From NCBI GenBank assembly GCA_000091205.1, contig AP006499.2: a stretch of DNA of 64,000 nt; one strand, given 5' to 3'. Source of the DNA: Cyanidioschyzon merolae. Taxonomy: Eukaryota. The notes beneath the pieces are model-generated. The model saw nothing but the letters and a program-made list of their open reading frames with translations, made no database searches and had not been told where the DNA came from. Numbering within the stretch: position 1 is the first letter of the stretch; each line of letters opens with the position of its first letter. This document shows positions 1 to 64,000 of the stretch, piece after piece. The position numbers and the translations under genes are program-made.

Positions 1-1856
1 AAAGCGTAGAGGCCCTTCAACTAGTCCGAAATGTTCTGAACCAGGAAGCGAAGGGTGGAACGGGAACAACGCCCCCAGAGTGCGCTTCATGAAGCCCTCG
101 AGATTGTACGCGCATGTTGTTCGAACCTGGTTTGATGCTTTTCGGCACCCGACCTGTGTGTGTTTCGATCCCCGGGGTGGCACGGCTACTTATCAAGGTA
201 TGCTAGGATGCGTGTGTGGAACTCCCTCTGATCTCAGGATCAGGTCGTATAGCATCCTCTGTCAAAAGCATGAGCTATGTTGCCGCACGTAGTTTTCATC
301 GAAAACTTCTAGAGGAATACGGGCAATAGGCAGCCTTGTGTCCGCAAGTCTCTCGAGAAGTCGCCTGAGGATGTGCGTTGAGGCGAGACTTCCGTGAGCA
401 AGAAGCTTCGCGACTCGAAATGGTGCCCTACATACCACGTTTACGACGATACCGGATGTTGATGTGTGTCAGGACGTGGCATCTTTACGATGGTTTCAGA
501 CTAATCTTTTCGCTCCGACAGCTTTCGCTTCGGGTCACTCGTCGCCTAGTTTTGGAGGATCTTTTTCCTACTTGAACGGTTGTTTCTTCTCCTTCCACTT
601 TACGTGGCAGGATGGGATCTACGTGTTCAGGATGATCAACATCCGTTTTTCCACTAGATTAGGATACCCTAGGCGGAAGTTTTGTTCGAAGCTCTCTTCT
701 CTATGTACGCATCTTCTGCTCCTAAAATATCTTCTGGTCCGCTTCTCCGTCGCGAGCATACCCACAAAAGCGAATAGCGCGTTTCTGCTCGCTTCTGCGC
801 ACGAGCAGAGGAGCAACCGAGCAGTTCACGACTGGTGGAGGTACCAGAGAATTACTTGCCGAAGAACTTCGGTGACACGGATGCGGACCACACGCCGATC
901 GATCCGTGTGTGTAAAAATGCCGTTCGATAACAGAGGAAACGCCTGCCATATGGTTGAACCAGGGAGCATTCGCTAGCACGAGGATCCACTCAACCCGTC
1001 TCGGCTGCGTTCTACTTGACTATTTTCGTGCGATGCAAAGCGACGCCGTCTTCGGGCAAGACAAAAGAATGTGGGCAGAAGACGTCACGAACGGTGGTTT
1101 GACGGAGAACTCGTTTTTAAACAATCCGTTCCGTTTAACGGTTTGATGGCGAACATCCGAGTGAATCGCCACTGGTGCCCAGGTTTTCTTCCTGCTCGTT
1201 AGTCTCCTCATTACAAGCAGCGGCTTCCCCGTCTTTGGATACCTGTGCACAAATCTACCATTTCATCCGGATGGTGCCTCGTCGAGTGAGACGAACAGTC
1301 ATACCTCCTGTACAAGGCATTCGCATTCCAGTACCAAGTCGATCGTGTGCTTTTCGACGTGGAGCGATCTCCCATACGAGCATACCGACTGCTTTGTCCA
1401 TCCGTGTCTCTTCATCAGCGTGCGTATCAATCGCAAGTAGACTTTACGTCCAGTGGCTTCTTTCCTAGTGTTTCTCAGGGAACGCATGGCGCATTATGGA
1501 TTGACGAGGCGACAGTCGTGTCAACCGAGTTTGATAAGTTCCGTCTCGAATGCACGACGTTCAGGGTATCGGCTACGAGGCGAGTGATTCATCCACTTGC
1601 TGGCCGTAGAATCACTGACTTGTACAAGTAAAGACGTTTTCGGACGCTATCAGTGACAGCAACAGCTCTTTCCGCGACCCCTATTCCAATCTACAGCATA
1701 CATTCCTTTAAGTGAATACCTGCAGGAAACCAAACCGAAGCAAAAACGGAGCGCTTGTACAGGCGTCTCAGAATTCACTGGTCTGCCTACAACTCCATTC
1801 TCAACGAATACCAGAGAAACGTGGGATCCGCGCATGCATCCGCCCACTCGATCAAC

Positions 1857-2849
1857 TTAGGATTCGGGTTCGATGAGGCCCACGCCCCCATGCCTCCGGC
1901 GATAGACGACATTGACTTCGCCGGTGTCGGCATTGCGGAAAACGTAAAAATCATGATCGATGTAATCCAAGCAAAGTACCGCTTCCTCGACTGTCTGCAG
2001 CGGCATAGGGAAGCGCTTCTTCCGCACGACTTCGCGGCTCGGCTCGATACCCATCTCTTCCAGTTCAGACTCTACCTCTCGGCGATGCTTGCTACCTTCG
2101 TAGGGCGCTCCGTCATCCACCGGAACAGGGCTCGTTGCCGGCACGGAAGCCAACCCGTCCATGGACTCCACAGGTGCGCTCGGAGAGGATGCTCGGGTCC
2201 GTCGGTCTTCCAAAAGCGCAACTTCGACCAGATCTGCAGTGGGACTGTGCTCATGCAATCGCTCCTTGTATTTTCGGAGCGTGCGCTTCAGTTTATCTGC
2301 TGTCAGATCTATCGCAGCATACATATTCTCCATTTTTACAGACGCACGAAGCACTCGCCCACGCGCATACGCCGTCACTTCGCAGTCGTGCGCGTTCTTG
2401 ATGCGCGGGTTATGCGCCACAGACAGGTGCACTTCGACTCGGGTCACCAGTCCTGGAAACTTTTCCACTACGTGCCCGATTTTGTCCAGAACATGTTCAC
2501 GGAGCGCCGAAGTCAAGTCAATATTATCGCCGGTGACCGTGATGGGTGTGGTTGTTGGCGCACTCATGCGCAAACACCTCGGCGAGGCGACTCGGACGCG
2601 ACTGTTGCCGAGTCTGGTTACCGGGCTTAGCGCAGGTACCTGCTGCACGCTGCTACCGTGGCGGCCACCTGACACACCACAACTACGCGTACGCAGTTTC
2701 AAGAACCATTGCGTTCTGTTGGAGAAGAGCACGCTGCTGATGAAAACCATGCTGTTTGGCGCTCTTTGGACACAAGGCCGAGTATTCGCGCGGCGTCTAC
2801 CGCGAGAGATACTTTCGCGACGGCAGATCATCGACGACGCCGGCCGCAA
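1857..2849 (-). CDS. hpf: Long-form ribosome hibernation promoting factor (bacterial HPF / plastid PSRP1-like) with an N-terminal extension of about 100 aa
   Basis: The N-domain 'ITVTGDNIDLTSALREHVLDKIGHVVEKF...MYAAIDLTADKLKRTLRKYKERL' matches the RaiA/HPF fold. The C-domain 'MPLQTVEEAVLCLDYIDHDFYVFRNADTGEVNVVYRRRHGGVGLIE' matches the long-HPF dimerisation domain. The N-terminal Ser/Arg-rich leader looks like a targeting peptide. The true start could instead be the internal Met at 'MSAPTTTPITV'. Confidence 0.85.
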   Translation of the reverse strand: MRPASSMICRRESISRGRRRANTRPCVQRAPNSMVFISSVLFSNRTQWFLKLRTRSCGVSGGRHGSSVQQVPALSPVTRLGNSRVRVASPRCLRMSAPTTTPITVTGDNIDLTSALREHVLDKIGHVVEKFPGLVTRVEVHLSVAHNPRIKNAHDCEVTAYARGRVLRASVKMENMYAAIDLTADKLKRTLRKYKERLHEHSPTADLVEVALLEDRRTRASSPSAPVESMDGLASVPATSPVPVDDGAPYEGSKHRREVESELEEMGIEPSREVVRKKRFPMPLQTVEEAVLCLDYIDHDFYVFRNADTGEVNVVYRRRHGGVGLIEPES

Positions 2850-3841
2850 CGTCGCAACGCACCTGGACTGGGTGCCGGCGCTCGCACCAGCACCGATTGC
2901 GCGCCATCCTACATGCGGATGTCGATATTGCTGGTACCGTATTGACCGGTGTGCTGGATCGACTGGGCGTTTCTATTGACCAGGAATCCCCGCAACTGCG
3001 CAATGCTTATCGAAATGCGGGAAAGCGTCCGTTATTCCAGGCCCTGGCCCTATGTTCGACGAGCGGCTAGCCATGCTTCCCTTCACAGTAGCTGCTCAAT
3101 GCATACGCTAGCATCGAGCGGAGGATCCTGATCGGACGTTCCCGGATTTGCAGACACAGTGAACGTTCAGCGTACAGAGTTTTGAATGTGCAGGGGAACG
3201 TTCACGTTGCATAGCATTCAGAGCAGTGCGTATGAATCCCCTTCTTTTTTGAGGTTCAAAAGCGGTGAATCTAGCCGGAGTACCTCGTACGCGCCGATGT
3301 ATCTAGACGCTCCCGGCAAAAAAGACGACCATATCCCTCCAGACGCTTTTGCATTCCACCGGCTCAAAAGCAGTCTTCCCTGTCGCGCGCCGTGGCACGA
3401 TCGAGTTGTCGACCCCGCAAGTACCAAGCTCTTTGCGGATGCTCCTCGGAGACTGGGGGCAACCCCTTTGGCCAGACCTAGCGGGATATCAGGCTCGGAG
3501 GTTGCCGCGTGCGACGTGCCAGCAAGCCGAGCTTTACCACAAGCGCAAAAGCATCCATAGGAATTTGCTTCGATGTATCGATGCCACATCGTACGCGTGA
3601 GGAGCTCGCGTCGGCCGTCGCCTCTGTATCGACCGTTTCGATCACGCGCGCACGCAGCGCGCGCCATATGGCCGTCTGCCGCTGCAGTGCACGCATCGGC
3701 CGTTCTGGGATGCGTGCTGTGTTGCGTGCACGCACTGCACGCATGCGCTGAGATGCTGTCCAGTCGTACAGCGCTATAAACAGCGTTGATGTTGCTGCAA
3801 GTTGGTGCAATTTGGTCTATCGTGGAAGATAAGAGAGAGTT

Positions 3842-6811
3842 GTGATGAGCACGGCTTGGACGCCACGAAGATCCCGTCGCTCAGGAGATCGTTTCATTCC
3901 CGTACGGGAACGTGACTCAGCGCTCGGACTTGACAGCACGCAACTGCGCTTTCAACTGCAGGTTGCAACAGAGCTTAGTTTTCAAGGTAGGAACACTCCA
4001 TCTCGAGACATTGCTGCTGAAAGTGAGAATAACGCCTCAGATGTGGGACAAGTGACCGAGTCCAGTCCGTCTCGGAGGCTACGAGACACGTCGCCGATGC
4101 ACCAGCGTCGGCTCTTGATGGCAGCTAGGGCACGCCACGTTGAGGGGAGCGAGGCGCTTGCGACTTTCGTTCCTGGCCACCAGATAGAGTCGGAACTAAG
4201 CCTGGCGCAGGCAGCCGAGCGGTATATTGAGAACGCACGGCGGGATTGGTCTGATATCTTCGGGGCTAGTCCAAGCGCTCCGGCACTACTGGTGTCAGGG
4301 TCAGAACGCGCTGGACAGCGCTCGCTGCAGTTAGAAACATCGCCTGATGCGGATGAGGGCACACTGACTTACCAAAGTCGCCTGGGTCGGAGCGTGAACG
4401 AGCCACCAGTGGAATCGTCTCGAGAGTCCGGCACGAGTCCGAATCGGGGTCTAGCGGCCGCAGAGCGCGCTGGAGTGCGAGCTGAGCTCGAGACCCTGCT
4501 TGCAACACTCTCTGTTGGCAGAGCGTCCGATGCACGTAATGGAGCATATGATGGGAGCGAGCGTCCAGCACGAACATCGCGGGCAGAGCAGCCCCCGGCA
4601 CGTCGTCAGAGCCGGCGTGAACGAGAGCTCGCGGATCTCCTGGAGCGCATGGACCGCGAGCAACGCGATGCAAACCACAGCGTCTCGTCGTCGTCCCGCA
4701 GTTCCACTGTAGAGCAAATCCGTGCTCTGCTACAGGCAGCAGCAGAGCTCGGTGATGCCGCTGATGACGTGGCGGTAGTTGATCTGGCAATGGAGCTTTT
4801 CGCGGACCCACGAGCGCTCTACTCAATGGAAACGCTTAGGGGAAGCGTTCAACACTTGGCAGGAACGCTCATGCGGGGTACATTGGCAAGCCCCGGAGGC
4901 ACCGGCATCTCGAGTCTCGCGCCTGGGATGCTTGCCACGGATGTGGGCAGCCGAGTCACAGAGCTTCAGGGCGTCATCACTTGGTCAGAGGGCGGTACCG
5001 TGACGCGTCCAGGCGCAGCAAACGCCAACGCGGTTCTGGCCCTGAGCGCTCATTTACCGCCGCATGCGCAACATGCTACGATCGAGTCAGCTACACGATC
5101 TGCGAACGAAGCTGCATACCTCACCCAGACCAGCGGAACCGGAGGTGCTGCACCGAATACTTCCACACCGGGGATTTCGCCGAGTACGACCGGGCGATTC
5201 GTTGTATCAGCGCCTGGTGGGCCATCCACGTACGCGATCATCCTGGAGAACGAATTGCTGCACGAGGTGAATACGACGCGCACTGAGCTCGCTACCGATA
5301 TGGATGCACTCGTTGCGGAGAATGAGAGTACATCGCCAACGGAACCACCACCGAGCGGCCGTCGTCCAGAACCCGGCTTTGGACTGGCCACGCCGCCCCG
5401 GCACTCGAATCCGACCCGAGCAACAAGAAACTCGCCAGTGGCCGCCTCGCCGGGAGCCAGCCACGTCTCGAGCTCGTCCGCGACACCAGTGGTCGCTCGT
5501 CGCAGCTTGCTGGAATTCTCTCGTCAGGATACCAGTGTGCATGAATCGAGCCCGTCGCCGCGTCATCGCCAGTACTCAGAGAATAACGGCTCACCGATTC
5601 GTCTCGATGCTTTGCGAACATCGCCTGTGCTTGCAGCGGATCCAACCATTGCTCGTCAACTTGGGCTTGGCCTGAGACGGAAACAGCGGAAAATAAGCAG
5701 AGTCCCCTTTAAGGTATTGGATGCTCCAAATCTCGCGGATGATTTCTACCTCAATCTGCTCGACTGGTCGGCCCGGAATATCCTCGCTGTTGGGTTGGGC
5801 AATTCCGTCTATCTATGGAACGCCTATAATTCCAAAGTATCCAAGCTGTGCGAGCTGGATACCCCGCCCCAAGGTGTCTGCTCCGTGTCGTGGGCACCGT
5901 CCGGTGACCTTATTGCTGTTGGGCTAGCCTCCGGGGTGGTCCATCTGTACGATCCGACACGCCAGGAGGCAGCCCAGATGCTAACCGGACACACGGCACG
6001 CGTCGGGTGTCTCGCCTGGAACGGGCCGCTGCTCGCAAGTGGCTCACGCGATCGCACGATCATGGAGCACGATGTTCGTGCGGGCAGAGAGCCAGTGCGA
6101 ACACTTGAAGCGCATCGCCAAGAAGTTTGCGGCCTGCGTTGGAGTTTCGACCAAACCCAACTCGCGAGCGGAGGCAACGATAACAAACTCTTCATCTGGA
6201 CACCGCAAGCGCGACGCCCGCTCTTTAGATTTGAAGAGCATGAAGCGGCAGTGAAGGCGGTGGCTTGGTCCCCGCACCAGCACTGTTTGTTGGCTAGCGG
6301 CGGCGGCACTGCGGATCGATGTATCCGTCTGTGGAACACAACCACCGGCTCCTTGCTCCAGTGCGTGGACACCGGATCCCAGGTTTGCAACCTGCTCTGG
6401 AGCCGCGCCGTCAACGAGCTCGTAAGTACCCATGGCTATTCCCAGAATCAGATTGTGCTTTGGCGATACCCGAGCATGCAAAAGGTGGTCACACTCACCG
6501 GACATTTGCTGCGTGTGCTGTACTTGGCTGCCAGCCCCGACGGTTCCGTTATAGTAACCGGTGCGGGCGATGAAACCTTGCGCTTTTGGAACGTTTTCCC
6601 GCCGCCACGAAGCGCTGCTCGCATGTCGCAACAACGAGCGGCCTCATCGTTGTCACCGTCGCGTCTGGGCGGGACGCGATCGCTGTACGCAGCGGCGTTG
6701 GCGGACCTCACGACGCTGCCGTCTGCGTACGCACCAACACCCAGTCAAGCGTCACCGATGCATGATCTCTGGAATACCAGCGCGATGATTCCGAGTTCAT
6801 TCATTCGTTGA
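3842..6811 (+). CDS. Cdc20/Cdh1 (Fizzy)-family APC/C co-activator with a ~600-aa low-complexity N-terminal extension
   Basis: There is a C-box 'DRFIPVR' at residues 16-22. There are seven WD40-like repeats from 'FKVLDAPNLADDFYLNLLDWS' onward. The C-terminus ends in a canonical IR tail, '...IPSSFIR*'. Residues 30-600 are Ser/Ala/Arg-rich low complexity. Confidence 0.8.
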   Translation: MMSTAWTPRRSRRSGDRFIPVRERDSALGLDSTQLRFQLQVATELSFQGRNTPSRDIAAESENNASDVGQVTESSPSRRLRDTSPMHQRRLLMAARARHVEGSEALATFVPGHQIESELSLAQAAERYIENARRDWSDIFGASPSAPALLVSGSERAGQRSLQLETSPDADEGTLTYQSRLGRSVNEPPVESSRESGTSPNRGLAAAERAGVRAELETLLATLSVGRASDARNGAYDGSERPARTSRAEQPPARRQSRRERELADLLERMDREQRDANHSVSSSSRSSTVEQIRALLQAAAELGDAADDVAVVDLAMELFADPRALYSMETLRGSVQHLAGTLMRGTLASPGGTGISSLAPGMLATDVGSRVTELQGVITWSEGGTVTRPGAANANAVLALSAHLPPHAQHATIESATRSANEAAYLTQTSGTGGAAPNTSTPGISPSTTGRFVVSAPGGPSTYAIILENELLHEVNTTRTELATDMDALVAENESTSPTEPPPSGRRPEPGFGLATPPRHSNPTRATRNSPVAASPGASHVSSSSATPVVARRSLLEFSRQDTSVHESSPSPRHRQYSENNGSPIRLDALRTSPVLAADPTIARQLGLGLRRKQRKISRVPFKVLDAPNLADDFYLNLLDWSARNILAVGLGNSVYLWNAYNSKVSKLCELDTPPQGVCSVSWAPSGDLIAVGLASGVVHLYDPTRQEAAQMLTGHTARVGCLAWNGPLLASGSRDRTIMEHDVRAGREPVRTLEAHRQEVCGLRWSFDQTQLASGGNDNKLFIWTPQARRPLFRFEEHEAAVKAVAWSPHQHCLLASGGGTADRCIRLWNTTTGSLLQCVDTGSQVCNLLWSRAVNELVSTHGYSQNQIVLWRYPSMQKVVTLTGHLLRVLYLAASPDGSVIVTGAGDETLRFWNVFPPPRSAARMSQQRAASSLSPSRLGGTRSLYAAALADLTTLPSAYAPTPSQASPMHDLWNTSAMIPSSFIR

Positions 6812-7178
6812 CTTGTGGATGCACCAACATCCAATCACGCGTCACCGATGCATGATCTCTGGAATACCAGCGCGATGATTCCGAGTTCATTCATTCGTTG
6901 ACTTGTGGATGCACCAACATCCAATCACGCGTCATCGATGCATGATCTCTGGAATACCAGCGCGATGATTCCGAGTTCATTCATTCGTTGACTTGTGGAT
7001 GCACCAACATCCAATCAAGCGTCATCGATGCATGATCTCTGGAATACCAGCGCGATGATTCCGAGTTCATTCATTCGTTGACTTGTGGATGCACCAACAC
7101 CCAGTCAAGCGTCATCGATGCATGATCTCTGGAATACCAGTGCGATGATTCCGAGTTCATTCATTCGTTGACTTGCGC
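6729..7178. repeat. 90-bp tandem repeat, 5 near-identical units, beginning inside the last 30 codons of the Cdc20-like CDS
   Basis: The unit 'gcaccaaca(c/t)cca(g/a)tca(a/c)gcgtca(c/t)cgatgcatgatctctggaataccagcgcgatgattccgagttcattcattcgttgacttgtggat' repeats at about 6729, 6819, 6909, 6999 and 7089. Each unit encodes '...SPMHDLWNTSAMIPSSFIR' plus a TGA stop. Confidence 0.9.
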
Positions 7179-8150
7179 AACACGTTCCGTGCATCGAGTC
7201 TGATGGCCTTGGTGAGCGATGCAAACGTTACAGGGCGCGGTTAGCATGCTTCTGAGCGTGCGTTCGTTCTGGACCGCAGTTCACTCCCTTGTGTTGGTCA
7301 AGGCCTTGCACGCTTTCCACTGCATCATAGCCCTGCTGCTATCAATATCGTTGCTTGGAACACACCCGTACTGATGTCCGTACTAATTCCCAGGCCGTAG
7401 GTAGCGCAGCGTCTGGAATGCTGGTTGGCAATGTGCATGCATTGTCGATGTTAGCGGGAACTCGTTTCGTTTCCAGTACACGATCAATAGATCAAACTGG
7501 AATTCCCGTGGAGCGTGATTGCATCGGGAACCAGGCTCCAGAGACTCGTGCTTTCTTCAATGATTGACGATCGAAGCGCCGAACCAGAATTCCTCGGTGC
7601 GCGATTGCGTCAGGAACATATAACCGATTTGCGCTAGCGTGGCGCCCTGCACGCAGCGCTCCACTAGGATCTGCAGCGCTCAGAGACTCGGTATCATGTG
7701 AGGAATGCATCCACGGCTGCTAGAACGCTCTGCGGTGCGAGCGGCGCTTGGCCGGCTGCGGCTACGACCTTTGGTGCCAACGCGCTGCCTCGTGTGTATG
7801 CCGGCGCTGCGCTTGAATTGCATCGATACTGTCGTTCTGGTTATGCGTCTTTGAGATGGATAAACCAGCGACCGTACGCTGTGTGACGCCTTGTGCATGA
7901 CCCTGGTGGAAGGATTTCGGATGCGCACCACGAAATAGTATGGAAAGTGTCATTCTGGCTATGCGCCCGTGATATATATGATCTAGCGCTCGTTTGCTGC
8001 ATCATACTCTTTACAAGACGTTGGTGGGCGGATTTTGACTGCACGCCGCTGCAGGGATTTTTCGCAGTCTTGGAGGCGCGCGAGCAGTCGCCTTGCCAGC
8101 AGTGCACACTGCCTGGTGCACATACGAGGGTTTTCTTGGGCGCCATGGGG

Positions 8151-10364
8151 TCACGTCACGTCCGCCAGAACCTGCAACAGTCGATCGAGGCGCACCAGGT
8201 TCTCCTCTGATTCGCCGGTATCTTTGCCCGTGAGGGTAGTCTCTCTGGCCATTTCCAACAACATGAGCGTCTTTTTCACTCCGAGGCGTTTTCCCGAGAG
8301 CGCTTCAATAGCCTTGTTGCGCTCTTTCTCGGAAGCGAATGCGAACCCAGAACCGCGCACCACACTTGCGACTTCCTCTGGTAACAGCCAGCTCGTCTGG
8401 AGACTAGCCTGAAAAGCCGACCGCAGCTCTAGCACATCAAGTACCTCGCTATTGCTCGTGGTGGCCACCACAAACAAACGTCGATTCGCAGGCGGGACTC
8501 GTTTCACCAGAACCAGCAACGACTGCACAACAAGGTTACTGAATCGCGGCCCGATGGGTGCATACTCCACGAGCCGCTCAATGTTATCGAGAACGATGAT
8601 GCTCAGCGACGAGCGATACGCATCCTCGAACGTTCTCGCAATCGCTGCAACCTTGGCCGGCTCACTGAACCCGACAAACTGTTCCGGCGCAATGAGGCGA
8701 ATAAAGGGAAAGTCGGATTCGATGGCTAGCTTGGCCGCCAAAGCGGTCTTGCCCGTGCCAGGTGCACCTTCAATGAGCAGCGTCATGAGAGGCGAGCGCT
8801 CCGCTTGTCGTACCTGATCACGAAAGAGGCGGCCGCTCTGCAAGAGGCGCTCCAATCGCGCCCCGTAATCAATAAAGCCTCCGACGAGACATCGTTGGAG
8901 CTCGTCCATGCTCACACCAAACGCAGGTCGTACTTCTTCCAGCGCTCGACGAAAGTCGTCCATACCGACGTAGACCGCATCGGGGTCTACGGGTTTCGTG
9001 ATCTGGTTCAGGTCAATGTGGCGATACAAAGCGTAGGCGGCTGCCGAGCGGCAGAGACCTTCGAGTTCTGCCCCGGAGTAGTTCCGGGTTTTCGCAGCGA
9101 GCTCCTCCAGTGATACGTCGTCGAGAAGCATTTTGTTTGCCCGCATTTTCGCAGTGTGAATTTGAAGGATCTGGAGGCGGCCCTGCTCGTCCGGTAAACC
9201 GATTTCGATATGTACTTCAAGTCGACCTGGGCGCAGTAACGCCTCATCAATCAGGTCTTTCCGATTCGTCATCCCTATGATCAAAATATTATTCAGTGCG
9301 TTCACACCATCGATCTTGCTCAAAAGCTGGTTCACGACGGTATCGTGGACGCCGGTCCCATCACGTTGGCTACCACGTTGTTTGCAGATTGCGTCAATCT
9401 CATCGAAGATGAGGATGTGCAGTTCGCTCTGATCACCATGGGCGAGGTAGTCGGCTTCGGCTTCTTTGAAGAGGTTGCGAATGTTCTCTTCGCTCTGTCC
9501 AACGTATTTATTGAGGATCTCGGGCCCGTTGACCACTTTGGGCTCCTTCCCGTTCAACATTTTGCCGATCTGTCGAGCGATCAGCGTTTTTCCGGTGCCT
9601 GGCGGACCGTGCAGCAGCATGCCACGCACGTGGCCAATACCGAGCTTCTGGATCACTGCTGGCGGGAAGACTCGGGACGCGAACGCCCGACGGAAGATGT
9701 CGGAAAACTCCTTGTCCAAACCGCCAATGCCCATGCGTTCAAAGTTAAAGTCTGCACGAAAGAGTTCGCGAGGCCGATTCTCGCTGCCACGAATACGTAC
9801 GTTCGCATCGCGAGCTCGCACGAAAAGGAAGCTGGTCTCTGCGCCGAGCATCGCCAACAGCGGCGAAACTGGCGTCGGTCGCCCGCCGTCTGGCGCGGCG
9901 GCCATCCCGTCCAGCCGGGCAGCAACTAGAAGCAACAGCGTGCCGTAGTAATCAAGCACCACTGACTGTCCTACGCTGATGACGAACGGCACCAGGCGTT
10001 TGCGTGCGAGTGCTTCGAGCTCGTCAGTGGACAACTCGGGAGCTGCCAGTGAACGTCGCTTCACCACAGTATCGATCTCAAAAGTCGCGGAAACGGCGTG
10101 ATGTGTGTCCTTGGTCAACGTGTAGGTGCGCACGGGCACCGCGTCGCCGAGGGCAAGCTGCAGCTCACGTCGCTGAACCGCGTTCAGACCAACGGTACCG
10201 CGCTCGACCGCAGCGTCCGCAGCGGTCGGGTACGCCCATTCCGTACCGAGAGTTACGAATGTAGCTTGCCTCAACTGTGCCAAGTCCTGGGGATGAAGGA
10301 AAACTCGGTTCGTTTTTGCCTGCTCTTGGCCGGGGCAGGCCGCGACGCGAAGCGTCAACGCCAT
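8151..10364 (-). CDS. NSF: N-ethylmaleimide-sensitive factor (vesicle-fusing AAA ATPase, NSF/Sec18)
   Basis: There is an NSF-N domain followed by two AAA cassettes. D1 contains 'GMLLHGPPGTGKTLIARQIGKMLNGKEPKVVNGPEILNKYVGQSEENIR...IFDEIDAICKQRG...GMTNRKDLIDEALLRPGRLEV', which is near-identical to metazoan and fungal NSF. D2 contains 'LIEGAPGTGKTALAAKLA'. Confidence 0.95.
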   Translation of the reverse strand: MALTLRVAACPGQEQAKTNRVFLHPQDLAQLRQATFVTLGTEWAYPTAADAAVERGTVGLNAVQRRELQLALGDAVPVRTYTLTKDTHHAVSATFEIDTVVKRRSLAAPELSTDELEALARKRLVPFVISVGQSVVLDYYGTLLLLVAARLDGMAAAPDGGRPTPVSPLLAMLGAETSFLFVRARDANVRIRGSENRPRELFRADFNFERMGIGGLDKEFSDIFRRAFASRVFPPAVIQKLGIGHVRGMLLHGPPGTGKTLIARQIGKMLNGKEPKVVNGPEILNKYVGQSEENIRNLFKEAEADYLAHGDQSELHILIFDEIDAICKQRGSQRDGTGVHDTVVNQLLSKIDGVNALNNILIIGMTNRKDLIDEALLRPGRLEVHIEIGLPDEQGRLQILQIHTAKMRANKMLLDDVSLEELAAKTRNYSGAELEGLCRSAAAYALYRHIDLNQITKPVDPDAVYVGMDDFRRALEEVRPAFGVSMDELQRCLVGGFIDYGARLERLLQSGRLFRDQVRQAERSPLMTLLIEGAPGTGKTALAAKLAIESDFPFIRLIAPEQFVGFSEPAKVAAIARTFEDAYRSSLSIIVLDNIERLVEYAPIGPRFSNLVVQSLLVLVKRVPPANRRLFVVATTSNSEVLDVLELRSAFQASLQTSWLLPEEVASVVRGSGFAFASEKERNKAIEALSGKRLGVKKTLMLLEMARETTLTGKDTGESEENLVRLDRLLQVLADVT

Positions 10365-10759
10365 AGCGCTACGTAGCGCTCAGTGGTGCGGTTGTTCCGC
10401 GTCCGTTTGCGAGTGCCGGTGGTTCCGACGCAACTGGTTAGTGAACGAACCTGCTCGAAAACTACCTCGATCAGTTAGCTTGATGAAGATGCGCACGACG
10501 GACGTCGCCCTCCACGAGTTGCGGTGCTGCTCGCGAGTGCGCAGAACGCGAAACGGTACGCGTAGCACGAAACGGCATGCGCGCTGTTGCTGCACTGCTT
10601 TTGTGAAAGACTGTACCATTAGGGTACAATAAGGAATATATTTGAATCAAGCGGACTCGATATTGGAATGACGCGTGTCCAGCGCTGGGATGACCATCGC
10701 CTGTTTTCCCTAACGCTACAATACTTTTGTGTGACAAAAACGTGTACATAGGCCCGCGT

Positions 10760-10974
10760 TTGCAGACAGCGCGGTTGATATCAGCTCGCTGTGAAGCATC
10801 AATGGTTCCACGCCCTACTTCCAAGTTCCATAACCCACTCTTTTCTCGGATACACTGGTGGTTTTGTACGTTCTATCGTGCATGTCGTGAGCACACGCAT
10901 TAGCGCTTGTAGCGCCGCTGCGGTCGGGGCATGGACATAGAACGGCTATGCCGTACCCCAGAGAGTGTCGGCTA
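10760..10974. repeat. Dispersed repeat family 'R2', truncated copy A (5' ~200 bp only), directly abutting Tc1-like copy 1
   Basis: The segment 'gaagcatcaatggttccacgccctacttccaagttccataacccac...agcgcttgtagcgccgctgcgg...gccgtaccccagagagtgtcggct' is alignable at about 70-80% identity to 33650-33880 (+) and to the reverse complement of 29770-29960. Homology stops at about 10974, where Tc1-like sequence begins. Confidence 0.55.
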
Positions 10975-11433
10975 AGGATGGTGGACGGAAACCCAGTAAC
11001 AGGTGCCTCCCAGCGTTTTTTGTTCGGTGGCTTTTTATTCGTTTCAGTTTCTCCGCGCGCGCGCGCACTTCGAGCCGGAGAGGCTGCCCCATGACGAAGG
11101 ATCCCGCCAGCTCCTCGGGCCGCGACTTGAGCACCGCACATTGTCTGATATTGACGGCAGCGTTGAGGTCTCGGGTCACGAGCTCCCTGCGTTTATTGCC
11201 TGTGGTGGAACCCATCAACGCAAGGATACATTGATCTCGGAAACTCAATGCGAATACAGCCTCATCATTGCCCCGTCTTGCGAGCAGATTTTCTGTCTCC
11301 ATCTAACCTCTTTTCCTTCGTCATTTGTTCTTCTTCGCTCTATGGTTAGCACGAAGAGGATTTTGGGGGTTTTGGCGAACTCGGTGACACCGAGCCTCCA
11401 GGAAGCACGAAATTCACATCCATACCTTTCCAT
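10946..11433 (-). pseudogene. TnpB/Fanzor-like C-terminal (RuvC-III) relic downstream of the Tc1-like transposase
   Basis: ORFs 11245..11433(-) and 10946..11302(-) contain '...KILFVLTIERRRTNDEGKEV...' and 'ILALMGSTTGNKRRELVTRDLNAAVNIRQCAVLKSRPEEL'. They align with 'ILAMVCPSSVNARNEFMNRDFNHAINIRRF' (copy 2) and 'LAILALMSSTKCTERMEIVSRVFNPAINFRRF' (copy 3). 'PSSKxC...RDxNAAxNI' is the TnpB/Fanzor zinc-finger/RuvC-III signature, but the zinc finger is collapsed and no RuvC-I/II is evident. Confidence 0.45.
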
Positions 11434-12450
11434 TCGATTTTTTATTTCTTCAATTGAACGGAGCGCATTATGCCCTTAGGTGAGTACTGTCCCGCAGGGA
11501 GAACAGATTGCTTAAGAGAGACGACATGTGCCTCGACCTGAACGTGCTGAGCGCTTCAGCGATTCGCCCAATGGAGGGATCATTGCGTTTCACACAAGAA
11601 AACCATTCTTCGATCGGTTGGAGCCACGGGGCATACAGAGGAATGAATAGCAGCTCGTTTCTCCGACAGATTCGGCAAAAGCTCAAACAAAAGGGGAATC
11701 TTGGAATACGGCGCTGTCCAATAGAAGGACGTCGCCATACGTGAGGGAAAAGTCTTCAATGATTCGGCAAAATAGGTGCTGTTGCATGAGCCTTCTCCAC
11801 GAGCGAAACTGAGGTCGCCAAATGAATCCACTGCAGTTAGAACGGACTGCGTCTTCGTTTTTTCCGCGTTTCGTCGTACGTACAAACGTTTCTTTGTACT
11901 CGGATACCCCATATCTGCTCTGACGGTTTCGAGGGTAGCAGGTCTCATGTAATGAAAAAACAATCCAACGTCGCCCTGCTTCGTACCGATCCCAACGTTC
12001 CAGGAACGCTGTTCTCGCGATATCTGTGCAAGATGGCCATGTGTCAACTACGACTTTTTTCCAACTGTAACCCAGTGTTTTCAGCACCACACGAACGAGC
12101 GGCTGAGAAAGAGAGACGCCCCTATTGGCCACAATCGTTGCTCTTGCTTCCAGGAACATTTTCAATGAGTCGTTTCCTACCATTGACTGCAAGCAGTCTG
12201 TGACCGTTTCGGTTTCGGCGCGGAGAACATGGAACGCTTTTTCTCAGCGTTCGTCAACGATCTGAGCACCGCCGAATGACCGACCCGAGTCAGGAATGCA
12301 GTCCTCCCTGTACTGATCAGTAAAGAATATACATCGTACACGCAAATCTTCTGCGATCTATACGGCACATTTCATGATCATTTCAATATCCTGCTGTACG
12401 TCGCAGGCGGCACGAAACAAAAATGAGTTGAAAGACTATAGGTCCAGTCC
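10974..12450 (-). mobile_element. Tc1/mariner (IS630-Tc1, DDE_3)-like DNA transposon, decayed copy 1, with a 3' TnpB/Fanzor-like relic ORF
   Basis: Frameshifted ORFs on the minus strand give an HTH region, 'LKTLGYSWKK', 'WIVFSLHETCY' (first D region), 'LLLDSAVFQDSP' (DNAxH-like) and 'LLFIPLYAPWLQPIEEWFSCVKRN' (the PPYSPDLNPIE...W..LK signature). Downstream is an ORF with 'STTGNKRRELVTRDLNAAVNIRQ' (TnpB RuvC-III-like). The whole unit is homologous at DNA level (~75-80%) to 57700-59050 (+) and in part to 20650-21350 (-). Confidence 0.65.
11468..12420 (-). pseudogene. DDE_3 (Tc1/IS630-family) transposase pseudogene, frameshifted
   Basis: Pieces lie in ORFs 11683..12192, 11580..12047 and 11468..11686 (all minus), with the motifs listed for the parent element. 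At least two frameshifts separate them. Confidence 0.6.
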
Positions 12451-14155
12451 GCAAAACTCGGGCGTACGGATTATGGTTTCGATCGTTTCCCCGTGTCAGC
12501 AGCACTGATGCTTGATGGGCCTCTTCTGCGACTGCTTCCTTTCCCTCTCTCGTATCTCCTGGTTTAGGTTCGTCAATCTCTCCTTCCTATCAGGCAGTGT
12601 CGCACGCAGTCGACAAATGGTGGTGATAGCGTTCAAGTCGCGATTTCGCCGCTCCCAGCTGTTTTCGGTGTACCTCATGCATAGGCAAAAGGTGCGATCT
12701 TCTGGACGATTCACTCCACGAGTACGCGGTCTGGTGCACACGCAAGCGTGCACACTCCCATTCGATGAATCATTTGTGAAATGTCATTTTGTCGCTGATG
12801 AAGCAAGTATGGGAAGAAAAATCCAGATAGGTGAACAAGTCGAGAGATTTGGATCCGGCTCAGCTCCCTTTTTTGCAAAGCAGTGACGCACGCTCGACTC
12901 AAGGCGATCGCTGCCATGACCCAAGTGCGAGTCCAAGACCCGTTGGCATGCTAGCAGAAGAGAAAGGAGCCTCTACGAGCGTGTCTCGTGAGAGACATCA
13001 TGCAGCTGCTGTGGAATTACGTTTTGTCGATAGCCACAAAGTGAGGCGATACTATCTCTCGAATCGAACCGATTCTTCGACGTGGCTCATGGTGTGGAAT
13101 TTCCACATGAGCTTGTGCAGAAGTCGACCAGGGATGTCATCGAGTTTTTTTCTCCTCGTCAGTCAGGATGCACGAATTGCAGCGCCCACGAGTTGCCTCA
13201 AAGCAGATTGATCAAAAATTGAACAATGTGTGATTTGGGCACTGTTCACGTACGAAAAGGAGAAGCGCGGAGGCCTCTGCCAATGAATTGGATTCTGATA
13301 TCGGTTATTTTACGAAATGCTTGATGGAGGGCGTTGCGAATCATCTTGATTTCGATGACGTACTGCATTCCAGCAGCAGAAACCAGAAAAGAACTGCCCA
13401 AAAACACAACCGAAAATCTGAAGCCTATGTAGGAATCCGTAGGCCCCTGACCAATATACTTTGAATATCGGGGCTGTGCATCTAAAAAAACCAGAAAGAA
13501 ATGAAAAATCAGGAACAGAGCGCGCAGTTCAGTGCTCGATTTTCATCTGAAACGGATGTAGAGAGCAGGGTTGTCGACACACGAACCAGGAGACTTCCCC
13601 GGCGATTCCACGATGTTTTATCGACCTTCGGGAGAGTGTTCAGCACGCTGCTCCTGGCCTCCCAACTTCTATCGGTCATCACCATCCATACCACCCCACA
13701 GAGCGACCGCACGCCACCGCTCTCTTGTCTAGTGTCCTGGGCCTCGTGCACGCATCGCCTGCGAGCCTCTTGGTGACCAGCGCGCCGCGCAGGCGCTCCA
13801 AACACCCCGCACAGTGCGGAGCAGGGAGCCTGTGTCAGAGAGAGCGCTCTTTTTCCACATATTCAAGCTCCTGGGATCACGTGTAGCCTTTCGGGAAAAC
13901 CGTTTACGTCTGGAACCTGCCAAAGCGTTGAACTTGGAACAAGCGCTACTCGTGGCAAGTTTGCGGCGTGCTTATCACGTTTTCGGGGCCGATATCGCTG
14001 CGCGATAGTCGCGGAATATCCATAGCATCCGTACCGCCGAAATTGCATGCAAGTTTGCCGCAAGCTGCAGCCTCCATGGAACAAGTCGCGCATCGACGCA
14101 TCGCTGGAGTAAACGCGCTATGCATCAACCCCGACGAGCATCACCGGAGCGCGCA

Positions 14156-15793
14156 CTAGTCCCGTTGTATGTGATTGTCAAGCCAGGTGCGCAGCTGATC
14201 CATTTCGCTTTCATGAAGAACAAGGTTTGCCTGAAATAAGCACTCTGCGGACATCGGTCGATGACGTTCCATCATGCGAATGCAGGCCTCGTGCCCCGGA
14301 TACGCTGGATCGAATGAGGTCCCGTTCAGGTGCAGAACTTGGGCCATGGCATGGCGCGATACCCCGAGCATGATTGCCAAGGCAGCGTACATGTCAGGCT
14401 TTCGCGCCAAAGCTGGAAAAAGCTCGATGTTCACCACATGGCGTGGTTTCCCGAGCGAGAACAAATGCGACCACTCTGCGCCGTGCATCGCGATCAACGA
14501 GCGACGCTGGTGCACCGCGACGTACTGGTCGCACCACGAGAGTTCCCCAAAATCGGGAATGTAGTCTGCATCGAGTCGTTCTGCCAGCTGATCGCTGTTT
14601 AAAAGACGCCGCCGCTGCGAGCTGCGTCCCAGAACGACGGCTGGCCGCGCTGGACGCTGTTTTGCGCGCTCCACATGCTCCTTCGAACATTCCTTCTCGA
14701 AAAACTTGAATGTGGCGAGGCGAAAAGCCTCCAGTAACCATGGACGAAGCGCGTTCGCTGCAGCGCGTTCCGACGCACTTATTCCATTCAGGCCTTTCGA
14801 ATTCGGATTGTAGGTCCAGTCCCAGTTCCGTATGGGTTGCTCGCGCGCACCAACAGATAGGTCGCGAAAACACCAACCCTCCGCATCAGACACGGGATAG
14901 GGAAGTCCAACATCTCTTCCTATGAAATAAACATCTTCAACGAGGCTATGGATCATACGGATGACTCGAAGGAGTCGTTCGCGTCCGCCATTCGGTGGAA
15001 ACCCGCTCTGCCCGATGTCACGCAGATCGAAGACAACCACAAACGGCAGCGGATACAGCGTCGGGTCCTGTTCAATGTGACGCACAAGGTTCACTTTTTC
15101 GAGCATGAGTAACGTTGCAACCAGTGGATACAGGTAGTCCACAGTGGTATGGGCTAGGTTACGAAGCCCGAAGTGCGACGGTCGAGTGAGCACCGCCGTT
15201 CTCGCCTCGAAACGCCTGCACAGCCGCAGCGGTGATGTTCCGTCCGCGTGGGCGCCGTAGAACTGAGCTTCATCAAGCAACTTAACGTTTTGCGAGGCGC
15301 TATAGTAAGAGGACATCACGGTTAGGAAGTGGCTGGTAGCGGTGCTGTTTGGCGAGACCGACGCAGGAGCGAGGACTTGGTCTCCGGTAAGGACGGCTCG
15401 CGACAAACGTAAATAGGGCAACTTCGTAACGCCTTCAAAAGTGCTCAGGTTCGGAGGAGCCGCCCCGTCCGACATAAACGGTGGAAGCCCTGGCACGTCT
15501 GTGGCAACGCCACTAGAGGACGTCGGCCGGGAGCCAAAAGGAAAACCTTGGCGAGCGCCCAAGGCTCTCAACAGCAGAATCACCCACGCGGTGAGAACGA
15601 CTCCGCCTAGCAGTCGGATCCATAGAAACTCGCGAGACCGCTCTATCCGTCGCACTAAACCCCGTATGCCAGCAGCCATGGAGCAGTGACGCACCTCGAG
15701 AGCTTCTGGGTGAAGCGCGTCGACATGAACAGGCCTCGAACGCCCGTATTTTTTGAAGGAGAAAGTCGGGTTTCGAATAGACACGTTTCTCAT
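14156..15793 (-). CDS. GT61/DUF563-family glycosyltransferase-like type-II membrane protein (paralog A)
   Basis: There is an N-terminal TM 'FLWIRLLGGVVLTAWVILLLRAL'. 'AHTTVDYLYPLVATLLMLE', 'CFRDLSVGAREQPIRNWDW' and 'LIAMHGAEWSHLFSLGKPRHVVNIELFP' fit the GT61 'HGAxL.N..F' C-terminal signature. It is a clear paralog of 16304..17863. Confidence 0.7.
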   Translation of the reverse strand: MRNVSIRNPTFSFKKYGRSRPVHVDALHPEALEVRHCSMAAGIRGLVRRIERSREFLWIRLLGGVVLTAWVILLLRALGARQGFPFGSRPTSSSGVATDVPGLPPFMSDGAAPPNLSTFEGVTKLPYLRLSRAVLTGDQVLAPASVSPNSTATSHFLTVMSSYYSASQNVKLLDEAQFYGAHADGTSPLRLCRRFEARTAVLTRPSHFGLRNLAHTTVDYLYPLVATLLMLEKVNLVRHIEQDPTLYPLPFVVVFDLRDIGQSGFPPNGGRERLLRVIRMIHSLVEDVYFIGRDVGLPYPVSDAEGWCFRDLSVGAREQPIRNWDWTYNPNSKGLNGISASERAAANALRPWLLEAFRLATFKFFEKECSKEHVERAKQRPARPAVVLGRSSQRRRLLNSDQLAERLDADYIPDFGELSWCDQYVAVHQRRSLIAMHGAEWSHLFSLGKPRHVVNIELFPALARKPDMYAALAIMLGVSRHAMAQVLHLNGTSFDPAYPGHEACIRMMERHRPMSAECLFQANLVLHESEMDQLRTWLDNHIQRD

Positions 15794-16303
15794 CGAGAGG
15801 CGTTGCGCACCGGCGGCGATGGTGCATACGTTCGCGCGTACCTGACACTCAACGCACCGGCATGCCGTTCAACCAACAAACCCTGCATAACCGGTATACA
15901 GTAGTGGCGAGAAACACGCTCTGGACAGAACGTCTCTCCGCAGGCGGCAACGATGGACTTTTGCATGGCATTCGTAGTTGAAAGCGGTGATTCCGTCCGC
16001 TGAATATGAGCGTAAACGTCGCAGGGGTCCTCGAGGTCACTCTGGTAGCTTTTGGAAGGCTTTACACGGACGACGCGGGGGAACTCGCGAAACCTGGTCG
16101 CCAGAGCCCGTCACAATGGCTGATGGAGTCAGTCTTTTCAGCGTTCCCACGAGAAGCGCCCTTCGGATATGCTCGGTCGCTGTCCTGCATGGAACTGGCA
16201 AAAAGGCAGAATTCTCAAGGCGCTTTTCGAAACGCTGGAACCCTAAACCTGAAAAGCGAGCTTAGCGCGTATCTCAAACCAGAAACACTGCGTGCCATGA
16301 TAT

Positions 16304-17863
16304 CTAATCTTCCGCAAGAAAGCGCACGATTCGTTCCTGGTCATACTCCGAAAGGACGATGTTCGCGTCGAGGCAACATCGCCCCGGTAGGGTGCCACGT
16401 ACACTTGTGTGATTGCGGTACGCGTCGAGGCAGGTGCGTTGCTGAGGGTAACGCACATCGAATTCCATGCTGGTTCGATTGCTCGTTTGCAGCTTCATAT
16501 GGTGCATGACGCCGAGATATCTAGCGATCGACGCATAGAAGGTCAGTGGCGCCGCGCATGGAGGGAAAAGCTCAACGCTGCGCAGACGGGATGGTTTTCG
16601 AACGAGTAACAAGTACGACCACTCAGCGCCGTGCATCGCGACAATGCCGCTCGCATCTCGAATAATGGTATATTGTAAACACCATGGCAGATTGCCAAAC
16701 GCCTCAACATACTGAGCGTGCGGTATGCGTCGGACCAGTGCTGTTCCATTGCGGAGTTGTCGTCGAACAGAGCCGCGCCCCAGAATCCATATAGTGTGTC
16801 GGTTTTGGTCGCGTTGCGGGCGCTCTCCGAATAAGTCGTGACTCGGGGTGATCACTCGTTTGCGATCGACTGACTTCGACGAACACTCGCGGTCTGCATC
16901 GTTCCGCATAAATGCGCTGAATGCCCGCAGCAGCTTTCCCCGCTGGGCATCCATGGATCGGGACAGTTCCAGGAGATTCCAGTTTGAGTGCCTGAGATTT
17001 TGCTCCCTCGCACCAAGTACTAGATCACGAAAACAAAAAGTCGATTCCAGAGCTCTGCCCATGGATCGGAACTCCAGATTCGGCGTCAAGCTGGTGCTGA
17101 TGCCGCCAAGGCGGTGCAGCAGGCGACGGCCATCTGGTGGAAGCCGAAGAGCGCTGCGGCCCGCTCGTCCCAAGCTCGTTGTATCGAAAATCAGACGCGG
17201 CGGGTAGACACGCTGACGGACCCAATCTAGCGGATTGCGACTGAGCAGCCGCATCGTGACGTAAAGAGGATAAACGAGATCGAAGGTCCAGTGAGCCAAA
17301 TTCTTCATCACGAAGGGAGTCAGCGGTTGATAGAGGGTTGTCCGGTGCTCCCAGCCACCGTCTGTTCGCTGGCATTCTGCTTCGAATGCCCGTTTTTCGG
17401 TTTCATTCACGACGAAATGTACTGATATGTACGCGGAGCGATATGCGGTGCGCACTCTCAAAAGCGTGCGTTCGTTCAGGAGAAGCGCGTCTTCGTCAGC
17501 TGTCGAGCTGCTACGGCAGGCGTCGAGTGAGCGGCACAGCACGAACACCCTTCGCTCCGTACCAGATACTCTCAGAACAGCGTCGCGCACTCGAGCGTAC
17601 GAGACACTCCAAGTACCGGTTCCGTTCACAAACAACGGCAATCGGCGAGAGAGCAGATCTTTCTCGAACTCGCGCAACGCATAACGGGCGCTTCGGACCC
17701 CTCCGCCGTAGAGTTTCCACTCATAGACGGCAATCTGAACCAACACCGCGACGCCGAGCACGCTCCAAACTACACGGGAAAGAAGCCGCAAACGGACACG
17801 TGCACAGAAACGTCTGCTCAAGTCTGAAACACGCTGCTTGTTTGGCGAGCACCGCCTATACAT
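16304..17863 (-). CDS. GT61/DUF563-family glycosyltransferase-like type-II membrane protein (paralog B)
   Basis: There is an N-terminal TM 'VVWSVLGVAVLVQIAVY'. 'AHWTFDLVYPLYVTMRLL', 'CFRDLVLGAREQNLRHSNW' and 'IVAMHGAEWSYLLLVRKPSRLRSVELFP' match paralog A colinearly, on the same strand, ~500 bp apart. Confidence 0.7.
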   Translation of the reverse strand: MYRRCSPNKQRVSDLSRRFCARVRLRLLSRVVWSVLGVAVLVQIAVYEWKLYGGGVRSARYALREFEKDLLSRRLPLFVNGTGTWSVSYARVRDAVLRVSGTERRVFVLCRSLDACRSSSTADEDALLLNERTLLRVRTAYRSAYISVHFVVNETEKRAFEAECQRTDGGWEHRTTLYQPLTPFVMKNLAHWTFDLVYPLYVTMRLLSRNPLDWVRQRVYPPRLIFDTTSLGRAGRSALRLPPDGRRLLHRLGGISTSLTPNLEFRSMGRALESTFCFRDLVLGAREQNLRHSNWNLLELSRSMDAQRGKLLRAFSAFMRNDADRECSSKSVDRKRVITPSHDLFGERPQRDQNRHTIWILGRGSVRRQLRNGTALVRRIPHAQYVEAFGNLPWCLQYTIIRDASGIVAMHGAEWSYLLLVRKPSRLRSVELFPPCAAPLTFYASIARYLGVMHHMKLQTSNRTSMEFDVRYPQQRTCLDAYRNHTSVRGTLPGRCCLDANIVLSEYDQERIVRFLAED

Positions 17864-20649
17864 GGCCGACTAACCTGCATACCTGGTACGAGCTGGAGAT
17901 ACGACGGGACACCCGCGAGACTCGTTCGCGCCAGATGCGTGATTCGTCCACGGCTGGACACGTGTCCACACAGGTCCAGCCGCCGCTGATTCACGCGCCT
18001 TGATTTAGCCGCTTGGGTGCAGCGCATCCGAGTTGCGGCAGAAACGAGAGGATGTTATGGCTATTTCTGTCCAGATTCTAAAGAGGACCTGCGCTTGCAA
18101 TCGACGCCGTCCCTTGTAGGAGCGCCGGATGGGCAGCATGTGCTGCACCAATGCTGGTAGTTGCATGATCCCCGGCTCGTATACGTTTACGCGATAATGC
18201 CGTCGGAGCGGGAAGCGGCTGCAGCGTCACCGGATACGTCAGAGACGACGCTGAGACGGGTGATTCGTCAGACGCGGCTCGTTTGTGGAGATCTAGCTGA
18301 GAAGCCACTGGTACAGGCCACAATAGTGCACCCAGAACGGACGCTGTACGCCGTGGACGCTGCCTTTTCGAGAGCGGTTTCCGTTGTAGTCCGTAGGACT
18401 CGCGAGACGTTGGCTGGAGCTAGTCCACTATTGCCCGTTGCAGCGCTTGGTCTTAGCTTCTGGGGAGGCGCTCGGGTATACCGTCGCCTTCGTGAGCTCG
18501 TGCTCCCAAGCACGCAGCAGAAACTGCCTACAACTGGTTTACATCAGGCGAAGCGCGGTCCGTAGACTTTCTCTCGCTGATCATCGTCGTATTATCTGTA
18601 GAGTGCAGTCGGACGGGAGACTTGTGGAGGGCCACGTAGAGCAATCTGTCAAAACGCTGGGGTGGAGGCTACGCGTTGTACTTGTTTTCGCGCTGTATCG
18701 CGGTTCAGAGAGGTTTTCGTCCCGGAGCGCGGAGTGCTCTTGTCGAACCAGAAAACTGACGTTGTTATACATGGGGTATGCGGCGGAACCGTTCACAATG
18801 TGTCGGCTAGCGTTTCTGTCTCGACAAAAAAGCCTTCATTGGTGAATCCATCGCTGTTAACGTTCTTGCAGTCCGAGTCCATAGCGGAGATATTCGACGC
18901 GGACGTTCACGTGAACGGGTTCATGAACCTAGTGCATGTGGTTGCAATAGGAAAGATTCTGCAGTAAAGTACGCACATCACGTCGAGCGTGCAACACTCG
19001 TATGATCAGTCCCGGGGCGCACGATGCCAGGTTTTGTTTGCCGGTGTCGCCTGCGCAAGCGCTGTGGCAATGGCAGGCGCCAGGATCGGTGCTGTTACCG
19101 AAAGAAACGCGGTCCGCTGTAGAGAGCGCGCTGAATATAACGACGCTTCGGTGGTGTTCCTTGGATCGTGTGGCGACATCCAGAACCGTTGCGACAGTAA
19201 CGACAAGTGGTTTCCATGAAATCTTTGATTAGAATAATCGTGCCGCTCACTGACGGATGCACGAGCGGACAAGGAAACATCGAGCGACTTGTTACAGAGA
19301 GCAGAGCATCGACTTTGCGCTGCAGGTGTGCAAAGTTCTTTTTACCGATACAGGATCCCATCTGGAGGAGTTGGCCCCTCTGGATCATTGCATCATGGTG
19401 ATGCGTTCTCGTTTACGCAAGTCATCGAAGCCCATTCCCAGCTTCAGCTGCGAATCCCACCTGTCGGGCTACGGCTTCTGTATGTGGATATAGTCGAATG
19501 CTTTTTCGTGAAAGGCACGGAACTTGGTCTCACGGAACCCACCACAAAAGGAAAAAGTCTCTACCTCTTCGCCATGCAACTAAAAGCGTGCAGGAAAAAC
19601 TGTCTGAATGGGTCTCATGGCATTCTTGCCAGCCGCGGTCGAAGCAGGGCCCAGGTGCAATACCGCGCCCGGAATCGTCTTCGGTTTCGTGTGCAACTGT
19701 TGTTCACTGCGACTGTGCGCTATTCGCAGCGGGTAGTTTCGGAGTATTCAAGCACGTCCCTTGGTATCCAGCTTCCTGGGAATCTCTTGCATTGGCTACA
19801 ACATCTAACCAAAATGCCAACCTGAGTGGGCCTGACTCGCCCACAGGGCGCTACATTCTGGACGGGAGGTCCCGCGGAACAGATGCGTCCGCGGAGTCAG
19901 TGCTCTGCGCGCAGCCCCGGTGGTGCATGTCGAGGAGAAACCCGCGCGGCCCGACCGCGACACAGCTCTTTTTGGACGACGGAGGGCGGCATTCCGCGCC
20001 CAGGCTCTGCTCTGGTCGCTGAGTCTCTTTAGCGTATCTTTCCACGCCGCTCCGACAGCAGACCTGCGTGCGTAGACTGTTGCCGCCCAGGCGAAAGATG
20101 AGTCCCGGTCCAGTGCCGCAAAACGTGCACATCGAACTGGCATCCGTCATGGCACCGCAACGCCGTTTCGTCCTTGAATGATGACTGGATCAGGCGCCGT
20201 ATCCATTGTCGCAGCAAGCGCCTAAGATATGCTCGGCTCCTGGAGGGTCTTTTCAGCGAGCCTCTCTAGTTTGGTGACACACTGGTCTGGGTTCGTTGGA
20301 GCGTGGAACCATCCCTGGAGAGGTACTGCAGTCTCCGCCCCGAGACCAAAAGCGTCCAAATTGCCCAGAGCATCTGTCTCTATGCAGACCTTTCCGCACC
20401 TAAACAGAAATGCTATGGCGAACTTCCGCGCCAGTCGGAGTTCTCCCAGGGTCCGATGCCTGATCAATCCTCTATTCTGTTGGGGAACACAGCTCAGATG
20501 TTGGCGCAATGATGGGCGACTTTTCTCAGATCGATGAAGCTCATCTCTTCAAATGATTGCTATCACGTACATGGACGAATGAAAAGTGTACCGTCGGCAC
20601 TTAGGTTCACCAGCCAGACTATCGCACAAACGAACCAGTTTGTCTAAAC

Positions 20650-21350
20650 GGAAGCATCGATGCTGGTAACTGATGGAACTTTGAGGTCTTCTCCGGCGTC
20701 ATCGATACTCCCTTCGATACGTATATCCACCTAGCGATCGGGGATATACTTGGATTACGTTCACAATCGTAATCAGTGACACGAAAAATGTCCCACGATT
20801 ATCAAGTGGACATACGTACACCCACGCGCAGATGCTTCCCAGCCTTTTTTGATCGGCCGCTTTTATCGGTCTCAGCTTCTCCCTGGAGGCCTCGAGCCTG
20901 AGAGATTCCTCGATAAAATTGGATCGCGTCAGCGCTTCGGGTCTCGTCTCGAACGCCATGAATCGTCTGATATTGATGGCGTGGTTGAAGTCTCGGTTCA
21001 TGAACTCGTTGCGTGCATTGACACTGCTTGGACACACCATTGCAAGAATTGGTAGAGCTCGCGCCCTCAGTGCCACTGCAGTCTCGTCATCGTCCCGTCG
21101 AACGAACATCTTTTCTCGCGTATCTGCAACCGTTTTCATCTCCGTCAGTTGCGCTTCATCGCTCGATGATCGGCGAGAAGAGTTTTTTCTTTTTCTCTTG
21201 AATCCGGCAGGGACGACCCTCCGGGATCCCCGAATCGCACGCCCATGCTTTTCTCTCGCATTTTTATTTTCGAAAATGAACGCACTTGGCAAGCATCTGC
21301 TATACACCGCGAAAAGGCATCTGATGGCACCCGCCTGGAGCGTAGAACGC
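20650..21350 (-). mobile_element. 5'-truncated copy 2 of the Tc1-like/TnpB-like element (3' part only)
   Basis: ORF 20699..21352(-) is 217 aa. It contains 'RCLFAVYSRCLPSAFIFENKN' (the transposase C-terminal tail), 'KRKRKNSSRRSSSDE', 'ILAMVCPSSVNARNEFMNRDFNHAINIRRFMAFETRPEAL' and 'ESLRLEAS', colinear with copies 1 and 3. No transposase core is present upstream of 21350. Confidence 0.55.
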
Positions 21351-21639
21351 AATTGATATGAACGATTGCGACAATCCTATACATGCCCCCGCAAACAAGC
21401 GCCATCGCCGCTGCGCGATCGCGCGACCGCACTTGCGGCGACACGCGTACCGGTCAACGTGCGATCATGAAACGTGCGCGTTGAGCGATTGCGCAGCGTC
21501 GATGGCGCTCAACGGCGAATGCCAGCCGTTGGAGACGGCGACGCACGCACGCGAATGCGCCTCCATGCGTCCGTGACGGCGTCTCGACGAGCCGCGAGCG
21601 CGATTGCGTTACGCGCACTGAGCCACTCGTTGGCCGGAT

Positions 21640-21700
21640 CGCGACGGCACGCATGCGCGTGCGCGTGCGCATGCGTGCACACCTGCATGCGCACATGTTT
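21640..21700. repeat. GC-rich microsatellite (GCGTGC/GCATGC)n
   Basis: 'gcatgcgcgtgcgcgtgcgcatgcgtgcacacctgcatgcgcacatg', about 200 bp upstream of the H+-ATPase start. Confidence 0.8.
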
Positions 21701-21911
21701 GCGGTATTCGTGCTAGGTTTTGTTTACGAACAAGACCTTCTTTCGTGGGTTTAGTTGAGCTGGATTGTACTTGCAAGTTGCTGCAATACAAACCAAACCT
21801 TTCTTTTTTAAAAACTGGTAACGATTTTGGTGCTTGGACTGGGTTTTTGGTGCACTGAGAGCAAGTGAGTCGTGTAACGTCCTCTAACACAGTGACGGTG
21901 CACGGCGCGTT

Positions 21912-24815
21912 GTGTTGCGAAGGAAAGCAAGTGTTTCTGTGAACACGAAAATGGCCGACGTTGAGTCGGGTAGCTCCTCATCCCATGATGGGAAGGAAGT
22001 GACCAGCGCAAACGGCTCCGCTGGGCAAACTGGTGACGCTAAACCTCTTCCCGAGGGCTTGGACAAGCGCTCGCTGTCCATGAGCATGCTGGAAACCGTT
22101 GACCTCGAAAAGGACGATCTGGATTATGTGATGGCATGTCTGAAGACCTCTCGTGAGGGGTTGAAACCCGACGTCGCAGCTCGTCGGTTGGCCAAGTTCG
22201 GTCCGAATGCGTTGCCGGAGAAGAAAGTGAATCCCATTCTTGAGTTCTTGATGTTTATGTGGAACCCTCTGAGCTGGGTGATGGAGGCCGCAGCGTTAGT
22301 CGCTATTTTCCTGACGATTCCTGGAGGCAAAACGCCAGACTGGGAGGACTTTGTGGGCATCCTTTTGCTTCTGCTGATTAACGCGACGATCGGTTTCATC
22401 GAGGAACGGAATGCAGGCAACGCTGTGAAAGCGCTCATGGATGCGCTGGCGCCACGAGCGAAAGTGCTGCGAGGGGGTGAGTGGATCGAGATCGAAGCCA
22501 AAGAGCTGGTTATCGGCGACATTGTCTCCCTGAAGCTCGGCGATATCGTCCCAGCCGACGCGCGCATCATGAGCGGCAAGGATATTAAAATAGATCAGGC
22601 AGCCTTGACCGGTGAGTCCCTTCCGGTTGGCAAAGAGAAAGGAGACATGATCTACTCGGGCTCAGTGGTCAAACAAGGAGAGTTCTTGGCCGTTGTTGTT
22701 GCAACCGGTATGAACACGTTTTTCGGAAAAGCAGCTCACTTGGTGAATCAGACTGAGAGTGTCTCGCATTTGATGCAAATCGTGTCGGCCATTGGCTTGT
22801 ACTGCATGGCCTGGATCGGAACTTTTGTGCTCCTGCTCATTGTCACCCAATGGCCGATACATCTAGAGAATTACCGACACGGAATCAACAATATCCTGGT
22901 GCTGTTGATCGGTGGTGTACCCATCGCGATGCCAGTTGTTCTCTCTGTCACGTTGGCGATCGGTGCACACGAACTTGCACAACACAAAGCTATTGTTACG
23001 CGCATGACTGCCGTGGAGGAGCTCGCGGGAATGACAATTCTCTGCTCGGACAAAACTGGTACCCTGACCCTGAACAAGCTCACGATTGACCAGGAAAGTT
23101 TCTTCACTATGGATGGATACACCGTGGATCAGGCTATGATCCTCGCATCGCGTGCTTCCAGAACAGAAAATCAGGATGCGATTGACTTTGCGGTCGTGAA
23201 CTCTTTGCCGGACCCCAAGATGGCCCGCGAAGGTATCGAGGAGCTGGACTTCCATCCTTTCAATCCTGTGGACAAGCGCACGGAAATCACATATCGGGAT
23301 AACAGCGATGGAAAGATCTACAAAGCTACGAAGGGAGCTCCACAAATCATCCTTGGTCTTGCACACAACAAGAACGAAATCGAAAAGGATGTTCATTATC
23401 ACATCGAAGATTTTGCGAAACGTGGTTTCCGCGCACTTGGTATTGCAGTCGCAGAGGTGCCGTCTGGCGAGCCGCACGGTGACCCTGGTCCGTGGACAAT
23501 GGTCGGTCTCATGCCGATCTTTGACCCGCCCCGACATGACACCAAGGAGACCATTGCTGAAGCTATTCGAATGGGTGTGGAAGTCAAGATGATCACTGGT
23601 GACCAGCTCGCTATCGCGAAAGAGACCGCTCGTCGCTTGGGAATGGGCACAAACATCTTCAATTGCGACGTTCTGAACTTCAGCGATCAGCGCGCTTCAA
23701 CGGAGCTCGGCGCCAGTGTGGGCGAGCTTGTCGAAAGCGCGGATGGCTTTGCTGGTGTCTTCCCAGAGCACAAGTACCGGATTGTGGAAGTGCTGCAGAA
23801 GCGTGGCCACATGGTCGGCATGACAGGTGACGGTGTCAATGACGCTCCTGCTCTGAAAAGGGCCTCGGTGGGTATTGCAGTAGCGGGTGCCACAGACGCG
23901 GCCCGCGGTGCATCGGATATTGTGCTCACGGAACCTGGTTTGAGCGTCATCATACACGCGATGGTCATGAGCCGCCAAATCTTCCAGCGTATGAAGAACT
24001 ATTCCATGTACGCGTGCTCAGTGACGGTGCGTATTGTCGTGACATTTGCGGTTCTGGTCTGGGCGTTCCGATTCAATATGCCGCCATTCATGGTTCTTAT
24101 TCTTGCATATCTCAACGACGGTACAATTATGACGATCAGCAAAGACCGAGTCAAGCCAAGTCCGATCCCGCAACGATGGAATCTGCGAGAGGTGTTCATC
24201 GTGGCGTCGTCGCTGGGGCTCTACCTCACAGCAAGCACCGTCATATTCTACGTTACGCTTTTCAAGACGCAGTTCTGGCATGATACCTTCAAACTGGAGC
24301 TGCCATGGCTGAAAACACCAAAGCCTGATCCAAACTATTTCCAGCTGCACTCCATCATATACCTGCAATGCAGTATCATCGGACAGGCTCTCATCTTTGT
24401 TACTCGTGCACACTGGTTCTTTTTCATGGATCGCCCCGGTCTATTGCTGATGTGTGCGTTCGTGGTTGCCCAGCTGGTTGCGACGTTCATCTGCGTATAC
24501 GCGAACTGGGGATTCACCCAGATCGAGGGAACAGGTTGGGGCTGGGCCGGTGTCGTTTGGGTATGGAATGTAGTCTGGTACGCTCCTATGGATCTCGTCA
24601 AGATCGGCGTACGCTCGATCATCACCGGCGACAAGACGGTCATCCATAAGCTTTTTGCAGCCAGGCGCATGTTCAGCTTTGACGCTTCTAAGCACGGACG
24701 CGAGGATCGCATGCCCAAGAGCAGCATTGAGGCTGCACAGGCTCGCGCTTCTGTGCATCGCTCGATGGAGGCCTATCGAGCGTCCTTGCAGAGGAACGTG
24801 AACTCTCTGGACTGA
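21912..24815 (+). CDS. P3A-type plasma-membrane H+-ATPase (plant/protist AHA-like)
   Basis: 'NPLSWVMEAAALVAI', 'PDWEDFVGI', 'KVLRGGEW', 'GDIVSLKLGDIVPADARI' and 'KIDQAALTGESLPV' are all present. So are the phosphorylation site 'CSDKTGTLTLNKLT' and the hinge 'MTGDGVNDAPALKRASVGIAV'. There are 10 predicted TM segments. It is closer to plant AHA than to fungal PMA1. Confidence 0.95.
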   Translation: MLRRKASVSVNTKMADVESGSSSSHDGKEVTSANGSAGQTGDAKPLPEGLDKRSLSMSMLETVDLEKDDLDYVMACLKTSREGLKPDVAARRLAKFGPNALPEKKVNPILEFLMFMWNPLSWVMEAAALVAIFLTIPGGKTPDWEDFVGILLLLLINATIGFIEERNAGNAVKALMDALAPRAKVLRGGEWIEIEAKELVIGDIVSLKLGDIVPADARIMSGKDIKIDQAALTGESLPVGKEKGDMIYSGSVVKQGEFLAVVVATGMNTFFGKAAHLVNQTESVSHLMQIVSAIGLYCMAWIGTFVLLLIVTQWPIHLENYRHGINNILVLLIGGVPIAMPVVLSVTLAIGAHELAQHKAIVTRMTAVEELAGMTILCSDKTGTLTLNKLTIDQESFFTMDGYTVDQAMILASRASRTENQDAIDFAVVNSLPDPKMAREGIEELDFHPFNPVDKRTEITYRDNSDGKIYKATKGAPQIILGLAHNKNEIEKDVHYHIEDFAKRGFRALGIAVAEVPSGEPHGDPGPWTMVGLMPIFDPPRHDTKETIAEAIRMGVEVKMITGDQLAIAKETARRLGMGTNIFNCDVLNFSDQRASTELGASVGELVESADGFAGVFPEHKYRIVEVLQKRGHMVGMTGDGVNDAPALKRASVGIAVAGATDAARGASDIVLTEPGLSVIIHAMVMSRQIFQRMKNYSMYACSVTVRIVVTFAVLVWAFRFNMPPFMVLILAYLNDGTIMTISKDRVKPSPIPQRWNLREVFIVASSLGLYLTASTVIFYVTLFKTQFWHDTFKLELPWLKTPKPDPNYFQLHSIIYLQCSIIGQALIFVTRAHWFFFMDRPGLLLMCAFVVAQLVATFICVYANWGFTQIEGTGWGWAGVVWVWNVVWYAPMDLVKIGVRSIITGDKTVIHKLFAARRMFSFDASKHGREDRMPKSSIEAAQARASVHRSMEAYRASLQRNVNSLD

Positions 24816-27639
24816 GAGGTTTCACTGGCGCCTTGCGCTTGGATGAAACCAAGCGTCTGCGTCTCTTGTAATTCTCATGGTGATGGAAACTTGAATTTCG
24901 TGATTCCTCTGAAAATGCGGCGGATTTAATGGAAAGATCATCGCGATTATAAACCCGATCTGAACGCAATATGGTTTTCTCGTGCTTCGCAGTATCCAGG
25001 GCGTCTTGTTTTCCAGCGCGCGCAGCGAAAGCGTCGAGACCAGTTTGCGTCGTGCATGAAATCAATCGCAAATAGGGGCACAGCTGCAGCACTATGCCGG
25101 GTAAGCGATCCCGTGTGCGATAGAAGCGACCATTTCCGTATCTCGACGGCTCACGGGGATGCTGCTGATGCGGATTTCGGATCGATGGGGATTCGGCTGT
25201 CGCACCGCATACGGCAATGGCGTCAGGGCAGGTATCGCAGGGCTTGTTCCTCTCGGTATGCGGAATTTGCCAGGTCCGTCTTTGTATCGTCAGTGAATTC
25301 TGGTATACCTGAACCAGCAAACGGGTTTCGTTTTGATTGTCTTTTCACTGGAATTCAGGAAAAAGAATGTATTTTGTAGATTAGAGAAAAGTCGCGGAAA
25401 TACTTGATGACGTAACTGCCAGCGTGCGTGAAATACGACGTTGCCTGTACGGGTCAGTCATTCTGCGTTCAACAGGTGGATGTATCACGCTTCGCGTCGT
25501 GTTCTTCCTGAACGCCGTGCACCGAAAACAGAGCGTATGAAATGTTATATGCACAATTTTCTCTGTGTCAATCCATTTTATTTCATACGTTCTCTAAGAA
25601 CTAGTCTCAAAAAGCTGTTGAATGGAATTTTTATGGTCCGTCGATAAGAACGGCGGTGAAGCGACGCGAATCGACAACCTCTAAAGCACGCTTCTCTGAG
25701 GGAGCAACGCGCGGTGAACATTGCACTATCGATTTCGTTGTGAGAAGCGAATACCGGCAACGGTAGGGTCGGGTTTTCGTCTGACTCGAAGAGGCTTTAT
25801 GCTGAAGAAATCGGAGATTTGGATATGGGCACTTGTAGAACGGCAAACCGCTGCTCGTAAACAAGAGACGAGCGAGCATTCCGTAAACATCAGGCCAAGC
25901 GGCGAGTCCATGGTGTGTTCACCAACGAATCGCCAACTGGACAGGATCCTTCATTACATCATCCATCGTTGAAGCACTCTGAGAATTCTCCATCCCAGAT
26001 TCTTCCGTCTTGCTCGTAGACAACGTCGCTTTCCGTCGTTCGAAAGCGGTCAAGTAGAACGCGGCTGAGGTTCGTGTTGAGCGGTTTCCGTACCTGGATT
26101 CTCTGCGCGGCTCTATCGCGTCGAAGGCACCTCGCTGTTGTCAAACGCCTTGTCCACGTCTACGAGTCCATGGACAAGTCGTTTCGCATCCGGTACTCCG
26201 AAAGACTCAGGACGCCTCTAGGGTGCGCCTGGCTTCGAGCTCGATGAAGTCTCGTATAGCTTCTCTCGTGTTGACGCAAATCGTCAAGTAACAGCTCGTA
26301 CCAGTTCTGGACACCGGGCTACTAGCTGTCCATGCTCCTGTGGAATATTTCGGTCAAACTTTTTTCTGTGAAACAGCACGACCGACGCTCGCGACGGAGG
26401 ATGCAATACGGTCTGATAGCAGGATCAGGGATTGCCACACACGATTCCCAGGATATCCTGACGCGTCGCTGCGCTACGTCGACGATGGGAACGTCTATCA
26501 TGCCAATGACCGCAAGCATCGAAACGAACCTCCAGAACCAGATGCGGGTCAATCTCGAGCGCTTCATGAGGCGCATCCCGCTGGCGTTGCTCCCGTTATA
26601 CGCTCACTCTACTGGCCCGGAATATTCGGGGCCGATGGAGTGGATTCTTCGCTTCAGTGAGTACATGAGCGTCCATGTGACTTGAGCGGTCGATCTTTGG
26701 CAGAAGTACATGAGATCGTGCTAGTGCCATCGACGGTTTCGGGTGTACGGAGGCAAGATACATGCTTTCGCCAACTTGTTCAGTGAGTTGAAAACGTACA
26801 CAACAGACAACTCGTGTCGTTTGGTGAAGGTAGCTCGCGTTGCTGGGCATGCTTTAGCGGTGTAGGGATGCAATCCGGGTCCGTCGACGAAAACGTATTA
26901 CGAGTACTGGACTCGATGCTGCACGATTCCCATCAATACGATCACGACGACATACACGAATCACGAGCACGGTAGCACGGTAAAATACATGTGGAAGAAG
27001 AGAGGGAAACGGAGCTGGATGCCCTATATGATGTACGGTAAGGTGCCCGAAAGATAGATGACGAGGCAATCGCAGGCGGGAGGCTTGCGATGGTCTGACT
27101 CCACGAGCAGCGGTGCGCGCGACCACCTTCTGCACCAAGACTTGGGCGCCGCGTTCAACATCCGAAAATTTCTCGTGCTTCTGAACCGTCCAGCTGTTTT
27201 GCACGAAACGAATTGTCAAGAGAATTCTTTAGTACCCAGTGTGGGCATTGTGCTGAAACGCTGACGATTCTCTAAGAAAAAATCAGAGCGCAGGAAAGAG
27301 CGAATTGAAGTTTCCAGCTCATCAAGGCACTGATGTGGAACTTTACAGCAATCCAGGAATGCTGCAACACCGTATATCTACATCGACAACTCTATTCCTC
27401 TGTGAATGGGGATTTATGACGGTGTTCCATGAATCGGTACCATGGAGGATATTCATCGTGCCTGGCGATGACCACGGGACCCCGGTTCAGCGCACTACGC
27501 GTGTCGCGCGAGATGCGGACAGCGCACCCATGCCCTGGATCCGACCGATACCATAAAGGACAAAAAGGACACAACATCTCGAAGCACGCATGCCCATCGT
27601 CAGAGACGCGTGTCTAGTTCGAAACGTGCATCTACTTTG

Positions 27640-27700
27640 TATCTGTGTGTCTTCGTGTTTGTATTTGTGTCTGTGTCTGTGTCTGTGTGTGTCGTTCGCT
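27640..27700. repeat. (TGTC/TGTG)n microsatellite
   Basis: 'tgtgtcttcgtgtttgtatttgtgtctgtgtctgtgtctgtgtgtgtcgttcgctcgctcg', just 3' of the DUF89 gene. Confidence 0.8.
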
Positions 27701-27753
27701 CGCTCGAGCGCTCACCGGCAGGACGTGCATGCTTGAGGTAGGCCCCAGTTCCA

Positions 27754-29151
27754 CTACAACGTATCGCGGGCGTCGGATTGGCGCTGAGCAAAGAACTGTA
27801 CCAACGCCCAACGTCCGTTAACCATCCATTTGGGATCCTCACATGCGGCACGCATTGCTGCCTCCGCAGGAATGCCGCAACCAAGCTCGGCTTTGAGCGC
27901 TCGGAGTGCGCAGATTGCGCTGGGCCAATACGATACTACATCTGAAAACGGAGTGCTCAGCGGCCAGGCGCGATCACCCAAAAGCCGTCTGTAATTTGCA
28001 TCGCCTTTGACGAAAACGAGCACTTCTTGCCTGATACAGTCCCAGAGTGGATCATCCATTTCCCAGAATGCTTGCGGCTGCGCCCAGAAGAGATCATCGC
28101 GACAGCGCCAGGATCCATCACCCAGATACCGGGCCCAGCGCGACGCCAAGCGCTGCAGAGGCATATCTCTGGGCATGTCACCGAGGACCTGCACCATCGT
28201 GTGCAAATCTGTGGCTGTTGCATCCGACACGAACGTCGGATGGCCTTTGGTGTGAAATACGACACGCTCAGCGATGCCGCTGTGCACGAGATAGTCCGCG
28301 AGTAGGAGATCGGAGAATAGTTCCATGCCGGCATTGTCCACGATAATTCCTATTTCGGCAATCGGCATACTCGCCGCGACATACTCCCAAAGCCGCTCAC
28401 CATCGTCGACGAGTAGACGGACACCGGTCTCGGTATCGACGGCAGGGGTTTCGCCGCCCACCGGCCACAGCGACAAATCCATCCGATTCCCGTTCAGAGC
28501 GATCTGAACAAAGTGAGTGAACCAGTGTTTTCGCTCCGTGCTTCTGCGCAGAGGCGTCTGTAGAAGCGGAAGCACCCGAGACGCCCATTCATCCATGGTC
28601 TTGGTATTGGCGCTCACCCCCAGCTCCTTCTGTTTTCGGAATGGGTCCAGTTTTGTTGAGAAGTACTCGACGGCTTCCATGACTCGACGATAAAAGTAAA
28701 ACTCTGCGATACACCAGGGGCTTGAAAGCCAGTTGCAGTCGTGAAACCGTTCCAGAATCCGACGGTTCCAAGTGAAGAGGTCCGGTGCTGGGCCGCCTCC
28801 TGGCGGCGGCTCTTCGAGAGGACGCAGCCGATGCGCTGTTGGCTCAGCGAGCTCGCGATCAAGTTGCTTGAGTCGGTCAAGAACAGCGCCAGAGAAAAAC
28901 GTGTTCTCGCGGAAAATCCGTGCGAGAATTTCCTCCCGAATCCGCCTCGACATGGTATCGTGAGCCCAGGTGCCCGGCTCGGTTGCAGTTAGCAACGGCG
29001 GCAGCGGACGGTGCCGAGGACCTCGCGGCGGGTCCTCCACAAATAACTCTGGTAAAGATTTTATGTTTGACATATGTTGGCGTGACGAGGCGCTTGCAAG
29101 CGCTAGCCCACGTCGTGCCTCTGTCCGATCGAGAGGCAGCGTATGCTTCAC
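27754..29151 (-). CDS. DUF89 family protein (ARMT1-like damage-control phosphatase fold)
   Basis: 'IVDNAGMELFSDLLLADYLV' fits the DNxGxE motif. 'VFVKGDANYRRLLGDRAW' fits the KGDxNYRRL motif. Both are hallmarks of DUF89/ARMT1. Confidence 0.7.
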   Translation of the reverse strand: MKHTLPLDRTEARRGLALASASSRQHMSNIKSLPELFVEDPPRGPRHRPLPPLLTATEPGTWAHDTMSRRIREEILARIFRENTFFSGAVLDRLKQLDRELAEPTAHRLRPLEEPPPGGGPAPDLFTWNRRILERFHDCNWLSSPWCIAEFYFYRRVMEAVEYFSTKLDPFRKQKELGVSANTKTMDEWASRVLPLLQTPLRRSTERKHWFTHFVQIALNGNRMDLSLWPVGGETPAVDTETGVRLLVDDGERLWEYVAASMPIAEIGIIVDNAGMELFSDLLLADYLVHSGIAERVVFHTKGHPTFVSDATATDLHTMVQVLGDMPRDMPLQRLASRWARYLGDGSWRCRDDLFWAQPQAFWEMDDPLWDCIRQEVLVFVKGDANYRRLLGDRAWPLSTPFSDVVSYWPSAICALRALKAELGCGIPAEAAMRAACEDPKWMVNGRWALVQFFAQRQSDARDTL

Positions 29152-29464
29152 AATTCAAGTCCAGTCTTCCCGGTGACTGCGCCGCGCTCCCCAAGGTTTA
29201 CCCCTTTCAAGGGTTTAGGAACGATGAAACGAATCGAACACTACTGAAGGCGTGACTGCTGCAGCTACCCAGCGACGCGTCCGGCATTCCCGCTACCGCC
29301 AAGCGCAAGCATCTGGTTTCTACGAACTTTGGTATGAAAAGCGTCCGCAGCGCCGCGGCGCATCCTGTGCGCCGGTCGCGCTCGAAGCGCCTCTGAGGCG
29401 CAGCTCGTACGCGTGCCGATCAACTTTGTGCCATCGGGTATGCCTGCTTCGTGTTCACCATGGT

Positions 29465-29960
29465 ATACGAGTCTTGCCATCTAGGCGGGCGGTCCCGCGA
29501 GCTGGACGAGTCGGCCGGGCTTGCGCCCCATGCGCCTCTCCAGTGCCGGGTACCGTGGTGAGATCTGAGCAGCTCGTCCGCTCCCCGTCCGTTCGGGACT
29601 ATGAATGGAAAGGCGGTGTCTTGGCGATGCTCTGGTCGCAGAAGCGTCCTAGCGTATCGCTTCGCGCCGCTGCAGGCAGTAGGTCTTTCTGCACAGACTG
29701 CAGGCTCCCAGAAATATGATGGATCCCGATACTGTGACTGGTTAACCGCACCTTGAGCCGACGCCCTCCGTGGTACAGCAAAGCTGTTCTGTCTCCGTGT
29801 TCCACATGCACACCAGCGATATAGGCGCTATGGCGGCGGGCTGAAAGCAGGCACTCGGTGCATGATGGAACGTACAAAACGACCAGTGCACCAGAGAGCA
29901 AGTATGGGTCACGGAAACTGGAGGTGGCATGTATCATGATAGGAACTTTTCCGATTGCGG
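29465..29960 (-). repeat. Dispersed repeat family 'R2', copy C (reverse orientation)
   Basis: The reverse complement aligns over ~500 bp with 33650-34190. Examples are 'gggatccatcatatttctgggagcctgcagtctgtgcagaaagacctactgcctgcagcggcgcgaagcgat' against 'gggattcaccatcattctaggagcaggcaagctgtgcagacagacctattgcctgcgacggcgcgaagcgat', and 'ggacgagctgctcagatctc' against 'ggacgagttgctcaggtctc'. The shared ORF peptide is 'GDRTALLYHGGRRL...IGIHH...SVQKDLLPAAARSD'. Confidence 0.7.
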
Positions 29961-31644
29961 ATATCCATCGCACAATCCGCGATCTATGGTCCATGTAAAC
30001 GTTCTGTCAAACCAGAAAAAATGGTATACGAGACGGGTGCAACCTCCGATCCCGCCCTGTCCCCTGGGAAAGTCGAGGCACTGCGTCCAAATCCCAAAGA
30101 GCGGATGCACGCGCGCATCCGCATCATCCAGGAAGCCAGCCTCGTTCAATATAGAGACCGTAGTCCATGGGAGAACTCGAGGCATTGCAACTTCCGCTAG
30201 AGGGCGCGTATCGACGCCTACGGCCTTGAAGCGAGCCGTTGATCGCAACATGTTTCTCAAACCGTTGCTTTTGGATCGCTTGCAAGTTCCTTGTTCACGA
30301 AGGCCGATTTCCACAACTGCACAGCGTGGCAGTGGCAAACGCTGCTCGGGCGTTGCAACAGGCTACGATTTCGCGCGACGCAAACGAACGTTTGCCTCGC
30401 GGCTATCTCATACCGTTTGTCTGCAGGCTCGCGCTGGTAACGTTTGGACTCGGCTCGTGCAGCTCGCAGATCTCGAGTCCGGGAGAGTCGCTCCTGGAAA
30501 AGCCCTGTTCTGGAAACAGCTATGTGACGTCGTCGAAAGCGAGTCGCGTGATCTCGACTTGCGATCGCTTTCGCGAGACCACGACGCTGAAGCACATCTC
30601 ACGGACGAATGGACTATCACAGTGCTTGGAAACTCGACTCAAGCACCAAGCAATAACGGAAAGGAAGCGGAGAGGCTTGACGGTACGGCGGCCGGATGGG
30701 CGCTTCACGCGCTCTTCCACCTGCTGAGCGCATCGTTCCACTGGGATGTCAGTCGCCTGCGGTTGCTCGCACCGTCAGCGCTCGAGATGAATGTGCTGCT
30801 GTGGCGTCGCGAAAGTAGCATGTCCTGGGACGATGCCCTGCAACAAATCCGCAACCAATGGCGGATCCAGAGATGTGCGCATCCGCAAATATCGATGGTC
30901 GTGCAACGAGAGGGACCGGATCGTCGCTACAAGCGACTTGCGATATTCGATCTCGACTCAACACTGATCCAGAATGAGTCTATTGACGAGCTCGCACGAA
31001 TCGCTGGCGTGGAGGACGCGGTTGCTCGCATCACCGAGCAGGCCATGCGAGGCGAGCTAGACTTTGCCGCTGCATTCCGCCAGCGTGTGGCGTTGTTGAC
31101 GGGTCTCGAGGCTGGTGCTGCGATGCGAGCGGTTCGTGCGCGCCTACAGCTGACACCTGGTGCGCTTCGTCTTGTTCGTGTGCTCCGCACGCTCGGTACC
31201 AGAGTGGTGATTGCTTCGGGAGGCTTTCAGCTTCTTGCCGAGTCCATTCGAGAGCAGCTCGCCGCGGATAAAGTGGTGGCAAATGAGTTGGAAATCGATC
31301 CGATCACCGGAGCTGTTACTGGTCGTGTAAACGGCCCTGTTGTCGATGGCGCTGTCAAGCTATCGACGTTGGAGGCGGAATGGCGACGGCTTCAAATCGG
31401 TTGCGCGTCTCCAACCGGGCGACTCGCACACACCATGGCAGTTGGAGACGGTGCCAACGACTTGCCGATGATTCGACGGGCCTCGCTGGGGATTGCTTTT
31501 CAGGCGAAGCCCCTGGTGCAAGATGCAGCTGATGCTTGTATCAACACTGCGCGCATCGATACGGTGCTGTACCTGTTAGGTTTATCGGAGCGCGAAATTT
31601 GTGAATTAGCAGGTGCGCAGGATACCCAGAGCGCTTGTTCCTAG
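29929..31644 (+). CDS. serB: Phosphoserine phosphatase (SerB, HAD superfamily); N-terminal boundary uncertain
   Basis: The C-terminal 250 aa are canonical SerB: 'LAIFDLDSTLIQNESIDELA' (DxDST), 'RVVIASGGFQ' and 'MAVGDGANDLPMIRRASLGIAF'. The first ~30 codons of the ORF overlap repeat R2 copy C, so the real start is probably an internal Met, for example near 30250. Confidence 0.75.
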   Translation: MYHDRNFSDCGYPSHNPRSMVHVNVLSNQKKWYTRRVQPPIPPCPLGKSRHCVQIPKSGCTRASASSRKPASFNIETVVHGRTRGIATSARGRVSTPTALKRAVDRNMFLKPLLLDRLQVPCSRRPISTTAQRGSGKRCSGVATGYDFARRKRTFASRLSHTVCLQARAGNVWTRLVQLADLESGRVAPGKALFWKQLCDVVESESRDLDLRSLSRDHDAEAHLTDEWTITVLGNSTQAPSNNGKEAERLDGTAAGWALHALFHLLSASFHWDVSRLRLLAPSALEMNVLLWRRESSMSWDDALQQIRNQWRIQRCAHPQISMVVQREGPDRRYKRLAIFDLDSTLIQNESIDELARIAGVEDAVARITEQAMRGELDFAAAFRQRVALLTGLEAGAAMRAVRARLQLTPGALRLVRVLRTLGTRVVIASGGFQLLAESIREQLAADKVVANELEIDPITGAVTGRVNGPVVDGAVKLSTLEAEWRRLQIGCASPTGRLAHTMAVGDGANDLPMIRRASLGIAFQAKPLVQDAADACINTARIDTVLYLLGLSEREICELAGAQDTQSACS

Positions 31645-32513
31645 CGGTCCGCTCGTGTCGGGCCCGCTGAGAAGCGACTCGATAGCAACTGCGCTATTCG
31701 TGGACCCTGAGTATGCAATCGTTCGAAATCCGATGCATGGCAGAGGACGCACAGCATGCATACGGAACGGCAGCAGCGATCGTTCTTCCATGAAGACGCT
31801 TGACCCGGAATCCTGGAGTGGCTAGGCGCTGGTCCTTGGTCCCTGATCTTGTAGCTTCTGCTGAGCCTGTGGGATATCCTCGATGCTCCGTGGAAAGCAA
31901 CATGCATTCGATACCTTGGCATTCGTCTCCGGGGCGTTGTTGCGCGTGCTCTGCAAGTGAGCGGTATGCTGTTATCCAAGCAGCGACGCTGCAATATACG
32001 TTCCTTGGACGTTGCGTCTCGATGATAACCGCTACAATGCTGGTGGAACGGAATCGAATGACGACTATGGAATCCAGCGCAAGCGTTTGCTTTACGAGTG
32101 AATTTGATTTTCAGATAGAGCCGATGCTGCGCGCATTTGCGTGTGGTACGCTTTTTGCTGTACATCACCATCCAGCGGCTTTCTTTTCTTGGGACGCACA
32201 TTGCGGTAACGAGCGCGCCAGTAAATTCGTCACTATTTTTTGTTGCTTGTGCCGCTGCTGTCCCCGATTTTGCTCGCTACCTCTGATTCTGCCATCATCG
32301 TAAATCGGAGACGCTCGTCACAGATGCTTGGTAGAATGCGCGATCAACGCGCAGCCTCAAATCGTGAAGTTTAGCACCATTGCGAGGCGATGGCATGATG
32401 GGCGATCGTGCCTAGGTGCATCTGTATGGTCCTTGAAAGACGGTTTCTCGCGCAGGCCACCCCAAGGGACATAACCAAAATACGCGACAGGTTTCCTTTC
32501 ATGGCGATCTTCC

Positions 32514-33239
32514 TCAGACTCGTGCGCGACGACTATAATAGTCCCTCCCTTTGTAGTAATAGGTTGAGTCGTCAACAGGTCCGATGCAGCAGAGGAGGCC
32601 GAGGTCGAACACTGCGAGCACCCCAGCCACGAGACTAATCACCGCGACTGGAATCGCCCACTGGCGGTAATCATTCATGATCGCCCTGTAGCAGCCGAGA
32701 GGGGAATTGTTGTCCGACGAGCAACCGGTCGGGCATTCATCAGGCGTGCTCGAACAATTAGTATTCCTCAAAAATCCCGTACAATTGTACTGAGATTCGA
32801 TACCACAAGCAACTGAGGGCTGGTTGCGAACCGTGCTCAACCACGCGTCATGGAAACCATTGCGTAACCAGCTCGGTCCATTGGGCCCAAGCGCCAGGAG
32901 CACCGCGAAGACGCCAACAAATATCAGCACAGCCCCGAGAATGACCAGCGCAAGCCCGTATATTATCCGGAAGAACATACCCGAGCACTTGCCTGTGCGA
33001 CAGAGCAACATGAACCCGAGCAAGCAGATAAGAAATGTCACGCCGCCCACCACGATCGCCGCAACACCCGTACGCGTCAGCGCATGGTACCAGCCCTGGA
33101 AGTCGAGGTCGAGACCCTTGTGCTTGACCGTCGCCCAGATCCCAAGACCTACCAGCGCCAACCCCAGGCCGCTCAACAGCAGCAAGAAGAAAGCGTGGAA
33201 AACGTTCGCTCCGCGACTGTTAGAACAACCACAAGCCAT
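32514..33239 (-). CDS. Tetraspanin-like four-transmembrane protein
   Basis: There are four hydrophobic helices: 'VFHAFFLLLLSGLGLALVGLGIWA', 'VAAIVVGGVTFLICLLGFMLL', 'IIYGLALVILGAVLIFVGVFAVLLAL' and 'AIPVAVISLVAGVLAVFDLGLLCC'. A Cys-rich large loop lies between TM3 and TM4. There is no strict CCG motif. Confidence 0.45.
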   Translation of the reverse strand: MACGCSNSRGANVFHAFFLLLLSGLGLALVGLGIWATVKHKGLDLDFQGWYHALTRTGVAAIVVGGVTFLICLLGFMLLCRTGKCSGMFFRIIYGLALVILGAVLIFVGVFAVLLALGPNGPSWLRNGFHDAWLSTVRNQPSVACGIESQYNCTGFLRNTNCSSTPDECPTGCSSDNNSPLGCYRAIMNDYRQWAIPVAVISLVAGVLAVFDLGLLCCIGPVDDSTYYYKGRDYYSRRARV

Positions 33240-33649
33240 TTCGTTGATTTAAAAAAACAAGTTCGATGATTCGTGCGAGTAGGTCCCTTACCTTGTTGAA
33301 CGTGAACCCTTCAACCCGTTAGACCGACAAATAACGTCTTGCCTGTGGTGCGCGCCGCGCGATGGACACGAACAACACACAACGCTGAGCAGGCACGCGT
33401 GCGCAGCGACGGTGCTGTCTGCTGTGTGCTTACATGGACACGCGTACCGTTTCTGCGCAGCGCTGATTGACGAACATGCATCCGACGCTGCGCGTCAATC
33501 GAGCGTATCGACTTGAGGGGCGTGTCCGTTTCGGGAGGCGGTGCGCGCATCCAGGCATCGCCTGTCGCGGCAACATGGCGACGCGCGGGTGCCGCCTCTA
33601 CGCCACGTGGCGCAATTCCAGTGCGGTGTCGATGTTTTTACTTGACAGA

Positions 33650-34190
33650 ACTTCTGCACAGGCCAGCGTTCTCCGACTGTGCGCTTCTTACCAGCGCGCG
33701 GTGAAGCATCCATCCATCCCCAACTTTCAAGTTCCATCACCCATACTTGTTGTCAGATATACTGGTCGTTTCATACGCTCGATCGTGTGCCGAGCCTGCC
33801 GAGAGCGTCCGCAACAGCGCTATAGCGCCGGTGCGGATGCATCACGGAGAGAGAACGGCGTTGCCGTACCACAGACGGCGTCGGCTCGAGGCGTGTTTTA
33901 TACGACATGGACTCGGGATTCACCATCATTCTAGGAGCAGGCAAGCTGTGCAGACAGACCTATTGCCTGCGACGGCGCGAAGCGATGTAGTAGGAGTCCA
34001 CCGCGACGCGGGCGACGCCCAGACGCAGCATCCCCGCCCCAAGTCCGAGAATAAACTACGTTGTGGACGAGTTGCTCAGGTCTCTTCGCAGCACTGGGCA
34101 CTGTGAAGAGCGAATAGCTATGGTCTGGTAGCCTCGTCCGGATCTGGGGGCCTTCCGCCTAGAAACTAAACTTTCGACAATTCGGAAACC
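33650..34190 (+). repeat. Dispersed repeat family 'R2', copy B (most complete)
   Basis: It is homologous to 10760-10974 (5' part) and to the reverse complement of 29465-29960 (whole length). It lies upstream of the tetraspanin-like gene. Confidence 0.7.
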
Positions 34191-34525
34191 TTTCCCCCCT
34201 TTTTAACGTTTACCGGAGAGTGGGAACGGAATTGTTATCGAGTTGCTAGTTAGAAGTTCATTTCCGTTCTTTATTCCCATCAGTGCATGACGCCATTCGA
34301 TGCCTTGACGTGCGCTGATGCCATCGCATGCGGCGAACTCTGTGAATAGCGATCATCCTAGACCTCTCGATTTTCTTGAACTCAATACCGGCCAGATGTG
34401 CGGCTGGAAACGAAATTCGATACAAGGGACGTTGCAGATAAACATAGCCCGGGGCGCTCATGCGTCCTTAAACGTATACCATCCTGTTGTTCATCCGGAA
34501 ACTGAATCCTACAGCGATACCCAGT

Positions 34526-35581
34526 TCACGTAGCGGTATTTTCCGCAGCCTTCTGCGCTGTATTGTAAACCTCTGGCCGACGCTGTTTGCGCACAGGGAT
34601 CGCATTTCGTACCTGTTCCAGACGATTCAAGTCGATATCCGCCACAACAAGCGACTCACGCTCATCCGTCCGCGCAATCACTTCACCCCATGGCGAAGCG
34701 ATCATGCTGTGCCCATACGCGGTATACGTCGCACTCAGGTCGCGTGCTGGCGAGCAGGCACCGACGAATACCTGGTTGTCGAGTGCCCTGGCCCGGATCA
34801 AGAGCTCCCAGTGCGCTGGACCCGTTGTCATGTTGAACGCGCCGGGATAGATGAGTAGCTTCGCATTGTGTGGTTCCCGGGCCATCGCGGTGGCCATCTC
34901 GGGGAAGCGGATATCGTAGCAGATGCCGACACCGACCCGCAAGCCAGCGTTGGCATTCGGCTCCGAATCGATACCGTCCCGAAGTGCGAAGCTTGTGAGG
35001 CTATCGCCTGCGCTCAAAACATCGGACTCGCGGAACCGAATGCCACCCGGCACATCCACATCGAACAAGTGTACCTTGCGATGGCGAGCGAGTAGTTCGC
35101 CCCCGGGGCCAAAGGTGAGCGAAGTATTGTAGATGCGCTGGTCATCGGGAGAACGCTCTGGAACGGAGCCTCCCACCAGGTAGATTCCATGAGCACGGGC
35201 AAGCTTCTGGAGCACGCCCGCTGTCTCACTGACACTGGTATCGCATGGTGCCGCAGTTGTTCCTGGACGGGGCAAGGGTTCCGCGTACTTTGGGAAACAA
35301 CTCGTGTCGTAGGGGCAATTGAAGCACTCGGGGAGAACAACCAGCTTGGCACCTTCCTGCACAGCACGTTCGACCCAGTGCTGTGCGTTTGCCAAGGCAA
35401 CACGCTTGTCGGGGTCGACTCGGACCTGGCAAAGCGCAATTCGCAAACTATTCCCTGCAGAAGTGGACATCCACACTAGGACCTGCGGCCTTTTCCGAGT
35501 CTTCCGTTGCCTGATGCCTGTCCGGGGGTGCGAGCCTGCCGCCAAGCGGGCCCGCAGCGTCGCTAACGTTTGCCACGCCAA
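34526..35581 (-). CDS. NIT2: Omega-amidase NIT2 (carbon-nitrogen hydrolase, nitrilase superfamily)
   Basis: It is colinear with human NIT2: 'LRIALCQV', 'LVVLPECFNCPYDTSCFPKYAEP' (catalytic E), 'HRKVHLFDVDVPGGIRFRES', 'VGVGICYDIRFPE' (catalytic C) and 'YPGAFNMTTGPAHWELLIRARALDNQVFV'. There is an N-terminal extension of ~45 aa. Confidence 0.9.
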   Translation of the reverse strand: MAWQTLATLRARLAAGSHPRTGIRQRKTRKRPQVLVWMSTSAGNSLRIALCQVRVDPDKRVALANAQHWVERAVQEGAKLVVLPECFNCPYDTSCFPKYAEPLPRPGTTAAPCDTSVSETAGVLQKLARAHGIYLVGGSVPERSPDDQRIYNTSLTFGPGGELLARHRKVHLFDVDVPGGIRFRESDVLSAGDSLTSFALRDGIDSEPNANAGLRVGVGICYDIRFPEMATAMAREPHNAKLLIYPGAFNMTTGPAHWELLIRARALDNQVFVGACSPARDLSATYTAYGHSMIASPWGEVIARTDERESLVVADIDLNRLEQVRNAIPVRKQRRPEVYNTAQKAAENTAT

Positions 35582-36512
35582 CTTTGACGCAACCGCTCTA
35601 AATAGAGCTCGAACGCGTCGCAGTGCGCCTTCTCGCGTCCAGCCACGGTAGACGCCAGCACTAGCGTCGTTGTTATCAGTAGCGAACTAGGGCACACTTG
35701 CAGCAAACAGGCAGAAAAGCCAGCCGCCAGAGAGCCTCGTTTTCCTTGCGAATACGGAAAAGCCTCTATTGCTGATTCTGGGATCGGGCGCCACGAACGC
35801 CCTGCCATACCGTACGCACGGACGGAAAACGCCTTCATCAGATAGGGCATGGTTGCATTCGCAAGGCTTCTCTCATGAACCATTTTCTGGTGGTGCGCGG
35901 TCCGTGATTCAGCCTGGACTGTGGTGTGCTCGACAACGGATGGGTCTTCTGAATGAACCAATAAACCAAGAGGAACATCTGGTTTGTAGCTCGTGGAACT
36001 TGCGGCTCTCCAACAGAATGGAGGTTGTTTCCTTGGCTGCCGATCTCTATCGCGCATCCGTGAGTATCCCTGGGAAAAAGCATCGATGCAATGCCATCGA
36101 GTAGTTCGGGGGACGCTGATCGAGCTCCTCGATCCTGTACGGTATAGAAATGTTTTCAGCGCCAATGGAACGCTCGAATGCTTCCGGTAGAGAGAAAAGG
36201 ATGCATCCCGTATCTCCATCAAATGAAGCTGTATTTTGTCGCACAGATGGCTTCAGAAATTGCGTCTTCTCGTTTACAGGTGAGGAAAGTGGTATGTGAC
36301 GGTACCCAGAAGACAAGTCTCTACTGCGTTCATGGGTACGAGCGTATGTGCATATCCGAACGGGACCGTCGCGAGCATCGCTTCGACACCAGGCGATAAC
36401 GAACGCTGCGACGCTTTCGCGTGAAACTTGCGCTCCAAACGTTTGCCGCTGAACCCCTTAACTGTCACTAGAACGTTCCTGATCAAGGCTTCGGGACGTG
36501 TAACGGTGGCTG

Positions 36513-37214
36513 ATGGAGAGCGAAAGGAACACGCACGACCTTGCCGAGAAAAAGCACGTAGCACTTTCGGGGTACGCGGCTCGCTCCCGAACGACCTGGT
36601 TCACGGAGGCAGTGGCTGTTGTCACTGCTGCCGCCACGTACGTTGCCGTGGCGTTCGCCTCTTGGGAGTGCACAAGTCCGTGGCTTTCGCGGTGGTTAGC
36701 TTCCGTGAAACCTCGTTTGGGAACGGAACAGGGGCGTCGTTTGGTTTCCCACGCAGCGTTTCGTCTTGCAGTCCTGGCGCCGCTCGTATCCATCACGTCC
36801 AGTGCAGTTGCCGGTGCGACGTATGGCCTCGTGCTAGGTTCACGAACAACACCGGAAACCGAACGAAGAACACCGAGAGCATTCGCTCGTCGCAGCATAG
36901 CGGTTTCCTCTGGCGCCCTCATTGCGCTAGCGACCATAGACCCGTGGCGGAAAGCGCTCTCCGAACACGCGCACTGTCTTCCTCGTATCCTGGCTGACAT
37001 CCGTCGACCAGTTGCAGTGGCTGCTGCAACCTCGTCTGGCATGCTTGGCGGCATCGGTGTTTCCCTGGTGTTCACGGCGAATGTGCTGCTCTTTCATCAG
37101 ACGTCGACGAAATGTGCTGGAGTACGAGCCGCATTGAGCATGCCGAGCCGCGAGCCATCACCGCCCAGCGCTGTCGCAAGTGCTGCCTTTCCTCCAGAAA
37201 GTTCAGTAGCCTGA
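36513..37214 (+). CDS. Hypothetical small membrane protein (4 predicted TM helices)
   Basis: Hydrophobic stretches are 'AVAVVTAAATYVAVAFASW', 'LAVLAPLVSITSSAVAGATYGLVLG', 'IAVSSGALIALATI' and 'VAVAAATSSGMLGGIGVSLVFTANVLLF'. No recognisable family was found. Overlapping antisense ORFs look like junk. Confidence 0.25.
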   Translation: MESERNTHDLAEKKHVALSGYAARSRTTWFTEAVAVVTAAATYVAVAFASWECTSPWLSRWLASVKPRLGTEQGRRLVSHAAFRLAVLAPLVSITSSAVAGATYGLVLGSRTTPETERRTPRAFARRSIAVSSGALIALATIDPWRKALSEHAHCLPRILADIRRPVAVAAATSSGMLGGIGVSLVFTANVLLFHQTSTKCAGVRAALSMPSREPSPPSAVASAAFPPESSVA

Positions 37215-37837
37215 ACTCGACTGGAGTGTACGACAATATGCCTTGATAGGCACGCGACGCCGTCGAGCCAGTCATCCGTGGAAGCGTGCAGTCATGAGCG
37301 CTCGGTTGGTCAAGGAATCCTGCGATACGGCACAGATGCGAAATCCATGGATGCATTGGCTGTGACGAGCATTCAAAGCTCATCGACTGGGTTCCTGGTG
37401 CGCGCACCCCAGCAAACATTCCATCTTATCACCGACTGAGAGAGACCGTGACGGAGCGTGCAGGCACCGGCGGTTGTAAAAGTGAAGGTGTTCGCTGTGA
37501 GCATCCGATGAGAACCTGGCCTTGCGAACCGCTACCGGAAGACGGGACAGCGCTGCCTCCTCCGAGGTGCTTCTAGAATCGCTTCCTCTGCAGTGGCTCT
37601 GGAAAGTGCACTTGTTCTGCGAGGACTGCAGTACGGACTTGATTTGTGGTCGAGCGGAATGCACGGTCGTATTTTTGGATGGAACGGGCGCTGCTGCAGC
37701 GCTTTGCCCTACGAAGCAAGCTCCACTGCTGATGGCATCAGCAGGAGGAGCTACTGTCGCGACGGACGCTCTGGGAATCAACGTGTTTCTCCGGGAAATC
37801 CGCTGCTTATGCGCCGCTTACCAGAATATGCTTTAAT

Positions 37838-39430
37838 TTATGCAGGTGAAATAGGACCCGTGCCGATGGAGTCAGGTGCCTTCGATTCTTGGGAAGCCGT
37901 CGTTCCGCTCGCGTCAAGCGATGCATCCACGGCCTCCAGCTCGGCTTCTGCGGCTGCTGCTGCGGAGGCGACCTGCTCCAGGCGCGACGTCGAGTTGCCA
38001 CCTTGGTTGCGGTGCAATCGCTTGGCCGCCTGGTTACGCTCCGCTTGCGCTCGGCGAATGAAGGAGTTAAAGCGATTCTTCACCGCATTGTCGGTACGTC
38101 CCTGCAGCATCCGTGCTATCTCACTCCAGCGATTTCCTAGACGAGCATGGGCTGAGATAATAATCCTATCTTCCTCGGGGGTCCAAGGACGCTTGCAAAT
38201 CTGTGGCGAGAGCTGGTTCAACCAGCGTTCTCGCGCTTGCTTGCCGGTTCGGCCTGGGATGTGCTCAGCGATGAGCGACCATCTTCGAGGCCCCATCTTT
38301 TCGACCAGAGACCGCAGCAGTTCATCTTCTTCGGGACGCCACGGCCCTTTGACCTCTTTTCGCTCACTGACCCGGCGTGCTGACGGAGTGCTCTGCACCT
38401 GGGCGCGATTCGACGGTGTCGAGCTGACATCAGGGCTCGAACGCTTGCTCTCGGATGACACCCGCGACAAGGTGTCGGGCCAGACGCGCGGCTCCTCGCC
38501 TGGTGACCAGCACCGCCACATCGCCACCGGCTCAGGTTGTATAAGGGAACCCTGCGCCAAGTGTGCATTGGTTGTCGTGAAACTGTCCACTGGCGTGCCC
38601 GATGGAGCACTCTTCATCGCGCCCATCTTGGGGGTGTCCGTGTCCGAAACCGGCGAATGCCTTATCGGCATGCTAGCGCATCTGGCGAGCTGAGCGCCAG
38701 CAACGCGTTCATTTTCCAAACCAATGCAAAAGAGAGGCGCTTGTTTCTCAGAAATGGCGGCAAAGGTCCCATCTGACCCAGGGTTTCCCCAGACAAGGTC
38801 GCTCCCGGTAGTATTCGTGGGTATCGCTCGCCGGCCCGCTGCTGCGCCAGAGCCAGGGCGGGAAACCGCACCCGCATCCTCGAGCTTCGTCACGACTCCC
38901 TCCAAACGCCGCAAGCATACGCTGTTCTCTGGAGTTGCACTCGCGTTTACATAGTTCAAGTTCGGCGACGAACTCCGAGACTCTGACAGAGCCGCAGCCC
39001 AGAACAGAAGCTCCAACCCCGAAAACCGCGAGTTGGAACGCTCATTCCCAGCTACCGCCTCCGCGCGTTGCTCGTGCTCCTCTCCCAACGCCACGCTCTG
39101 CTCACACGAAACGTTCCACTCGTTCATAGCCTCAAGCATCAGAACACGTTCAAGCGTTACGAACAAGTGGCTGCGCTCGAGGTGCACGCGTCGTTCAGCG
39201 TCAGCTCGTGGAGCGCGAACGGCATCTACCGTTGCGCGGCCGCGGCCGCCGGCCGGCGGCCGGCGATGCGCGCACGTAGACGCTGTTGCGTTTGTGCGTG
39301 CGCGTTTGTGCGTGCGCGTTTGTGCGTGCGCGTTTGTGCGTGCGCGTTTGTGCGTGCATGACGTGCAATGCGGGAGAGCGTGCGTGCGTGCGCGCGCGCG
39401 CCTTTCAAGACCGGCCCATGCGGATCGCAT
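37838..39430 (-). CDS. R2R3-MYB DNA-binding transcription factor
   Basis: The C-terminal '[101 protein letters not shown]' forms two SANT/Myb repeats. The ORF's first ~100 codons run through a 16-bp microsatellite, so the true start is probably the internal Met near 39139. Confidence 0.8.
39288..39362. repeat. 16-bp tandem repeat (gcgtttgtgcgtgcgc) x about 4.5
   Basis: 'gcgtttgtgcgtgcgcgtttgtgcgtgcgcgtttgtgcgtgcgcgtttgtgcgtgcgcgtttgtgcgtgcatg'. It generates the periodic '[14 protein letters not shown]' peptides seen in several ORFs. Confidence 0.9.
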
Positions 39431-40637
39431 CGCCGTTCATCGACGCGCGCTCTGATCGATTGCCGCGCGGCATGGGCGCTGCTGGCGGTGCGTGACAAGG
39501 ACGTGCGATTGTCCAGGATTGACTCATTCGCTGGATCCGTGGTGATGGCGGCGCGCGGGTGATCCCCCAGGGCAAGCGTGCCGAGCCGGAACGGTTGTCG
39601 GCAGTGGTTGAAAGCGCTCGTTCAGGGGCACTGGGCGTCGTGCTGCTGCCTGGACGATGTTCGGGTGCGGTGCGGCTCGTTTGCGCAGGATCGTGCGAAT
39701 CGATTCATTTGATACAAATGGGTCAGTGCGGTATTCGATATCGCGGGAACGCTCGAAACAGCCGCTTCTGAATGAGGGTTTCTGCGTCTTGAGCGCCGGT
39801 GCTGTGCTGCAAATCGGCACATGACGGGATCTAGAATCGAATGTGTCTCCGTGTGTTGTGCAGGAGACTGGAGGGATTCGCAGGTAGTGTCCGCTGAGCT
39901 GTCGACACAGCGTAAGCTTCGGAGTGCCCTGGTCAATGCAATGCAAGAAACCAGAAGATTCTGGATGCTTCACATAAGGCCCACACCGGCGAAAGGCCGT
40001 GTCGACGATGTGCGATTAGCGCCAGCGACGACGCCGGATCGGACTCGCACGTCAGAGGCGCTGCCGCTTGCGATACCACAGGTCCGAAAGAGGTCTGCGT
40101 GTCGGGGTGTTACGCAGATTCTGGAGCATCTGGCTCGAGACTATTGTCAGAACGGTTTACGCTGCTTATGCTCTATGGGTAGGACGCGTTCATTCCACAT
40201 CCTGCTGTGTATCGCTCCTGAACGCGTGAACAGCAGACAAAATGCTGGCGGCTCTGCGCTGAACCCGCAACCAGTGCGCCAATGGATCGCCGCCCACGAA
40301 CGGCATTCTTTCGCGCGCTGGTCAACGCTGTACCGCCAATGACGTACCAAAGCGTCAAGTTACGGTGAGCTGTATTGCCTTCCAGGCACCATTGCTAATT
40401 AACTTGAACGTAAAACTGTCAACGTTGGTGTATGTGCTGAAACTAGTCCGTTCGGGTTTGGCACCGGTCTGTTTTCTTCATTGACGTTGAAAACGGACCG
40501 CTGCCCGGTGCCGCGCAGCTGCTGCACTGGTGCAGGTTCACCCAAGTCGCGCTTTTTCGACGCTCACCAGAACGAAAACCGTTCTGCGTTTCCCAAGGCA
40601 CCAGGCAGCGGACTGTGTTCACCAAAGGTGTAACTAG

Positions 40638-42869
40638 ATGCGCAGGCATGGCTCACCGACTCGGGCGAGCACACACCAGTCGAGCAGCGGCCTCGAAGCG
40701 CACGCGGAGCCGCTGCGATCAGCGTGGACCACCGACCCGGAGGAGCAGAACGATGCGACCTGCACCGCTGATACCAGCTCGATAAACTGGGCAGCGCTAC
40801 TATTCGGTTCAGAGGACTTGGCGCAGGTGCCAGCGATCACTGCACTTGACTGGCTCGACACGCTGCACGGCTCGGTGCCGCTGGGACGTTTACGACGCGC
40901 CTGCCTTCACCACGTCATTCCGAGTGCATTTCGGCCATGGGCGTGGCTTCTATTGCTGGGTGCCCTGCCACCCATGCGAGCGACGTGGCGCATTGGACTC
41001 GTGGTTCGTCGAGACATGTACAACGAGTGCGTGCGCTTCGCCACGCTCACTGGTCTACGGAAGCTTGCCCTGACGCACGGTGCCAAAGCGGACTCTGCAA
41101 TCGAAATTATCTTTTGGGCATATGTTGGATATCTTGCGGCAGCGCTCGAGACGCGTCATCTCACCCGGATGGACGAAGCGGCGGGCGCTGGTCTCGCTGC
41201 CGTGCGAACCCCGCACCTGCGGCCCTATCGCACCGACTGGGTGTCTCGCCTTGAGCGTACGCGGCATTGGATCCAAAACCCAGAGCAACGCAGTGAGCGA
41301 AGCGCGATTCTTGCTCAAATCCATGTTTTCGATGCTGTTTTTCGCGGAAAGCCGGAGCTCGCCTGGTGGTGCCTGGTACGCTTTCGGGAACAAGAGCGAC
41401 GTTTGGCCACGAATCGCCTGGGGCAAACGGTGGAGTCGTTCGATTCCGCGTATCGTGTGCGACTGGTGCTCCATCTGGTCGATGTCGCCGATCAGGAAGC
41501 TGCCCAGAGTCCGCCGGGCACGCCGCCTCAAACCGATGACTCGGAAGGCAGCACAATTCGACTACCGAAGCAGGCCAAACGGCTGGGCGGCTTCTCCGCA
41601 CTGGTAATGGCTATGCTGAAGCTCGCGAAACCCGGAGCTCCGCAGCATCAGGTGCTGCCCAGGGCCGAGGATGCGAAAGGTGCATCGGGGCGGCGCGATT
41701 CACCGAGATTCGCTCGGTCATCTGAAGAGACGTCGCTCACGGAGCACAGCGGTGCCCCAGCGACGGTGACGGTGCGCGCACTTTTCGAGCGGGCAGCAGC
41801 GGCTGGTAGCAGCGCGGGACAAGGCCGCAGCCAAAGCACCCAGGAGCTCGAGATGTACGCGCGGCATCTCTTGCAGTCAGCATTCGCTGAACGTTTATCG
41901 CTCGAATACTGCGTCTTGATGTGGGACCGCGTCTTCGCAGCGGGGCCGGATCTCATGGCCCATCTGGCGTTTCAGCTGCTGGTGCAGCTCGCTTTCCGAC
42001 ACCACGAGCACGGCGCACCGCCCGAGCGTGCCACACTGGATAAGGGATCACCGCACAGCGGGAAGCTTCAGGCTTTGCTCCAGCGTCCCAGCGCGTTCCT
42101 GTGTGCAGCGGACATCGAGGCAATCTGTGACCGGGCGAGCAACGCTGCCGACTACCTGCTGGGATACGATGGCGAACTCCTGGATGATTGGGATCCAATT
42201 TACGCGTTCGATGTCCAGTGGCCGGTGCTTGAGCGCGGTGATCAAGGCGCTCTCGTACGCATTCTTCAGCACCTTTTGCGCGCACGCGGCTACGGCAACT
42301 GGTTCACGATTGATGGGGTCTACGGCATACGCACTTGTACAGCTGTTGCACGCTTCCAACAGGACCTCGCAAAGCAATTTCGCCCTGATCGAGAGCTGCC
42401 GGCCCAGCGAGCCGTTCATGCGCTGGCAACGTCGCGCTTGGACACCGGCCGACCGCTTACGGTACGCCTCGAACGGTTATCGAGTGGCACTGCGGTGCAA
42501 GCAGCAGCACCAGCAGCAGCACATCGACCCCAAATGATGGGTGCGCTCACAGGGCGCCGTCCGCTCGGATCGCCCGAGTCAGCGACCGCCTCCAGGGAAT
42601 ACGAACGCTACCGAGGTGACCAGGTCAACGACCAGCTTTGGCCAGAGCTGGTTGTTCCGGTTTCAGCTGGCGATCGGGGTGATGCGGTCATGGCGCTTCA
42701 GGTAGCGTTGCGAGACCTGCACGGCTACGACGCAGTACGCATCGACGGATTCTTTGGTCGTCGCACTGAGGCGGCGGTGCGCGACTTTCAGCGCCGCGGT
42801 GCAGCGCGACTCATGCCCATTGACGGCCTCGTGGGCCCTGTCACTTGGCTGCACCTGCTCGGTAGCTAA
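40638..42869 (+). CDS. Uncharacterised 743-aa protein with two C-terminal peptidoglycan-binding-like (PG_binding_1-type) repeats
   Basis: 'GDQGALVRILQHLLRARGYGNWFTIDGVYGIRTCTAVARFQQ' and 'GDRGDAVMALQVALRDLHGYDAVRIDGFFGRRTEAAVRDFQRRGAARLMPIDGLVGPVTWLHL' both fit the G..G..V..LQ..L...GY....DG.FG..T..AV..FQ pattern. The N-terminal 550 aa are unrecognised. Confidence 0.6.
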   Translation: MRRHGSPTRASTHQSSSGLEAHAEPLRSAWTTDPEEQNDATCTADTSSINWAALLFGSEDLAQVPAITALDWLDTLHGSVPLGRLRRACLHHVIPSAFRPWAWLLLLGALPPMRATWRIGLVVRRDMYNECVRFATLTGLRKLALTHGAKADSAIEIIFWAYVGYLAAALETRHLTRMDEAAGAGLAAVRTPHLRPYRTDWVSRLERTRHWIQNPEQRSERSAILAQIHVFDAVFRGKPELAWWCLVRFREQERRLATNRLGQTVESFDSAYRVRLVLHLVDVADQEAAQSPPGTPPQTDDSEGSTIRLPKQAKRLGGFSALVMAMLKLAKPGAPQHQVLPRAEDAKGASGRRDSPRFARSSEETSLTEHSGAPATVTVRALFERAAAAGSSAGQGRSQSTQELEMYARHLLQSAFAERLSLEYCVLMWDRVFAAGPDLMAHLAFQLLVQLAFRHHEHGAPPERATLDKGSPHSGKLQALLQRPSAFLCAADIEAICDRASNAADYLLGYDGELLDDWDPIYAFDVQWPVLERGDQGALVRILQHLLRARGYGNWFTIDGVYGIRTCTAVARFQQDLAKQFRPDRELPAQRAVHALATSRLDTGRPLTVRLERLSSGTAVQAAAPAAAHRPQMMGALTGRRPLGSPESATASREYERYRGDQVNDQLWPELVVPVSAGDRGDAVMALQVALRDLHGYDAVRIDGFFGRRTEAAVRDFQRRGAARLMPIDGLVGPVTWLHLLGS

Positions 42870-43119
42870 ATTGCCGTTGCTGTTTCTCGGTGATGCGGAT
42901 TCGATCCATTGAATCTAGACAGCGCAACATGACGAGCGCGCACAACCAAGACGCATGATAAAGCAGCCGTGGCAACGACGGTCTTGTCATAGAGCACGAT
43001 CCCCGTACCAATCGGATGATGCAGCCTAGCATCCTGCGAAATTCGTTGCCCTAGAGCATCAAGGCTCAGTCGATGTTCCAGGGGAAACGCATTCGTTCAC
43101 GGTGGATATCGGATGTTTA

Positions 43120-43225
43120 TGGTGCACGCACGCACGCACGCACGCATGCATCTCTAGACAGCACCGCGTGGCGATGCGTGCGTGTCCAGACACGCATACA
43201 GCGATGCGTGCGTGCGTGCGTGTAC
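43120..43225. repeat. (CACG)n / (GCGTGCGT)n microsatellites in a convergent 3' intergenic region
   Basis: 'cacgcacgcacgcacgcacgcatgcat' and 'gatgcgtgcgtgcgtgcgtgtacaatgg'. Confidence 0.8.
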
Positions 43226-43273
43226 AATGGACACGCACGGCACGTATCGCACTTTTTTTTCAACCATTTGCGT

Positions 43274-46200
43274 TCAAGAGCGTCCCAGTACCATGGAGAG
43301 CAACGCCATACGTACGTACATACCGTACTCCATCTGACGAAAGTAAACAGCCCGAGGATCTGAATCGACTTCAGGTGCGATTTCATTGACTCGTGGCAGC
43401 GGGTGCATGACAATCATGGTGTCCTTGGCACGAGTCAGCGTCCGCGGAGTGATCACGTAGAAGGCGTTGAAACGCTCGTAATCACCGGGGTCTGCAAATC
43501 GTTCACGTTGCAGGCGGGTCATGTACAGCACATCCGTTTCCGCAAGGCAGTCTTCGAGGTTCGTGTACTCCCGCTGTTCGATGCCTCGCGTGGCGACTTC
43601 TTCGAGAACCTGGCTCGGCATGCGCAGTTCGCGCGGTGACACATAGTTAATGCGTACTTGATAGAGGGCTAACAGGCGCGCCAGGGAGTGCACCGTGCGC
43701 CCGTTCCGCAAATCACCGACAAATGTAATCACGAGGCCGTTCACGGTACCGAGCTCCTCGCGAATGGTGAACACGTCCAGCAAAGCCTGGGTCGGGTGCT
43801 CGCCGGTCCCGTCGCCGGCATTGATGAGGGGCGTTTTCGGAAGCGCCTGGGCTGCTCGCTCCGCAGCACCCGCTTCGGGATGTCGCAGCACGACAGCGTC
43901 GGCGTAGGATGCCATGGTCCGCACCGTATCCAAGAGCGATTCGCCCTTGGCCACCGATGATGACTGCAAGTCGTTCATTTGGATGACGGTTCCGCCGAGT
44001 CGCTGCATGGCAGCGGCGAAAGAACACGAGGTGCGCGTGCTCGGCTCATAAAAGACGAGTGCGAGAACGCGACCACGCAACAAATCCAGCATGCCCATGC
44101 GATTCACCATCTGGCGCATCTCCTGTGCAACACCGAAAAGCGCATGCAACTCCGCCCGGCTGAACTGCGACACCGATAGAATGCTCTGGTGACGCAGGAG
44201 ATCGCGTTGGGCAGACGAGCCGGCTGGCACCGATACTGGTGCCGGTAATGATGTCTGGTAATGGGGCCAGCCAGGTTGCGGCGAAGCTGCCTGCCAGCTG
44301 CGTCGAACAAGCGGCACATCTACGGGAGCGCAGCTAAAGGAATCGAGCGGACGCGGTTCTAGAAGCGTCGATCGATTCGCCTTGGTTGATGGCATCCATG
44401 AGCGATTTGCAACCGAAACACGCGGAAAATTGACCATGTCGAGCTGGCGAGCACGCTGCTCGACGGCCGCCCGGGCACGGTCGATATCAGCGGTCGAGTC
44501 GTCCGTGGTCACAGCTGCAACAGCGCTTTCCACCGGAAGCGTTGCAGGTCTGAAGCTTGGGCGCACGCTCGACGCCGCGCGTGCGTTGCGTACGTCGGGC
44601 GCTGAAGGGAGAGCAGGCTGAGCAGGCACTGCGCCAACCACGGTATCCTCTGCAGTCGCGGTCGCAGTCTCCGTCGCGGATTCCAGGAGATCGTGACCAG
44701 CGCCCGCTTCTAGCAAAACCTTGTCATCAAGGTACGCGATGCGCTTGCGAACGACAACGCGCAACACTCGGCCTCGCAGTTGGTACGCCTTCTCGTTGGA
44801 ATCACCGTCCGCCGGTACGAAGCGCTCCGTCTGATCAATATCGACCTCGACATAGGTATCCGCATGAGCGGAGCTACCCGCTGGCGCAAGACCGAGGAAG
44901 CTGCGCGGAAACTCCACGAGTCGACTCAGGAGCCAGGTCATGGTCAGACGTCCGCGGTGCACCGCCTCGAGTAAGAGGCCAAGCACCAGACGTGGTGATC
45001 CCGTCACCGTGTCAATCGCATCCAGAGCGTCCCAGAGCGCGTCGACATCGCGCTGTTCCAGCTCGTGCTGCAGTGCATCGCCGCAGAGATCCTCGACGCG
45101 CACATCGCAGGTCACTGGAATGCCGCGCTCTTTTGCACTACGGATGAGGGCGATGTCCTCGCGGCGACGAACGGCATGGATGTGAATCGGCCGCGCATAC
45201 AGCACTGCACCGAACAGCATCGCCGAGAGCGCTTGGGTGCTGCTGGTGTGTAAAATCACCGGCTTGTGCCGAGGCCAGAGCTCCAAATGACGCAACCATG
45301 GCGTAAGGTTCTCACGGAGTGGCGCCTGATCGGCGCTCACGGCATTTGTTGCTGCTGCCGATGCTGCTGCTCGTCGATGGATCATGGGTTCCGTATTGTC
45401 TAGCGCGATGAAGAGACCGGCCACCTCGTTTGCCAAACTGGGCAAAGTCGCTGCGTTCGCCGCTGTTGCGTAGGCATAGATTGCATGGTCACAGCGTCCC
45501 CAGCGCGCAAGCTGCTCGCGCACAGTGCGCAAGGTTTCCGATTCAGCGACCAGGAAATCGGGTGCAACAGCGGCACCGACCCAGGCAACGTAGCCTCCGC
45601 GCAGCAGCTGTCGATCGAAATCGTCCAGTAGTGCACACAGCCTCGCATCCGCGGCTGCGTTCCGCTTTGGATGTTGGTCGCCGTTCATCAGCGGCGACTC
45701 GGGGTCGCACCGATCACCATTCGGAGCTGCGAAAGGCTCATGCTCAAGTCGCGATGTGCACATGTTCACCAGGCCCGGTAGAGTGATCACTCGGGCACTG
45801 AAACGAACATCGTACGGCTGCAGAGGCAACGAGACGCCACGTCCGTAGCGCGCAAGCGCACGAACCAACAGTTTCGCGCACTTGATATTCGTGAGCAGAG
45901 GAATACTGAAATCTACGGCTGTCCGTCGGCTAATGTAGCCGTTGCTCATGAATGTGGCTACCCGTCGAAGCTTGTTCTGCGAAGGTAAGTTGATGAAAAA
46001 ATCAATCATCTTGTCCTGAATCAAGCGCGTAACGTCGAGCGTGCCCTGTTGGTACTCGTCTGAGGGCCAGACGACCAGCGTGCACGGCACGTTGTGCTCC
46101 ACCAAAAAATCTGCTGTTCCCGGCGTTGCGTACAGACGATAGCCAATGGCAGCGAGTTTCTTCGCAGACTCGAGAAATTCCAGTTTCTCTTTGTACGAGC

Positions 46201-49200
46201 CGATGCTCAGACAAATATTCCGCTGTGGTAAGCGAATGCCGGCTGCTCGTAGTCCCTTGAGATACGCTTCTTCGCGGCTCTCTCCAAAACAGGCAACCTC
46301 ACCGGTGCTGGCCATTTCGACGCCGAGAATCGGATCTGCACCCAGCAGCCGCGCAAAAGAGAACATGGCCACTTTGACGCCAACGTGCGGTACGGTGGAA
46401 ATATCGACAGGATACGGCTGCACAGTCAGACCGAGCATGACTTTGGTGGCCATTTTTGCGAGGTCCAGGCCTATGGTTTTGCTTACAAATGGAAAACTGC
46501 GGCTTGCACGAATATTGCATTCAATAACCTTGATTTCGTTGTTCTTGGCAATGAACTGCAGATTCATCGGCCCTGAAACGTTCAGGGCGTTGGCTATCTT
46601 TCGCGTCGCATCCTCTAGTTTGCGAACGGTCTCAGGTTCCAGGTCCTGTGCCGGTAACACCAACGTCGCATCGCCCGAGTGCACGCCAGCGTTCTCGACA
46701 TGCTCGCTAATGAAATGGACGACCAGCTCCCCGTTGCGTGCCACTGCATCCACATCGATTTCTTTGGCCTCTAGAATGAATTTGGAAATGACCACGGGAT
46801 GCTCACGAGACACCCGCGCAGCCTCGGAGAGATAGCGCTCCAGGTCCTCCTCTTTGTAGGCTACATTCATCGCTGCACCAGAGAGCACATAACTCGGACG
46901 CACTAGACAGGGATAGCCCACGGAATCGCAAAAGGCCGCAGCGTCAGCGATGGAGGTCAACTCCTTCCAGCGGGGCTGATCAACCCCAATGCGATCCAGC
47001 ATGCGACTGAATTTGTAGCGATTCTCCGCGGAATCGATCATCTCTGGAGAGGTGCCCAGCACGTGTACACCTTGGCGATGCAACGACATGGCAATGTTGT
47101 TCGGGATCTGACCCCCCATTGAGACGATCACCCCATCGACTGCCTCTCGCTCACAAATATCCAGCACCCGCTCGAAAGAGAGCTCTTCAAAGTACAAGCG
47201 ATCGCATTCGTCGTAGTCAGTGCTGACGGTTTCCGGATTGTAATTCATCATGATGGTACGCGTGCCTTTTGCACGCAGCGCTCGAACTGCTGCGACCGCG
47301 CACCAGTCGAATTCAACCGAGGAACCGATGCGATAGGCGCCACTGCCAAGTACAATGATGCCACCGAATCGCGCACTGACGTCATGAGCACCTTGACTGC
47401 CTGCGTAGGTCGCATAGAGGTAATTCGTTTTGGCGGGAAACTCCGCGGCCACTGTATCAATCTGTTTGATATTCGGGACAATGCCGTACTCCTTGCGGAG
47501 CTTGCGAATCTCCAGTTCCGTATTGCCAACGAGTCGCCCGATCTGTCGGTCGGAAAACCCGAGTTGTTTTGCCGCACAGAGCAGATCCGCAGTGAGCCAG
47601 TTTTCCGAACCAGTGTTCATGGCATTCGCCGCTAATCTCTCCAGCGTCTGTTCGAAGCGGGTAATGCGCGCGAGCCGCATGAGAAACCACCGATCAATCT
47701 GGGATTTCTCGTGAATCTCTTCGACGCTGTGGCCACTGGCTAGCCCAGAGGCGATGGCGAGAATGCGGGCTTCGGTGGGCGTCTGCATCTCTTCGTCACT
47801 GTAGGGTTCCACGTCGCGTTCGAAACCGTTCACGTAATAATCACGCACCATGCGAATGGCTTTCTGGATCGTCTCCTCAAAATTCCGCCCAATGGCCATA
47901 GCCTCCCCGACGCTCTTCATCGAGGAGCCCAGTTGTCGATTCACGCGCTCGAATTTTTTCAAATCCCAGCGCGGCATCTTCACCACGATATAGTCGAGAC
48001 TTGGTTCAAAACATGCTGTCGTCTCTTGGGTGATGGAGTTCCGGATGGCCGGCAGGGCGCGGCCCAAGGCCAGTTTCGCGGCAACGAACGCTAGCGGATA
48101 GCCAGTTGCCTTGCTCGCCAGCGCCGATGAACGCGACAAGCGTGCATTCACCTCTATGATGCAGTATTCGCGCGAGTTCGGATTCAACGCGAACTGGATA
48201 TTGCACTCGCCAACGACGCCAAGATGGCGGACGGTCTTGATTGCGGAGTTGCGTAGCATCTGATATTCCGCATCGGACAGAGTCTGCGACGGTGCCACCA
48301 CGATCGATTCGCCGGTGTGGACACCCAACGGATCGAAGTTCTCCATGTTGCAAACGGTAATGCAGTTGTCGTACGCATCTCGCACCACCTCGTACTCGAT
48401 TTCTTTCCAGCCCTTCATCGAGCGCTCTACCAGGAGTTGCGGTGAACATGACAAGGCTTTGCTGGCGAGCTGCCTCAGTTCCTGGGCGTTATTGGCGAAA
48501 CCGGAGCCGAGACCCCCCAGGGCGAATGCCGCTCGAACGATGACTGGGTATCCGATGCGCTCGGCCTCAGTGATGGCCTGTTCCACAGAGGCGGCCGTAG
48601 CAGAACGGGCGAACGGCTCTCCGATCTCTGCGAGACGCTTGTTGAAAAGCTCTCGATCCTCTGTATCCATGATCGTTTCCACGGGGGTGCCCAGGACTCG
48701 GATTCCATTTTCCTGGAAAAAGTTGCGTTTTTGCAGCTCAATACCACAGTTCAAGGCGGTCTGGCCTCCAAATTGTAAGAAAATACCGTCTGGCCGTTCG
48801 TTCTCCGCAATGCGCATCACCGATTCTGGATCGATCGGCAAGAAGTAGACCTTGTCGGCGAGTCCTCCCGTGGTTTGCACCGTGGCAATATTCGGATTGA
48901 TAAGAACTGAATAGATGCCCTCCTGTTTCAGGGCCTTAATAGCCTGCGAACCTGAATAATCAAACTCTCCGGCTTGGCCGATGGACAGGCCTCCCGAGCC
49001 CAGCACCAGTACTTTGCGGATCGATTTATCCGACGCTGGGCATGCGCCCGTTGCGGCTAAACGCTGTGGCGCTGGCGGGGGTTGTTTCGTTCGCATCATC
49101 TCGACAAAGAGGTCGAAAAGAAACTCGGTATCACAGGGTCCAGCGCGCGCTTCCGGGTGAAACTGCACCGAGAACGCAGGTTTCTTTCGGTGAATAATGC

Positions 49201-50284
49201 CTTCATTGGATCCGTCATTCGCATTCGTGAAGTAGGGTTCCCAGCCTGGTGCCAAGCTGTTCGTGTCCACCGCATAGCCGTGATTCTGGGAGGTGATATA
49301 ACAACGACCGGTGCGCTCATCGATGCACGGTTGATTGTGGCCACGGTTGCCGTACTTGAGTTTGTAGGTCTGTGCTCCCGCCGCCAGGGCCAGCAATTGA
49401 TGACCGAGGCAAATGCCGAAAACAGGTCGCTCCTCAGATAGCCATTGCTGAATATTGCGAATGGTCTCCAGCACCATCGTAGGATCACCCGGACCGTTCG
49501 AGATAAAAAGACCATCACAAGAGCGATATTTGTCGGCGTTAATGTCTTCATCCCAGGGTACTACGGTCATGCGACAGTGCCGACGCGCCAGGCACCGCAA
49601 CTGGTTGTACTTCAGACCGCAGTCCACAGCTAGCACATGATACCGGGCATCGGGCGCTCCGTACTCGTACGGCTGCTTGCAAGAAACCTGTGCAACGAGG
49701 TTAAGGCGATTCGGGTCTATAAATGCTTGGTCTTCATTACGATCGTCTTCAAGTACGATCCGTCCAAGCATAGAGCCATGCTCCCGAATCTTTTGCGTAA
49801 CAAGTCGGGTATCGATCCCACATATGCCTGGAACTTGCTGTTCCTGAAGCCATTCTCCAAGCGATTGCTTCGCCAGCCAGTGCGAGTATTCCTGCTCGTA
49901 GTTTAGAACGACGAGACCGGCAGCGTGAATGCGCGCAGCCTCAAAGTGCAACGGAAGGCCGTACGCGTCGCGCTCCGACATGGACGGAACTCCGTAGTTT
50001 CCCACCAGAGGATACGTGAAGACGATGATCTGTTGACAGTAGGATGGATCGCTTAGGGTTTGCTCATAACCGACCATACCGGTTTGGAAAACAACTTCAC
50101 CAGCAACAGAACGAGCAGCTCCGAAACTCCAACCCTCGAAAACGCTTCCGTCTGCAAGTTCCAGCCTTGAACGACGCTTTCCTGCGTCGGTCAAGAGGCC
50201 CGGCACCTGCAGCTCAAGATCCTGCGCTCCATAGGAAGCATCACCCTGAATTGTGGTCATGGTGCAGCCCTCAAGACAAGACAA
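43274..50284 (-). CDS. Multifunctional pyrimidine-biosynthesis protein: GATase, CPSase large chain, degenerate DHOase-like domain, ATCase (URA2/CAD-like)
   Basis: The small-chain region carries GATase 'VFGICLGHQLLALAAG'. The CPSase large chain runs from 'KVLVLGSGGLSIGQAGEFDYSGSQAIKALKQEGI' through two ATP-grasp halves and an MGS-like domain. The ATCase C-terminus carries 'STRTSCSF', 'GEHPTQALLD' and 'HPLPR'. It is a single 2336-codon ORF with no intron. Confidence 0.95.
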   Translation of the reverse strand: MSCLEGCTMTTIQGDASYGAQDLELQVPGLLTDAGKRRSRLELADGSVFEGWSFGAARSVAGEVVFQTGMVGYEQTLSDPSYCQQIIVFTYPLVGNYGVPSMSERDAYGLPLHFEAARIHAAGLVVLNYEQEYSHWLAKQSLGEWLQEQQVPGICGIDTRLVTQKIREHGSMLGRIVLEDDRNEDQAFIDPNRLNLVAQVSCKQPYEYGAPDARYHVLAVDCGLKYNQLRCLARRHCRMTVVPWDEDINADKYRSCDGLFISNGPGDPTMVLETIRNIQQWLSEERPVFGICLGHQLLALAAGAQTYKLKYGNRGHNQPCIDERTGRCYITSQNHGYAVDTNSLAPGWEPYFTNANDGSNEGIIHRKKPAFSVQFHPEARAGPCDTEFLFDLFVEMMRTKQPPPAPQRLAATGACPASDKSIRKVLVLGSGGLSIGQAGEFDYSGSQAIKALKQEGIYSVLINPNIATVQTTGGLADKVYFLPIDPESVMRIAENERPDGIFLQFGGQTALNCGIELQKRNFFQENGIRVLGTPVETIMDTEDRELFNKRLAEIGEPFARSATAASVEQAITEAERIGYPVIVRAAFALGGLGSGFANNAQELRQLASKALSCSPQLLVERSMKGWKEIEYEVVRDAYDNCITVCNMENFDPLGVHTGESIVVAPSQTLSDAEYQMLRNSAIKTVRHLGVVGECNIQFALNPNSREYCIIEVNARLSRSSALASKATGYPLAFVAAKLALGRALPAIRNSITQETTACFEPSLDYIVVKMPRWDLKKFERVNRQLGSSMKSVGEAMAIGRNFEETIQKAIRMVRDYYVNGFERDVEPYSDEEMQTPTEARILAIASGLASGHSVEEIHEKSQIDRWFLMRLARITRFEQTLERLAANAMNTGSENWLTADLLCAAKQLGFSDRQIGRLVGNTELEIRKLRKEYGIVPNIKQIDTVAAEFPAKTNYLYATYAGSQGAHDVSARFGGIIVLGSGAYRIGSSVEFDWCAVAAVRALRAKGTRTIMMNYNPETVSTDYDECDRLYFEELSFERVLDICEREAVDGVIVSMGGQIPNNIAMSLHRQGVHVLGTSPEMIDSAENRYKFSRMLDRIGVDQPRWKELTSIADAAAFCDSVGYPCLVRPSYVLSGAAMNVAYKEEDLERYLSEAARVSREHPVVISKFILEAKEIDVDAVARNGELVVHFISEHVENAGVHSGDATLVLPAQDLEPETVRKLEDATRKIANALNVSGPMNLQFIAKNNEIKVIECNIRASRSFPFVSKTIGLDLAKMATKVMLGLTVQPYPVDISTVPHVGVKVAMFSFARLLGADPILGVEMASTGEVACFGESREEAYLKGLRAAGIRLPQRNICLSIGSYKEKLEFLESAKKLAAIGYRLYATPGTADFLVEHNVPCTLVVWPSDEYQQGTLDVTRLIQDKMIDFFINLPSQNKLRRVATFMSNGYISRRTAVDFSIPLLTNIKCAKLLVRALARYGRGVSLPLQPYDVRFSARVITLPGLVNMCTSRLEHEPFAAPNGDRCDPESPLMNGDQHPKRNAAADARLCALLDDFDRQLLRGGYVAWVGAAVAPDFLVAESETLRTVREQLARWGRCDHAIYAYATAANAATLPSLANEVAGLFIALDNTEPMIHRRAAASAAATNAVSADQAPLRENLTPWLRHLELWPRHKPVILHTSSTQALSAMLFGAVLYARPIHIHAVRRREDIALIRSAKERGIPVTCDVRVEDLCGDALQHELEQRDVDALWDALDAIDTVTGSPRLVLGLLLEAVHRGRLTMTWLLSRLVEFPRSFLGLAPAGSSAHADTYVEVDIDQTERFVPADGDSNEKAYQLRGRVLRVVVRKRIAYLDDKVLLEAGAGHDLLESATETATATAEDTVVGAVPAQPALPSAPDVRNARAASSVRPSFRPATLPVESAVAAVTTDDSTADIDRARAAVEQRARQLDMVNFPRVSVANRSWMPSTKANRSTLLEPRPLDSFSCAPVDVPLVRRSWQAASPQPGWPHYQTSLPAPVSVPAGSSAQRDLLRHQSILSVSQFSRAELHALFGVAQEMRQMVNRMGMLDLLRGRVLALVFYEPSTRTSCSFAAAMQRLGGTVIQMNDLQSSSVAKGESLLDTVRTMASYADAVVLRHPEAGAAERAAQALPKTPLINAGDGTGEHPTQALLDVFTIREELGTVNGLVITFVGDLRNGRTVHSLARLLALYQVRINYVSPRELRMPSQVLEEVATRGIEQREYTNLEDCLAETDVLYMTRLQRERFADPGDYERFNAFYVITPRTLTRAKDTMIVMHPLPRVNEIAPEVDSDPRAVYFRQMEYGMYVRMALLSMVLGRS
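44590..45670 (-). other. DHOase-like linker domain of the CAD-like protein, apparently catalytically dead (approximate bounds)
   Basis: It is alignable to CAD DHOase, for example 'WPRHKPVILHTSSTQALSAMLFGAVLYARPIHIHAVRRREDIALIRSAKERGIPVTCDV' against '[58 protein letters not shown]'. The metal-binding HxH is lost ('LVNMCTS' against 'IDVHVHL'). The DHAPH site is also lost ('DTVTGSPRL' against 'DCFASDHAPH'). Confidence 0.5.
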
Positions 50285-50470
50285 GACAAGACAGAAACGT
50301 GCTCCAGGGACGAACGCGCCCCCAGCGTAGTACAGTGGAGACGCAGCTACCGTATGGCGGTATCGATGCTTCCGCCGCCGCTGCCGGCAACAACGACGGC
50401 GTCGACGACGATCGCATCCTCACAGCGGTGCGGAAGCGGTCATGGCGGGAAACGATGCGTGCGTTTGCGC

Positions 50471-51080
50471 GCGATTGCGGACATGCTTCTAGACCATGGT
50501 GAAATGCAGATATCATTAGATACAGGTATATAGGTGTATATATGCAATTGTGGATATGCTTCTAGACCATAGTGAAATGCAGATATCATTAGATACAGGT
50601 ATATAGGTGTATATATGCAATTGCGGATATGCTTCTATACAATGGTGAAATGCAGATATCATTAGATACAGGTATATAGGTGTATATATGCAATTGCGGA
50701 TATGCTCCAGAGACAATGGTGAAATGCAGATATCATTAGATACAGGTATATAGGTGTATATATGCAATTGCGGATATGCTTCTATACAATGGTGAAATGC
50801 AGATATCATTAGATACAGGTATATAGGTGTATATATGCAATTGCGGATATGCTTCTATACAATGGTGAAATGCAGATATCATTAGATACAGGTATATAGG
50901 TGTATATATGCAATTGTGGATATGCTTCTAGACCATGGTGAAATGCAGATATCATTAGATACAGGTATATAGGTGTATATATGCAATTGTGGATATGCTT
51001 CTAGACCATAGTGAAATGCAGATATCATTAGATACAGGTATATAGGTGTATATATGCAATTGTGGATATGCTTCTATACT
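50471..51080. repeat. 73-bp minisatellite, ~8 tandem units, immediately upstream of the CAD-like gene start
   Basis: The unit 'atgcttctagaccatggtgaaatgcagatatcattagatacaggtatataggtgtatatatgcaattg(c/t)ggat' starts at 50483, 50556, 50629, 50702, 50775, 50848, 50921 and 50994. Variants include tagaccatag / tatacaatgg / cagagacaatgg. The array is AT-rich relative to its surroundings. Confidence 0.9.
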
Positions 51081-52730
51081 CATGGAGCTGAAATGGGTAT
51101 GTAGACTATTTCGGTGTACTCATGCCGCGCAATGTCTGATCTACCTAAAATTCCCATCGGGGATCCAGTTCATGTGATCAGTATGCATCCGTGCACTGAA
51201 CGTTGCCATTCGGGTGATGCATCGGTCGCTGAAACGGGGATACGTTGTGCGATGACCTGCACAAGCGCCGGTACCAGCCTACCCAGATGCATCCCGCGAA
51301 TCCGCCGTCATTCACTTAAGTTGCAATGTGCGGCTGGCACTGGAGGCATTCCGGGACGCACCAGATATGCGATGGAGTGTGACCATGGTGAGCGGTTCGC
51401 CCCCAAGCTCTGCATCCGCAGCGAGTCCGTACGCCAATAGGTGCATGTATCGATGCCTTGACGCAGCGCCGGTCTCTCGATTGATCCTAAACCATGGATA
51501 CCCACTTGTTCATGGTCCATCATCGATCAATTTCTTCAGTGTGACTGGAAGCCGCGGATGCTGCCACGGACGGTGGAATACGGCATGGATGCATGCTTGT
51601 TCATGGCTCATAATCTATCAATTGATGAAAAGCCAGTCCCTTGTATCGCTCCAGCTCTGTTGTCAGCAGTTGGGGGTATTGATGACAGTCCAAGTCCCGA
51701 TGGCGCTGCTTCCTGCTGTTGTCGACACTTTGGAAGCAAAGGCGCAAGCTAGGATCCATGCTTCGCTTGTCAATTTGATTTTCTTTCCAGAAAGCCTTGG
51801 TGCGCACTTTGTACCGCTGACACTTGGCAATGACAGGGCGCTCCTTCGTATCCATCACATCATTGCTCTCCGAGCGCTGCCCTGTGGCACATGAACACTC
51901 GCTTCATCGCTCGGTACATGTCGTTGGCGAATACAGAAGGCGCCCTTCGATGCTCTCTGCTGTTTCCGCGCCTGCTGCCGTACACTACGATCATGGGCTT
52001 GATCTGGGCGATCCCGACGGTGAGCAGGTTCTCCACTGGCACTTGCAAACGCCTGCGATTCCATTGGATACAGGATTTGTGGAGCGCAATTCTGTCCATG
52101 TTGAAAGCAAGACCACAAGGAAAACCCACGCTGGTGAACAAGTCGAGAAAATCATAGAGCTGTCAGCGCTCCCTTCATGCAAAGCGGTGACGCATGCCAC
52201 ATTCGAAGCATTTGCTGCGACCACAGGAATCCGAGAAGAGTACCCTTTTCCGTGAAAACAGAAGGTACCTGAGCTACAGACAGCACATGCCCCGAAAAGT
52301 ATGATGCTTCTGGGGAACCCCGTCGCGTCGATGGCCACAAACGAAAGAAGATTTGTCTCTCCAACAGAATCGATTCCTTGACGAGAGAAATTCAGTGAAT
52401 GATCAGCATAAGCATGTGAACAAGTCATCAGGCGACAAGGTCGATACGGTTTCCCGATCAGTCCACTGGCGCGAATGGCTGCGCTCATCCGTTGCCATGA
52501 ACCAGACAGAACGTATGCTTCGAGAAGGCCGATTTCGGCTAAATTTCATACGAAAAAAAGGAGTAGAGTGGGCCCTCGTACGCTTGAACCGGATGATGGA
52601 ATCTGTTCTTTTTCGAACCCCTGTTGGAGGGCATCCCGAATTACCTGGATTCTGATGAATCAAAGGTTCCCAGTGGTAAAGCGTCGAAGAAGCCTCTCCG
52701 AAAAGACTGCTGGCAATCCCAGGAAACCGT

Positions 52731-54416
52731 ATGAGCCCCTATTGCTCCTCTTCGAATATCGACGCTGCATATCTAAAAAAGCTGGGAGAAAAAATCGAAA
52801 AGCAGGGACAGAGCGCACGTCGCAGTGTGTTCCATTTTAGGCCACCGTGGGTGTCGCGTCAACCTGGAAGCGCAGAAAACGTGCGACCAGCAACCAAGTG
52901 CACATCAAGTCAACACTGCCGAAGGAGCGCTCTGATTATGACGGATGGAGGCTGTGGGCTTGGCATTGCCTACCAGCAGGGTATACCTGGCAAAGTTTGG
53001 CGACAACAGGGTGCTGACGCTGCACTGGCCTGCGAGTTGGCTGCGGGTACCGTAGGCGTCCGAAGACGGACGCAACGTCGTCTCAACACGTACCGAGTCT
53101 TCCGTGCAACTCGCCGAAAAGCGCGCACAAGCTTTCATACGACAGGTACCAGCTCTGATTCGTCCGGGGGAACGCTCAAACCGAGCGTCTCTGCAACAGC
53201 GCTCGGTCCGATCCTCGGAAAGTGTGCGCTGCCTCAAAGCGCCCGCGTGCTCATAACTGGCGGCACTGGCTGCATCGGCAGCTACGTTATCGCGGAGTTA
53301 CTTCTCCACACGAATTACACGCTCGAGTTGATCGTTCGAGGTGGTGCACAGCGTTTCCTCTCCGTGTCTGATGAGCGTTTTCGGTTCAGTTTTCAACAGA
53401 GGCGCATACGCGTGCACGACGTCGACCTGGCAAGCGCTGCGGACCTGCAGAGCGAACGGATGCAGCAACTCGTCGGTACCTGTGATGCTCTTGTCCTCTG
53501 TGCGGCATCCTGGGGCGGGGATACCGCCAAAGCTGTGAATGTGGACGCCGTGCTCTCCCTGCTGCACGCTTCGAGTCGCCAGCACCGATGCCGCCATGTC
53601 GTCTATTTCGCTACAGCGTCAGTCGTTTCTCCGCAGGGCAAAGTGCTTCTGGAAGAAGCTTTACAATGGGGCACCGAATACATTCAGAGCAAGGCTATTG
53701 CAGTCATCAGACTCCTCGACACCTTGCAATGCATGGATAAACCGGTCCCGACCACGATTCTGTTCCCGACTCTGGTGCTTGGGCCCACGAGTCATCTGGG
53801 CACAGCGTTCCGTGCAAGCTCCCCAGCAGCATTACGTGATTCACCGTTGTATCGTGCAGGGAAGCATGTGCTTCGTTTCCTCAGTGTCGACTCCAGGGTG
53901 CGTGCACACTTTATCCATGCTGCGGACTGCGCCCAGATCGTACGACTGGTCCTCCAAGGAGCCTCGTCCACGACGCGTGCTCTGTCGATAGCGCATGACA
54001 CCGGCGGGAATGTTTTCAAGCCAGTCCAGCGAAATGGATACGCGCTTCCTCTTCAGTGTTTTGTGGTGGGCCAGGAACCACCCTTCTCCTTTGACGACGC
54101 TGTGCACGCTCTGTGTCGACTCTATGGACTCGTGATTCCCATGCGATGGCTACGCATTCCGGCTGATCCGCTGTTGTGGCTCATGGCTCATGGGTGGATA
54201 CCAGTCGATGCGTGGACGCGCTTCTGCTTGCGTCGACGTCGAGAGCTCTTCCTGTTCCCGCAGGCAGTTCGACCGGAGGATTTGGGCGGCACATCTGTCG
54301 CACCGGATCTGTATACAGCGTTACAGCGTTGCATGATTCCGTCGAGGGAGGCAGTGGGTTGGATGGAGCGCGATCCCGAAAAGCGCACCACGAGCCAAGT
54401 CATGCGTTTTGGGTGA
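52731..54416 (+). CDS. NAD(P)-binding Rossmann-fold protein of the extended-SDR / epimerase-dehydratase-like family
   Basis: There is a glycine-rich loop 'VLITGGTGCIGSYVIAELL' and a downstream 'YIQSK' (YxxxK). An N-terminal ~150-aa extension precedes the Rossmann fold, so the start is uncertain. Confidence 0.55.
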   Translation: MSPYCSSSNIDAAYLKKLGEKIEKQGQSARRSVFHFRPPWVSRQPGSAENVRPATKCTSSQHCRRSALIMTDGGCGLGIAYQQGIPGKVWRQQGADAALACELAAGTVGVRRRTQRRLNTYRVFRATRRKARTSFHTTGTSSDSSGGTLKPSVSATALGPILGKCALPQSARVLITGGTGCIGSYVIAELLLHTNYTLELIVRGGAQRFLSVSDERFRFSFQQRRIRVHDVDLASAADLQSERMQQLVGTCDALVLCAASWGGDTAKAVNVDAVLSLLHASSRQHRCRHVVYFATASVVSPQGKVLLEEALQWGTEYIQSKAIAVIRLLDTLQCMDKPVPTTILFPTLVLGPTSHLGTAFRASSPAALRDSPLYRAGKHVLRFLSVDSRVRAHFIHAADCAQIVRLVLQGASSTTRALSIAHDTGGNVFKPVQRNGYALPLQCFVVGQEPPFSFDDAVHALCRLYGLVIPMRWLRIPADPLLWLMAHGWIPVDAWTRFCLRRRRELFLFPQAVRPEDLGGTSVAPDLYTALQRCMIPSREAVGWMERDPEKRTTSQVMRFG

Positions 54417-54820
54417 CGGCGAGCCGCGTACCCGAACGTGAATGCCGGAGCGCTGCCGCCTACCAGTCCTTGTCGCTAAAGTGTCCGCGCTGGCGACTCA
54501 GGAGTGCCCCGTTTCGTTCACACTTTCCCTGGAAATCCCATACATTCCCCAAGGAGACGCTACGACCTGCATGGGGAAATCTATGCATCAGGCAACCTCA
54601 TGCAACACGATAAGGGAGTCGGGAAAGCGGTTGCCAGCTTTCGGGAAGCGACCTGCTATGCAATATATTGATGTATGCCGGGATTTACGCAGTCCAGCGT
54701 CCATGACCGCATCCATGGAGCTCCGTGCCGCACACGTAGCGTTCACGCTCCTTTGAGTTGGCGGCAATCATGGACTGCTCTGGGCTCGCCACAAGTACTT
54801 TTGTGAGCTCGGGTCGCCTG

Positions 54821-56293
54821 TCAGGTGAAGAGCACCCAAACGCGCAGGCGCCCGTCGTCACCCGTGGAAGCGAGCAGGTAACTGCGCTGCAGCGTTTCCG
54901 TACTCATATCCTGGAAGCGCTTTCCCAGGTGAATGCTCCAGTCGCCGCAAGCATCGCGCCTTTTCTGAAACTGCACGTAATTGACCTCGGCACCGCTGTG
55001 TGCAGCTGGTATATCCAATAGAATGCGGAGCTCTGTCGCCTCGTACACCCGGATGTGCCCGTCAGCACAGGCAGTAGCTAAAAGTCTTCCATCATGGGAC
55101 CAGTCTACGCAGTACACTGATTCATCCTCTTCGTCGGCGAATCCAGCGTCGCCTGCGTTCACGCGGACTTGCTTAATGACCAACCATCGCTGTTTGCCGC
55201 TCATTACGGACGATACCAACGGAGGATCCAGGTTTCTAGGAGTCGAGCTGTCCACCTGCGTAGCTTCCGCGAACCTGGCATGCTCTTCTGGATCTTTCTC
55301 GATCGGTGCTGAGGCTAACGCGTCCCTAGTCGAGCTCAAGTCAAGTGACCAGGACCCTGATTCTCGACGCGCACTGGACGGTGCTTCCGCCATGACGCCT
55401 TCGTCTGTTGGTTGGGGCGTCCCTGCACCGACACCTTTCTCGCTGTGGGGTTGCGTTGGCGTCCGCACGGATACAGTGTCCTCAACAAGCGCATCATGGC
55501 GGATGGTTTCGGGCCTTGTACCGTCCTCGCATCGTTGCCACAGGAGCAGACGACCATCGGCACCAGCGCTCGCCAACAGGTGCTCGTAACCCGCATCGGC
55601 TGTTGGTGCAAATGCCACCGACCAAACCGTTGACTCGTGGCCCGAAAGTACCGCGCAGCAGTACCATTCACCATCGTAGACGTCCTCGCACCACAAACGA
55701 ATCGTGTTGTCATAGCTTGCCGAGGCGATCAGTTCAGTGCGCGGGTGCCAGACGAGGCTCTTCACGTCCTGTGTATGCCCGGCGAGCACCGCCACACACT
55801 CAAAGTCTAGGTCGCTGAAGGCACCAGGGCCGCACTCCCATATCCAAACCGTTTTATCGCGTGCACAAGTCGCTAGCAAAGTTCCAGAAGCGTTGAACAC
55901 CGCCGCCTTGACTTCGGACTCGTGGCCCTCGAGCGTGGCAACCAGTTCCAGCCGCAGGTACGCTGCCAGCACTGCGTTCGCGGGTTCGCGCTCCAAGCTC
56001 AGACCGTTCCCGCCTGACACACCCTCCACTAACCGATAAACTCGAACTTTACTGTCGAAACACGCCAGCGCTAGCTGCAAACCGCAGGGAGACCAGTCTA
56101 TGCGTCGAACCGAGCGGGCAAACGTGTCGCCCCCTAGACCACCCAACAGGAGACCCGTTCGAGCGTCCCAGATCCTCACGGCTTTGTCGGTGCCACATGT
56201 CGCGATGAGTTGGCCATTGGGGCTCCAGGTGGCACACCATAGCGTTTCGTGCTCCCTCTGAACATCAACTCGAAGCCACTCCCGCCACTGCAT
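54821..56293 (-). CDS. CIAO1: CIAO1 (cytosolic Fe-S assembly WD40 protein) with a ~150-aa low-complexity insertion
   Basis: '[65 protein letters not shown]' is nearly colinear with human CIAO1 '[63 protein letters not shown]'. The N-terminus '[21 protein letters not shown]' also matches. Confidence 0.85.
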   Translation of the reverse strand: [490 protein letters not shown]

Positions 56294-57371
56294 GGAAGCG
56301 AAGGCCGGAGTTGCGACTGCGGACGCCGCAATGCCGGCACTGGTGCTGACGCGTTCTACGCATAGCGGTTTCGTGTTACTCTCAAGCTGCGTTGAGAATG
56401 CAAAGAGGTTGTACTTTTGGGGCGTTCTTTGCGGGGATATGGTTGTTTCAGGTCATAATGAGGATGCAAAGCTTATAGACTTTGCAACTGGCGGCGTAGC
56501 AGGCTTTCTGGCGGACCTGGTCACGTACCCTTTTGATCGACTGCGCACCATCTTCATCGTTTCCTCTAGGCATACAAACAATTGGGATACTTTTATTCAA
56601 GCGGGCGGGTTTAGAACCCTCTACCAGGGTTTCTCAACTGTTGCACTGTTCACGCTTCCGGTTCATGGGGTTTACTTCGGGCTATACGAGTGGACGCTGC
56701 GCAGGTTTCGAGGAAGTGAGCAGCGTTCCGGCGCCGCCGACACGCTAGCCGTACCTGTCGCTGGACTCGTCGCCGAACTGGGCACCGCACCTATCTGGAA
56801 CGTGCAAGAGGTCATCAAGCAGCGCATTCAAGCCCAGTCGTTGCAGAGACTTGTGCCAGGAAACGGCACCTTTCAGTCGCCATGGCAGATGTTTCGCCAC
56901 ATTGTGCAGCAGGAAGGCCCGAGGGGTCTCTTTAGGGGCTTTTCCGCCGGCCTGCTTGTCTACGCTCCCTTTGCCTGCGTATATTTTTGGATTTTTGAGC
57001 ACGGACGAGAGCGTGGACGTGCGCCGCTCGTCAACGGAGTGTTATCGGGAACCTGTGCAACAATTGTTACACATCCGCTAGAGGTACTTCGTACGCATAT
57101 GGTTGTGAGCAAGTATCCGCGATCAGCGTGGTCGGTAGCTCTCGACATTCATCGCAGATATGGGATTCGCGGCTTCTTGAAGGGTCTGGGTGCGCGTACG
57201 CTCTGGCTGGCACCCTCGGCAGCGCTTAGCCTCGCATTTTACCAGCACCTGCAAGAAGTTTGGAAGGGTAACCCCCGTCCCATGCTTAGTCGTGCGATTT
57301 CTGAGCCAAAACTGCCCGGCTGTGAAAATGCTAGAATACGCCGGGGGCTCTCGTCGAATCGGAACGGCTGA
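56292..57371 (+). CDS. Mitochondrial carrier family (SLC25) protein
   Basis: There are three carrier repeats with P-x-[DE]-x-x-[KR] signatures: 'PFDRLRT', 'VQEVIKQRIQ' and 'PLEVLRTHM'. The ORF start overlaps the divergent CIAO1 start by 2 nt, so the real start is more likely the Met at about 56439 ('MVVSGHNEDAKLIDF'). Confidence 0.7.
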   Translation: MEAKAGVATADAAMPALVLTRSTHSGFVLLSSCVENAKRLYFWGVLCGDMVVSGHNEDAKLIDFATGGVAGFLADLVTYPFDRLRTIFIVSSRHTNNWDTFIQAGGFRTLYQGFSTVALFTLPVHGVYFGLYEWTLRRFRGSEQRSGAADTLAVPVAGLVAELGTAPIWNVQEVIKQRIQAQSLQRLVPGNGTFQSPWQMFRHIVQQEGPRGLFRGFSAGLLVYAPFACVYFWIFEHGRERGRAPLVNGVLSGTCATIVTHPLEVLRTHMVVSKYPRSAWSVALDIHRRYGIRGFLKGLGARTLWLAPSAALSLAFYQHLQEVWKGNPRPMLSRAISEPKLPGCENARIRRGLSSNRNG

Positions 57372-57699
57372 GGATGCAGAGATGCAGCTGTTGGAAATGG
57401 CGGAGCACGAGAGCGCAACGCACCATCGAGCACATATCGTCGTTTCGGACCATGTGTATCCAGCATGCGATAGCTTCGCATACAATAGGATAGAGAGCCT
57501 TAAAGCTTCGATGATACGCACACCATGTGCGTAGAATCTTGCGACTCAATCACGTTTCATCCCCGGGGCGGTGTTGAGCGAGAGATCGAAATCACGATGC
57601 AATGAGGTGTATTGATCAAGGACGAAGTGCCTGTGGGATATATTTTCTTTACTGAGCAGTGCAAGGAGCAATGCATTCCTCCTTCAGCGCAGCTATAGG

Positions 57700-59050
57700 A
57701 CAGTGTTCAGATAATTAAGGAACAGTGAAAGAAAGAAGCATAGGCGCGGTGTGCCATAAACCGAGATTCTCAGAGCGTTCTTTCGGTCCATCGTAAAAAA
57801 CGACCTGCTGATCATCTTCCGATAAGCAAAAGCGTCGATCGTAGCCACAAAAGGCATCCCTGCTTCTCAAAGATTGTTCATGTGGTCCTGAAAATACTCG
57901 GATACAGTTGCAAAAAAAGTGCGATTTCAATCACGGTAACCGTCTACCGAAATCGCAACGAATGCGTTCCTGGAACGTCATAATCGGTAAGAAGTAAAAG
58001 GACGTTGGTTTGTTTCTTCAGTCGATTCGACTTGCTTCGGACGATATGGTCGGAGCGTATATGGGTGTTCGCGGAGCAGGGAGCCCGGTGTACGTACAAT
58101 CGAACTCGAAAAAGGGACGACATCATCTATGCTAACTGCAGTGGACTCATTTGGCGGTCTCAGTTTCGCTGACAGACAACGCTCATAGAACAGCACCGAC
58201 AGCTTTGTCGAATCACTTAAGACTTTTCTCCTGACGCATGGCGATGTCCTTCAGTTGGACGACGTAGCATTTCACCATTCCCCTTGCGTTCGAGCTTTTG
58301 CCGAATCTATTCGGGTAGAGCTGCTTCTCATACCAGTGTACGCTCCGTGGCTCCAACCGATCGAGGAAGCGCTTTCTTTCCTAAGACGTAATGATCGCTC
58401 CACTTGGGGACTCGCTGAAGCGTTCAGCACACGGTGACACTCTGGGGAAAATGTTATCTTTCTTCCGCAATATCTTCTCCCTCCGAAATGGTCCTCATCT
58501 AAGTGCAAAATCCAATCCGTTCATTTGAAGAAATAAAAAAATCCAAGGGAAAGATATAGACGCGAGAGGCGAGCATCCTGGAGACCCAGTGTCTCCGGAT
58601 GCCCGAACGAAACGGAAAAAGCTCTTACTCTTGCCAATCATCGAGCGAAGAAGAGCAAGTGACGAAGAAGAGGATGGGAAAGAAAATACGTTTGCCCGAC
58701 GGAACGATGACGACACTGTGGTGCCACAGAGGACACGACTTCTAGCAATCCTTGCACTGATGAGTTCCACCAAATGCACTGAACGCATGGAAATCGTGAG
58801 TCGAGTCTTCAACCCCGCCATCAATTTCAGACGATTTGCGGTGCTCAGGACGAGACCCGATGCACTGACGCAGCCTAACTCATGGGCCAGCCTCTCAAGC
58901 TCGAAGCGTGCCTCGATGAACTGACGCCGATAACAAGGGGCCCGTCAACAAAGCCGAGAGGCGTCAGCGCGTCGGCGTATGTATGCATACATTCTGTGGT
59001 CGTAGAACGTTTTCGTTTCATTGCGCGTTCGTCAGCGCCTCCGAGCACAG
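57700..59050 (+). mobile_element. Tc1/mariner-like element copy 3 (decayed) with a TnpB/Fanzor-like relic ORF
   Basis: The plus-strand frames carry 'VVLKILGYSCKK', 'NAFLERHNR*', 'VSSVDSTCF', 'VLQLDDVAFHHSPCVRAFAESIRVELLLIPVYAPWLQPIEEALSFLRRN' and a stop. ORF 58589..58924 then carries 'KRKKLLLLPIIERRRASDEEEDG...LAILALMSSTKCTERMEIVSRVFNPAINFRRFAVLRTRPDAL'. DNA identity to copy 1 is ~75-80% over more than 1 kb. Confidence 0.65.
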
Positions 59051-59061
59051 CACCACTCGTT

Positions 59062-59655
59062 TTATGTTTCTGAATCTTCAGCTTGCTTGGTGGTGCTCCT
59101 TACTGGACTCGGGCTTGAGGTTCTTCCCGGGGCTTTAAGCAGCCTCTCACACGCTTGGTAGACTTCGCTAGGCACTTTGGTTCGTAAAGCGCCACCAAGT
59201 CGCTTTCGGTTGCGTACGTAGCTAAAGCATTCCAGTGAGTCCCGACAAATGTATGCGGATCGACCGTGAACTCGCCGTGAAGCCTCATTCTCTAAAGCTT
59301 CGGCAAAAACCCGGATGCCGGTGCCATCAGCTGCGCGGCAAACTCGGATAAACGCTGGCTTTGGGCGAGACCGGCGACACGCAACGCACACTCGTTGGTG
59401 CGGCTGTTTTCCACGCTTGCTTTCGGTATTGTTGACATCGCCTGGAGTTCCACTTTGTGCAAACACCGTAATAAAGGCTGATTGTGCCAGCATTGCAGCT
59501 ATGACTCTCACGCTCGTGGGCAAAGACAACCCCCGTCCACTGGGTGGTGCTTCTGGCACTGCGGCGAACCGGATGGGCGACGTCGGGCAACGTGTGCTCA
59601 ATTCCCCTGTCGGATTCAAATGGAACCCTGAACTGCGCACTCTGTTCTTTTTCAA
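59062..59655 (-). CDS. ylxR: YlxR/DUF448-like protein (bacterial nusA-infB operon RNA-binding protein family) with an N-terminal extension
   Basis: 'QRVCVACRRSRPKPAFIRVCRAADGTGIRVFAEALENEASRRVHGRSAYICRDSLECFSYVRNRKRLGGALRTKV' matches the DUF448 pattern 'RxCxxCRxxxxKxELIRxV...GRGAYxC...C...A.KxKxLxRAL'. A ~75-aa N-terminal leader precedes it. Confidence 0.65.
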   Translation of the reverse strand: MKKNRVRSSGFHLNPTGELSTRCPTSPIRFAAVPEAPPSGRGLSLPTSVRVIAAMLAQSAFITVFAQSGTPGDVNNTESKRGKQPHQRVCVACRRSRPKPAFIRVCRAADGTGIRVFAEALENEASRRVHGRSAYICRDSLECFSYVRNRKRLGGALRTKVPSEVYQACERLLKAPGRTSSPSPVRSTTKQAEDSET

Positions 59656-61420
59656 TTTTTTCTTCGGGACTCGTTTACTTATGCAGCAGCGACATTCGAA
59701 GTGCGACGAGAAGGGTTTACGGATTCATACCGAGTTTTAGGTTTCTTGATGGTCTATCCGGAACGGGTCTATCGACTGCCTGCCGCTGAATTTCGTCAAG
59801 TCGCCGTAATCAAGATGATTCGCGAAGTTGTAAAACAAGAGCTCGTAAAATAATTTGTATGAATATTCAATAGACATGTACACAACTCCAATCTTCTCAG
59901 TTCCTTATGTGATGCATGCTCAAATCATGCGTGCTTCTAATTTTCGTTGTTTCTGTTCCAAAGCAACTCGTGTGCGAGGCGGTGCGCGCCGCAGGATTTG
60001 CAAGGAAACAAACTCGACTGCGTCCTGTGACAGCTTTGCACAAGCTCTTTCTGATTTTTCATCGAACATCTCAGACCGGTTAGTCGATTCCATTTGAAAG
60101 ACCAATCCTCCTCGCCTGTTGGAAAGCGATGAAACTGGATTCGGCAGCAGCATGATACCGGTCCCGCGGTACGCTCCCGGAGGCTCCCGCCTTCAGTTTC
60201 AATGGAAAGGGGTTAAGTGCTCGGACTTCAAACATCACGTGGATCGCTTTGGATAAAGGCAGCGTCACAGTTTCCCACGAGGGGTGCCTGGAAGGATCCA
60301 AGTCTCTCGACTTGGTCTCCAGCCTAAGTTTTCATTCCCTTACTCGTACAGTCATGGAAAATATCGTCTTCGAAACAACATACGCTATCGAATGAGACAG
60401 CGAGCGCTTAAGCGAGCAGCGGGCATCGTCATCTACGAGTCGCCGCCCAGAAGAATCCTAAAATCGCAGGGTACGGAATCCCGCACGGAAACGGAGGAGG
60501 GCATGGTGCGTAGGCTTCCGCAGCCCCCAGTGGCATGCACCGAGCGAGAATGCTTGCTCACGCTGCCATCAACACCCTTCGATAGCTGACAATAGAGCAG
60601 GAGCGAAAGGAGAGACCCACGAAATTAACGCTGTACATGAGAGGGAGGAATAGGAAGCATTTACAGAAAGCGCTCGCAAAGACTGGCGTTGATGACACTC
60701 GATGGAAACGAAAATATTTGCGTCCACGCCCGTGATTGAGGACCTTTCCATTTCACGCTGATATCGGTGTACCAACACTGCGGCTGGGGGCCGGGTCCGT
60801 ACTCGCAGCTGCACGTCGGCGCCGCATCGAGGCATCCACATAAGAGAATTCCCTTAACGGAAAAAGGGAAATTCACCGCAATGCGCGCGCCTCTGGAGCG
60901 TTTCGTACCAGTGGCTGTTCAAGCTGCTGTTAGTGGTCAGGCCGGTATAGGGGCGTCGCTATGCCTTAAACCGACGTGGAAGCTGCGCGGATGGTCGACC
61001 CTATAAGACGTTGTCATTTGCAGCTCACAGTATCTTTATTTTATGTGACTGCAGGGGCTAGAGTGGGTGTCCTGCGCCAGCTCCGAGGAGCTGCTTGGTC
61101 TTCGTGGCGGCACTCGAGGACACACGGGCGAGCGGAGCAAACAATCCACGCTAAGCGCCCAGCACCGTCTACTCGAGTGTTGCGGGTGCGCCAGAAAGAC
61201 AAACGTTCGGTGTCACGAAGCGCAAGATGGCTCATCGCTAACGCGTCCGCGGAAGCTGGTTTCTGCGCAGCGCTCTGGGTGGCGTACCGTCAACTGCAGC
61301 GCAGCCGCAAACATGCGCAGTTGACGGCGGCCCGATGGCTATGGAAACGTCGCCTACGTCTTGTACCTGCTGCGTTTCCGACGTTGAATAGGCCTGGTCG
61401 TCCGGAAAGCAACCCTACAC

Positions 61421-61440
61421 TAACAGGACATGAAGAAGAA
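61421..61440. repeat. (GAA)6 microsatellite
   Basis: 'gaagaagaagaagaagaag', in the open frame upstream of the ABC1K first Met. Confidence 0.7.
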
Positions 61441-61629
61441 GAAGAAGCTTGCCAGTTGGATTCAGTCCCTGACAACTCACACCGACCGCGTTCCGGTGAT
61501 GCAAGGGTACAGCATGGCTCTCTCTTCCAAACCGCAAAAGAATATGTCACTTTGGCGTTCTTGCTCGCCATTGTCAGCCCCCCTTCTGTAGAGGCAATTG
61601 GGCTTGTGCCAGCCAACGCACCTGATTGC

Positions 61630-64000
61630 ATGCCAATGGTACCAATTGCATTTGCGGAAGGCGGTGAGTTGACCCATCGGTCGATATACCCAGATACAGT
61701 GCTTGAGTTGAATCCACCGTGGCAACAGCAGCGATACAGGCGCTGGTATGAGACCGATAGGGTCTTGCTTGAGGAGGCGCGGCGAATGCATGATCGCGAT
61801 GCAGCTGAAGCGGAGGCCATTCAGGCAATGCTCGAGCATGACGTCTGGATACCGAACGAATCGAACGCATATTCAGAGGATTCCAACACGTATTCAGGCT
61901 CTGGCGGGCAGTCACCTGCCCTAGTTGCTGCGCATATTGCCAAAGATGAAAATTCTGCACAACCCGAAAGCCGCGATGTATTCTATTGGCGTCGTCTGGG
62001 TGTCGGCGCTTTTGTGGGCACTTTTCTATGGTGGAGTCACATTATGAATGTTCGGAACTCGAACCGGGTGCGTTTGCCCAGCACCTACGACCCAGGCGCT
62101 ATCGCACAGTACTTCGCACTGAGACCTGAGCAGGTCGCCCTGCGAACAGTCTCTATTATTTCCGAAGCGATATGGTATATTGCTGGTATTCAAAGAGATC
62201 AGTTGGAGTATCGGATCTTCGGCATGAAGCAACACCCAGGCGGCGAGTCGGGGCAGCGCGCGGCCGGCGCTGACGCCCCAGAGACAATAGCGACACCATC
62301 GCTGGCAAATGCGACGCTTTCTCCTGGTGAGCCTGGTATGGCATCCTGGACGAAGGCGTTTCGTCGGCGGCTTGTGCAGATTCCAGAAACACTCATCTCC
62401 TCGCTGCGAAAGGATGAGACGTTTTGGGTTTGGCGTCGCCAGCGGCGAGCCGTGCTACTGCGGCAAACACTCGAACGTCTAGGTCCGGCGTTTGTGAAGC
62501 TGGGCCAAGCGCTCGCGACTCGCCCGGATATTGTCGGTGAAGCAGCTGCCCGCGAACTGCAGCGCCTACAAGATGATCTACCTCACTTTCCGAACGAGGA
62601 GGCGTTCCGCTTCATCCGGGCTGAATTGGGAGCTCCTCCAAACCGGGTCTTTGACTGGATCAGTGATAGCCCAGTAGCGTCGGCAAGCTTGGGTCAAGTG
62701 TACAAAGCACGACTCGATGGAGTCGAACTTGCCGTGAAAGTACAGCGACCGGGCATCGTAGAACGAATCGCCCTGGATATCCACGTCGTCCGTCTGCTGG
62801 GGCAATTATACATGCGCAGTCCCTGGGCGCCGCGTACGAATCTTGTTGAAGCAATAGATGAGTATGCCAGTAGGCTCTTTGAGGAGCTGGACTACGATCA
62901 CGAAGCGAAGAACATGCATCGCTTCCGTCAACTATATGGCTCTTTGCCCGGTATTTACGTGCCGGAGGTTTATCCAGAGTACTCCTCGGCGCATGTGCTC
63001 ACCATGGAGTGGGTCAATGGTCGACGCCTGATCGACGACACGGCAACGGTGCGTCGAGAGGATATTCCGCTAATCAAGCTAGGCATTCTCTGCTCGTTGA
63101 TGCAGCTGATGGAGGCTGGCTTTCTGCACGCTGACCCACACACAGGGAACTTGCTCGTTACCGAGGATGGAACGCGCTTGGCTTACCTTGACTATGGCCT
63201 CATGAGTGAAGTACCGCAATCGGTGCAGCTCTCGATAATTTGTGCGGTTGTACACCTTATTAATCGCGAGTACGAACAATTAGCAACGGACTTTTTCGGT
63301 CTGACACTCATGCGTCGAGACGATCTAGACACGGTGCTTCCAGAATTTGCAGATGCTCTTCGTGAAACCTTTGAAAGCGAGGCGAACGCGACGAATCCCG
63401 GTGATTTCACGCTGCAAGGCGTTGCCGAAAAGCTTCTGCGAATGACTGTTCGCTTTCCGTTTGTGATGCCACCTTACTTTTTGAATAACTTGCGCGCCTT
63501 GGCCATCCTCGAGGGTTTGGCGCTCAACGCTGACCCCTGCTTCCGCATTATGGACATTATCTATCCGTACGTGGTTCGCCGCCTCCTGACGGACTCGTCA
63601 CCGCAACTGCAGCGAGCACTGCATGAGCTCGTTTTGACGCCCTTTGGCGAGCCTCGCTGGGATCGCGTCGAGAAGCTCCTCGAGGATGCCGCACGAACTG
63701 TGCCAAACATGGGACTTGTGTCACTGGACCCGCGTCCGGTTGCCGTGCTCGAGTTGGCAGCTCGAGAGGCTGCGGAAGCAGCCCGCTCGCGACTGAACGG
63801 TACTGTAGAAGGCCAAATGCGTGCAACCACCAGCGCATACTTTCGACTGTCGTCACCAGAGTTGGTACTCGGAAGCGGCGCGCCTCGCTCGAGTTCTCCG
63901 GGCGAGTGGTCTGACGAACAGCGTACACCCGATGCATCGCTCGAGTGTCCGAATACGGCCGTCGTCCTCGATGATGAACGCCGCATGCAGCTTCTTGTGT
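61630..64000 (+). CDS. ABC1/ADCK (UbiB-family) atypical kinase, 3'-partial (runs off the window)
   Basis: In-frame 'GPAFVKLGQALATRPDIVGEAAARELQRLQDDLPHFP', 'VASASLGQVYKARLDGVELAVKVQRPGI' and 'FLHADPHTGNLLVTEDG' are the ABC1 domain signatures. A predicted TM 'GVGAFVGTFLWWSHI' lies upstream. The first in-frame Met is at 61630, and the frame is open from 60970. Confidence 0.8.
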   Translation, partial: MPMVPIAFAEGGELTHRSIYPDTVLELNPPWQQQRYRRWYETDRVLLEEARRMHDRDAAEAEAIQAMLEHDVWIPNESNAYSEDSNTYSGSGGQSPALVAAHIAKDENSAQPESRDVFYWRRLGVGAFVGTFLWWSHIMNVRNSNRVRLPSTYDPGAIAQYFALRPEQVALRTVSIISEAIWYIAGIQRDQLEYRIFGMKQHPGGESGQRAAGADAPETIATPSLANATLSPGEPGMASWTKAFRRRLVQIPETLISSLRKDETFWVWRRQRRAVLLRQTLERLGPAFVKLGQALATRPDIVGEAAARELQRLQDDLPHFPNEEAFRFIRAELGAPPNRVFDWISDSPVASASLGQVYKARLDGVELAVKVQRPGIVERIALDIHVVRLLGQLYMRSPWAPRTNLVEAIDEYASRLFEELDYDHEAKNMHRFRQLYGSLPGIYVPEVYPEYSSAHVLTMEWVNGRRLIDDTATVRREDIPLIKLGILCSLMQLMEAGFLHADPHTGNLLVTEDGTRLAYLDYGLMSEVPQSVQLSIICAVVHLINREYEQLATDFFGLTLMRRDDLDTVLPEFADALRETFESEANATNPGDFTLQGVAEKLLRMTVRFPFVMPPYFLNNLRALAILEGLALNADPCFRIMDIIYPYVVRRLLTDSSPQLQRALHELVLTPFGEPRWDRVEKLLEDAARTVPNMGLVSLDPRPVAVLELAAREAAEAARSRLNGTVEGQMRATTSAYFRLSSPELVLGSGAPRSSSPGEWSDEQRTPDASLECPNTAVVLDDERRMQLLV

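Follow-up and report, generated by a model that had tools for sequence, protein, structure and literature searches.

Results

A Cdh1-type co-activator gene whose end is tandemly repeated

The window, a 64,000-nucleotide stretch of contig AP006499.2 (assembly GCA_000091205.1), comes from Cyanidioschyzon merolae, a model red alga with a very repeat-poor genome. The features discussed below are as follows.

3845-6811, + strand: intron-less coding sequence (CDS) of a predicted Cdh1/CCS52-type APC/C co-activator, 988 aa plus TGA (ORF list, Pfam)
3887-3907, + strand: C-box DRFIPVR, residues 15-21 (read off the translation)
5717-6589, + strand: CDC20/Fizzy WD40 propeller, residues 625-915 (Pfam, profile positions 1-292 of 292)
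6803-6811, + strand: IR tail Ile987-Arg988 and the TGA in use, 6809-6811 (translation, family comparison)
6731-6820, + strand: array unit 1, the only translated unit, type C-G-A-C-C, comprising residues 963-988, TGA, CTTG and the filler TGGAT (6816-6820)
6821-6910, + strand: array unit 2, type T-A-C-C-C, silent TGA 6899-6901, filler 6906-6910
6911-7000, + strand: array unit 3, type T-A-C-T-C, silent TGA 6989-6991, filler 6996-7000
7001-7090, + strand: array unit 4, type T-A-A-T-C, silent TGA 7079-7081, filler 7086-7090
7091-7175, + strand: array unit 5, 85 bp, type C-G-A-T-T, silent TGA 7169-7171
8151-10364, - strand: convergent neighbor, NSF-like AAA ATPase, 737 aa

An exact-sequence look-up identified the CDS product as the C. 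merolae 10D protein BAM82128.1/XP_005538164.1, with no differences between them. The 988-aa protein matched Pfam family PF24807 (WD40_CDC20-Fz; E 1.6e-126), and its best PDB match was human FZR1/Cdh1, at 456 bits compared with 337 bits for human CDC20. The C-box is the established APC/C-binding motif of this family. With a seven-bladed CDC20/Fizzy-type propeller, a C-box that fits DR[F/Y]IPxR, a terminal Ile-Arg and a closer match to Cdh1 than to Cdc20, the protein is predicted to be an APC/C co-activator of the Cdh1/CCS52 type, which narrows the Cdc20/Cdh1-like assignment of the earlier note. One CDC20 gene and one CCS52 gene have been reported in C. merolae (PMC3095333). The gene is not mentioned in a paper on cell-cycle expression.

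The C-terminus was compared with a family set obtained by exhaustive HMMER search, in which 120 of 133 representatives end in [ILVM]R and 71 of 133 in IR; the C. merolae protein ends in ...SSFIR, and its terminal IR corresponds to the conserved motif by which these co-activators dock on the APC/C. It resembles Cdh1, Fizzy-related and CCS52 co-activators such as human FZR1 (PDB 4ui9 chain R) in its C-box, CDC20-Fz WD40 propeller and C-terminal IR. Unlike these relatives, it carries a long N-terminal extension of about 600 aa ahead of the propeller, and its tail beyond the propeller is 73 aa long, whereas the median tail among 107 relatives measures 27 aa.

Architecture of the array

Tandem Repeats Finder (TRF) reported a single array at 6731-7175, with a period of 90, 4.9 copies, 97% matches, no indels and a score of 827. 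Allowing at most one mismatch, the window contains five instances of a 59-nt core of the unit, and none turned up in 100 dinucleotide-preserving shuffles. The array starts at codon 963 of the 988-aa CDS, exactly on a codon boundary (6731-3845 = 2886 = 3 x 962), and each unit is 30 codons long and in phase with the CDS. Translated in that frame, the array reads APTPSQASPMHDLWNTSAMIPSSFIR*LVD followed by four further copies, each with FIR* at its end ('...IPSSFIR' plus TGA). The copies differ in a few residues: copies 3-5 have ASSMHD instead of ASPMHD, and copies 2-4 have PTSNH or PTSNQ instead of PTPSQ. These results agree with the earlier description of five near-identical 90-bp units that begin inside the CDS, each exactly 30 codons, in frame and carrying tail and stop, and with its reading of the IR tail as followed by four silent, here untranslated, copies. 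Its definition of the unit as the last 30 codons plus stop has to be corrected, however: a unit holds the final 26 codons (residues 963-988), TGA and nine bases (CTTG + TGGAT), and the last unit is only 85 bp long. Unit 5 lacks the 5-bp junction and joins the original 3' flank (CGCAACACG...) directly.

No open frame crosses the array on either strand. The CDS frame contains a stop in each unit, as do the other two plus-strand frames and all three minus-strand frames, and open stretches on the minus strand reach at most 29 codons. Between the Cdh1 stop and that of the AAA ATPase lie 1340 bp, which exceeds by 4 x 90 the 979-980 bp of single-copy haplotypes. Because the array sits between two convergent genes, no promoter is affected. 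Elsewhere in the window, TRF found a minisatellite of 73 bp x 8.2, indicating that similar arrays are present elsewhere in this genome, and a further array with a period of 14. A bacterial promoter/terminator scan gave nothing beyond chance, its models being bacterial and inapplicable to a eukaryotic host.

Copy number varies among natural haplotypes

We compared the window with 30 independent environmental contigs carrying the locus, drawn from JGI, ENA and Logan assemblies; among the samples, Ga0078972 is a Yellowstone metagenome. The contigs diverge from the window by 0.10-0.45% in the CDS (99.5-99.9% identical) and by 0.5-1.6% in the 3' intergenic region. In 27 of them a single unit is directly adjoined by both original flanks. 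The other three contain a unit-to-unit junction, with two units in L012, at least two in L027 and at least three in L022, all of which are minimum counts, since arrays may be collapsed or interrupted in short-read assemblies; both L027 and L022 terminate within the array. The reference assembly of strain 10D, from which the window is taken, has five units. Array copy number is therefore polymorphic (1, 2, at least 2, at least 3 and 5 units), as the earlier note had predicted when it proposed a long-read test for such polymorphism.

Three of the 27 single-copy contigs bear names of the form k141_..., the form that MEGAHIT gives to contigs when its final k is 141. A 141-mer covers flank, 85-bp unit and flank, so that the source molecules of these contigs were truly single-copy. 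Collapse of longer arrays into single-copy contigs was ruled out by these three k = 141 assemblies, by the exclusively ancestral unit types and by the complete lack of junction k-mers.

A common junction and shuffled unit variants

Every junction consists of the 85-bp duplicated segment and the 5-bp filler TGGAT, and this is so in all array-bearing contigs, pointing to one shared origin. Neither flank contains the filler, and a search of the surrounding sequence gave no template for it; the closest 9-mers lie more than 500 bp away and occur at chance frequency. Nor was microhomology found at the duplication breakpoints. Single-copy units are of type C-G-A-C-C in 25 and C-A-A-C-C in two of the 27 contigs. 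The distal T variants are missing from all 27, which makes the single copy the ancestral state, and unit 1 of the window has the single-copy allele sequence, identical to the lone unit of contig L001.

Seven unit types were seen, and all four gametes occur at five of the ten site pairs, which indicates either exchange between units or recurrent mutation. If translated, the silent copies would carry an amino acid change at four of the five variant sites. Ser967Asn was observed in the coding unit of four contigs, and exchange could carry variants from silent copies into the coding copy. Pairs of units show as many as 4 differences over 85 sites (about 5%), compared with 0.5-1.6% between haplotypes in the adjacent intergenic DNA. 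This excess requires either a raised rate of mutation or conversion within the array, which is usual in minisatellites, or an array older than it appears.

Folding and transcription

The RNA fold of the whole array had a z-score of -4.82, with none of 100 shuffles as stable, but this value is inflated by repetition: single units scored -0.84, -1.84 and -1.38, and the single-copy context scored +0.25. Each unit contains an imperfect hairpin. DNA folding of the units and junction was unremarkable (z -0.7 to -1.7), and a search of 6400-8300 against Rfam at a permissive E-value returned a chance match alone (Xist_exon1, E 0.8). Transcript-like contigs L022 and L027 extend from the 5' UTR into the array and others span the whole intergenic region, the sample type being taken from their appearance. 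The extra copies are probably part of the 3' UTR.

Discussion

The array is very probably a young, copy-number-variable minisatellite (VNTR) that lies astride the Cdh1 stop codon. Like minisatellites in general, it has head-to-tail units within the range of about 10-100 bp, a copy number that differs between populations, and interspersed variant repeats with signs of exchange between units. An 85-bp segment (the last 26 codons, TGA and four bases of the 3' flank) would have been tandemly duplicated once, with five extra bases, TGGAT, inserted at the junction. The resulting two-unit array would then have grown and shrunk through replication slippage, unequal sister-chromatid exchange or gene conversion, and may in this way have reached five units in strain 10D, where unit 1 alone is translated and the remaining units add 360 bp downstream of the stop. 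As the duplicated segment includes the stop codon, the protein is unchanged and the event was tolerated. Both this route and the neutrality of the array are probable, the latter judging from the absence of coding or structural constraint on the extra units.

We considered whether the repeats might instead act in the 3' UTR as a regulatory or structural RNA, with protein- or RNA-binding sites or a stability element and with copy number tuning Cdh1 expression. The stable fold of the whole array, the hairpin in each unit and the two transcript-like contigs that suggest transcription would fit such a role, and 3'-UTR VNTRs can influence expression in other organisms. The stability is no greater than composition predicts once single units are considered, however, and the repeats match no Rfam family. 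Unit sequences are also not conserved among copies, and any such function must be dispensable, as 27 of 30 environmental haplotypes lack the extra copy altogether. We therefore regard this role, which the earlier note had raised, as unlikely. Still less probable is that the array was selected as a fail-safe in which spare in-frame tails secure the IR terminus after unequal exchange or UGA read-through. With the array, read-through of the TGA at 6809-6811 adds 30 residues and again ends in FIR* (...SSFIR), whereas on a single-copy allele it adds 27 residues and ends in ...RLACF*, without IR; UGA followed by C, the context of the Cdh1 stop, is comparatively leaky in eukaryotes, and the period is a multiple of three. 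Yet the basal rate of read-through normally stays far under a few percent, so that the selective benefit would be tiny, and single-copy alleles, the majority in nature, are never exposed to unequal exchange. Moreover, non-synonymous changes build up in the silent copies. Since the period is simply 85 bp plus a 5-bp filler, it had a prior chance of 1 in 3 of being divisible by three, and the window's other arrays show periods of 73 and 14. The earlier note had called this a self-healing 3' end. In-register exchange does keep the frame and the IR terminus, but only because the duplicated segment holds the stop codon; with most haplotypes lacking the array and four of five variants non-synonymous, the special function implied by that term finds no support. 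The preservation of frame and IR is a by-product of geometry, without selected function. That the array is non-neutral in some way, through a read-through-proof IR tail and/or a 3' UTR lengthened by 360 bases that alters Cdh1 dosage, has in our view only a very slim chance of being true.

An error in the reference assembly, either in the array itself or in its five-unit length, might be suspected given that nearly all other assemblies have one copy. The same junction, GACTTG-TGGAT-GCACC, nevertheless occurs in three independent assemblies from other samples and on different haplotypes, and the five units differ at five sites, as spurious read duplication would not produce. A single Sanger read is long enough to span the 445-bp array. 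The reference genome was built from Sanger shotgun reads with BAC finishing (PMC1955436). The existence of the array as an assembly artefact, the possibility that the earlier note wished to see checked, is refuted, and an artefact of any kind at this locus is exceedingly improbable.

The minisatellite at the Cdh1 stop has partial counterparts in several known systems. Human SLC6A3 (DAT1) has a 40-bp VNTR in its 3' UTR, and the two loci share head-to-tail units, tens of bases long, downstream of a stop, varying copy number and reshuffled, interspersed variants. Unlike the SLC6A3 repeat, the C. merolae unit was recently copied from the coding end of the gene itself together with its stop, the array starts inside the CDS, and it is short (1-5 units), with most haplotypes unduplicated. 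Yeast cell-wall genes such as FLO1 reportedly contain in-frame intragenic tandem repeats, a finding attributed to Verstrepen et al. in 2005; here too unit lengths are divisible by three, and recombination between units alters copy number while leaving the frame intact. In FLO1-type genes, however, all units are translated and copy number alters the protein and the phenotype, whereas in C. merolae each unit has a stop and the protein stays constant at 988 aa. Filler DNA marks the junctions of tandem duplications that arise through end-joining repair, and the C. merolae array is similar in having a short insertion, TGGAT, that comes from neither flank, and breakpoints without microhomology. It departs from such duplications in that the filler has no nearby template and that the later increase from two to five units needs a homology-driven process.

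A literature search turned up no prior description of this array, nor of stop-codon-spanning duplications as a class. The locus reveals no new mechanism: it is an ordinary VNTR in an unusual position and no designed feature of the gene. Carried within the duplication, the stop codon hides the event from the protein, which explains how a duplication of this kind is able to survive in the 3' end of a cell-cycle gene that is probably essential. If the array were non-neutral after all, natural populations would possess in its copy number a heritable and rapidly mutable means of tuning mitotic exit. As it stands, the locus is of modest practical value as a VNTR marker for distinguishing C. merolae strains and natural populations: its size suits PCR, its alleles differ in steps of 90 bp, and the units provide internal variant maps. 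Reshuffling among the unit variants, together with the mosaic structure of the flanking haplotypes, hints that recombination is still going on in those populations.

The array lies at the 3' end of a Cdh1-type gene

The 988-aa product of the array-bearing gene exactly matched a Cyanidioschyzon merolae 10D protein, BAM82128.1 / XP_005538164.1, named 'WD-repeat cell cycle regulatory protein'. The Cdc20/Cdh1-like identity proposed in the earlier note was borne out by a CDC20/Fizzy propeller matched over its full length (PF24807, E 1.6e-126), a C-box (DRFIPVR, residues 15-21) and a C-terminal Ile-Arg (IR). The match to human FZR1/Cdh1 is far better than that to CDC20 (456 vs. 337 bits), and the gene is of the Cdh1/CCS52 type. 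One CDC20 and one CCS52/Cdh1 gene have been reported for C. merolae (PMC3095333). Among the best 133 representatives of at most 1000 aa from an exhaustive HMMER search, the last two residues are IR in 71 and [ILVM]R in 120, so the terminal IR is the conserved docking motif. The tail between propeller and IR (residues 916-988) is long: it has 73 aa, where the median of 107 family representatives is 27 aa and just 9 of them reach 60 aa. About 600 aa of low-complexity sequence lie N-terminal to the propeller. The next gene, an NSF-like AAA ATPase, is on the opposite strand, placing the array between two convergent genes.

Features of the locus
3842/3845..6811, plus strand, uninterrupted ORF of the Cdh1-type gene
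6590..6808, plus strand, propeller-to-IR tail
6731..7175, tandem array
8151..10364, minus strand, NSF-like AAA ATPase gene

Tandem Repeats Finder reported one array here (period 90, 4.9 copies, 97% matches, no indels, score 827), and a 59-nt unit core occurred five times at no more than one mismatch vs. never in 100 dinucleotide-preserving shuffles. The array begins within the ORF at the first base of codon 963, which makes every unit an in-phase stretch of 30 codons; the translation reads ...APTPSQASPMHDLWNTSAMIPSSFIR*LVD, followed by four more copies, every one ending FIR*. These results confirmed the earlier picture of five in-phase units starting inside the CDS, with the functional tail followed by four silent copies. 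The description of each unit as the last 30 codons plus stop held for length and phase, but the content is only the last 26 codons, TGA and nine further bases. Unit five measures 85 bp, and copies 2-5 depart from copy 1 at five positions. In the remaining frames of both strands stops occur in every unit, so the array encodes no repetitive protein.

Copy number is polymorphic among natural haplotypes

A 90%-identity cluster of the Cdh1 protein held 12 members from JGI, ENA and Logan assemblies, and we compared 30 loci, 29 from contigs of cluster members and one from a junction scan. Divergence from the window was 0.10-0.45% in the CDS and 0.5-1.6% in the 3' intergenic region, which identifies the loci as independent haplotypes of the same species. 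Exactly one unit, directly adjoined by both original flanks, was present in 27 of the 30; the stop codons of the two genes lie 979-980 bp apart in these contigs and 1340 bp apart in the window, which is longer by 4 x 90 bp. Three of the 27 have k141_... names; under MEGAHIT naming, a k141 contig spans flank-unit-flank only if single-copy molecules exist.

The unit-to-unit junction, diagnostic of at least two copies, was found in three independent contigs: L012 with two units, L027 with at least two (the contig ends within unit 2) and L022 with at least three (it ends in the second junction). L012 contains ambiguous bases (n), one just before the array (9747) and three at variable sites of the CDS, which suggests a consensus from a mixed population, so its two units are to be read as a lower bound. 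A single Sanger read is long enough for a 445-bp array. Sanger shotgun sequencing, finished with the help of BACs, underlies the reference assembly (PMC1955436). As an explanation for the existence of the array, an assembly artefact is refuted, since the diagnostic junction recurs in three independent contigs; five is the reference-assembly count in 10D. We conclude that the array exists and that, as had been predicted, it is polymorphic in copy number, with 1, 2, at least 2, at least 3 and 5 units seen at the same locus. At L017 (3001..5163), the source's gene call for Cdh1 (P0030) is 720 aa vs. 988 aa elsewhere, which a frameshift, another choice of start or a faulty assembly may explain.

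Ten contigs (L001, L006-L010, L016, L018, L020, L030; 6.4-6.7 kb), each from a different JGI sample, have nearly the same ends: one lies 102-169 nt upstream of the Cdh1 start codon, the other 166-463 nt past the start codon of the convergent NSF gene. They also rank high in their own assemblies for their length. They look like metatranscriptome assemblies of two 3'-overlapping convergent mRNAs; if they are transcripts, the Cdh1 and NSF mRNAs overlap or abut over the entire 980-bp intergenic region. JGI metagenomes and metatranscriptomes came from work at Yellowstone on a 'C. merolae 10D-like' alga (PMC11662350), and Ga0078972, among the samples used here, is a Yellowstone metagenome (PMC8986864). 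The 5' ends of L022 and L027 lie 48 and 86 nt ahead of the Cdh1 ATG; both contigs break within the array and share a sample series with L001 and L010; if they too are transcripts, the array would be transcribed contiguously with the CDS.

A single founding duplication and exchange between units are likely

Comparison with single-copy L001 showed that the duplicated segment is exactly 85 bp, GCACCAACA...TGACTTG, and that every junction holds five additional bases, TGGAT, matching neither flank. The breakpoints share no microhomology, and we found no template for this filler nearby. The filler is identical in 10D, L012, L022 and L027, which argues for a single founding duplication, followed by copy-number changes. 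As the period is 85 + 5, that it is a multiple of three is most simply put down to a 1-in-3 chance; the remaining two arrays of the window repeat every 73 and 14 bp. Of the single-copy contigs, 25 have a C-G-A-C-C unit and 2 a C-A-A-C-C unit. The T variants of the distal units are absent from all 27, on which ground we rejected the reading of these contigs as collapsed arrays; the single copy is instead the ancestral state.

Unit types in order, as bases at the five variable sites
10D (window): CGACC-TACCC-TACTC-TAATC-CGATT
L012: CAACC-CGACC
L022: CGACC-TAATT-...
L027: CAACC-TAAT...

All four combinations were seen at 5 of 10 site pairs, a pattern typical of minisatellites that arises when units exchange sequence or when mutations recur. 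Divergence between units reaches about 5% vs. 0.5-1.6% between haplotypes in the adjoining non-coding DNA, a point that the favored explanation, a variable-number tandem repeat (VNTR), does not fully cover. Elevated mutation or conversion inside minisatellites would account for it, and the array could also be older than its rarity suggests.

Across the flanks (window 3877..8067 vs. L001-L030), 18 variable sites left of the array and 24 right form mosaic combinations among contigs; the window is nearest L012-L014 in the CDS but nearest L002 in the 3' intergenic region. Either natural C. merolae-like populations recombine, then, or some of the consensus assemblies are chimeric.

Other repeats in the window
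50474..51076, AT-rich minisatellite, 73 bp x 8.2, 96% matches, in the divergent intergenic region between a 2336-aa ORF (43274..50284, minus) and an ORF at 52731..54416 (plus)
39288..39372, perfect 14-bp repeat (GCGTTTGTGCGTGC) x 5 with a degenerate 28-bp extension, in a very GC-rich stretch close to the 5' end of a mechanical ORF (37838..39430, minus)

The 73-bp array adds a second and larger tandem array to a genome that has been called very repeat-poor.

The array is most simply read as a neutral or nearly neutral VNTR

Of the five variants, four would be non-synonymous (P966S, S967N, Q968H, P971S) and one synonymous, which indicates that the silent copies are free of coding constraint. Ser967Asn occurs in the translated unit of L012, L027, L028 and L029, so the C-terminal linker is itself polymorphic. 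Such variants could reach the protein by exchange within an array, which speaks against the suggestion of a 'self-healing' 3' end.

The suggestion of a regulatory or structural 3'-UTR element fared no better, and we consider it unlikely. The whole array folded better than shuffles (z -4.82), but this reflects one weak hairpin counted five times: single units gave z -0.84, -1.84 and -1.38, and the unit in its single-copy context +0.25. DNA folding was equally unremarkable, Rfam returned no match for the array, the extra units are absent from most natural haplotypes, and the convergent arrangement leaves no promoter nearby. We give even less credence to a selected fail-safe. One point speaks for it: read-through of the UGA-C stop would yield a product again ending FIR*, whereas that of the single-copy allele would end ...RLACF*. 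Against it, few natural haplotypes have the array, its silent copies are decaying, and read-through at basal levels is normally very low.

A neutral or nearly neutral VNTR is thus the simplest reading. On this view the array is tolerated because the duplicated segment carried the stop codon along and left the protein unchanged. The array is an ordinary VNTR that happens to straddle a stop codon, and its main use would be to mark strains or populations of C. merolae.

Follow-up and report, generated by a model that had tools for sequence, protein, structure and literature searches.

The dispersed repeat R2 is very probably the 5' non-coding module of the Fanzor1 transposon CMe-1A of Cyanidioschyzon merolae, a module that also occurs as the solo element TE-N2_CMe and in a form of about 260 bp, and its copies in the window (the whole stretch of 64,000 nucleotides of C. 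merolae DNA analyzed here) are in all likelihood old and dead. R2 is assigned to the left end of CMe-1A because the window copies align to the 5' end of the consensus. The sequence has already been described, both in Repbase and by Bao and Jurka (2013).

CMe-1A is a Fanzor1 (TnpB-like) element of 3.2 kb, a reclassification of an earlier C. merolae repeat; it is present in about 150 copies, which share about 80% identity each with the consensus, lacks TIRs, and its TSDs are undetermined (Bao and Jurka 2013, PMC3627910). According to the same paper TE-N2_CMe, an element with about 70 copies, corresponds over its whole length to the 5' 635 bp of CMe-1A, at 95% identity. R2 is equated with TE-N2_CMe because of this published statement and because length and boundary agree. 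The consensus used for all comparisons (Additional file 2, PMC3627910) has 3169 bp, with an ORF at 906-3110 on the consensus strand. The CMe-1A family is the "WSV486-like interspersed repeat" of the C. merolae genome papers, in which a 3.2-kb interspersed repeat with a WSV486-like ORF was found in 253 copies (Nozaki et al. 2007, BMC Biol 5:28). The only Pfam match of the CMe-1 consensus protein is a sub-threshold, Cas12f1-like TNB match (E 0.51), and its identity as a Fanzor is therefore based on published work and on the D-NAA-NI motif.

Copies of R2 in the window

Four copies and a small fragment of R2 are present in the window, together with an isolated piece of the other end of CMe-1A. Coordinates are window positions.

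10717-10982, plus strand: R2 copy A, short form, consensus 4-262, upstream T-run included
33626-34280, plus strand: R2 copy B, complete solo element of the TE-N2_CMe type
29420-30024, minus strand: R2 copy C, strong homology at 29474-30009, profile homology to about 29420
19852-20172, minus strand: R2 copy D, 5'-truncated and divergent, absent from the preliminary description
2968-3035, plus strand: small 5'-end fragment of R2 (68 bp), consensus 12-77, found by BLAST and by profile search
15864-15936, minus strand: isolated 3'-terminal piece of CMe-1A, consensus 3095-3168, 76% identity, E 1e-8 (BLAST)
32514-33239, minus strand: tetraspanin gene CMQ251C / BAM82137.1, ORF of 241 aa, sequence identical

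When the window was searched by BLAST with the consensus, copy B (33643-34276, plus strand) matched positions 4-640 at 77.7% identity (E 4e-141), copy C (30009-29474, minus strand) positions 4-535 at 78.1% (E 7e-118), copy A (10732-10982, plus strand) positions 4-262 at 68.8% (E 1e-30), copy D (20172-19852, minus strand) positions 214-534 at 62% (E 1.5e-18) and the fragment at 2968-3035 (plus strand) positions 12-77 at 72% (E 3e-5). An nhmmer profile built from A, B and C picked up copy D at 20168-19852 on the minus strand (E 1.2e-21) and, more weakly, a 5' fragment near 2961-3045 (E 0.002); its E value of 1.8e-81 for copy A is circular, because A is among the sequences from which the profile was built.

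The preliminary description had proposed that three intervals of the window are homologous, and this is borne out far beyond chance by self-BLAST, which pairs 29618-29916 with 34024-33732 (C with B; 72.6% over 299 nt, E 1e-38) and 10817-10977 with 29925-29751 (A with C; 68% over 175 nt, E 3e-7). Identity is slightly lower than the 70-80% put forward there: local pairwise alignments give 71.2% for A and B (257 columns), 66.8% for A and C (268 columns) and 67.8% for B and C (537 columns), that is, about 67-71%. A, B and C have a common start in a MAFFT alignment. The sequence blocks that had been quoted as shared are present, and two degenerate patterns derived from them match just the three copies A, B and C, with 0 matches expected from shuffled sequences. 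The count of three copies was too low, and the extents 10760-10974, 33650-34190 and 29465-29960 were too narrow. Beyond the end of A, where B and C had been said to continue for about 300 bp, another 380 bp or so follow in B and about 275-330 bp in C.

The window has a G+C content of 55%, with long, intron-free ORFs on both strands. Its CMQ locus prefix presumably places it on chromosome 17 of C. merolae 10D. Exact protein searches identified the tetraspanin ORF as that of C. merolae 10D and gave no match for the NSF-like ORF or for an ORF of 561 aa. Copy B is flanked by the tetraspanin gene CMQ251C and a nitrilase-family gene, and copy C by genes for an ARMT1-like protein and a HAD phosphatase. 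Six hot-spring metagenome contigs that carry the tetraspanin gene are 99.3-99.5% identical to 23-43 kb of the window. The window copies of R2 are intergenic and 22-38% diverged from the CMe-1A consensus; they are old, decayed, inert insertions without coding capacity.

Other repeats were noted in the window. The segments 987-1780 and 25291-26084, on opposite strands, form a dispersed pair (63% over 802 nt, E 2e-21) with neither CMe-1A homology nor a convincing ORF. Tandem arrays are found at 6731-7175 (90-bp unit, 4.9 repeats, 97% matches) and 50474-51076 (73-bp unit, 8.2 repeats, 96% matches), and a small array with a 14/28-bp unit at 39288-39372. A short match (77.5%) joins 14415-14493 and 16563-16641, in the neighboring long same-strand ORFs 14156-15793 and 16304-17863, and suggests that these are tandem paralogous genes.

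Age of the insertions

In Cyanidiococcus yangmingshanensis the syntenic locus (L118) preserves the gene order, and its genes share 70-78% identity with those of the window. Its intergenic DNA is too diverged to align, and the comparison is one of spacer length and absence of matches: the tetraspanin-nitrilase spacer is 729 bp long in C. yangmingshanensis versus 1287 bp in C. merolae, and no match to R2 or CMe-1A is present at the locus corresponding to copies B and C. As this locus has no such match, copies B and C are not detectable in C. yangmingshanensis, which fits their insertion in the C. merolae lineage.

Termini and forms of the family

Metagenome contigs were scanned with the pattern GAACNGCNNTGCNNTACC-N9-GTCGGC, which gave 110 loci. 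CMe-1A homology is present in 83 of them, mostly from hot-spring samples; the other 27 match the pattern only, without any CMe-1A homology. Among viral contigs the R2 pattern matched once; this match also lacks CMe-1A homology and is attributed to chance. Collapsing at 96% identity or more left 38 distinct R2 copies, the four of the window included. Since the pattern required consensus positions of about 232-264 in every primary match, the conservation of that block and the 5' completeness of the copies are partly artefacts of sampling.

In full-length metagenome copies, R2 precedes the Fanzor ORF and is co-linear with it, both running in one direction. The co-linear elements are listed by consensus extent.

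L059 and L095: full-length, 1-3088
L108: full-length, 1-3140
L113: 1-1743
L012/L107: 18-1021 and 1107-3007

No full-length CMe-1A copy lies within the window, where B is a solo unit and A, C and D are shorter versions or pieces.

Nearly all R2 copies start at consensus position 1-7 and are preceded by (G)A and a run of about 4-9 T, beyond which their sequences are unrelated. The 3' ends are discrete. Nine independent copies, which span at least four sublineages as grouped by reading the alignment, end at 253-262, and eight independent solo copies, with unrelated sequence downstream, end at 635-640. A few copies end at 280 and at 316-322, two at 581-582 and one at 682; ends at 534-544 are mostly places where the alignment of a divergent sublineage gives out. 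Some copies run on into the Fanzor ORF instead of stopping.

A short form of about 255-262 bp is represented by L085, L024, L076, L104, L027, L101, L097 (twice) and window positions 10717-10982. It ends in ..GGCGTCGGCTCGAGG, has unrelated flanks and is absent from the 2013 description. Copy A belongs to this recurrent short form. Its end, which had been called abrupt, is a family boundary and no product of the junction, because the end at about 253-262 recurs in nine independent copies with unrelated flanks.

TIRs, which the preliminary description had proposed to look for, are found neither at the ends of R2, where the 5' terminus (G)ATTTTTT..CGATGACAAAACG and the 3' terminus ..GTTTCTGTTCTTT are not complementary, nor around the Tc1-like copies. 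TSDs, TIRs or empty sites could be established for none of the R2 copies. A Helitron-like element, which would begin with 5'-TC, end in 3'-CTRR, be inserted between A and T and have a hairpin 10-12 nt from its 3' end, was considered and rejected. R2 reads ..TTTTTT(N)CGATGAC at the 5' end and ..GAAAGGCG, ..GTTCTTT or ..GGCTCGAGG at the 3' end; in the consensus a hairpin can be read 20-45 nt ahead of each 3' end, but CTRR is missing. The full-length 3' end is followed by TT in four of four complete ends (aligning to consensus 3166-3169). In one R2 copy (L063/L018/L080, for example L063 at about 800-850), the first 15 or so nucleotides are replaced by a tandem 16-nt unit, GATTCCATAGACCAGG, derived from the adjoining R2 sequence.

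The junction at copy A

Copy A abuts a composite of two degenerate genes, which has relatives elsewhere in the window.

10983-11453, minus strand: internally deleted Fanzor1 remnant (copy 1, neighbor of copy A), CMe-1A 882-1016 joined to 2849-~3100
11468-12390, minus strand: frameshifted DDE_3 pseudogene of the Tc1/mariner type ("Tc1-like copy 1"), upstream of the Fanzor remnant
20824-21362, minus strand: mini-Fanzor copy 2, consensus 794-970 and 2809-3088, without R2 at its 3' end
57582-59030, plus strand: DDE_3 pseudogene and mini-Fanzor, copy 3, without R2 at its 3' end

The name "Tc1-like" given earlier to this neighbor suits 11468-12390, whose stitched ORFs match Pfam DDE_3 (E 2.2e-12; 47.5 bits, cut-off 28.6); it does not suit the part that touches copy A, which is a remnant of the Fanzor C-terminus. 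The stitched ORFs of copy 3 likewise match DDE_3 (E 2e-11). Only such frameshift-stitched sequences gave the match, and single ORF pieces of the Tc1-like copy gave none in Pfam. By self-BLAST the DDE_3 pseudogene of copy 1 is 70% identical to 58906-57582. The ORF at 10946-11302 on the minus strand aligns with CMe-1 protein residues 652-731 at 46% identity (E 9e-20) and holds the RuvC-III motif RDLNAAVNIRQ. The Tc1-like family carries an internally deleted Fanzor, because its match to CMe-1A consists of two pieces only, at consensus 882-1016 and 2849-3020 in copy 1, and the same pair recurs in three copies.

The composite family (11000-12390, minus strand; 20824-21362, minus strand; 57582-59030, plus strand) is arranged as a DDE_3 pseudogene followed by the mini-Fanzor on the same strand. 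In the mini-Fanzor the first 35 or so codons are fused to the last 90 or so, and copies 1, 2 and 3 share this deletion. No transposase is listed for the Fanzor family of C. merolae (Bao and Jurka 2013, PMC3627910), and the association of DDE_3 with the mini-Fanzor may be relevant to the classification of that family.

The internal end of copy A (plus strand) meets the 3' end of the mini-Fanzor remnant (minus strand) at 10982/10983. The preliminary description had placed this point at 10974: homology to R2 extends to about 10982 (GTCGGCTAAGGATGGT), and the neighboring family starts at about 10983-11000. An alignment of the 3' ends of seven members of that family reveals a conserved tail, ..CATGGTCGTNGGACATTTTTCGTGTCACTGAT, and the tail of copy 1 is cut about 40-45 nt before the normal end. 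The lost tail is found neither beyond copy A nor around L044, alignment scores there being equal to those of shuffled controls. Nor was the remainder of R2 (263-635) found past the other end of the Tc1-like copy, by BLAST or profile search. At L044/L067/L084/L105 (for example L044 1401-2306), the 3' ends of an R2 copy on the plus strand and of a truncated mini-Fanzor on the minus strand face each other at a distance of about 25 bp; the R2 copy at this locus is a full one (4-635).

A clean nested insertion, with R2 copy A and mini-Fanzor copy 1 placed one inside the other, is unlikely. In its favor, the two are directly adjacent, within about 1-20 bp, and L044/L067/L084/L105 is a second, independent locus with the same arrangement. 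Against this, the tail is about 40-45 nt short and the lost piece does not reappear beyond R2 at either locus, no R2 263-635 lies past the far end of the Tc1-like copy, and the end of copy A coincides with a boundary that recurs throughout the family. A variant, insertion accompanied by loss of target sequence, may apply. The neighbor of copy A, truncated and on the opposite strand, is a remnant and not the parent of R2. The junction would be a scar left by rearrangement between two degenerate elements, in intergenic DNA rich in transposons, and probably represents a structural feature neither of R2 nor of the DDE_3/mini-Fanzor family.

RNA and structure

An element-encoded structured non-coding RNA, such as the guide (omega) RNA of the Fanzor, is very unlikely to be what R2 encodes. 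The interspersed repeats of C. merolae are reported to be transcribed (Nozaki et al. 2007, BMC Biol 5:28), and copy B folds modestly better than shuffled sequences (z = -2.5 on the plus strand, with 20 shuffles, and -1.4 on the minus strand). A hairpin at consensus positions of about 190-235 (columns 228-283 of alignment A2; 10893-10935 in copy A), present in several sublineages, also exceeds its controls. Its partners are paired in 68.9% of alignment cells versus 24-44% when they are slid, and double changes occur in 34 cells versus 17 +/- 3 in shuffles; three adjacent pairs differ between sublineages by the double substitutions CG/UA, AU/GC and UA/AU. These counts are inflated by kinship among the copies, and the structure was taken from one member of the alignment and is missing in one sublineage. 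The hairpin is a weak lead to a structural role in DNA or RNA. Another hairpin, ACGGC-NNN-GCCGT, which looked compensatory in copy C, was discarded, as it is mismatched in the main sublineage.

Other evidence speaks against an RNA. RNAalifold gave essentially no consensus structure for 37 distinct copies over the first 280 or so consensus positions (-3.3 kcal/mol, 6 pairs, covariation about 0). No Rfam family matched the window at the gathering threshold, or copy B even at E <= 1. Where Fanzor and TnpB systems have been characterised, their guide RNA is transcribed from the right (3') end, in a region that overlaps the ORF or comes after it (PMC10432273, PMC10530073). R2 (consensus 1-635, with the ORF at 906-3110) occupies the left end, separated from the ORF downstream by more than 270 bp, which is not the omega RNA position.

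Association with the DDE_3 element

The preliminary description had offered a choice between a nested event and R2 as the terminal module of a parent element. The latter is right in substance, with CMe-1A as the parent; the parent it had in mind and the geometry it assumed are not. That R2 is a terminal module of the Tc1-like (DDE_3) element itself is extremely improbable. Copy 1 is fused directly to R2 and one more locus is so arranged, but copies 2 and 3 of the window, L044b, L117 and L033 pass the junction point with their own conserved tail and have no R2 there. R2 is moreover in the opposite orientation, and neither an inverted R2 nor a TIR is present at the other end. The systematic association with the Tc1-like family that had been suggested as a check is not seen, as only 2 of the 38 distinct R2 copies adjoin a DDE_3/mini-Fanzor element.

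Coding capacity

A small protein-coding gene in R2 (GDRTAL..YH..RRL) is virtually excluded: ORFs of 119 aa and 131 aa do overlap B and C and have similar translations, but differences from the consensus fall about equally on first, second and third codon positions (52, 58 and 54 in B; 57, 59 and 49 in C), all six frames of the consensus are interrupted by stops, of which two lie within the peptide quoted earlier, indels between copies break the reading frame, no R2 ORF matches Pfam, and the exact ORFs are absent from a collection of 15 billion proteins. What had been described as a shared, non-annotatable ORF is no more than homologous DNA in translation.

A possible mode of copying

As the left end of CMe-1A, R2 would contain cis-acting sequences of the Fanzor1 family, through which machinery acting in trans may have copied both the full-length and the solo forms; the latter would be non-autonomous derivatives of CMe-1A. 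By analogy with characterised Fanzors, the guide RNA would derive from the opposite (3') end, and R2 would not be the guide. As read from the consensus, a hairpin precedes each of the 3' termini at about 258, about 636 and 3169, and the terminus at about 581 lies inside a hairpin loop. The fixed 5' end, the hairpin-preceded 3' termini and the TT after full-length ends together hint at one-ended, strand-specific copying (HUH, rolling-circle or IS200/IS605-like), in which R2 would be the recognized left end and the T-rich motif the Fanzor target or TAM; we consider this quite unlikely. The combination of a fixed 5' end with discrete 3' ends is a lead, and no answer, to the question of how a Fanzor1 element that has no TIRs, TSDs or transposase spreads.

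For this window, R2 is a matter of routine repeat annotation, as the family was published in 2013 and the parent repeat in 2004 and 2007. Its use for the annotation of C. merolae is that three "unknown" intergenic blocks, and the ORFs called in them, are transposon relics and not genes.

Comparison with known systems

The "ghost loci" of the Spizellomyces punctatus Fanzor (Saito et al. 2023) resemble R2 in being short, ORF-less and dispersed beside full-length copies. They are about 550 nt long and retain both inverted repeats and an omega-RNA-like right end, whereas R2/TE-N2 is a left end only and has no TIRs.

Fanzor1 elements of the Mariner/Tc1 type, such as PUl-1 of Pythium ultimum, are like the neighbor of copy A in carrying DDE_3 and Fanzor on one strand. 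Unlike these, the neighbor of copy A has two degenerate genes and an internally deleted Fanzor, and no TIRs or TA duplications were found. R2 lies outside its DDE_3 and Fanzor unit.

The "novel interspersed repetitive element" of Nozaki et al. (2007), the WSV repeat (253 copies, about 3.2 kb), belongs to the same parent family, and its truncated ORF, weakly similar to WSV486, is now recognized as Fanzor1. That description is of the ORF-bearing element, whereas the R2 copies of the window are left-end pieces without the ORF.

The closest counterpart is TE-N2_CMe, or the 5' 635 bp of CMe-1A, which has the same sequence, length and 3' boundary as R2 and does not differ from it in any essential respect. 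Both lack TIRs, are about 20% diverged from the consensus, and are dispersed and intergenic. The copies compared here extend the published TE-N2_CMe and CMe-1A by the short form that ends at about 255-262, by sublineages with a T-rich insertion near position 60 and, for CMe-1A, by the T-run immediately upstream of the consensus start.

Follow-up and report, generated by a model that had tools for sequence, protein, structure and literature searches.

A YlxR/DUF448 protein encoded in the nuclear genome of Cyanidioschyzon merolae, with a possible link to plastid RNase P

Background and Summary

CMQ259C, a gene on chromosome 17 of Cyanidioschyzon merolae 10D, encodes a genuine YlxR/DUF448 protein from a eukaryotic nuclear genome. 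The family is known, but a eukaryotic nuclear member is new. Databases have named this one automatically ('YlxR domain-containing protein' in UniProt, 'hypothetical protein' in GenBank), and it is unstudied. The gene was analysed within a window, meaning the whole stretch of DNA of 64,000 nucleotides.

An earlier reading of the window, made from sequence only, described the product as a bacterial translation-apparatus accessory protein. The protein is indeed of bacterial type, and is found off the nusA-infB operon. The functional label is out of date, as the family is now RnpM, an RNase P RNA binder. DUF448 proteins were also said to be essentially uncharacterised in eukaryotes. This agrees with a literature search, which turned up no eukaryotic YlxR paper; no mention of CMQ259C was found in the main text of papers either.

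From the analysis as a whole we infer a location and an RNA target: the product would be a plastid-imported RNA binder of cyanobacterial type that acts on plastid RNase P RNA. This reading is tentative, and we put it at slightly less than an even chance.

The gene and its surroundings

The sequence-only reading placed the gene in a 197-codon open frame on the minus strand (59062..59655). This frame is real, and the motifs quoted from it, CVACRRSRPKPAFIRVCR, GRSAYICRDSLECF and NRKRLGGAL, match it exactly. The coding sequence itself occupies 59062..59493 (-). It is a single exon of 143 aa plus a stop with its ATG at 59493..59491; the translation was verified, and the sequence is identical to BAM82145.1, XP_005538181.1 and UniProt M1V6F3.

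The remainder of the frame, 59494..59655 (-), has a TTG start that is valid in the bacterial code only, and there is no ATG in these 54 codons upstream of the first one in CMQ259C. The stretch is most likely 5' UTR rather than coding. The deposited protein begins at ATG 59493. In Cyanidiococcus and in a Cyanidium-like assembly the start codon of the orthologue is the ATG that aligns with this one, and a stop closes the reading frame 22 and 14 codons before it. Given the deposited start, the ATGs and stops of the orthologues and the lack of an upstream ATG, the true extension before R34 is 33 aa. The N-terminal leader of about 75 aa proposed earlier was therefore an artefact of the TTG call, which is a bacterial-code convention. 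Ahead of the first conserved residue, the extension is about 20-25 aa longer than in bacterial homologues.

Two Logan contigs of 1102 nt are collinear with the window across 59743..58642, free of gaps. They were dropped as transcript evidence because the library type was not established. A scan for bacterial promoters and terminators was likewise set aside, CMQ259C being nuclear.

The neighbouring genes are eukaryotic, as the sequence-only reading had it: a mitochondrial carrier, a CIAO1-like WD40 protein, NSF and an ABC1 kinase. The mitochondrial-carrier gene CMQ258C (56292..57371, +; an exact match to BAM82144.1) is a syntenic neighbour, and also adjoins the YlxR gene in Cyanidiococcus and the Cyanidium-like assembly. 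CMQ260C, an ABC1/aarF kinase (60991..64000, +; Pfam ABC1 220 bits), has a frame open to the window end. It diverges from CMQ259C over about 1.5 kb, and the related loci L001 and L004 have the same arrangement. CMQ259C is thus located in the nucleus between the carrier and kinase genes, and not in a rimP-nusA-ylxR-infB operon. Absence of the operon is what one expects of a transferred gene; operon location is a contextual trait of the family and does not define its sequence.

Family membership and fold

The sequence-only reading made its identification hang on a profile hit to DUF448. A significant match to Pfam PF04296 was obtained. The 197-aa ORF reaches E=2.8e-15 and 56.4 bits over positions 1-74/75, where the gathering cut-off is 26.9. 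Against the same cut-off the 143-aa protein scores 55.0 bits, and two orthologues 58.4 and 67.0 bits. The domain spans residues 34-116 (59146..59394, -), scores 55-56 bits with PF04296 and is modelled by AlphaFold2 at pLDDT 85-97.

A Foldseek search with this model has 1g2r, the crystal structure of Streptococcus pneumoniae YlxR, as its best match (probability 1.00, target TM 0.75, rmsd 2.3 A, 92 columns). It is the only significant structural match, every other one having an E of at least 0.8. Sequence identity in the structural alignment is 14%, and 1G2R lacks the cysteine pairs, the N- and C-terminal extensions and the hairpin insertion of CMQ259C. A phmmer search of the ORF against PDB sequences gave no match; the family profile matches the 1g2r sequence at E=1.1e-19.

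Residues conserved in the family are retained. R34-x-C36-x-x-C39 (59377..59394, -) holds a conserved arginine and the first cysteine pair; R34, C36 and C39 do not vary in alignments A1, A3 and A4, and their counterparts in Synechocystis Ssr1238 are R6 and its first cysteine pair (PMC11622646). R50 (59344..59346, -) is a second conserved arginine in the putative RNA-binding cleft, invariant in the same three alignments; its counterparts are R22 in Ssr1238 and R19 in S. pneumoniae YlxR. The motif GRSAY (residues 77-81) and, after it, C83 and C89 as the second cysteine pair together occupy 59227..59265 (-). None of the three alignments shows variation at G77, R78, Y81 or C89; C83 is invariant in A1 and A4, which are smaller, and nearly so (at least 90%) in A3. 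Invariance of R34, C36, C39, R50, G77, R78, Y81 and C89 was counted across 84 homologues.

These residues also indicate a subtype. GRSAY with a serine occurs in 12 of the 14 sequences of a cyanobacterial cluster, versus 2 of the 180 in the main bacterial cluster. The sequence traits of the four-cysteine cyanobacterial subtype are present: C36, C39, C83 and C89, spaced as CxxC and C-x5-C, and GRSAY with Ser. A weak match to the FBP_C treble-clef zinc finger (22-23 bits, sub-threshold at a cut-off of 27.2) gives a hint that the four cysteines could bind zinc. YlxR of the Bacillus/Streptococcus type lacks the four cysteines that CMQ259C has.

Bacillus subtilis RnpM (PMC10853771) shares family and fold with CMQ259C, and is the functionally defined member that serves as its mechanistic model. 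K11, V13, T15 and D53 of RnpM, whose mutation disrupts RNA binding, are reported not to be conserved in the cyanobacterial type. On the NCBIfam equivalog model for RnpM, NF047356, CMQ259C scores 44.2 bits, under the 80-bit cut-off, and so the name RnpM is not warranted by equivalence. The working model that the protein acts like RnpM is instead based on cyanobacterial data.

Other parts of the protein are peculiar to its lineage. An eight-residue insertion, IRVFAEAL (59293..59316, -), is found in Cyanidiaceae only. It is modelled as a strand of a beta-hairpin (block pLDDT 85-95), and in the alignments its residues are present in 4/4 Cyanidiaceae sequences, with a gap in all bacterial ones; cyanobacteria have a shortened loop here. 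The Ser/Pro/Thr-rich C-terminal tail (residues 122-143; 59065..59130, -) is predicted to be disordered (pLDDT 51-62), is lineage-specific and cannot be aligned across genera. A 1145-aa protein, P0052, was rejected as a relative: it is a low-complexity repeat protein that matches the Ser/Pro tail alone. The core of CMQ259C has a pI of 10.4 and a net charge of +12.

Distribution and expression

A YlxR gene is present at the conserved syntenic locus in Cyanidiococcus, in Cyanidium and in the Cyanidium-like assembly. The domain is retained and both tails diverge. Overall, the four sequences are 37-52% identical and have every family-invariant residue. Among the matches listed, no orthologue was seen in Galdieria or in any other eukaryote, and the gene does not belong to a four-species orthogroup that includes Galdieria partita. 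It seems to be limited to the cyanidiophycean genera Cyanidioschyzon, Cyanidiococcus and Cyanidium, and does not appear to be a general eukaryotic feature.

A search with the family profile gave at least 120 matches. All those listed are cyanobacterial, as is the 'MGRSAY' cluster. The listed matches with long N-termini are cyanobacterial genes with over-called starts, having an internal MKPNYR or MEPNYR.

The sequence-only reading asked for expression. The Cyanidiococcus orthologue is expressed at TPM 80-102, and its protein was detected by mass spectrometry in both life phases. CMQ259C is absent from the supplements of two C. merolae transcriptome papers.

Could the ORF yield no expressed product, as a relic without function or an annotation artefact? 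The bare 'hypothetical protein' label, the silence of the papers' main text and the fact that no expression data were found for the C. merolae gene itself point that way. Yet the domain is intact, the family-invariant residues persist in four sequences this divergent, synteny is conserved, the AlphaFold core model is confident and the Cyanidiococcus protein is made. We regard this explanation as barely credible.

Origin of the gene

A cyanobacterial affinity was expected by the sequence-only reading if the protein is plastid-targeted. It is the best point estimate in the trees, but the bootstrap is only 35%. This value belongs to a neighbour-joining tree on the full data, in which Cyanidiaceae are sister to all 25 named cyanobacteria. 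A larger and noisier tree set gives the cyanobacterial sister position 20% bootstrap.

Other measures can be set beside the trees. HMM scores on cyanobacterial versus other affinity are mixed. In its C-terminal half the protein shares 40-50% identity with cyanobacteria and 33-36% with the best other bacteria; the N-terminal half is slightly nearer to other bacteria. These 'other' bacteria were the best matches to the query, pre-selected from 1.84 billion representatives, and the comparison is therefore biased against cyanobacteria. CMQ259C and cyanobacteria have in common the block KKNR[LV]GR.L+..V..E[IV]Y. The top-scoring single bacterial match lies within a Firmicutes-type ylxR-L7Ae-infB operon. 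A search of bacterial genomes with the three-sequence alignment found only three Clostridia with 'HGRSAY.C', which is uninformative on origin.

Cyanobacterial YlxR, and Synechocystis sp. PCC 6803 Ssr1238/Slr0743a (PMC11622646) in particular, is the closest known system. It has the same Pfam domain, arginine pair, GRSAY with Ser and two cysteine pairs. The cyanobacterial proteins are small and basic, with a similar C-terminal helix block (KKNRLGRxLK..VP.EIY), and are the best, though weakly supported, neighbours in the trees. There are differences: CMQ259C is nuclear-encoded and outside the rimP-nusA-ylxR-infB operon, it has the 33-aa N-terminal extension, the disordered Ser/Pro-rich C-terminal tail and the 8-residue hairpin insertion, and identity to cyanobacterial YlxR is only 29-40%.

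CMQ259C probably came from the cyanobacterial ancestor of the plastid, with weak support.

The gene might instead have been acquired horizontally from a non-cyanobacterial bacterium, by the shared ancestor of the genera Cyanidium, Cyanidiococcus and Cyanidioschyzon, once Galdieria had branched off. The site of action of its product may then be the cytosol, nucleus or mitochondrion instead of the plastid, and the target another RNA. The restriction to three related genera among the matches listed fits this, as does the lack of a four-species orthogroup with G. partita. So do the non-cyanobacterial identity of the highest-scoring bacterial matches, the leaning of the N-terminal half, the low bootstraps of the cyanobacterial grouping and the shortness of the N-terminal extension. 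Horizontally acquired genes are also at hand in this group, amounting to about 1% of Cyanidiophyceae genes as given in the text of one survey (PMC6629376). Against this stand the clean split of Cyanidiaceae plus cyanobacteria in the full-data tree, the GRSAY serine and the helix block common to cyanobacteria, and the bias of the pre-selected comparison. The main text of the same survey makes no mention of the gene, and the sole bacterial-type RNase P RNA of the cell is plastid-encoded. On balance, horizontal transfer is unlikely, though a serious contender.

Targeting

According to its citation in PMC11622646, a YlxR is kept by the Paulinella chromatophore, a photosynthetic organelle of cyanobacterial origin with a functional rnpB. 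There the gene is in the organelle genome, whereas in C. merolae it is in the nucleus, so that the product would need to be imported.

The N-terminal extension MLAQSAFITVFAQSGTPGDVNNTESKRGKQPHQ (residues 1-33; 59395..59493, -), in which residues 7 and 11 are Phe, may be a short transit peptide for the plastid. It is missing from bacterial homologues, its sequence is not conserved among the three genera and its mean pLDDT is 48-63. An N-terminal Phe motif is known from red-algal and glaucophyte transit peptides (PMC2222254, PMC9407449). Stretches resembling it are 'SAFITVF' in C. merolae and 'GFVP' in Cyanidiococcus. Against a transit peptide, the Cyanidium extension has Trp in place of Phe, and the extensions are short at 23-34 aa, are not Ser/Thr-rich and contain acidic residues. 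The Cyanidiococcus orthologue has no signal peptide (SignalP negative) and no TM segment. Import of the CMQ259C product into an organelle is plausible.

The HPF gene that was reported in the same window is also real. It lies at 1857..2849 (-), carries Ribosomal_S30AE and its C-terminal domain at about 84 bits each, and is of the long-form HPF/PSRP1-like kind. Its ORF has a stretch comparable to those above, 'MVFISSVLF', at an internal in-frame Met.

RNase P and proposed function

RNase P is the enzyme that trims the 5' ends of pre-tRNAs. B. subtilis RnpM (YlxR) is a ligand of RNase P RNA, and in its presence RNase P is less active in vitro (PMC10853771). In Synechocystis, the top CLIP target of the YlxR homologue is RNase P RNA; R6, R22, GRSAY and the cysteine pairs of Ssr1238 are tied to RNA binding, and changing the four Cys to Ser abolishes RNA co-purification (PMC11622646). 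Since its bacterial relatives bind RNase P RNA, CMQ259C is a testable candidate partner of the plastid RNase P RNA.

Such an RNA is available. [quoted passage not shown] The C. merolae plastid rnpB is expressed (PMC3372377). By itself its RNA shows no activity in vitro, and red algae have no known RnpA homologue or other bacterial-type RNase P protein subunit (PMC4264200).

The proposed course of events is as follows. The gene would have come from the plastid's cyanobacterial ancestor, leaving the rimP-nusA-ylxR-infB operon and gaining a short Phe-containing N-terminal extension, with which the protein may be imported into the plastid. There, an electropositive cleft formed by R34, R50 and GRSAY would bind structured RNA, and a putative metal centre of C36, C39, C83 and C89 would keep the cleft in shape. 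The most likely target would be the plastid-encoded RNase P RNA, and binding might adjust or stabilise plastid RNase P in its trimming of pre-tRNA 5' ends. Plastid rnpB is retained by every red alga, whereas this gene was seen in three cyanidiophycean genera only; the protein therefore cannot be a universal cofactor of plastid RNase P RNA.

RNase P RNA may not be the only or even the main target, because in Synechocystis a further RNA is bound by YlxR, and co-immunoprecipitation with it enriched both ribosomal proteins and RNA-modification enzymes (PMC11622646). The protein could be a plastid protein whose main role is at the ribosome or in coupling translation and transcription, in line with the ancestral nusA-infB context and with the accessory role given to it by the sequence-only reading, and not in RNase P. 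Besides that enrichment, one can cite for this the bacterial operon context rimP-nusA-ylxR-(L7Ae)-infB, the bacterial-type translation apparatus kept by red-algal plastids and the plastid-type HPF encoded within the window. But RNase P RNA was the specific RNA partner in each of the two organisms that were examined directly. The operon context is guilt by association only, and is lost in CMQ259C; and in a eukaryotic nucleus it says nothing about function that an HPF gene lies 57 kb away within the 64-kb window. We think a mainly ribosomal role quite unlikely.

A more ambitious version of the RNase P reading makes CMQ259C the protein that the plastid RNase P RNA of Cyanidiaceae has lacked as a partner since a bacterial RnpA was lost. 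This must be called improbable.

Significance

The problem posed by plastid RNase P in red algae, glaucophytes and prasinophytes dates from the 1990s and is still open (PMC4264200). To our knowledge, specific binding of bacterial RNase P RNA has been demonstrated for just one other protein family, YlxR/RnpM, since late 2023. CMQ259C, seemingly restricted to three genera, cannot explain plastid rnpB in general, but it offers this problem a definite candidate.

Each C. merolae cell contains a single plastid, and the alga is genetically tractable through homologous recombination. If CMQ259C were indeed the missing partner, an imported protein of YlxR/RnpM type would be needed for the stability or activity of a plastid P RNA that is otherwise catalytically dead, with possible redox or metal sensing through the four-cysteine centre. 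A bacterial inhibitor of RNase P would then have turned into an organellar RNase P subunit.

Gene model and locus

The open frame of 197 codons at 59062..59655 (-) contains all the YlxR motifs that the sequence-only reading had quoted. Its start codon is TTG, as allowed by the bacterial-code ORF rule, and the 54 codons before its first ATG are ATG-free. The Cyanidiococcus orthologue and that of a Cyanidium-like assembly both start at the ATG aligned with this one and have an in-frame stop 22 and 14 codons ahead of it, respectively. On these grounds the CDS is placed at 59493..59062 (-), and the 197-aa ORF is an artefact of the rule. The corrected gene, CMQ259C, encodes 143 aa, of which 33 precede the first conserved residue, R34, versus roughly 5-12 in bacterial homologues. 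The leader of about 75 aa that had been proposed is thereby lost.

Four proteins of the window (BAM82129, BAM82143-45) are identical to deposited C. merolae 10D proteins from a 1.23-Mb record, which the CMQ locus tags assign to chromosome 17. CMQ259C is not new to databases. It is a 'hypothetical protein' in GenBank/RefSeq, and UniProt (M1V6F3) has already assigned the automatic name 'YlxR domain-containing protein'.

Two public (Logan) contigs of 1102 nt, L002 and L003, are collinear with 59743..58642 and, be they of RNA or DNA origin, bear no sign of an intron. Both come from other samples, and both have a G to T change on the coding strand at 59331 (codon 55), turning Ala55 into Ser (CRAADGT to CRASDGT). 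L003 differs at two further sites, 59672 and 58887, both non-coding. These differences are part of the natural variation between C. merolae-like strains.

If the transcript begins at 59743, two short upstream ORFs, ATGAATCCGTAA and ATGTCGCTGCTGCATAAGTAA, precede the CMQ259C start codon in 59494..59743 (-). The same interval has an unusually long ATG-free in-frame open stretch of 77 codons. CMQ259C and CMQ260C, the ABC1 kinase gene, are transcribed divergently from start codons some 1.5 kb apart, which is long for this compact genome, and the ORFs present in 59656..60990 are all short (<=101 aa).

Family membership and fold

Pfam PF04296 (YlxR/DUF448) covers residues 88-170 of the 197-codon frame, at E=2.8e-15 and 74 of 75 profile positions. 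At 56.4 bits versus a gathering cut-off of 26.9, the family assignment made from the sequence stands, far beyond chance. The NCBIfam profile for RnpM scores 44 bits, under its cut-off of 80. Besides this and a sub-threshold zinc finger, the frame had no other profile matches. The zinc finger is the FBP C-terminal treble-clef family, matching CMQ259C residues 41-111 (~59161..59373, -) at 22-23 bits, below its cut-off of 27.2. This match is a hint that zinc, and not an Fe-S cluster as proposed for Synechocystis YlxR, may be bound by the four conserved cysteines.

R34, C36, C39, R50, G77, R78, Y81 and C89 are invariant in alignments of 20, 84 and 17 sequences; C83 is invariant in the first and last of these and at least 90% conserved in the 84-sequence one. 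The core is very basic (net charge +12, pI 10.4). AlphaFold2 models residues ~31-120 with block pLDDT values of 85-97, versus 48-63 for the N-terminus and 51-62 for the C-terminal tail. Among solved structures the sole real match of the model is S. pneumoniae YlxR, 1g2r (probability 1.00, target TM 0.75, rmsd 2.3 A), a chain that the family profile also retrieves (E=1.1e-19). Particular to the algal proteins are an 8-residue hairpin insertion, IRVFAEAL, modelled with high confidence, and terminal tails that cannot be aligned between genera. A conserved domain with freely diverging tails is the pattern one would expect of a working protein under purifying selection.

Relatives and evolutionary origin

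Searched exhaustively with phmmer, a set of 1.84 billion cluster representatives gave 226 matches at E<=1e-3. Only three clusters are close. One is that of C. merolae itself; the second, with 131 aa and 54-56% identity, is from Cyanidiococcus yangmingshanensis; the third is a metagenome-assembly protein of 159 aa. Beyond these the score falls to 62 bits, where ordinary bacterial YlxR proteins of 85-110 aa begin. When these three were made into a profile, one more sequence joined them, Cyanidium caldarium CDCA10G2987 (159 aa), again followed by a gap, from 213 to 64 bits. A 1145-aa tandem-repeat protein, P0052 (GAPGRSLARMPVNLNPKQ...), also matched, at 115 bits in 14 stretches, to the Ser/Pro-rich tail at 59065..59130 (-); this is compositional and not YlxR-domain homology.

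Gene order was compared in Cyanidiococcus, the Cyanidium-like assembly and, up to the window limits, C. merolae. All share the order MFS, DEAD_2 helicase, ABC1 kinase, YlxR, mitochondrial carrier, WD40, epimerase, CPSase, so the YlxR gene was at this nuclear locus already in the common ancestor of the three genera. Among the matches listed, the searches gave no YlxR sequence from Galdieria or any other eukaryote; divergent homologues in other algae could escape them. In the available part of one orthogroup table, the four-species groups run from CMQ258C to CMQ260C, skipping CMQ259C (PMC13353863), which as far as that part goes argues against a one-to-one partner in Galdieria partita. Arabidopsis lacks an orthologue of the Synechocystis protein (PMC8136920).

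Cyanobacterial affinity had been expected of a plastid-targeted protein, and the phylogeny leans weakly that way. A neighbour-joining tree of 84 aligned columns, with 25 named cyanobacterial sequences and the 85 best-scoring other bacterial matches, cleanly splits off the four algal sequences together with all cyanobacteria. Bootstrap for this grouping is 35% (20% in a larger, noisier set), and 58% for algal monophyly. The C-terminal half is 40-50% identical to cyanobacteria versus 33-36% to other bacteria, but in the N-terminal half the other bacteria are slightly closer, and sub-family HMM scores are mixed. The other bacteria were chosen beforehand by similarity to the query, which biases these comparisons against cyanobacteria. 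Horizontal transfer into the cyanidiophycean lineage is a live rival that would fit the narrow distribution too. On balance the data favour a cyanobacterial, i.e. endosymbiotic, origin, but do not establish it.

Expression and possible plastid targeting

The C. merolae literature searched gave no expression data for CMQ259C itself. Its Cyanidiococcus orthologue, CcyanHa1_g1010 (BHE84898.1), for which CMQ259C is the best C. merolae match listed, reaches TPM values of 80-102 across six RNA-seq samples and has mass-spectrometric intensities in diploid and haploid phases; it has neither a SignalP signal peptide nor a transmembrane segment (PMC13353863, Supplementary Data Set 7). Lack of expression would have counted against the sequence-only reading; the orthologue is expressed as RNA and protein. 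CMQ259C is a eukaryotic, nuclear member of a known bacterial family, with expression seen in the orthologue.

Rhodophyte and glaucophyte transit peptides characteristically have an N-terminal Phe (PMC2222254, PMC9407449). The N-terminal extension has Phe at 7 and 11 ('SAFITVF') in C. merolae, and 'GFVP' in Cyanidiococcus. This is suggestive of a candidate plastid transit peptide. The extensions are short (23-34 aa) and include acidic residues, and Cyanidium has Trp in place of Phe. Overall, the sequence-only observation holds with a corrected gene model, and its interpretation is supported in part.

Neighbouring genes

A second bacterial-type gene of the window, at 1857..2849 (-), encodes a long-form hibernation-promoting factor (HPF)/PSRP1-like protein, with Ribosomal_S30AE and its C-terminal domain at ~84 bits each. 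From a mechanical TTG start, its ORF has ~100 residues upstream of the domain. Two in-frame Met codons are candidate starts: ORF residue 7 ('MICRRES') would leave ~96 of these and residue 34 ('MVFISSVLF') ~69, and the latter, internal one fits the Phe motif of red-algal transit peptides. The product is likely to be a plastid ribosome factor.

As deposited, CMQ257C (WD40/CIAO1-like, 54821..56293, -) and CMQ258C (mitochondrial carrier, 56292..57371, +) lie head-to-head. Their start codons overlap at 56291..56294, so that no room is left for a promoter or UTR. Compared with the C. merolae carrier, its orthologues in Cyanidiococcus (304 aa) and the Cyanidium-like assembly (281 aa) are 55-78 aa shorter. 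Given both observations, the CMQ258C start is probably annotated too far upstream.

Plastid RNase P RNA as a candidate target

The label 'translation accessory protein' has operon context as its sole basis. B. subtilis YlxR is a binder of RNase P RNA that reduces the enzyme's activity in vitro, and has now been renamed RnpM (PMC10853771). In Synechocystis, RNase P RNA ranks first among the CLIP targets of YlxR. RnpB RNA, the RNA of RNase P, co-purified with recombinant Synechocystis YlxR, and changing its four Cys to Ser abolished RNA binding; the same work places the probable RNA-binding cleft at R6, R22 and GRSAY and suggests that the cysteines could hold an Fe-S cluster (PMC11622646). The two Arg, GRSAY and the four Cys all have counterparts in the C. 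merolae protein, whereas the Bacillus/Streptococcus type lacks the cysteines.

All red-algal plastid genomes sequenced contain rnpB, no homologue of the bacterial protein subunit RnpA is known in red algae, the C. merolae plastid RNA tested alone had no activity, and the function of these RNAs is still unexplained (PMC4264200). The plastid gene is expressed in C. merolae, and its level is steady (PMC3372377). This plastid-encoded, bacterial-type RNA would be the obvious cognate of a cyanobacterial-type YlxR, and is our best guess for the target of CMQ259C. Its placement in the plastid, the RNA that it would bind and the way in which it would shift RNase P activity, if at all, are inferred.

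The apparent confinement of the YlxR gene to three genera gives it limited explanatory reach. CMQ259C matters as a link to the unresolved problem of plastid RNase P RNA, for which C. merolae is an easy test organism.
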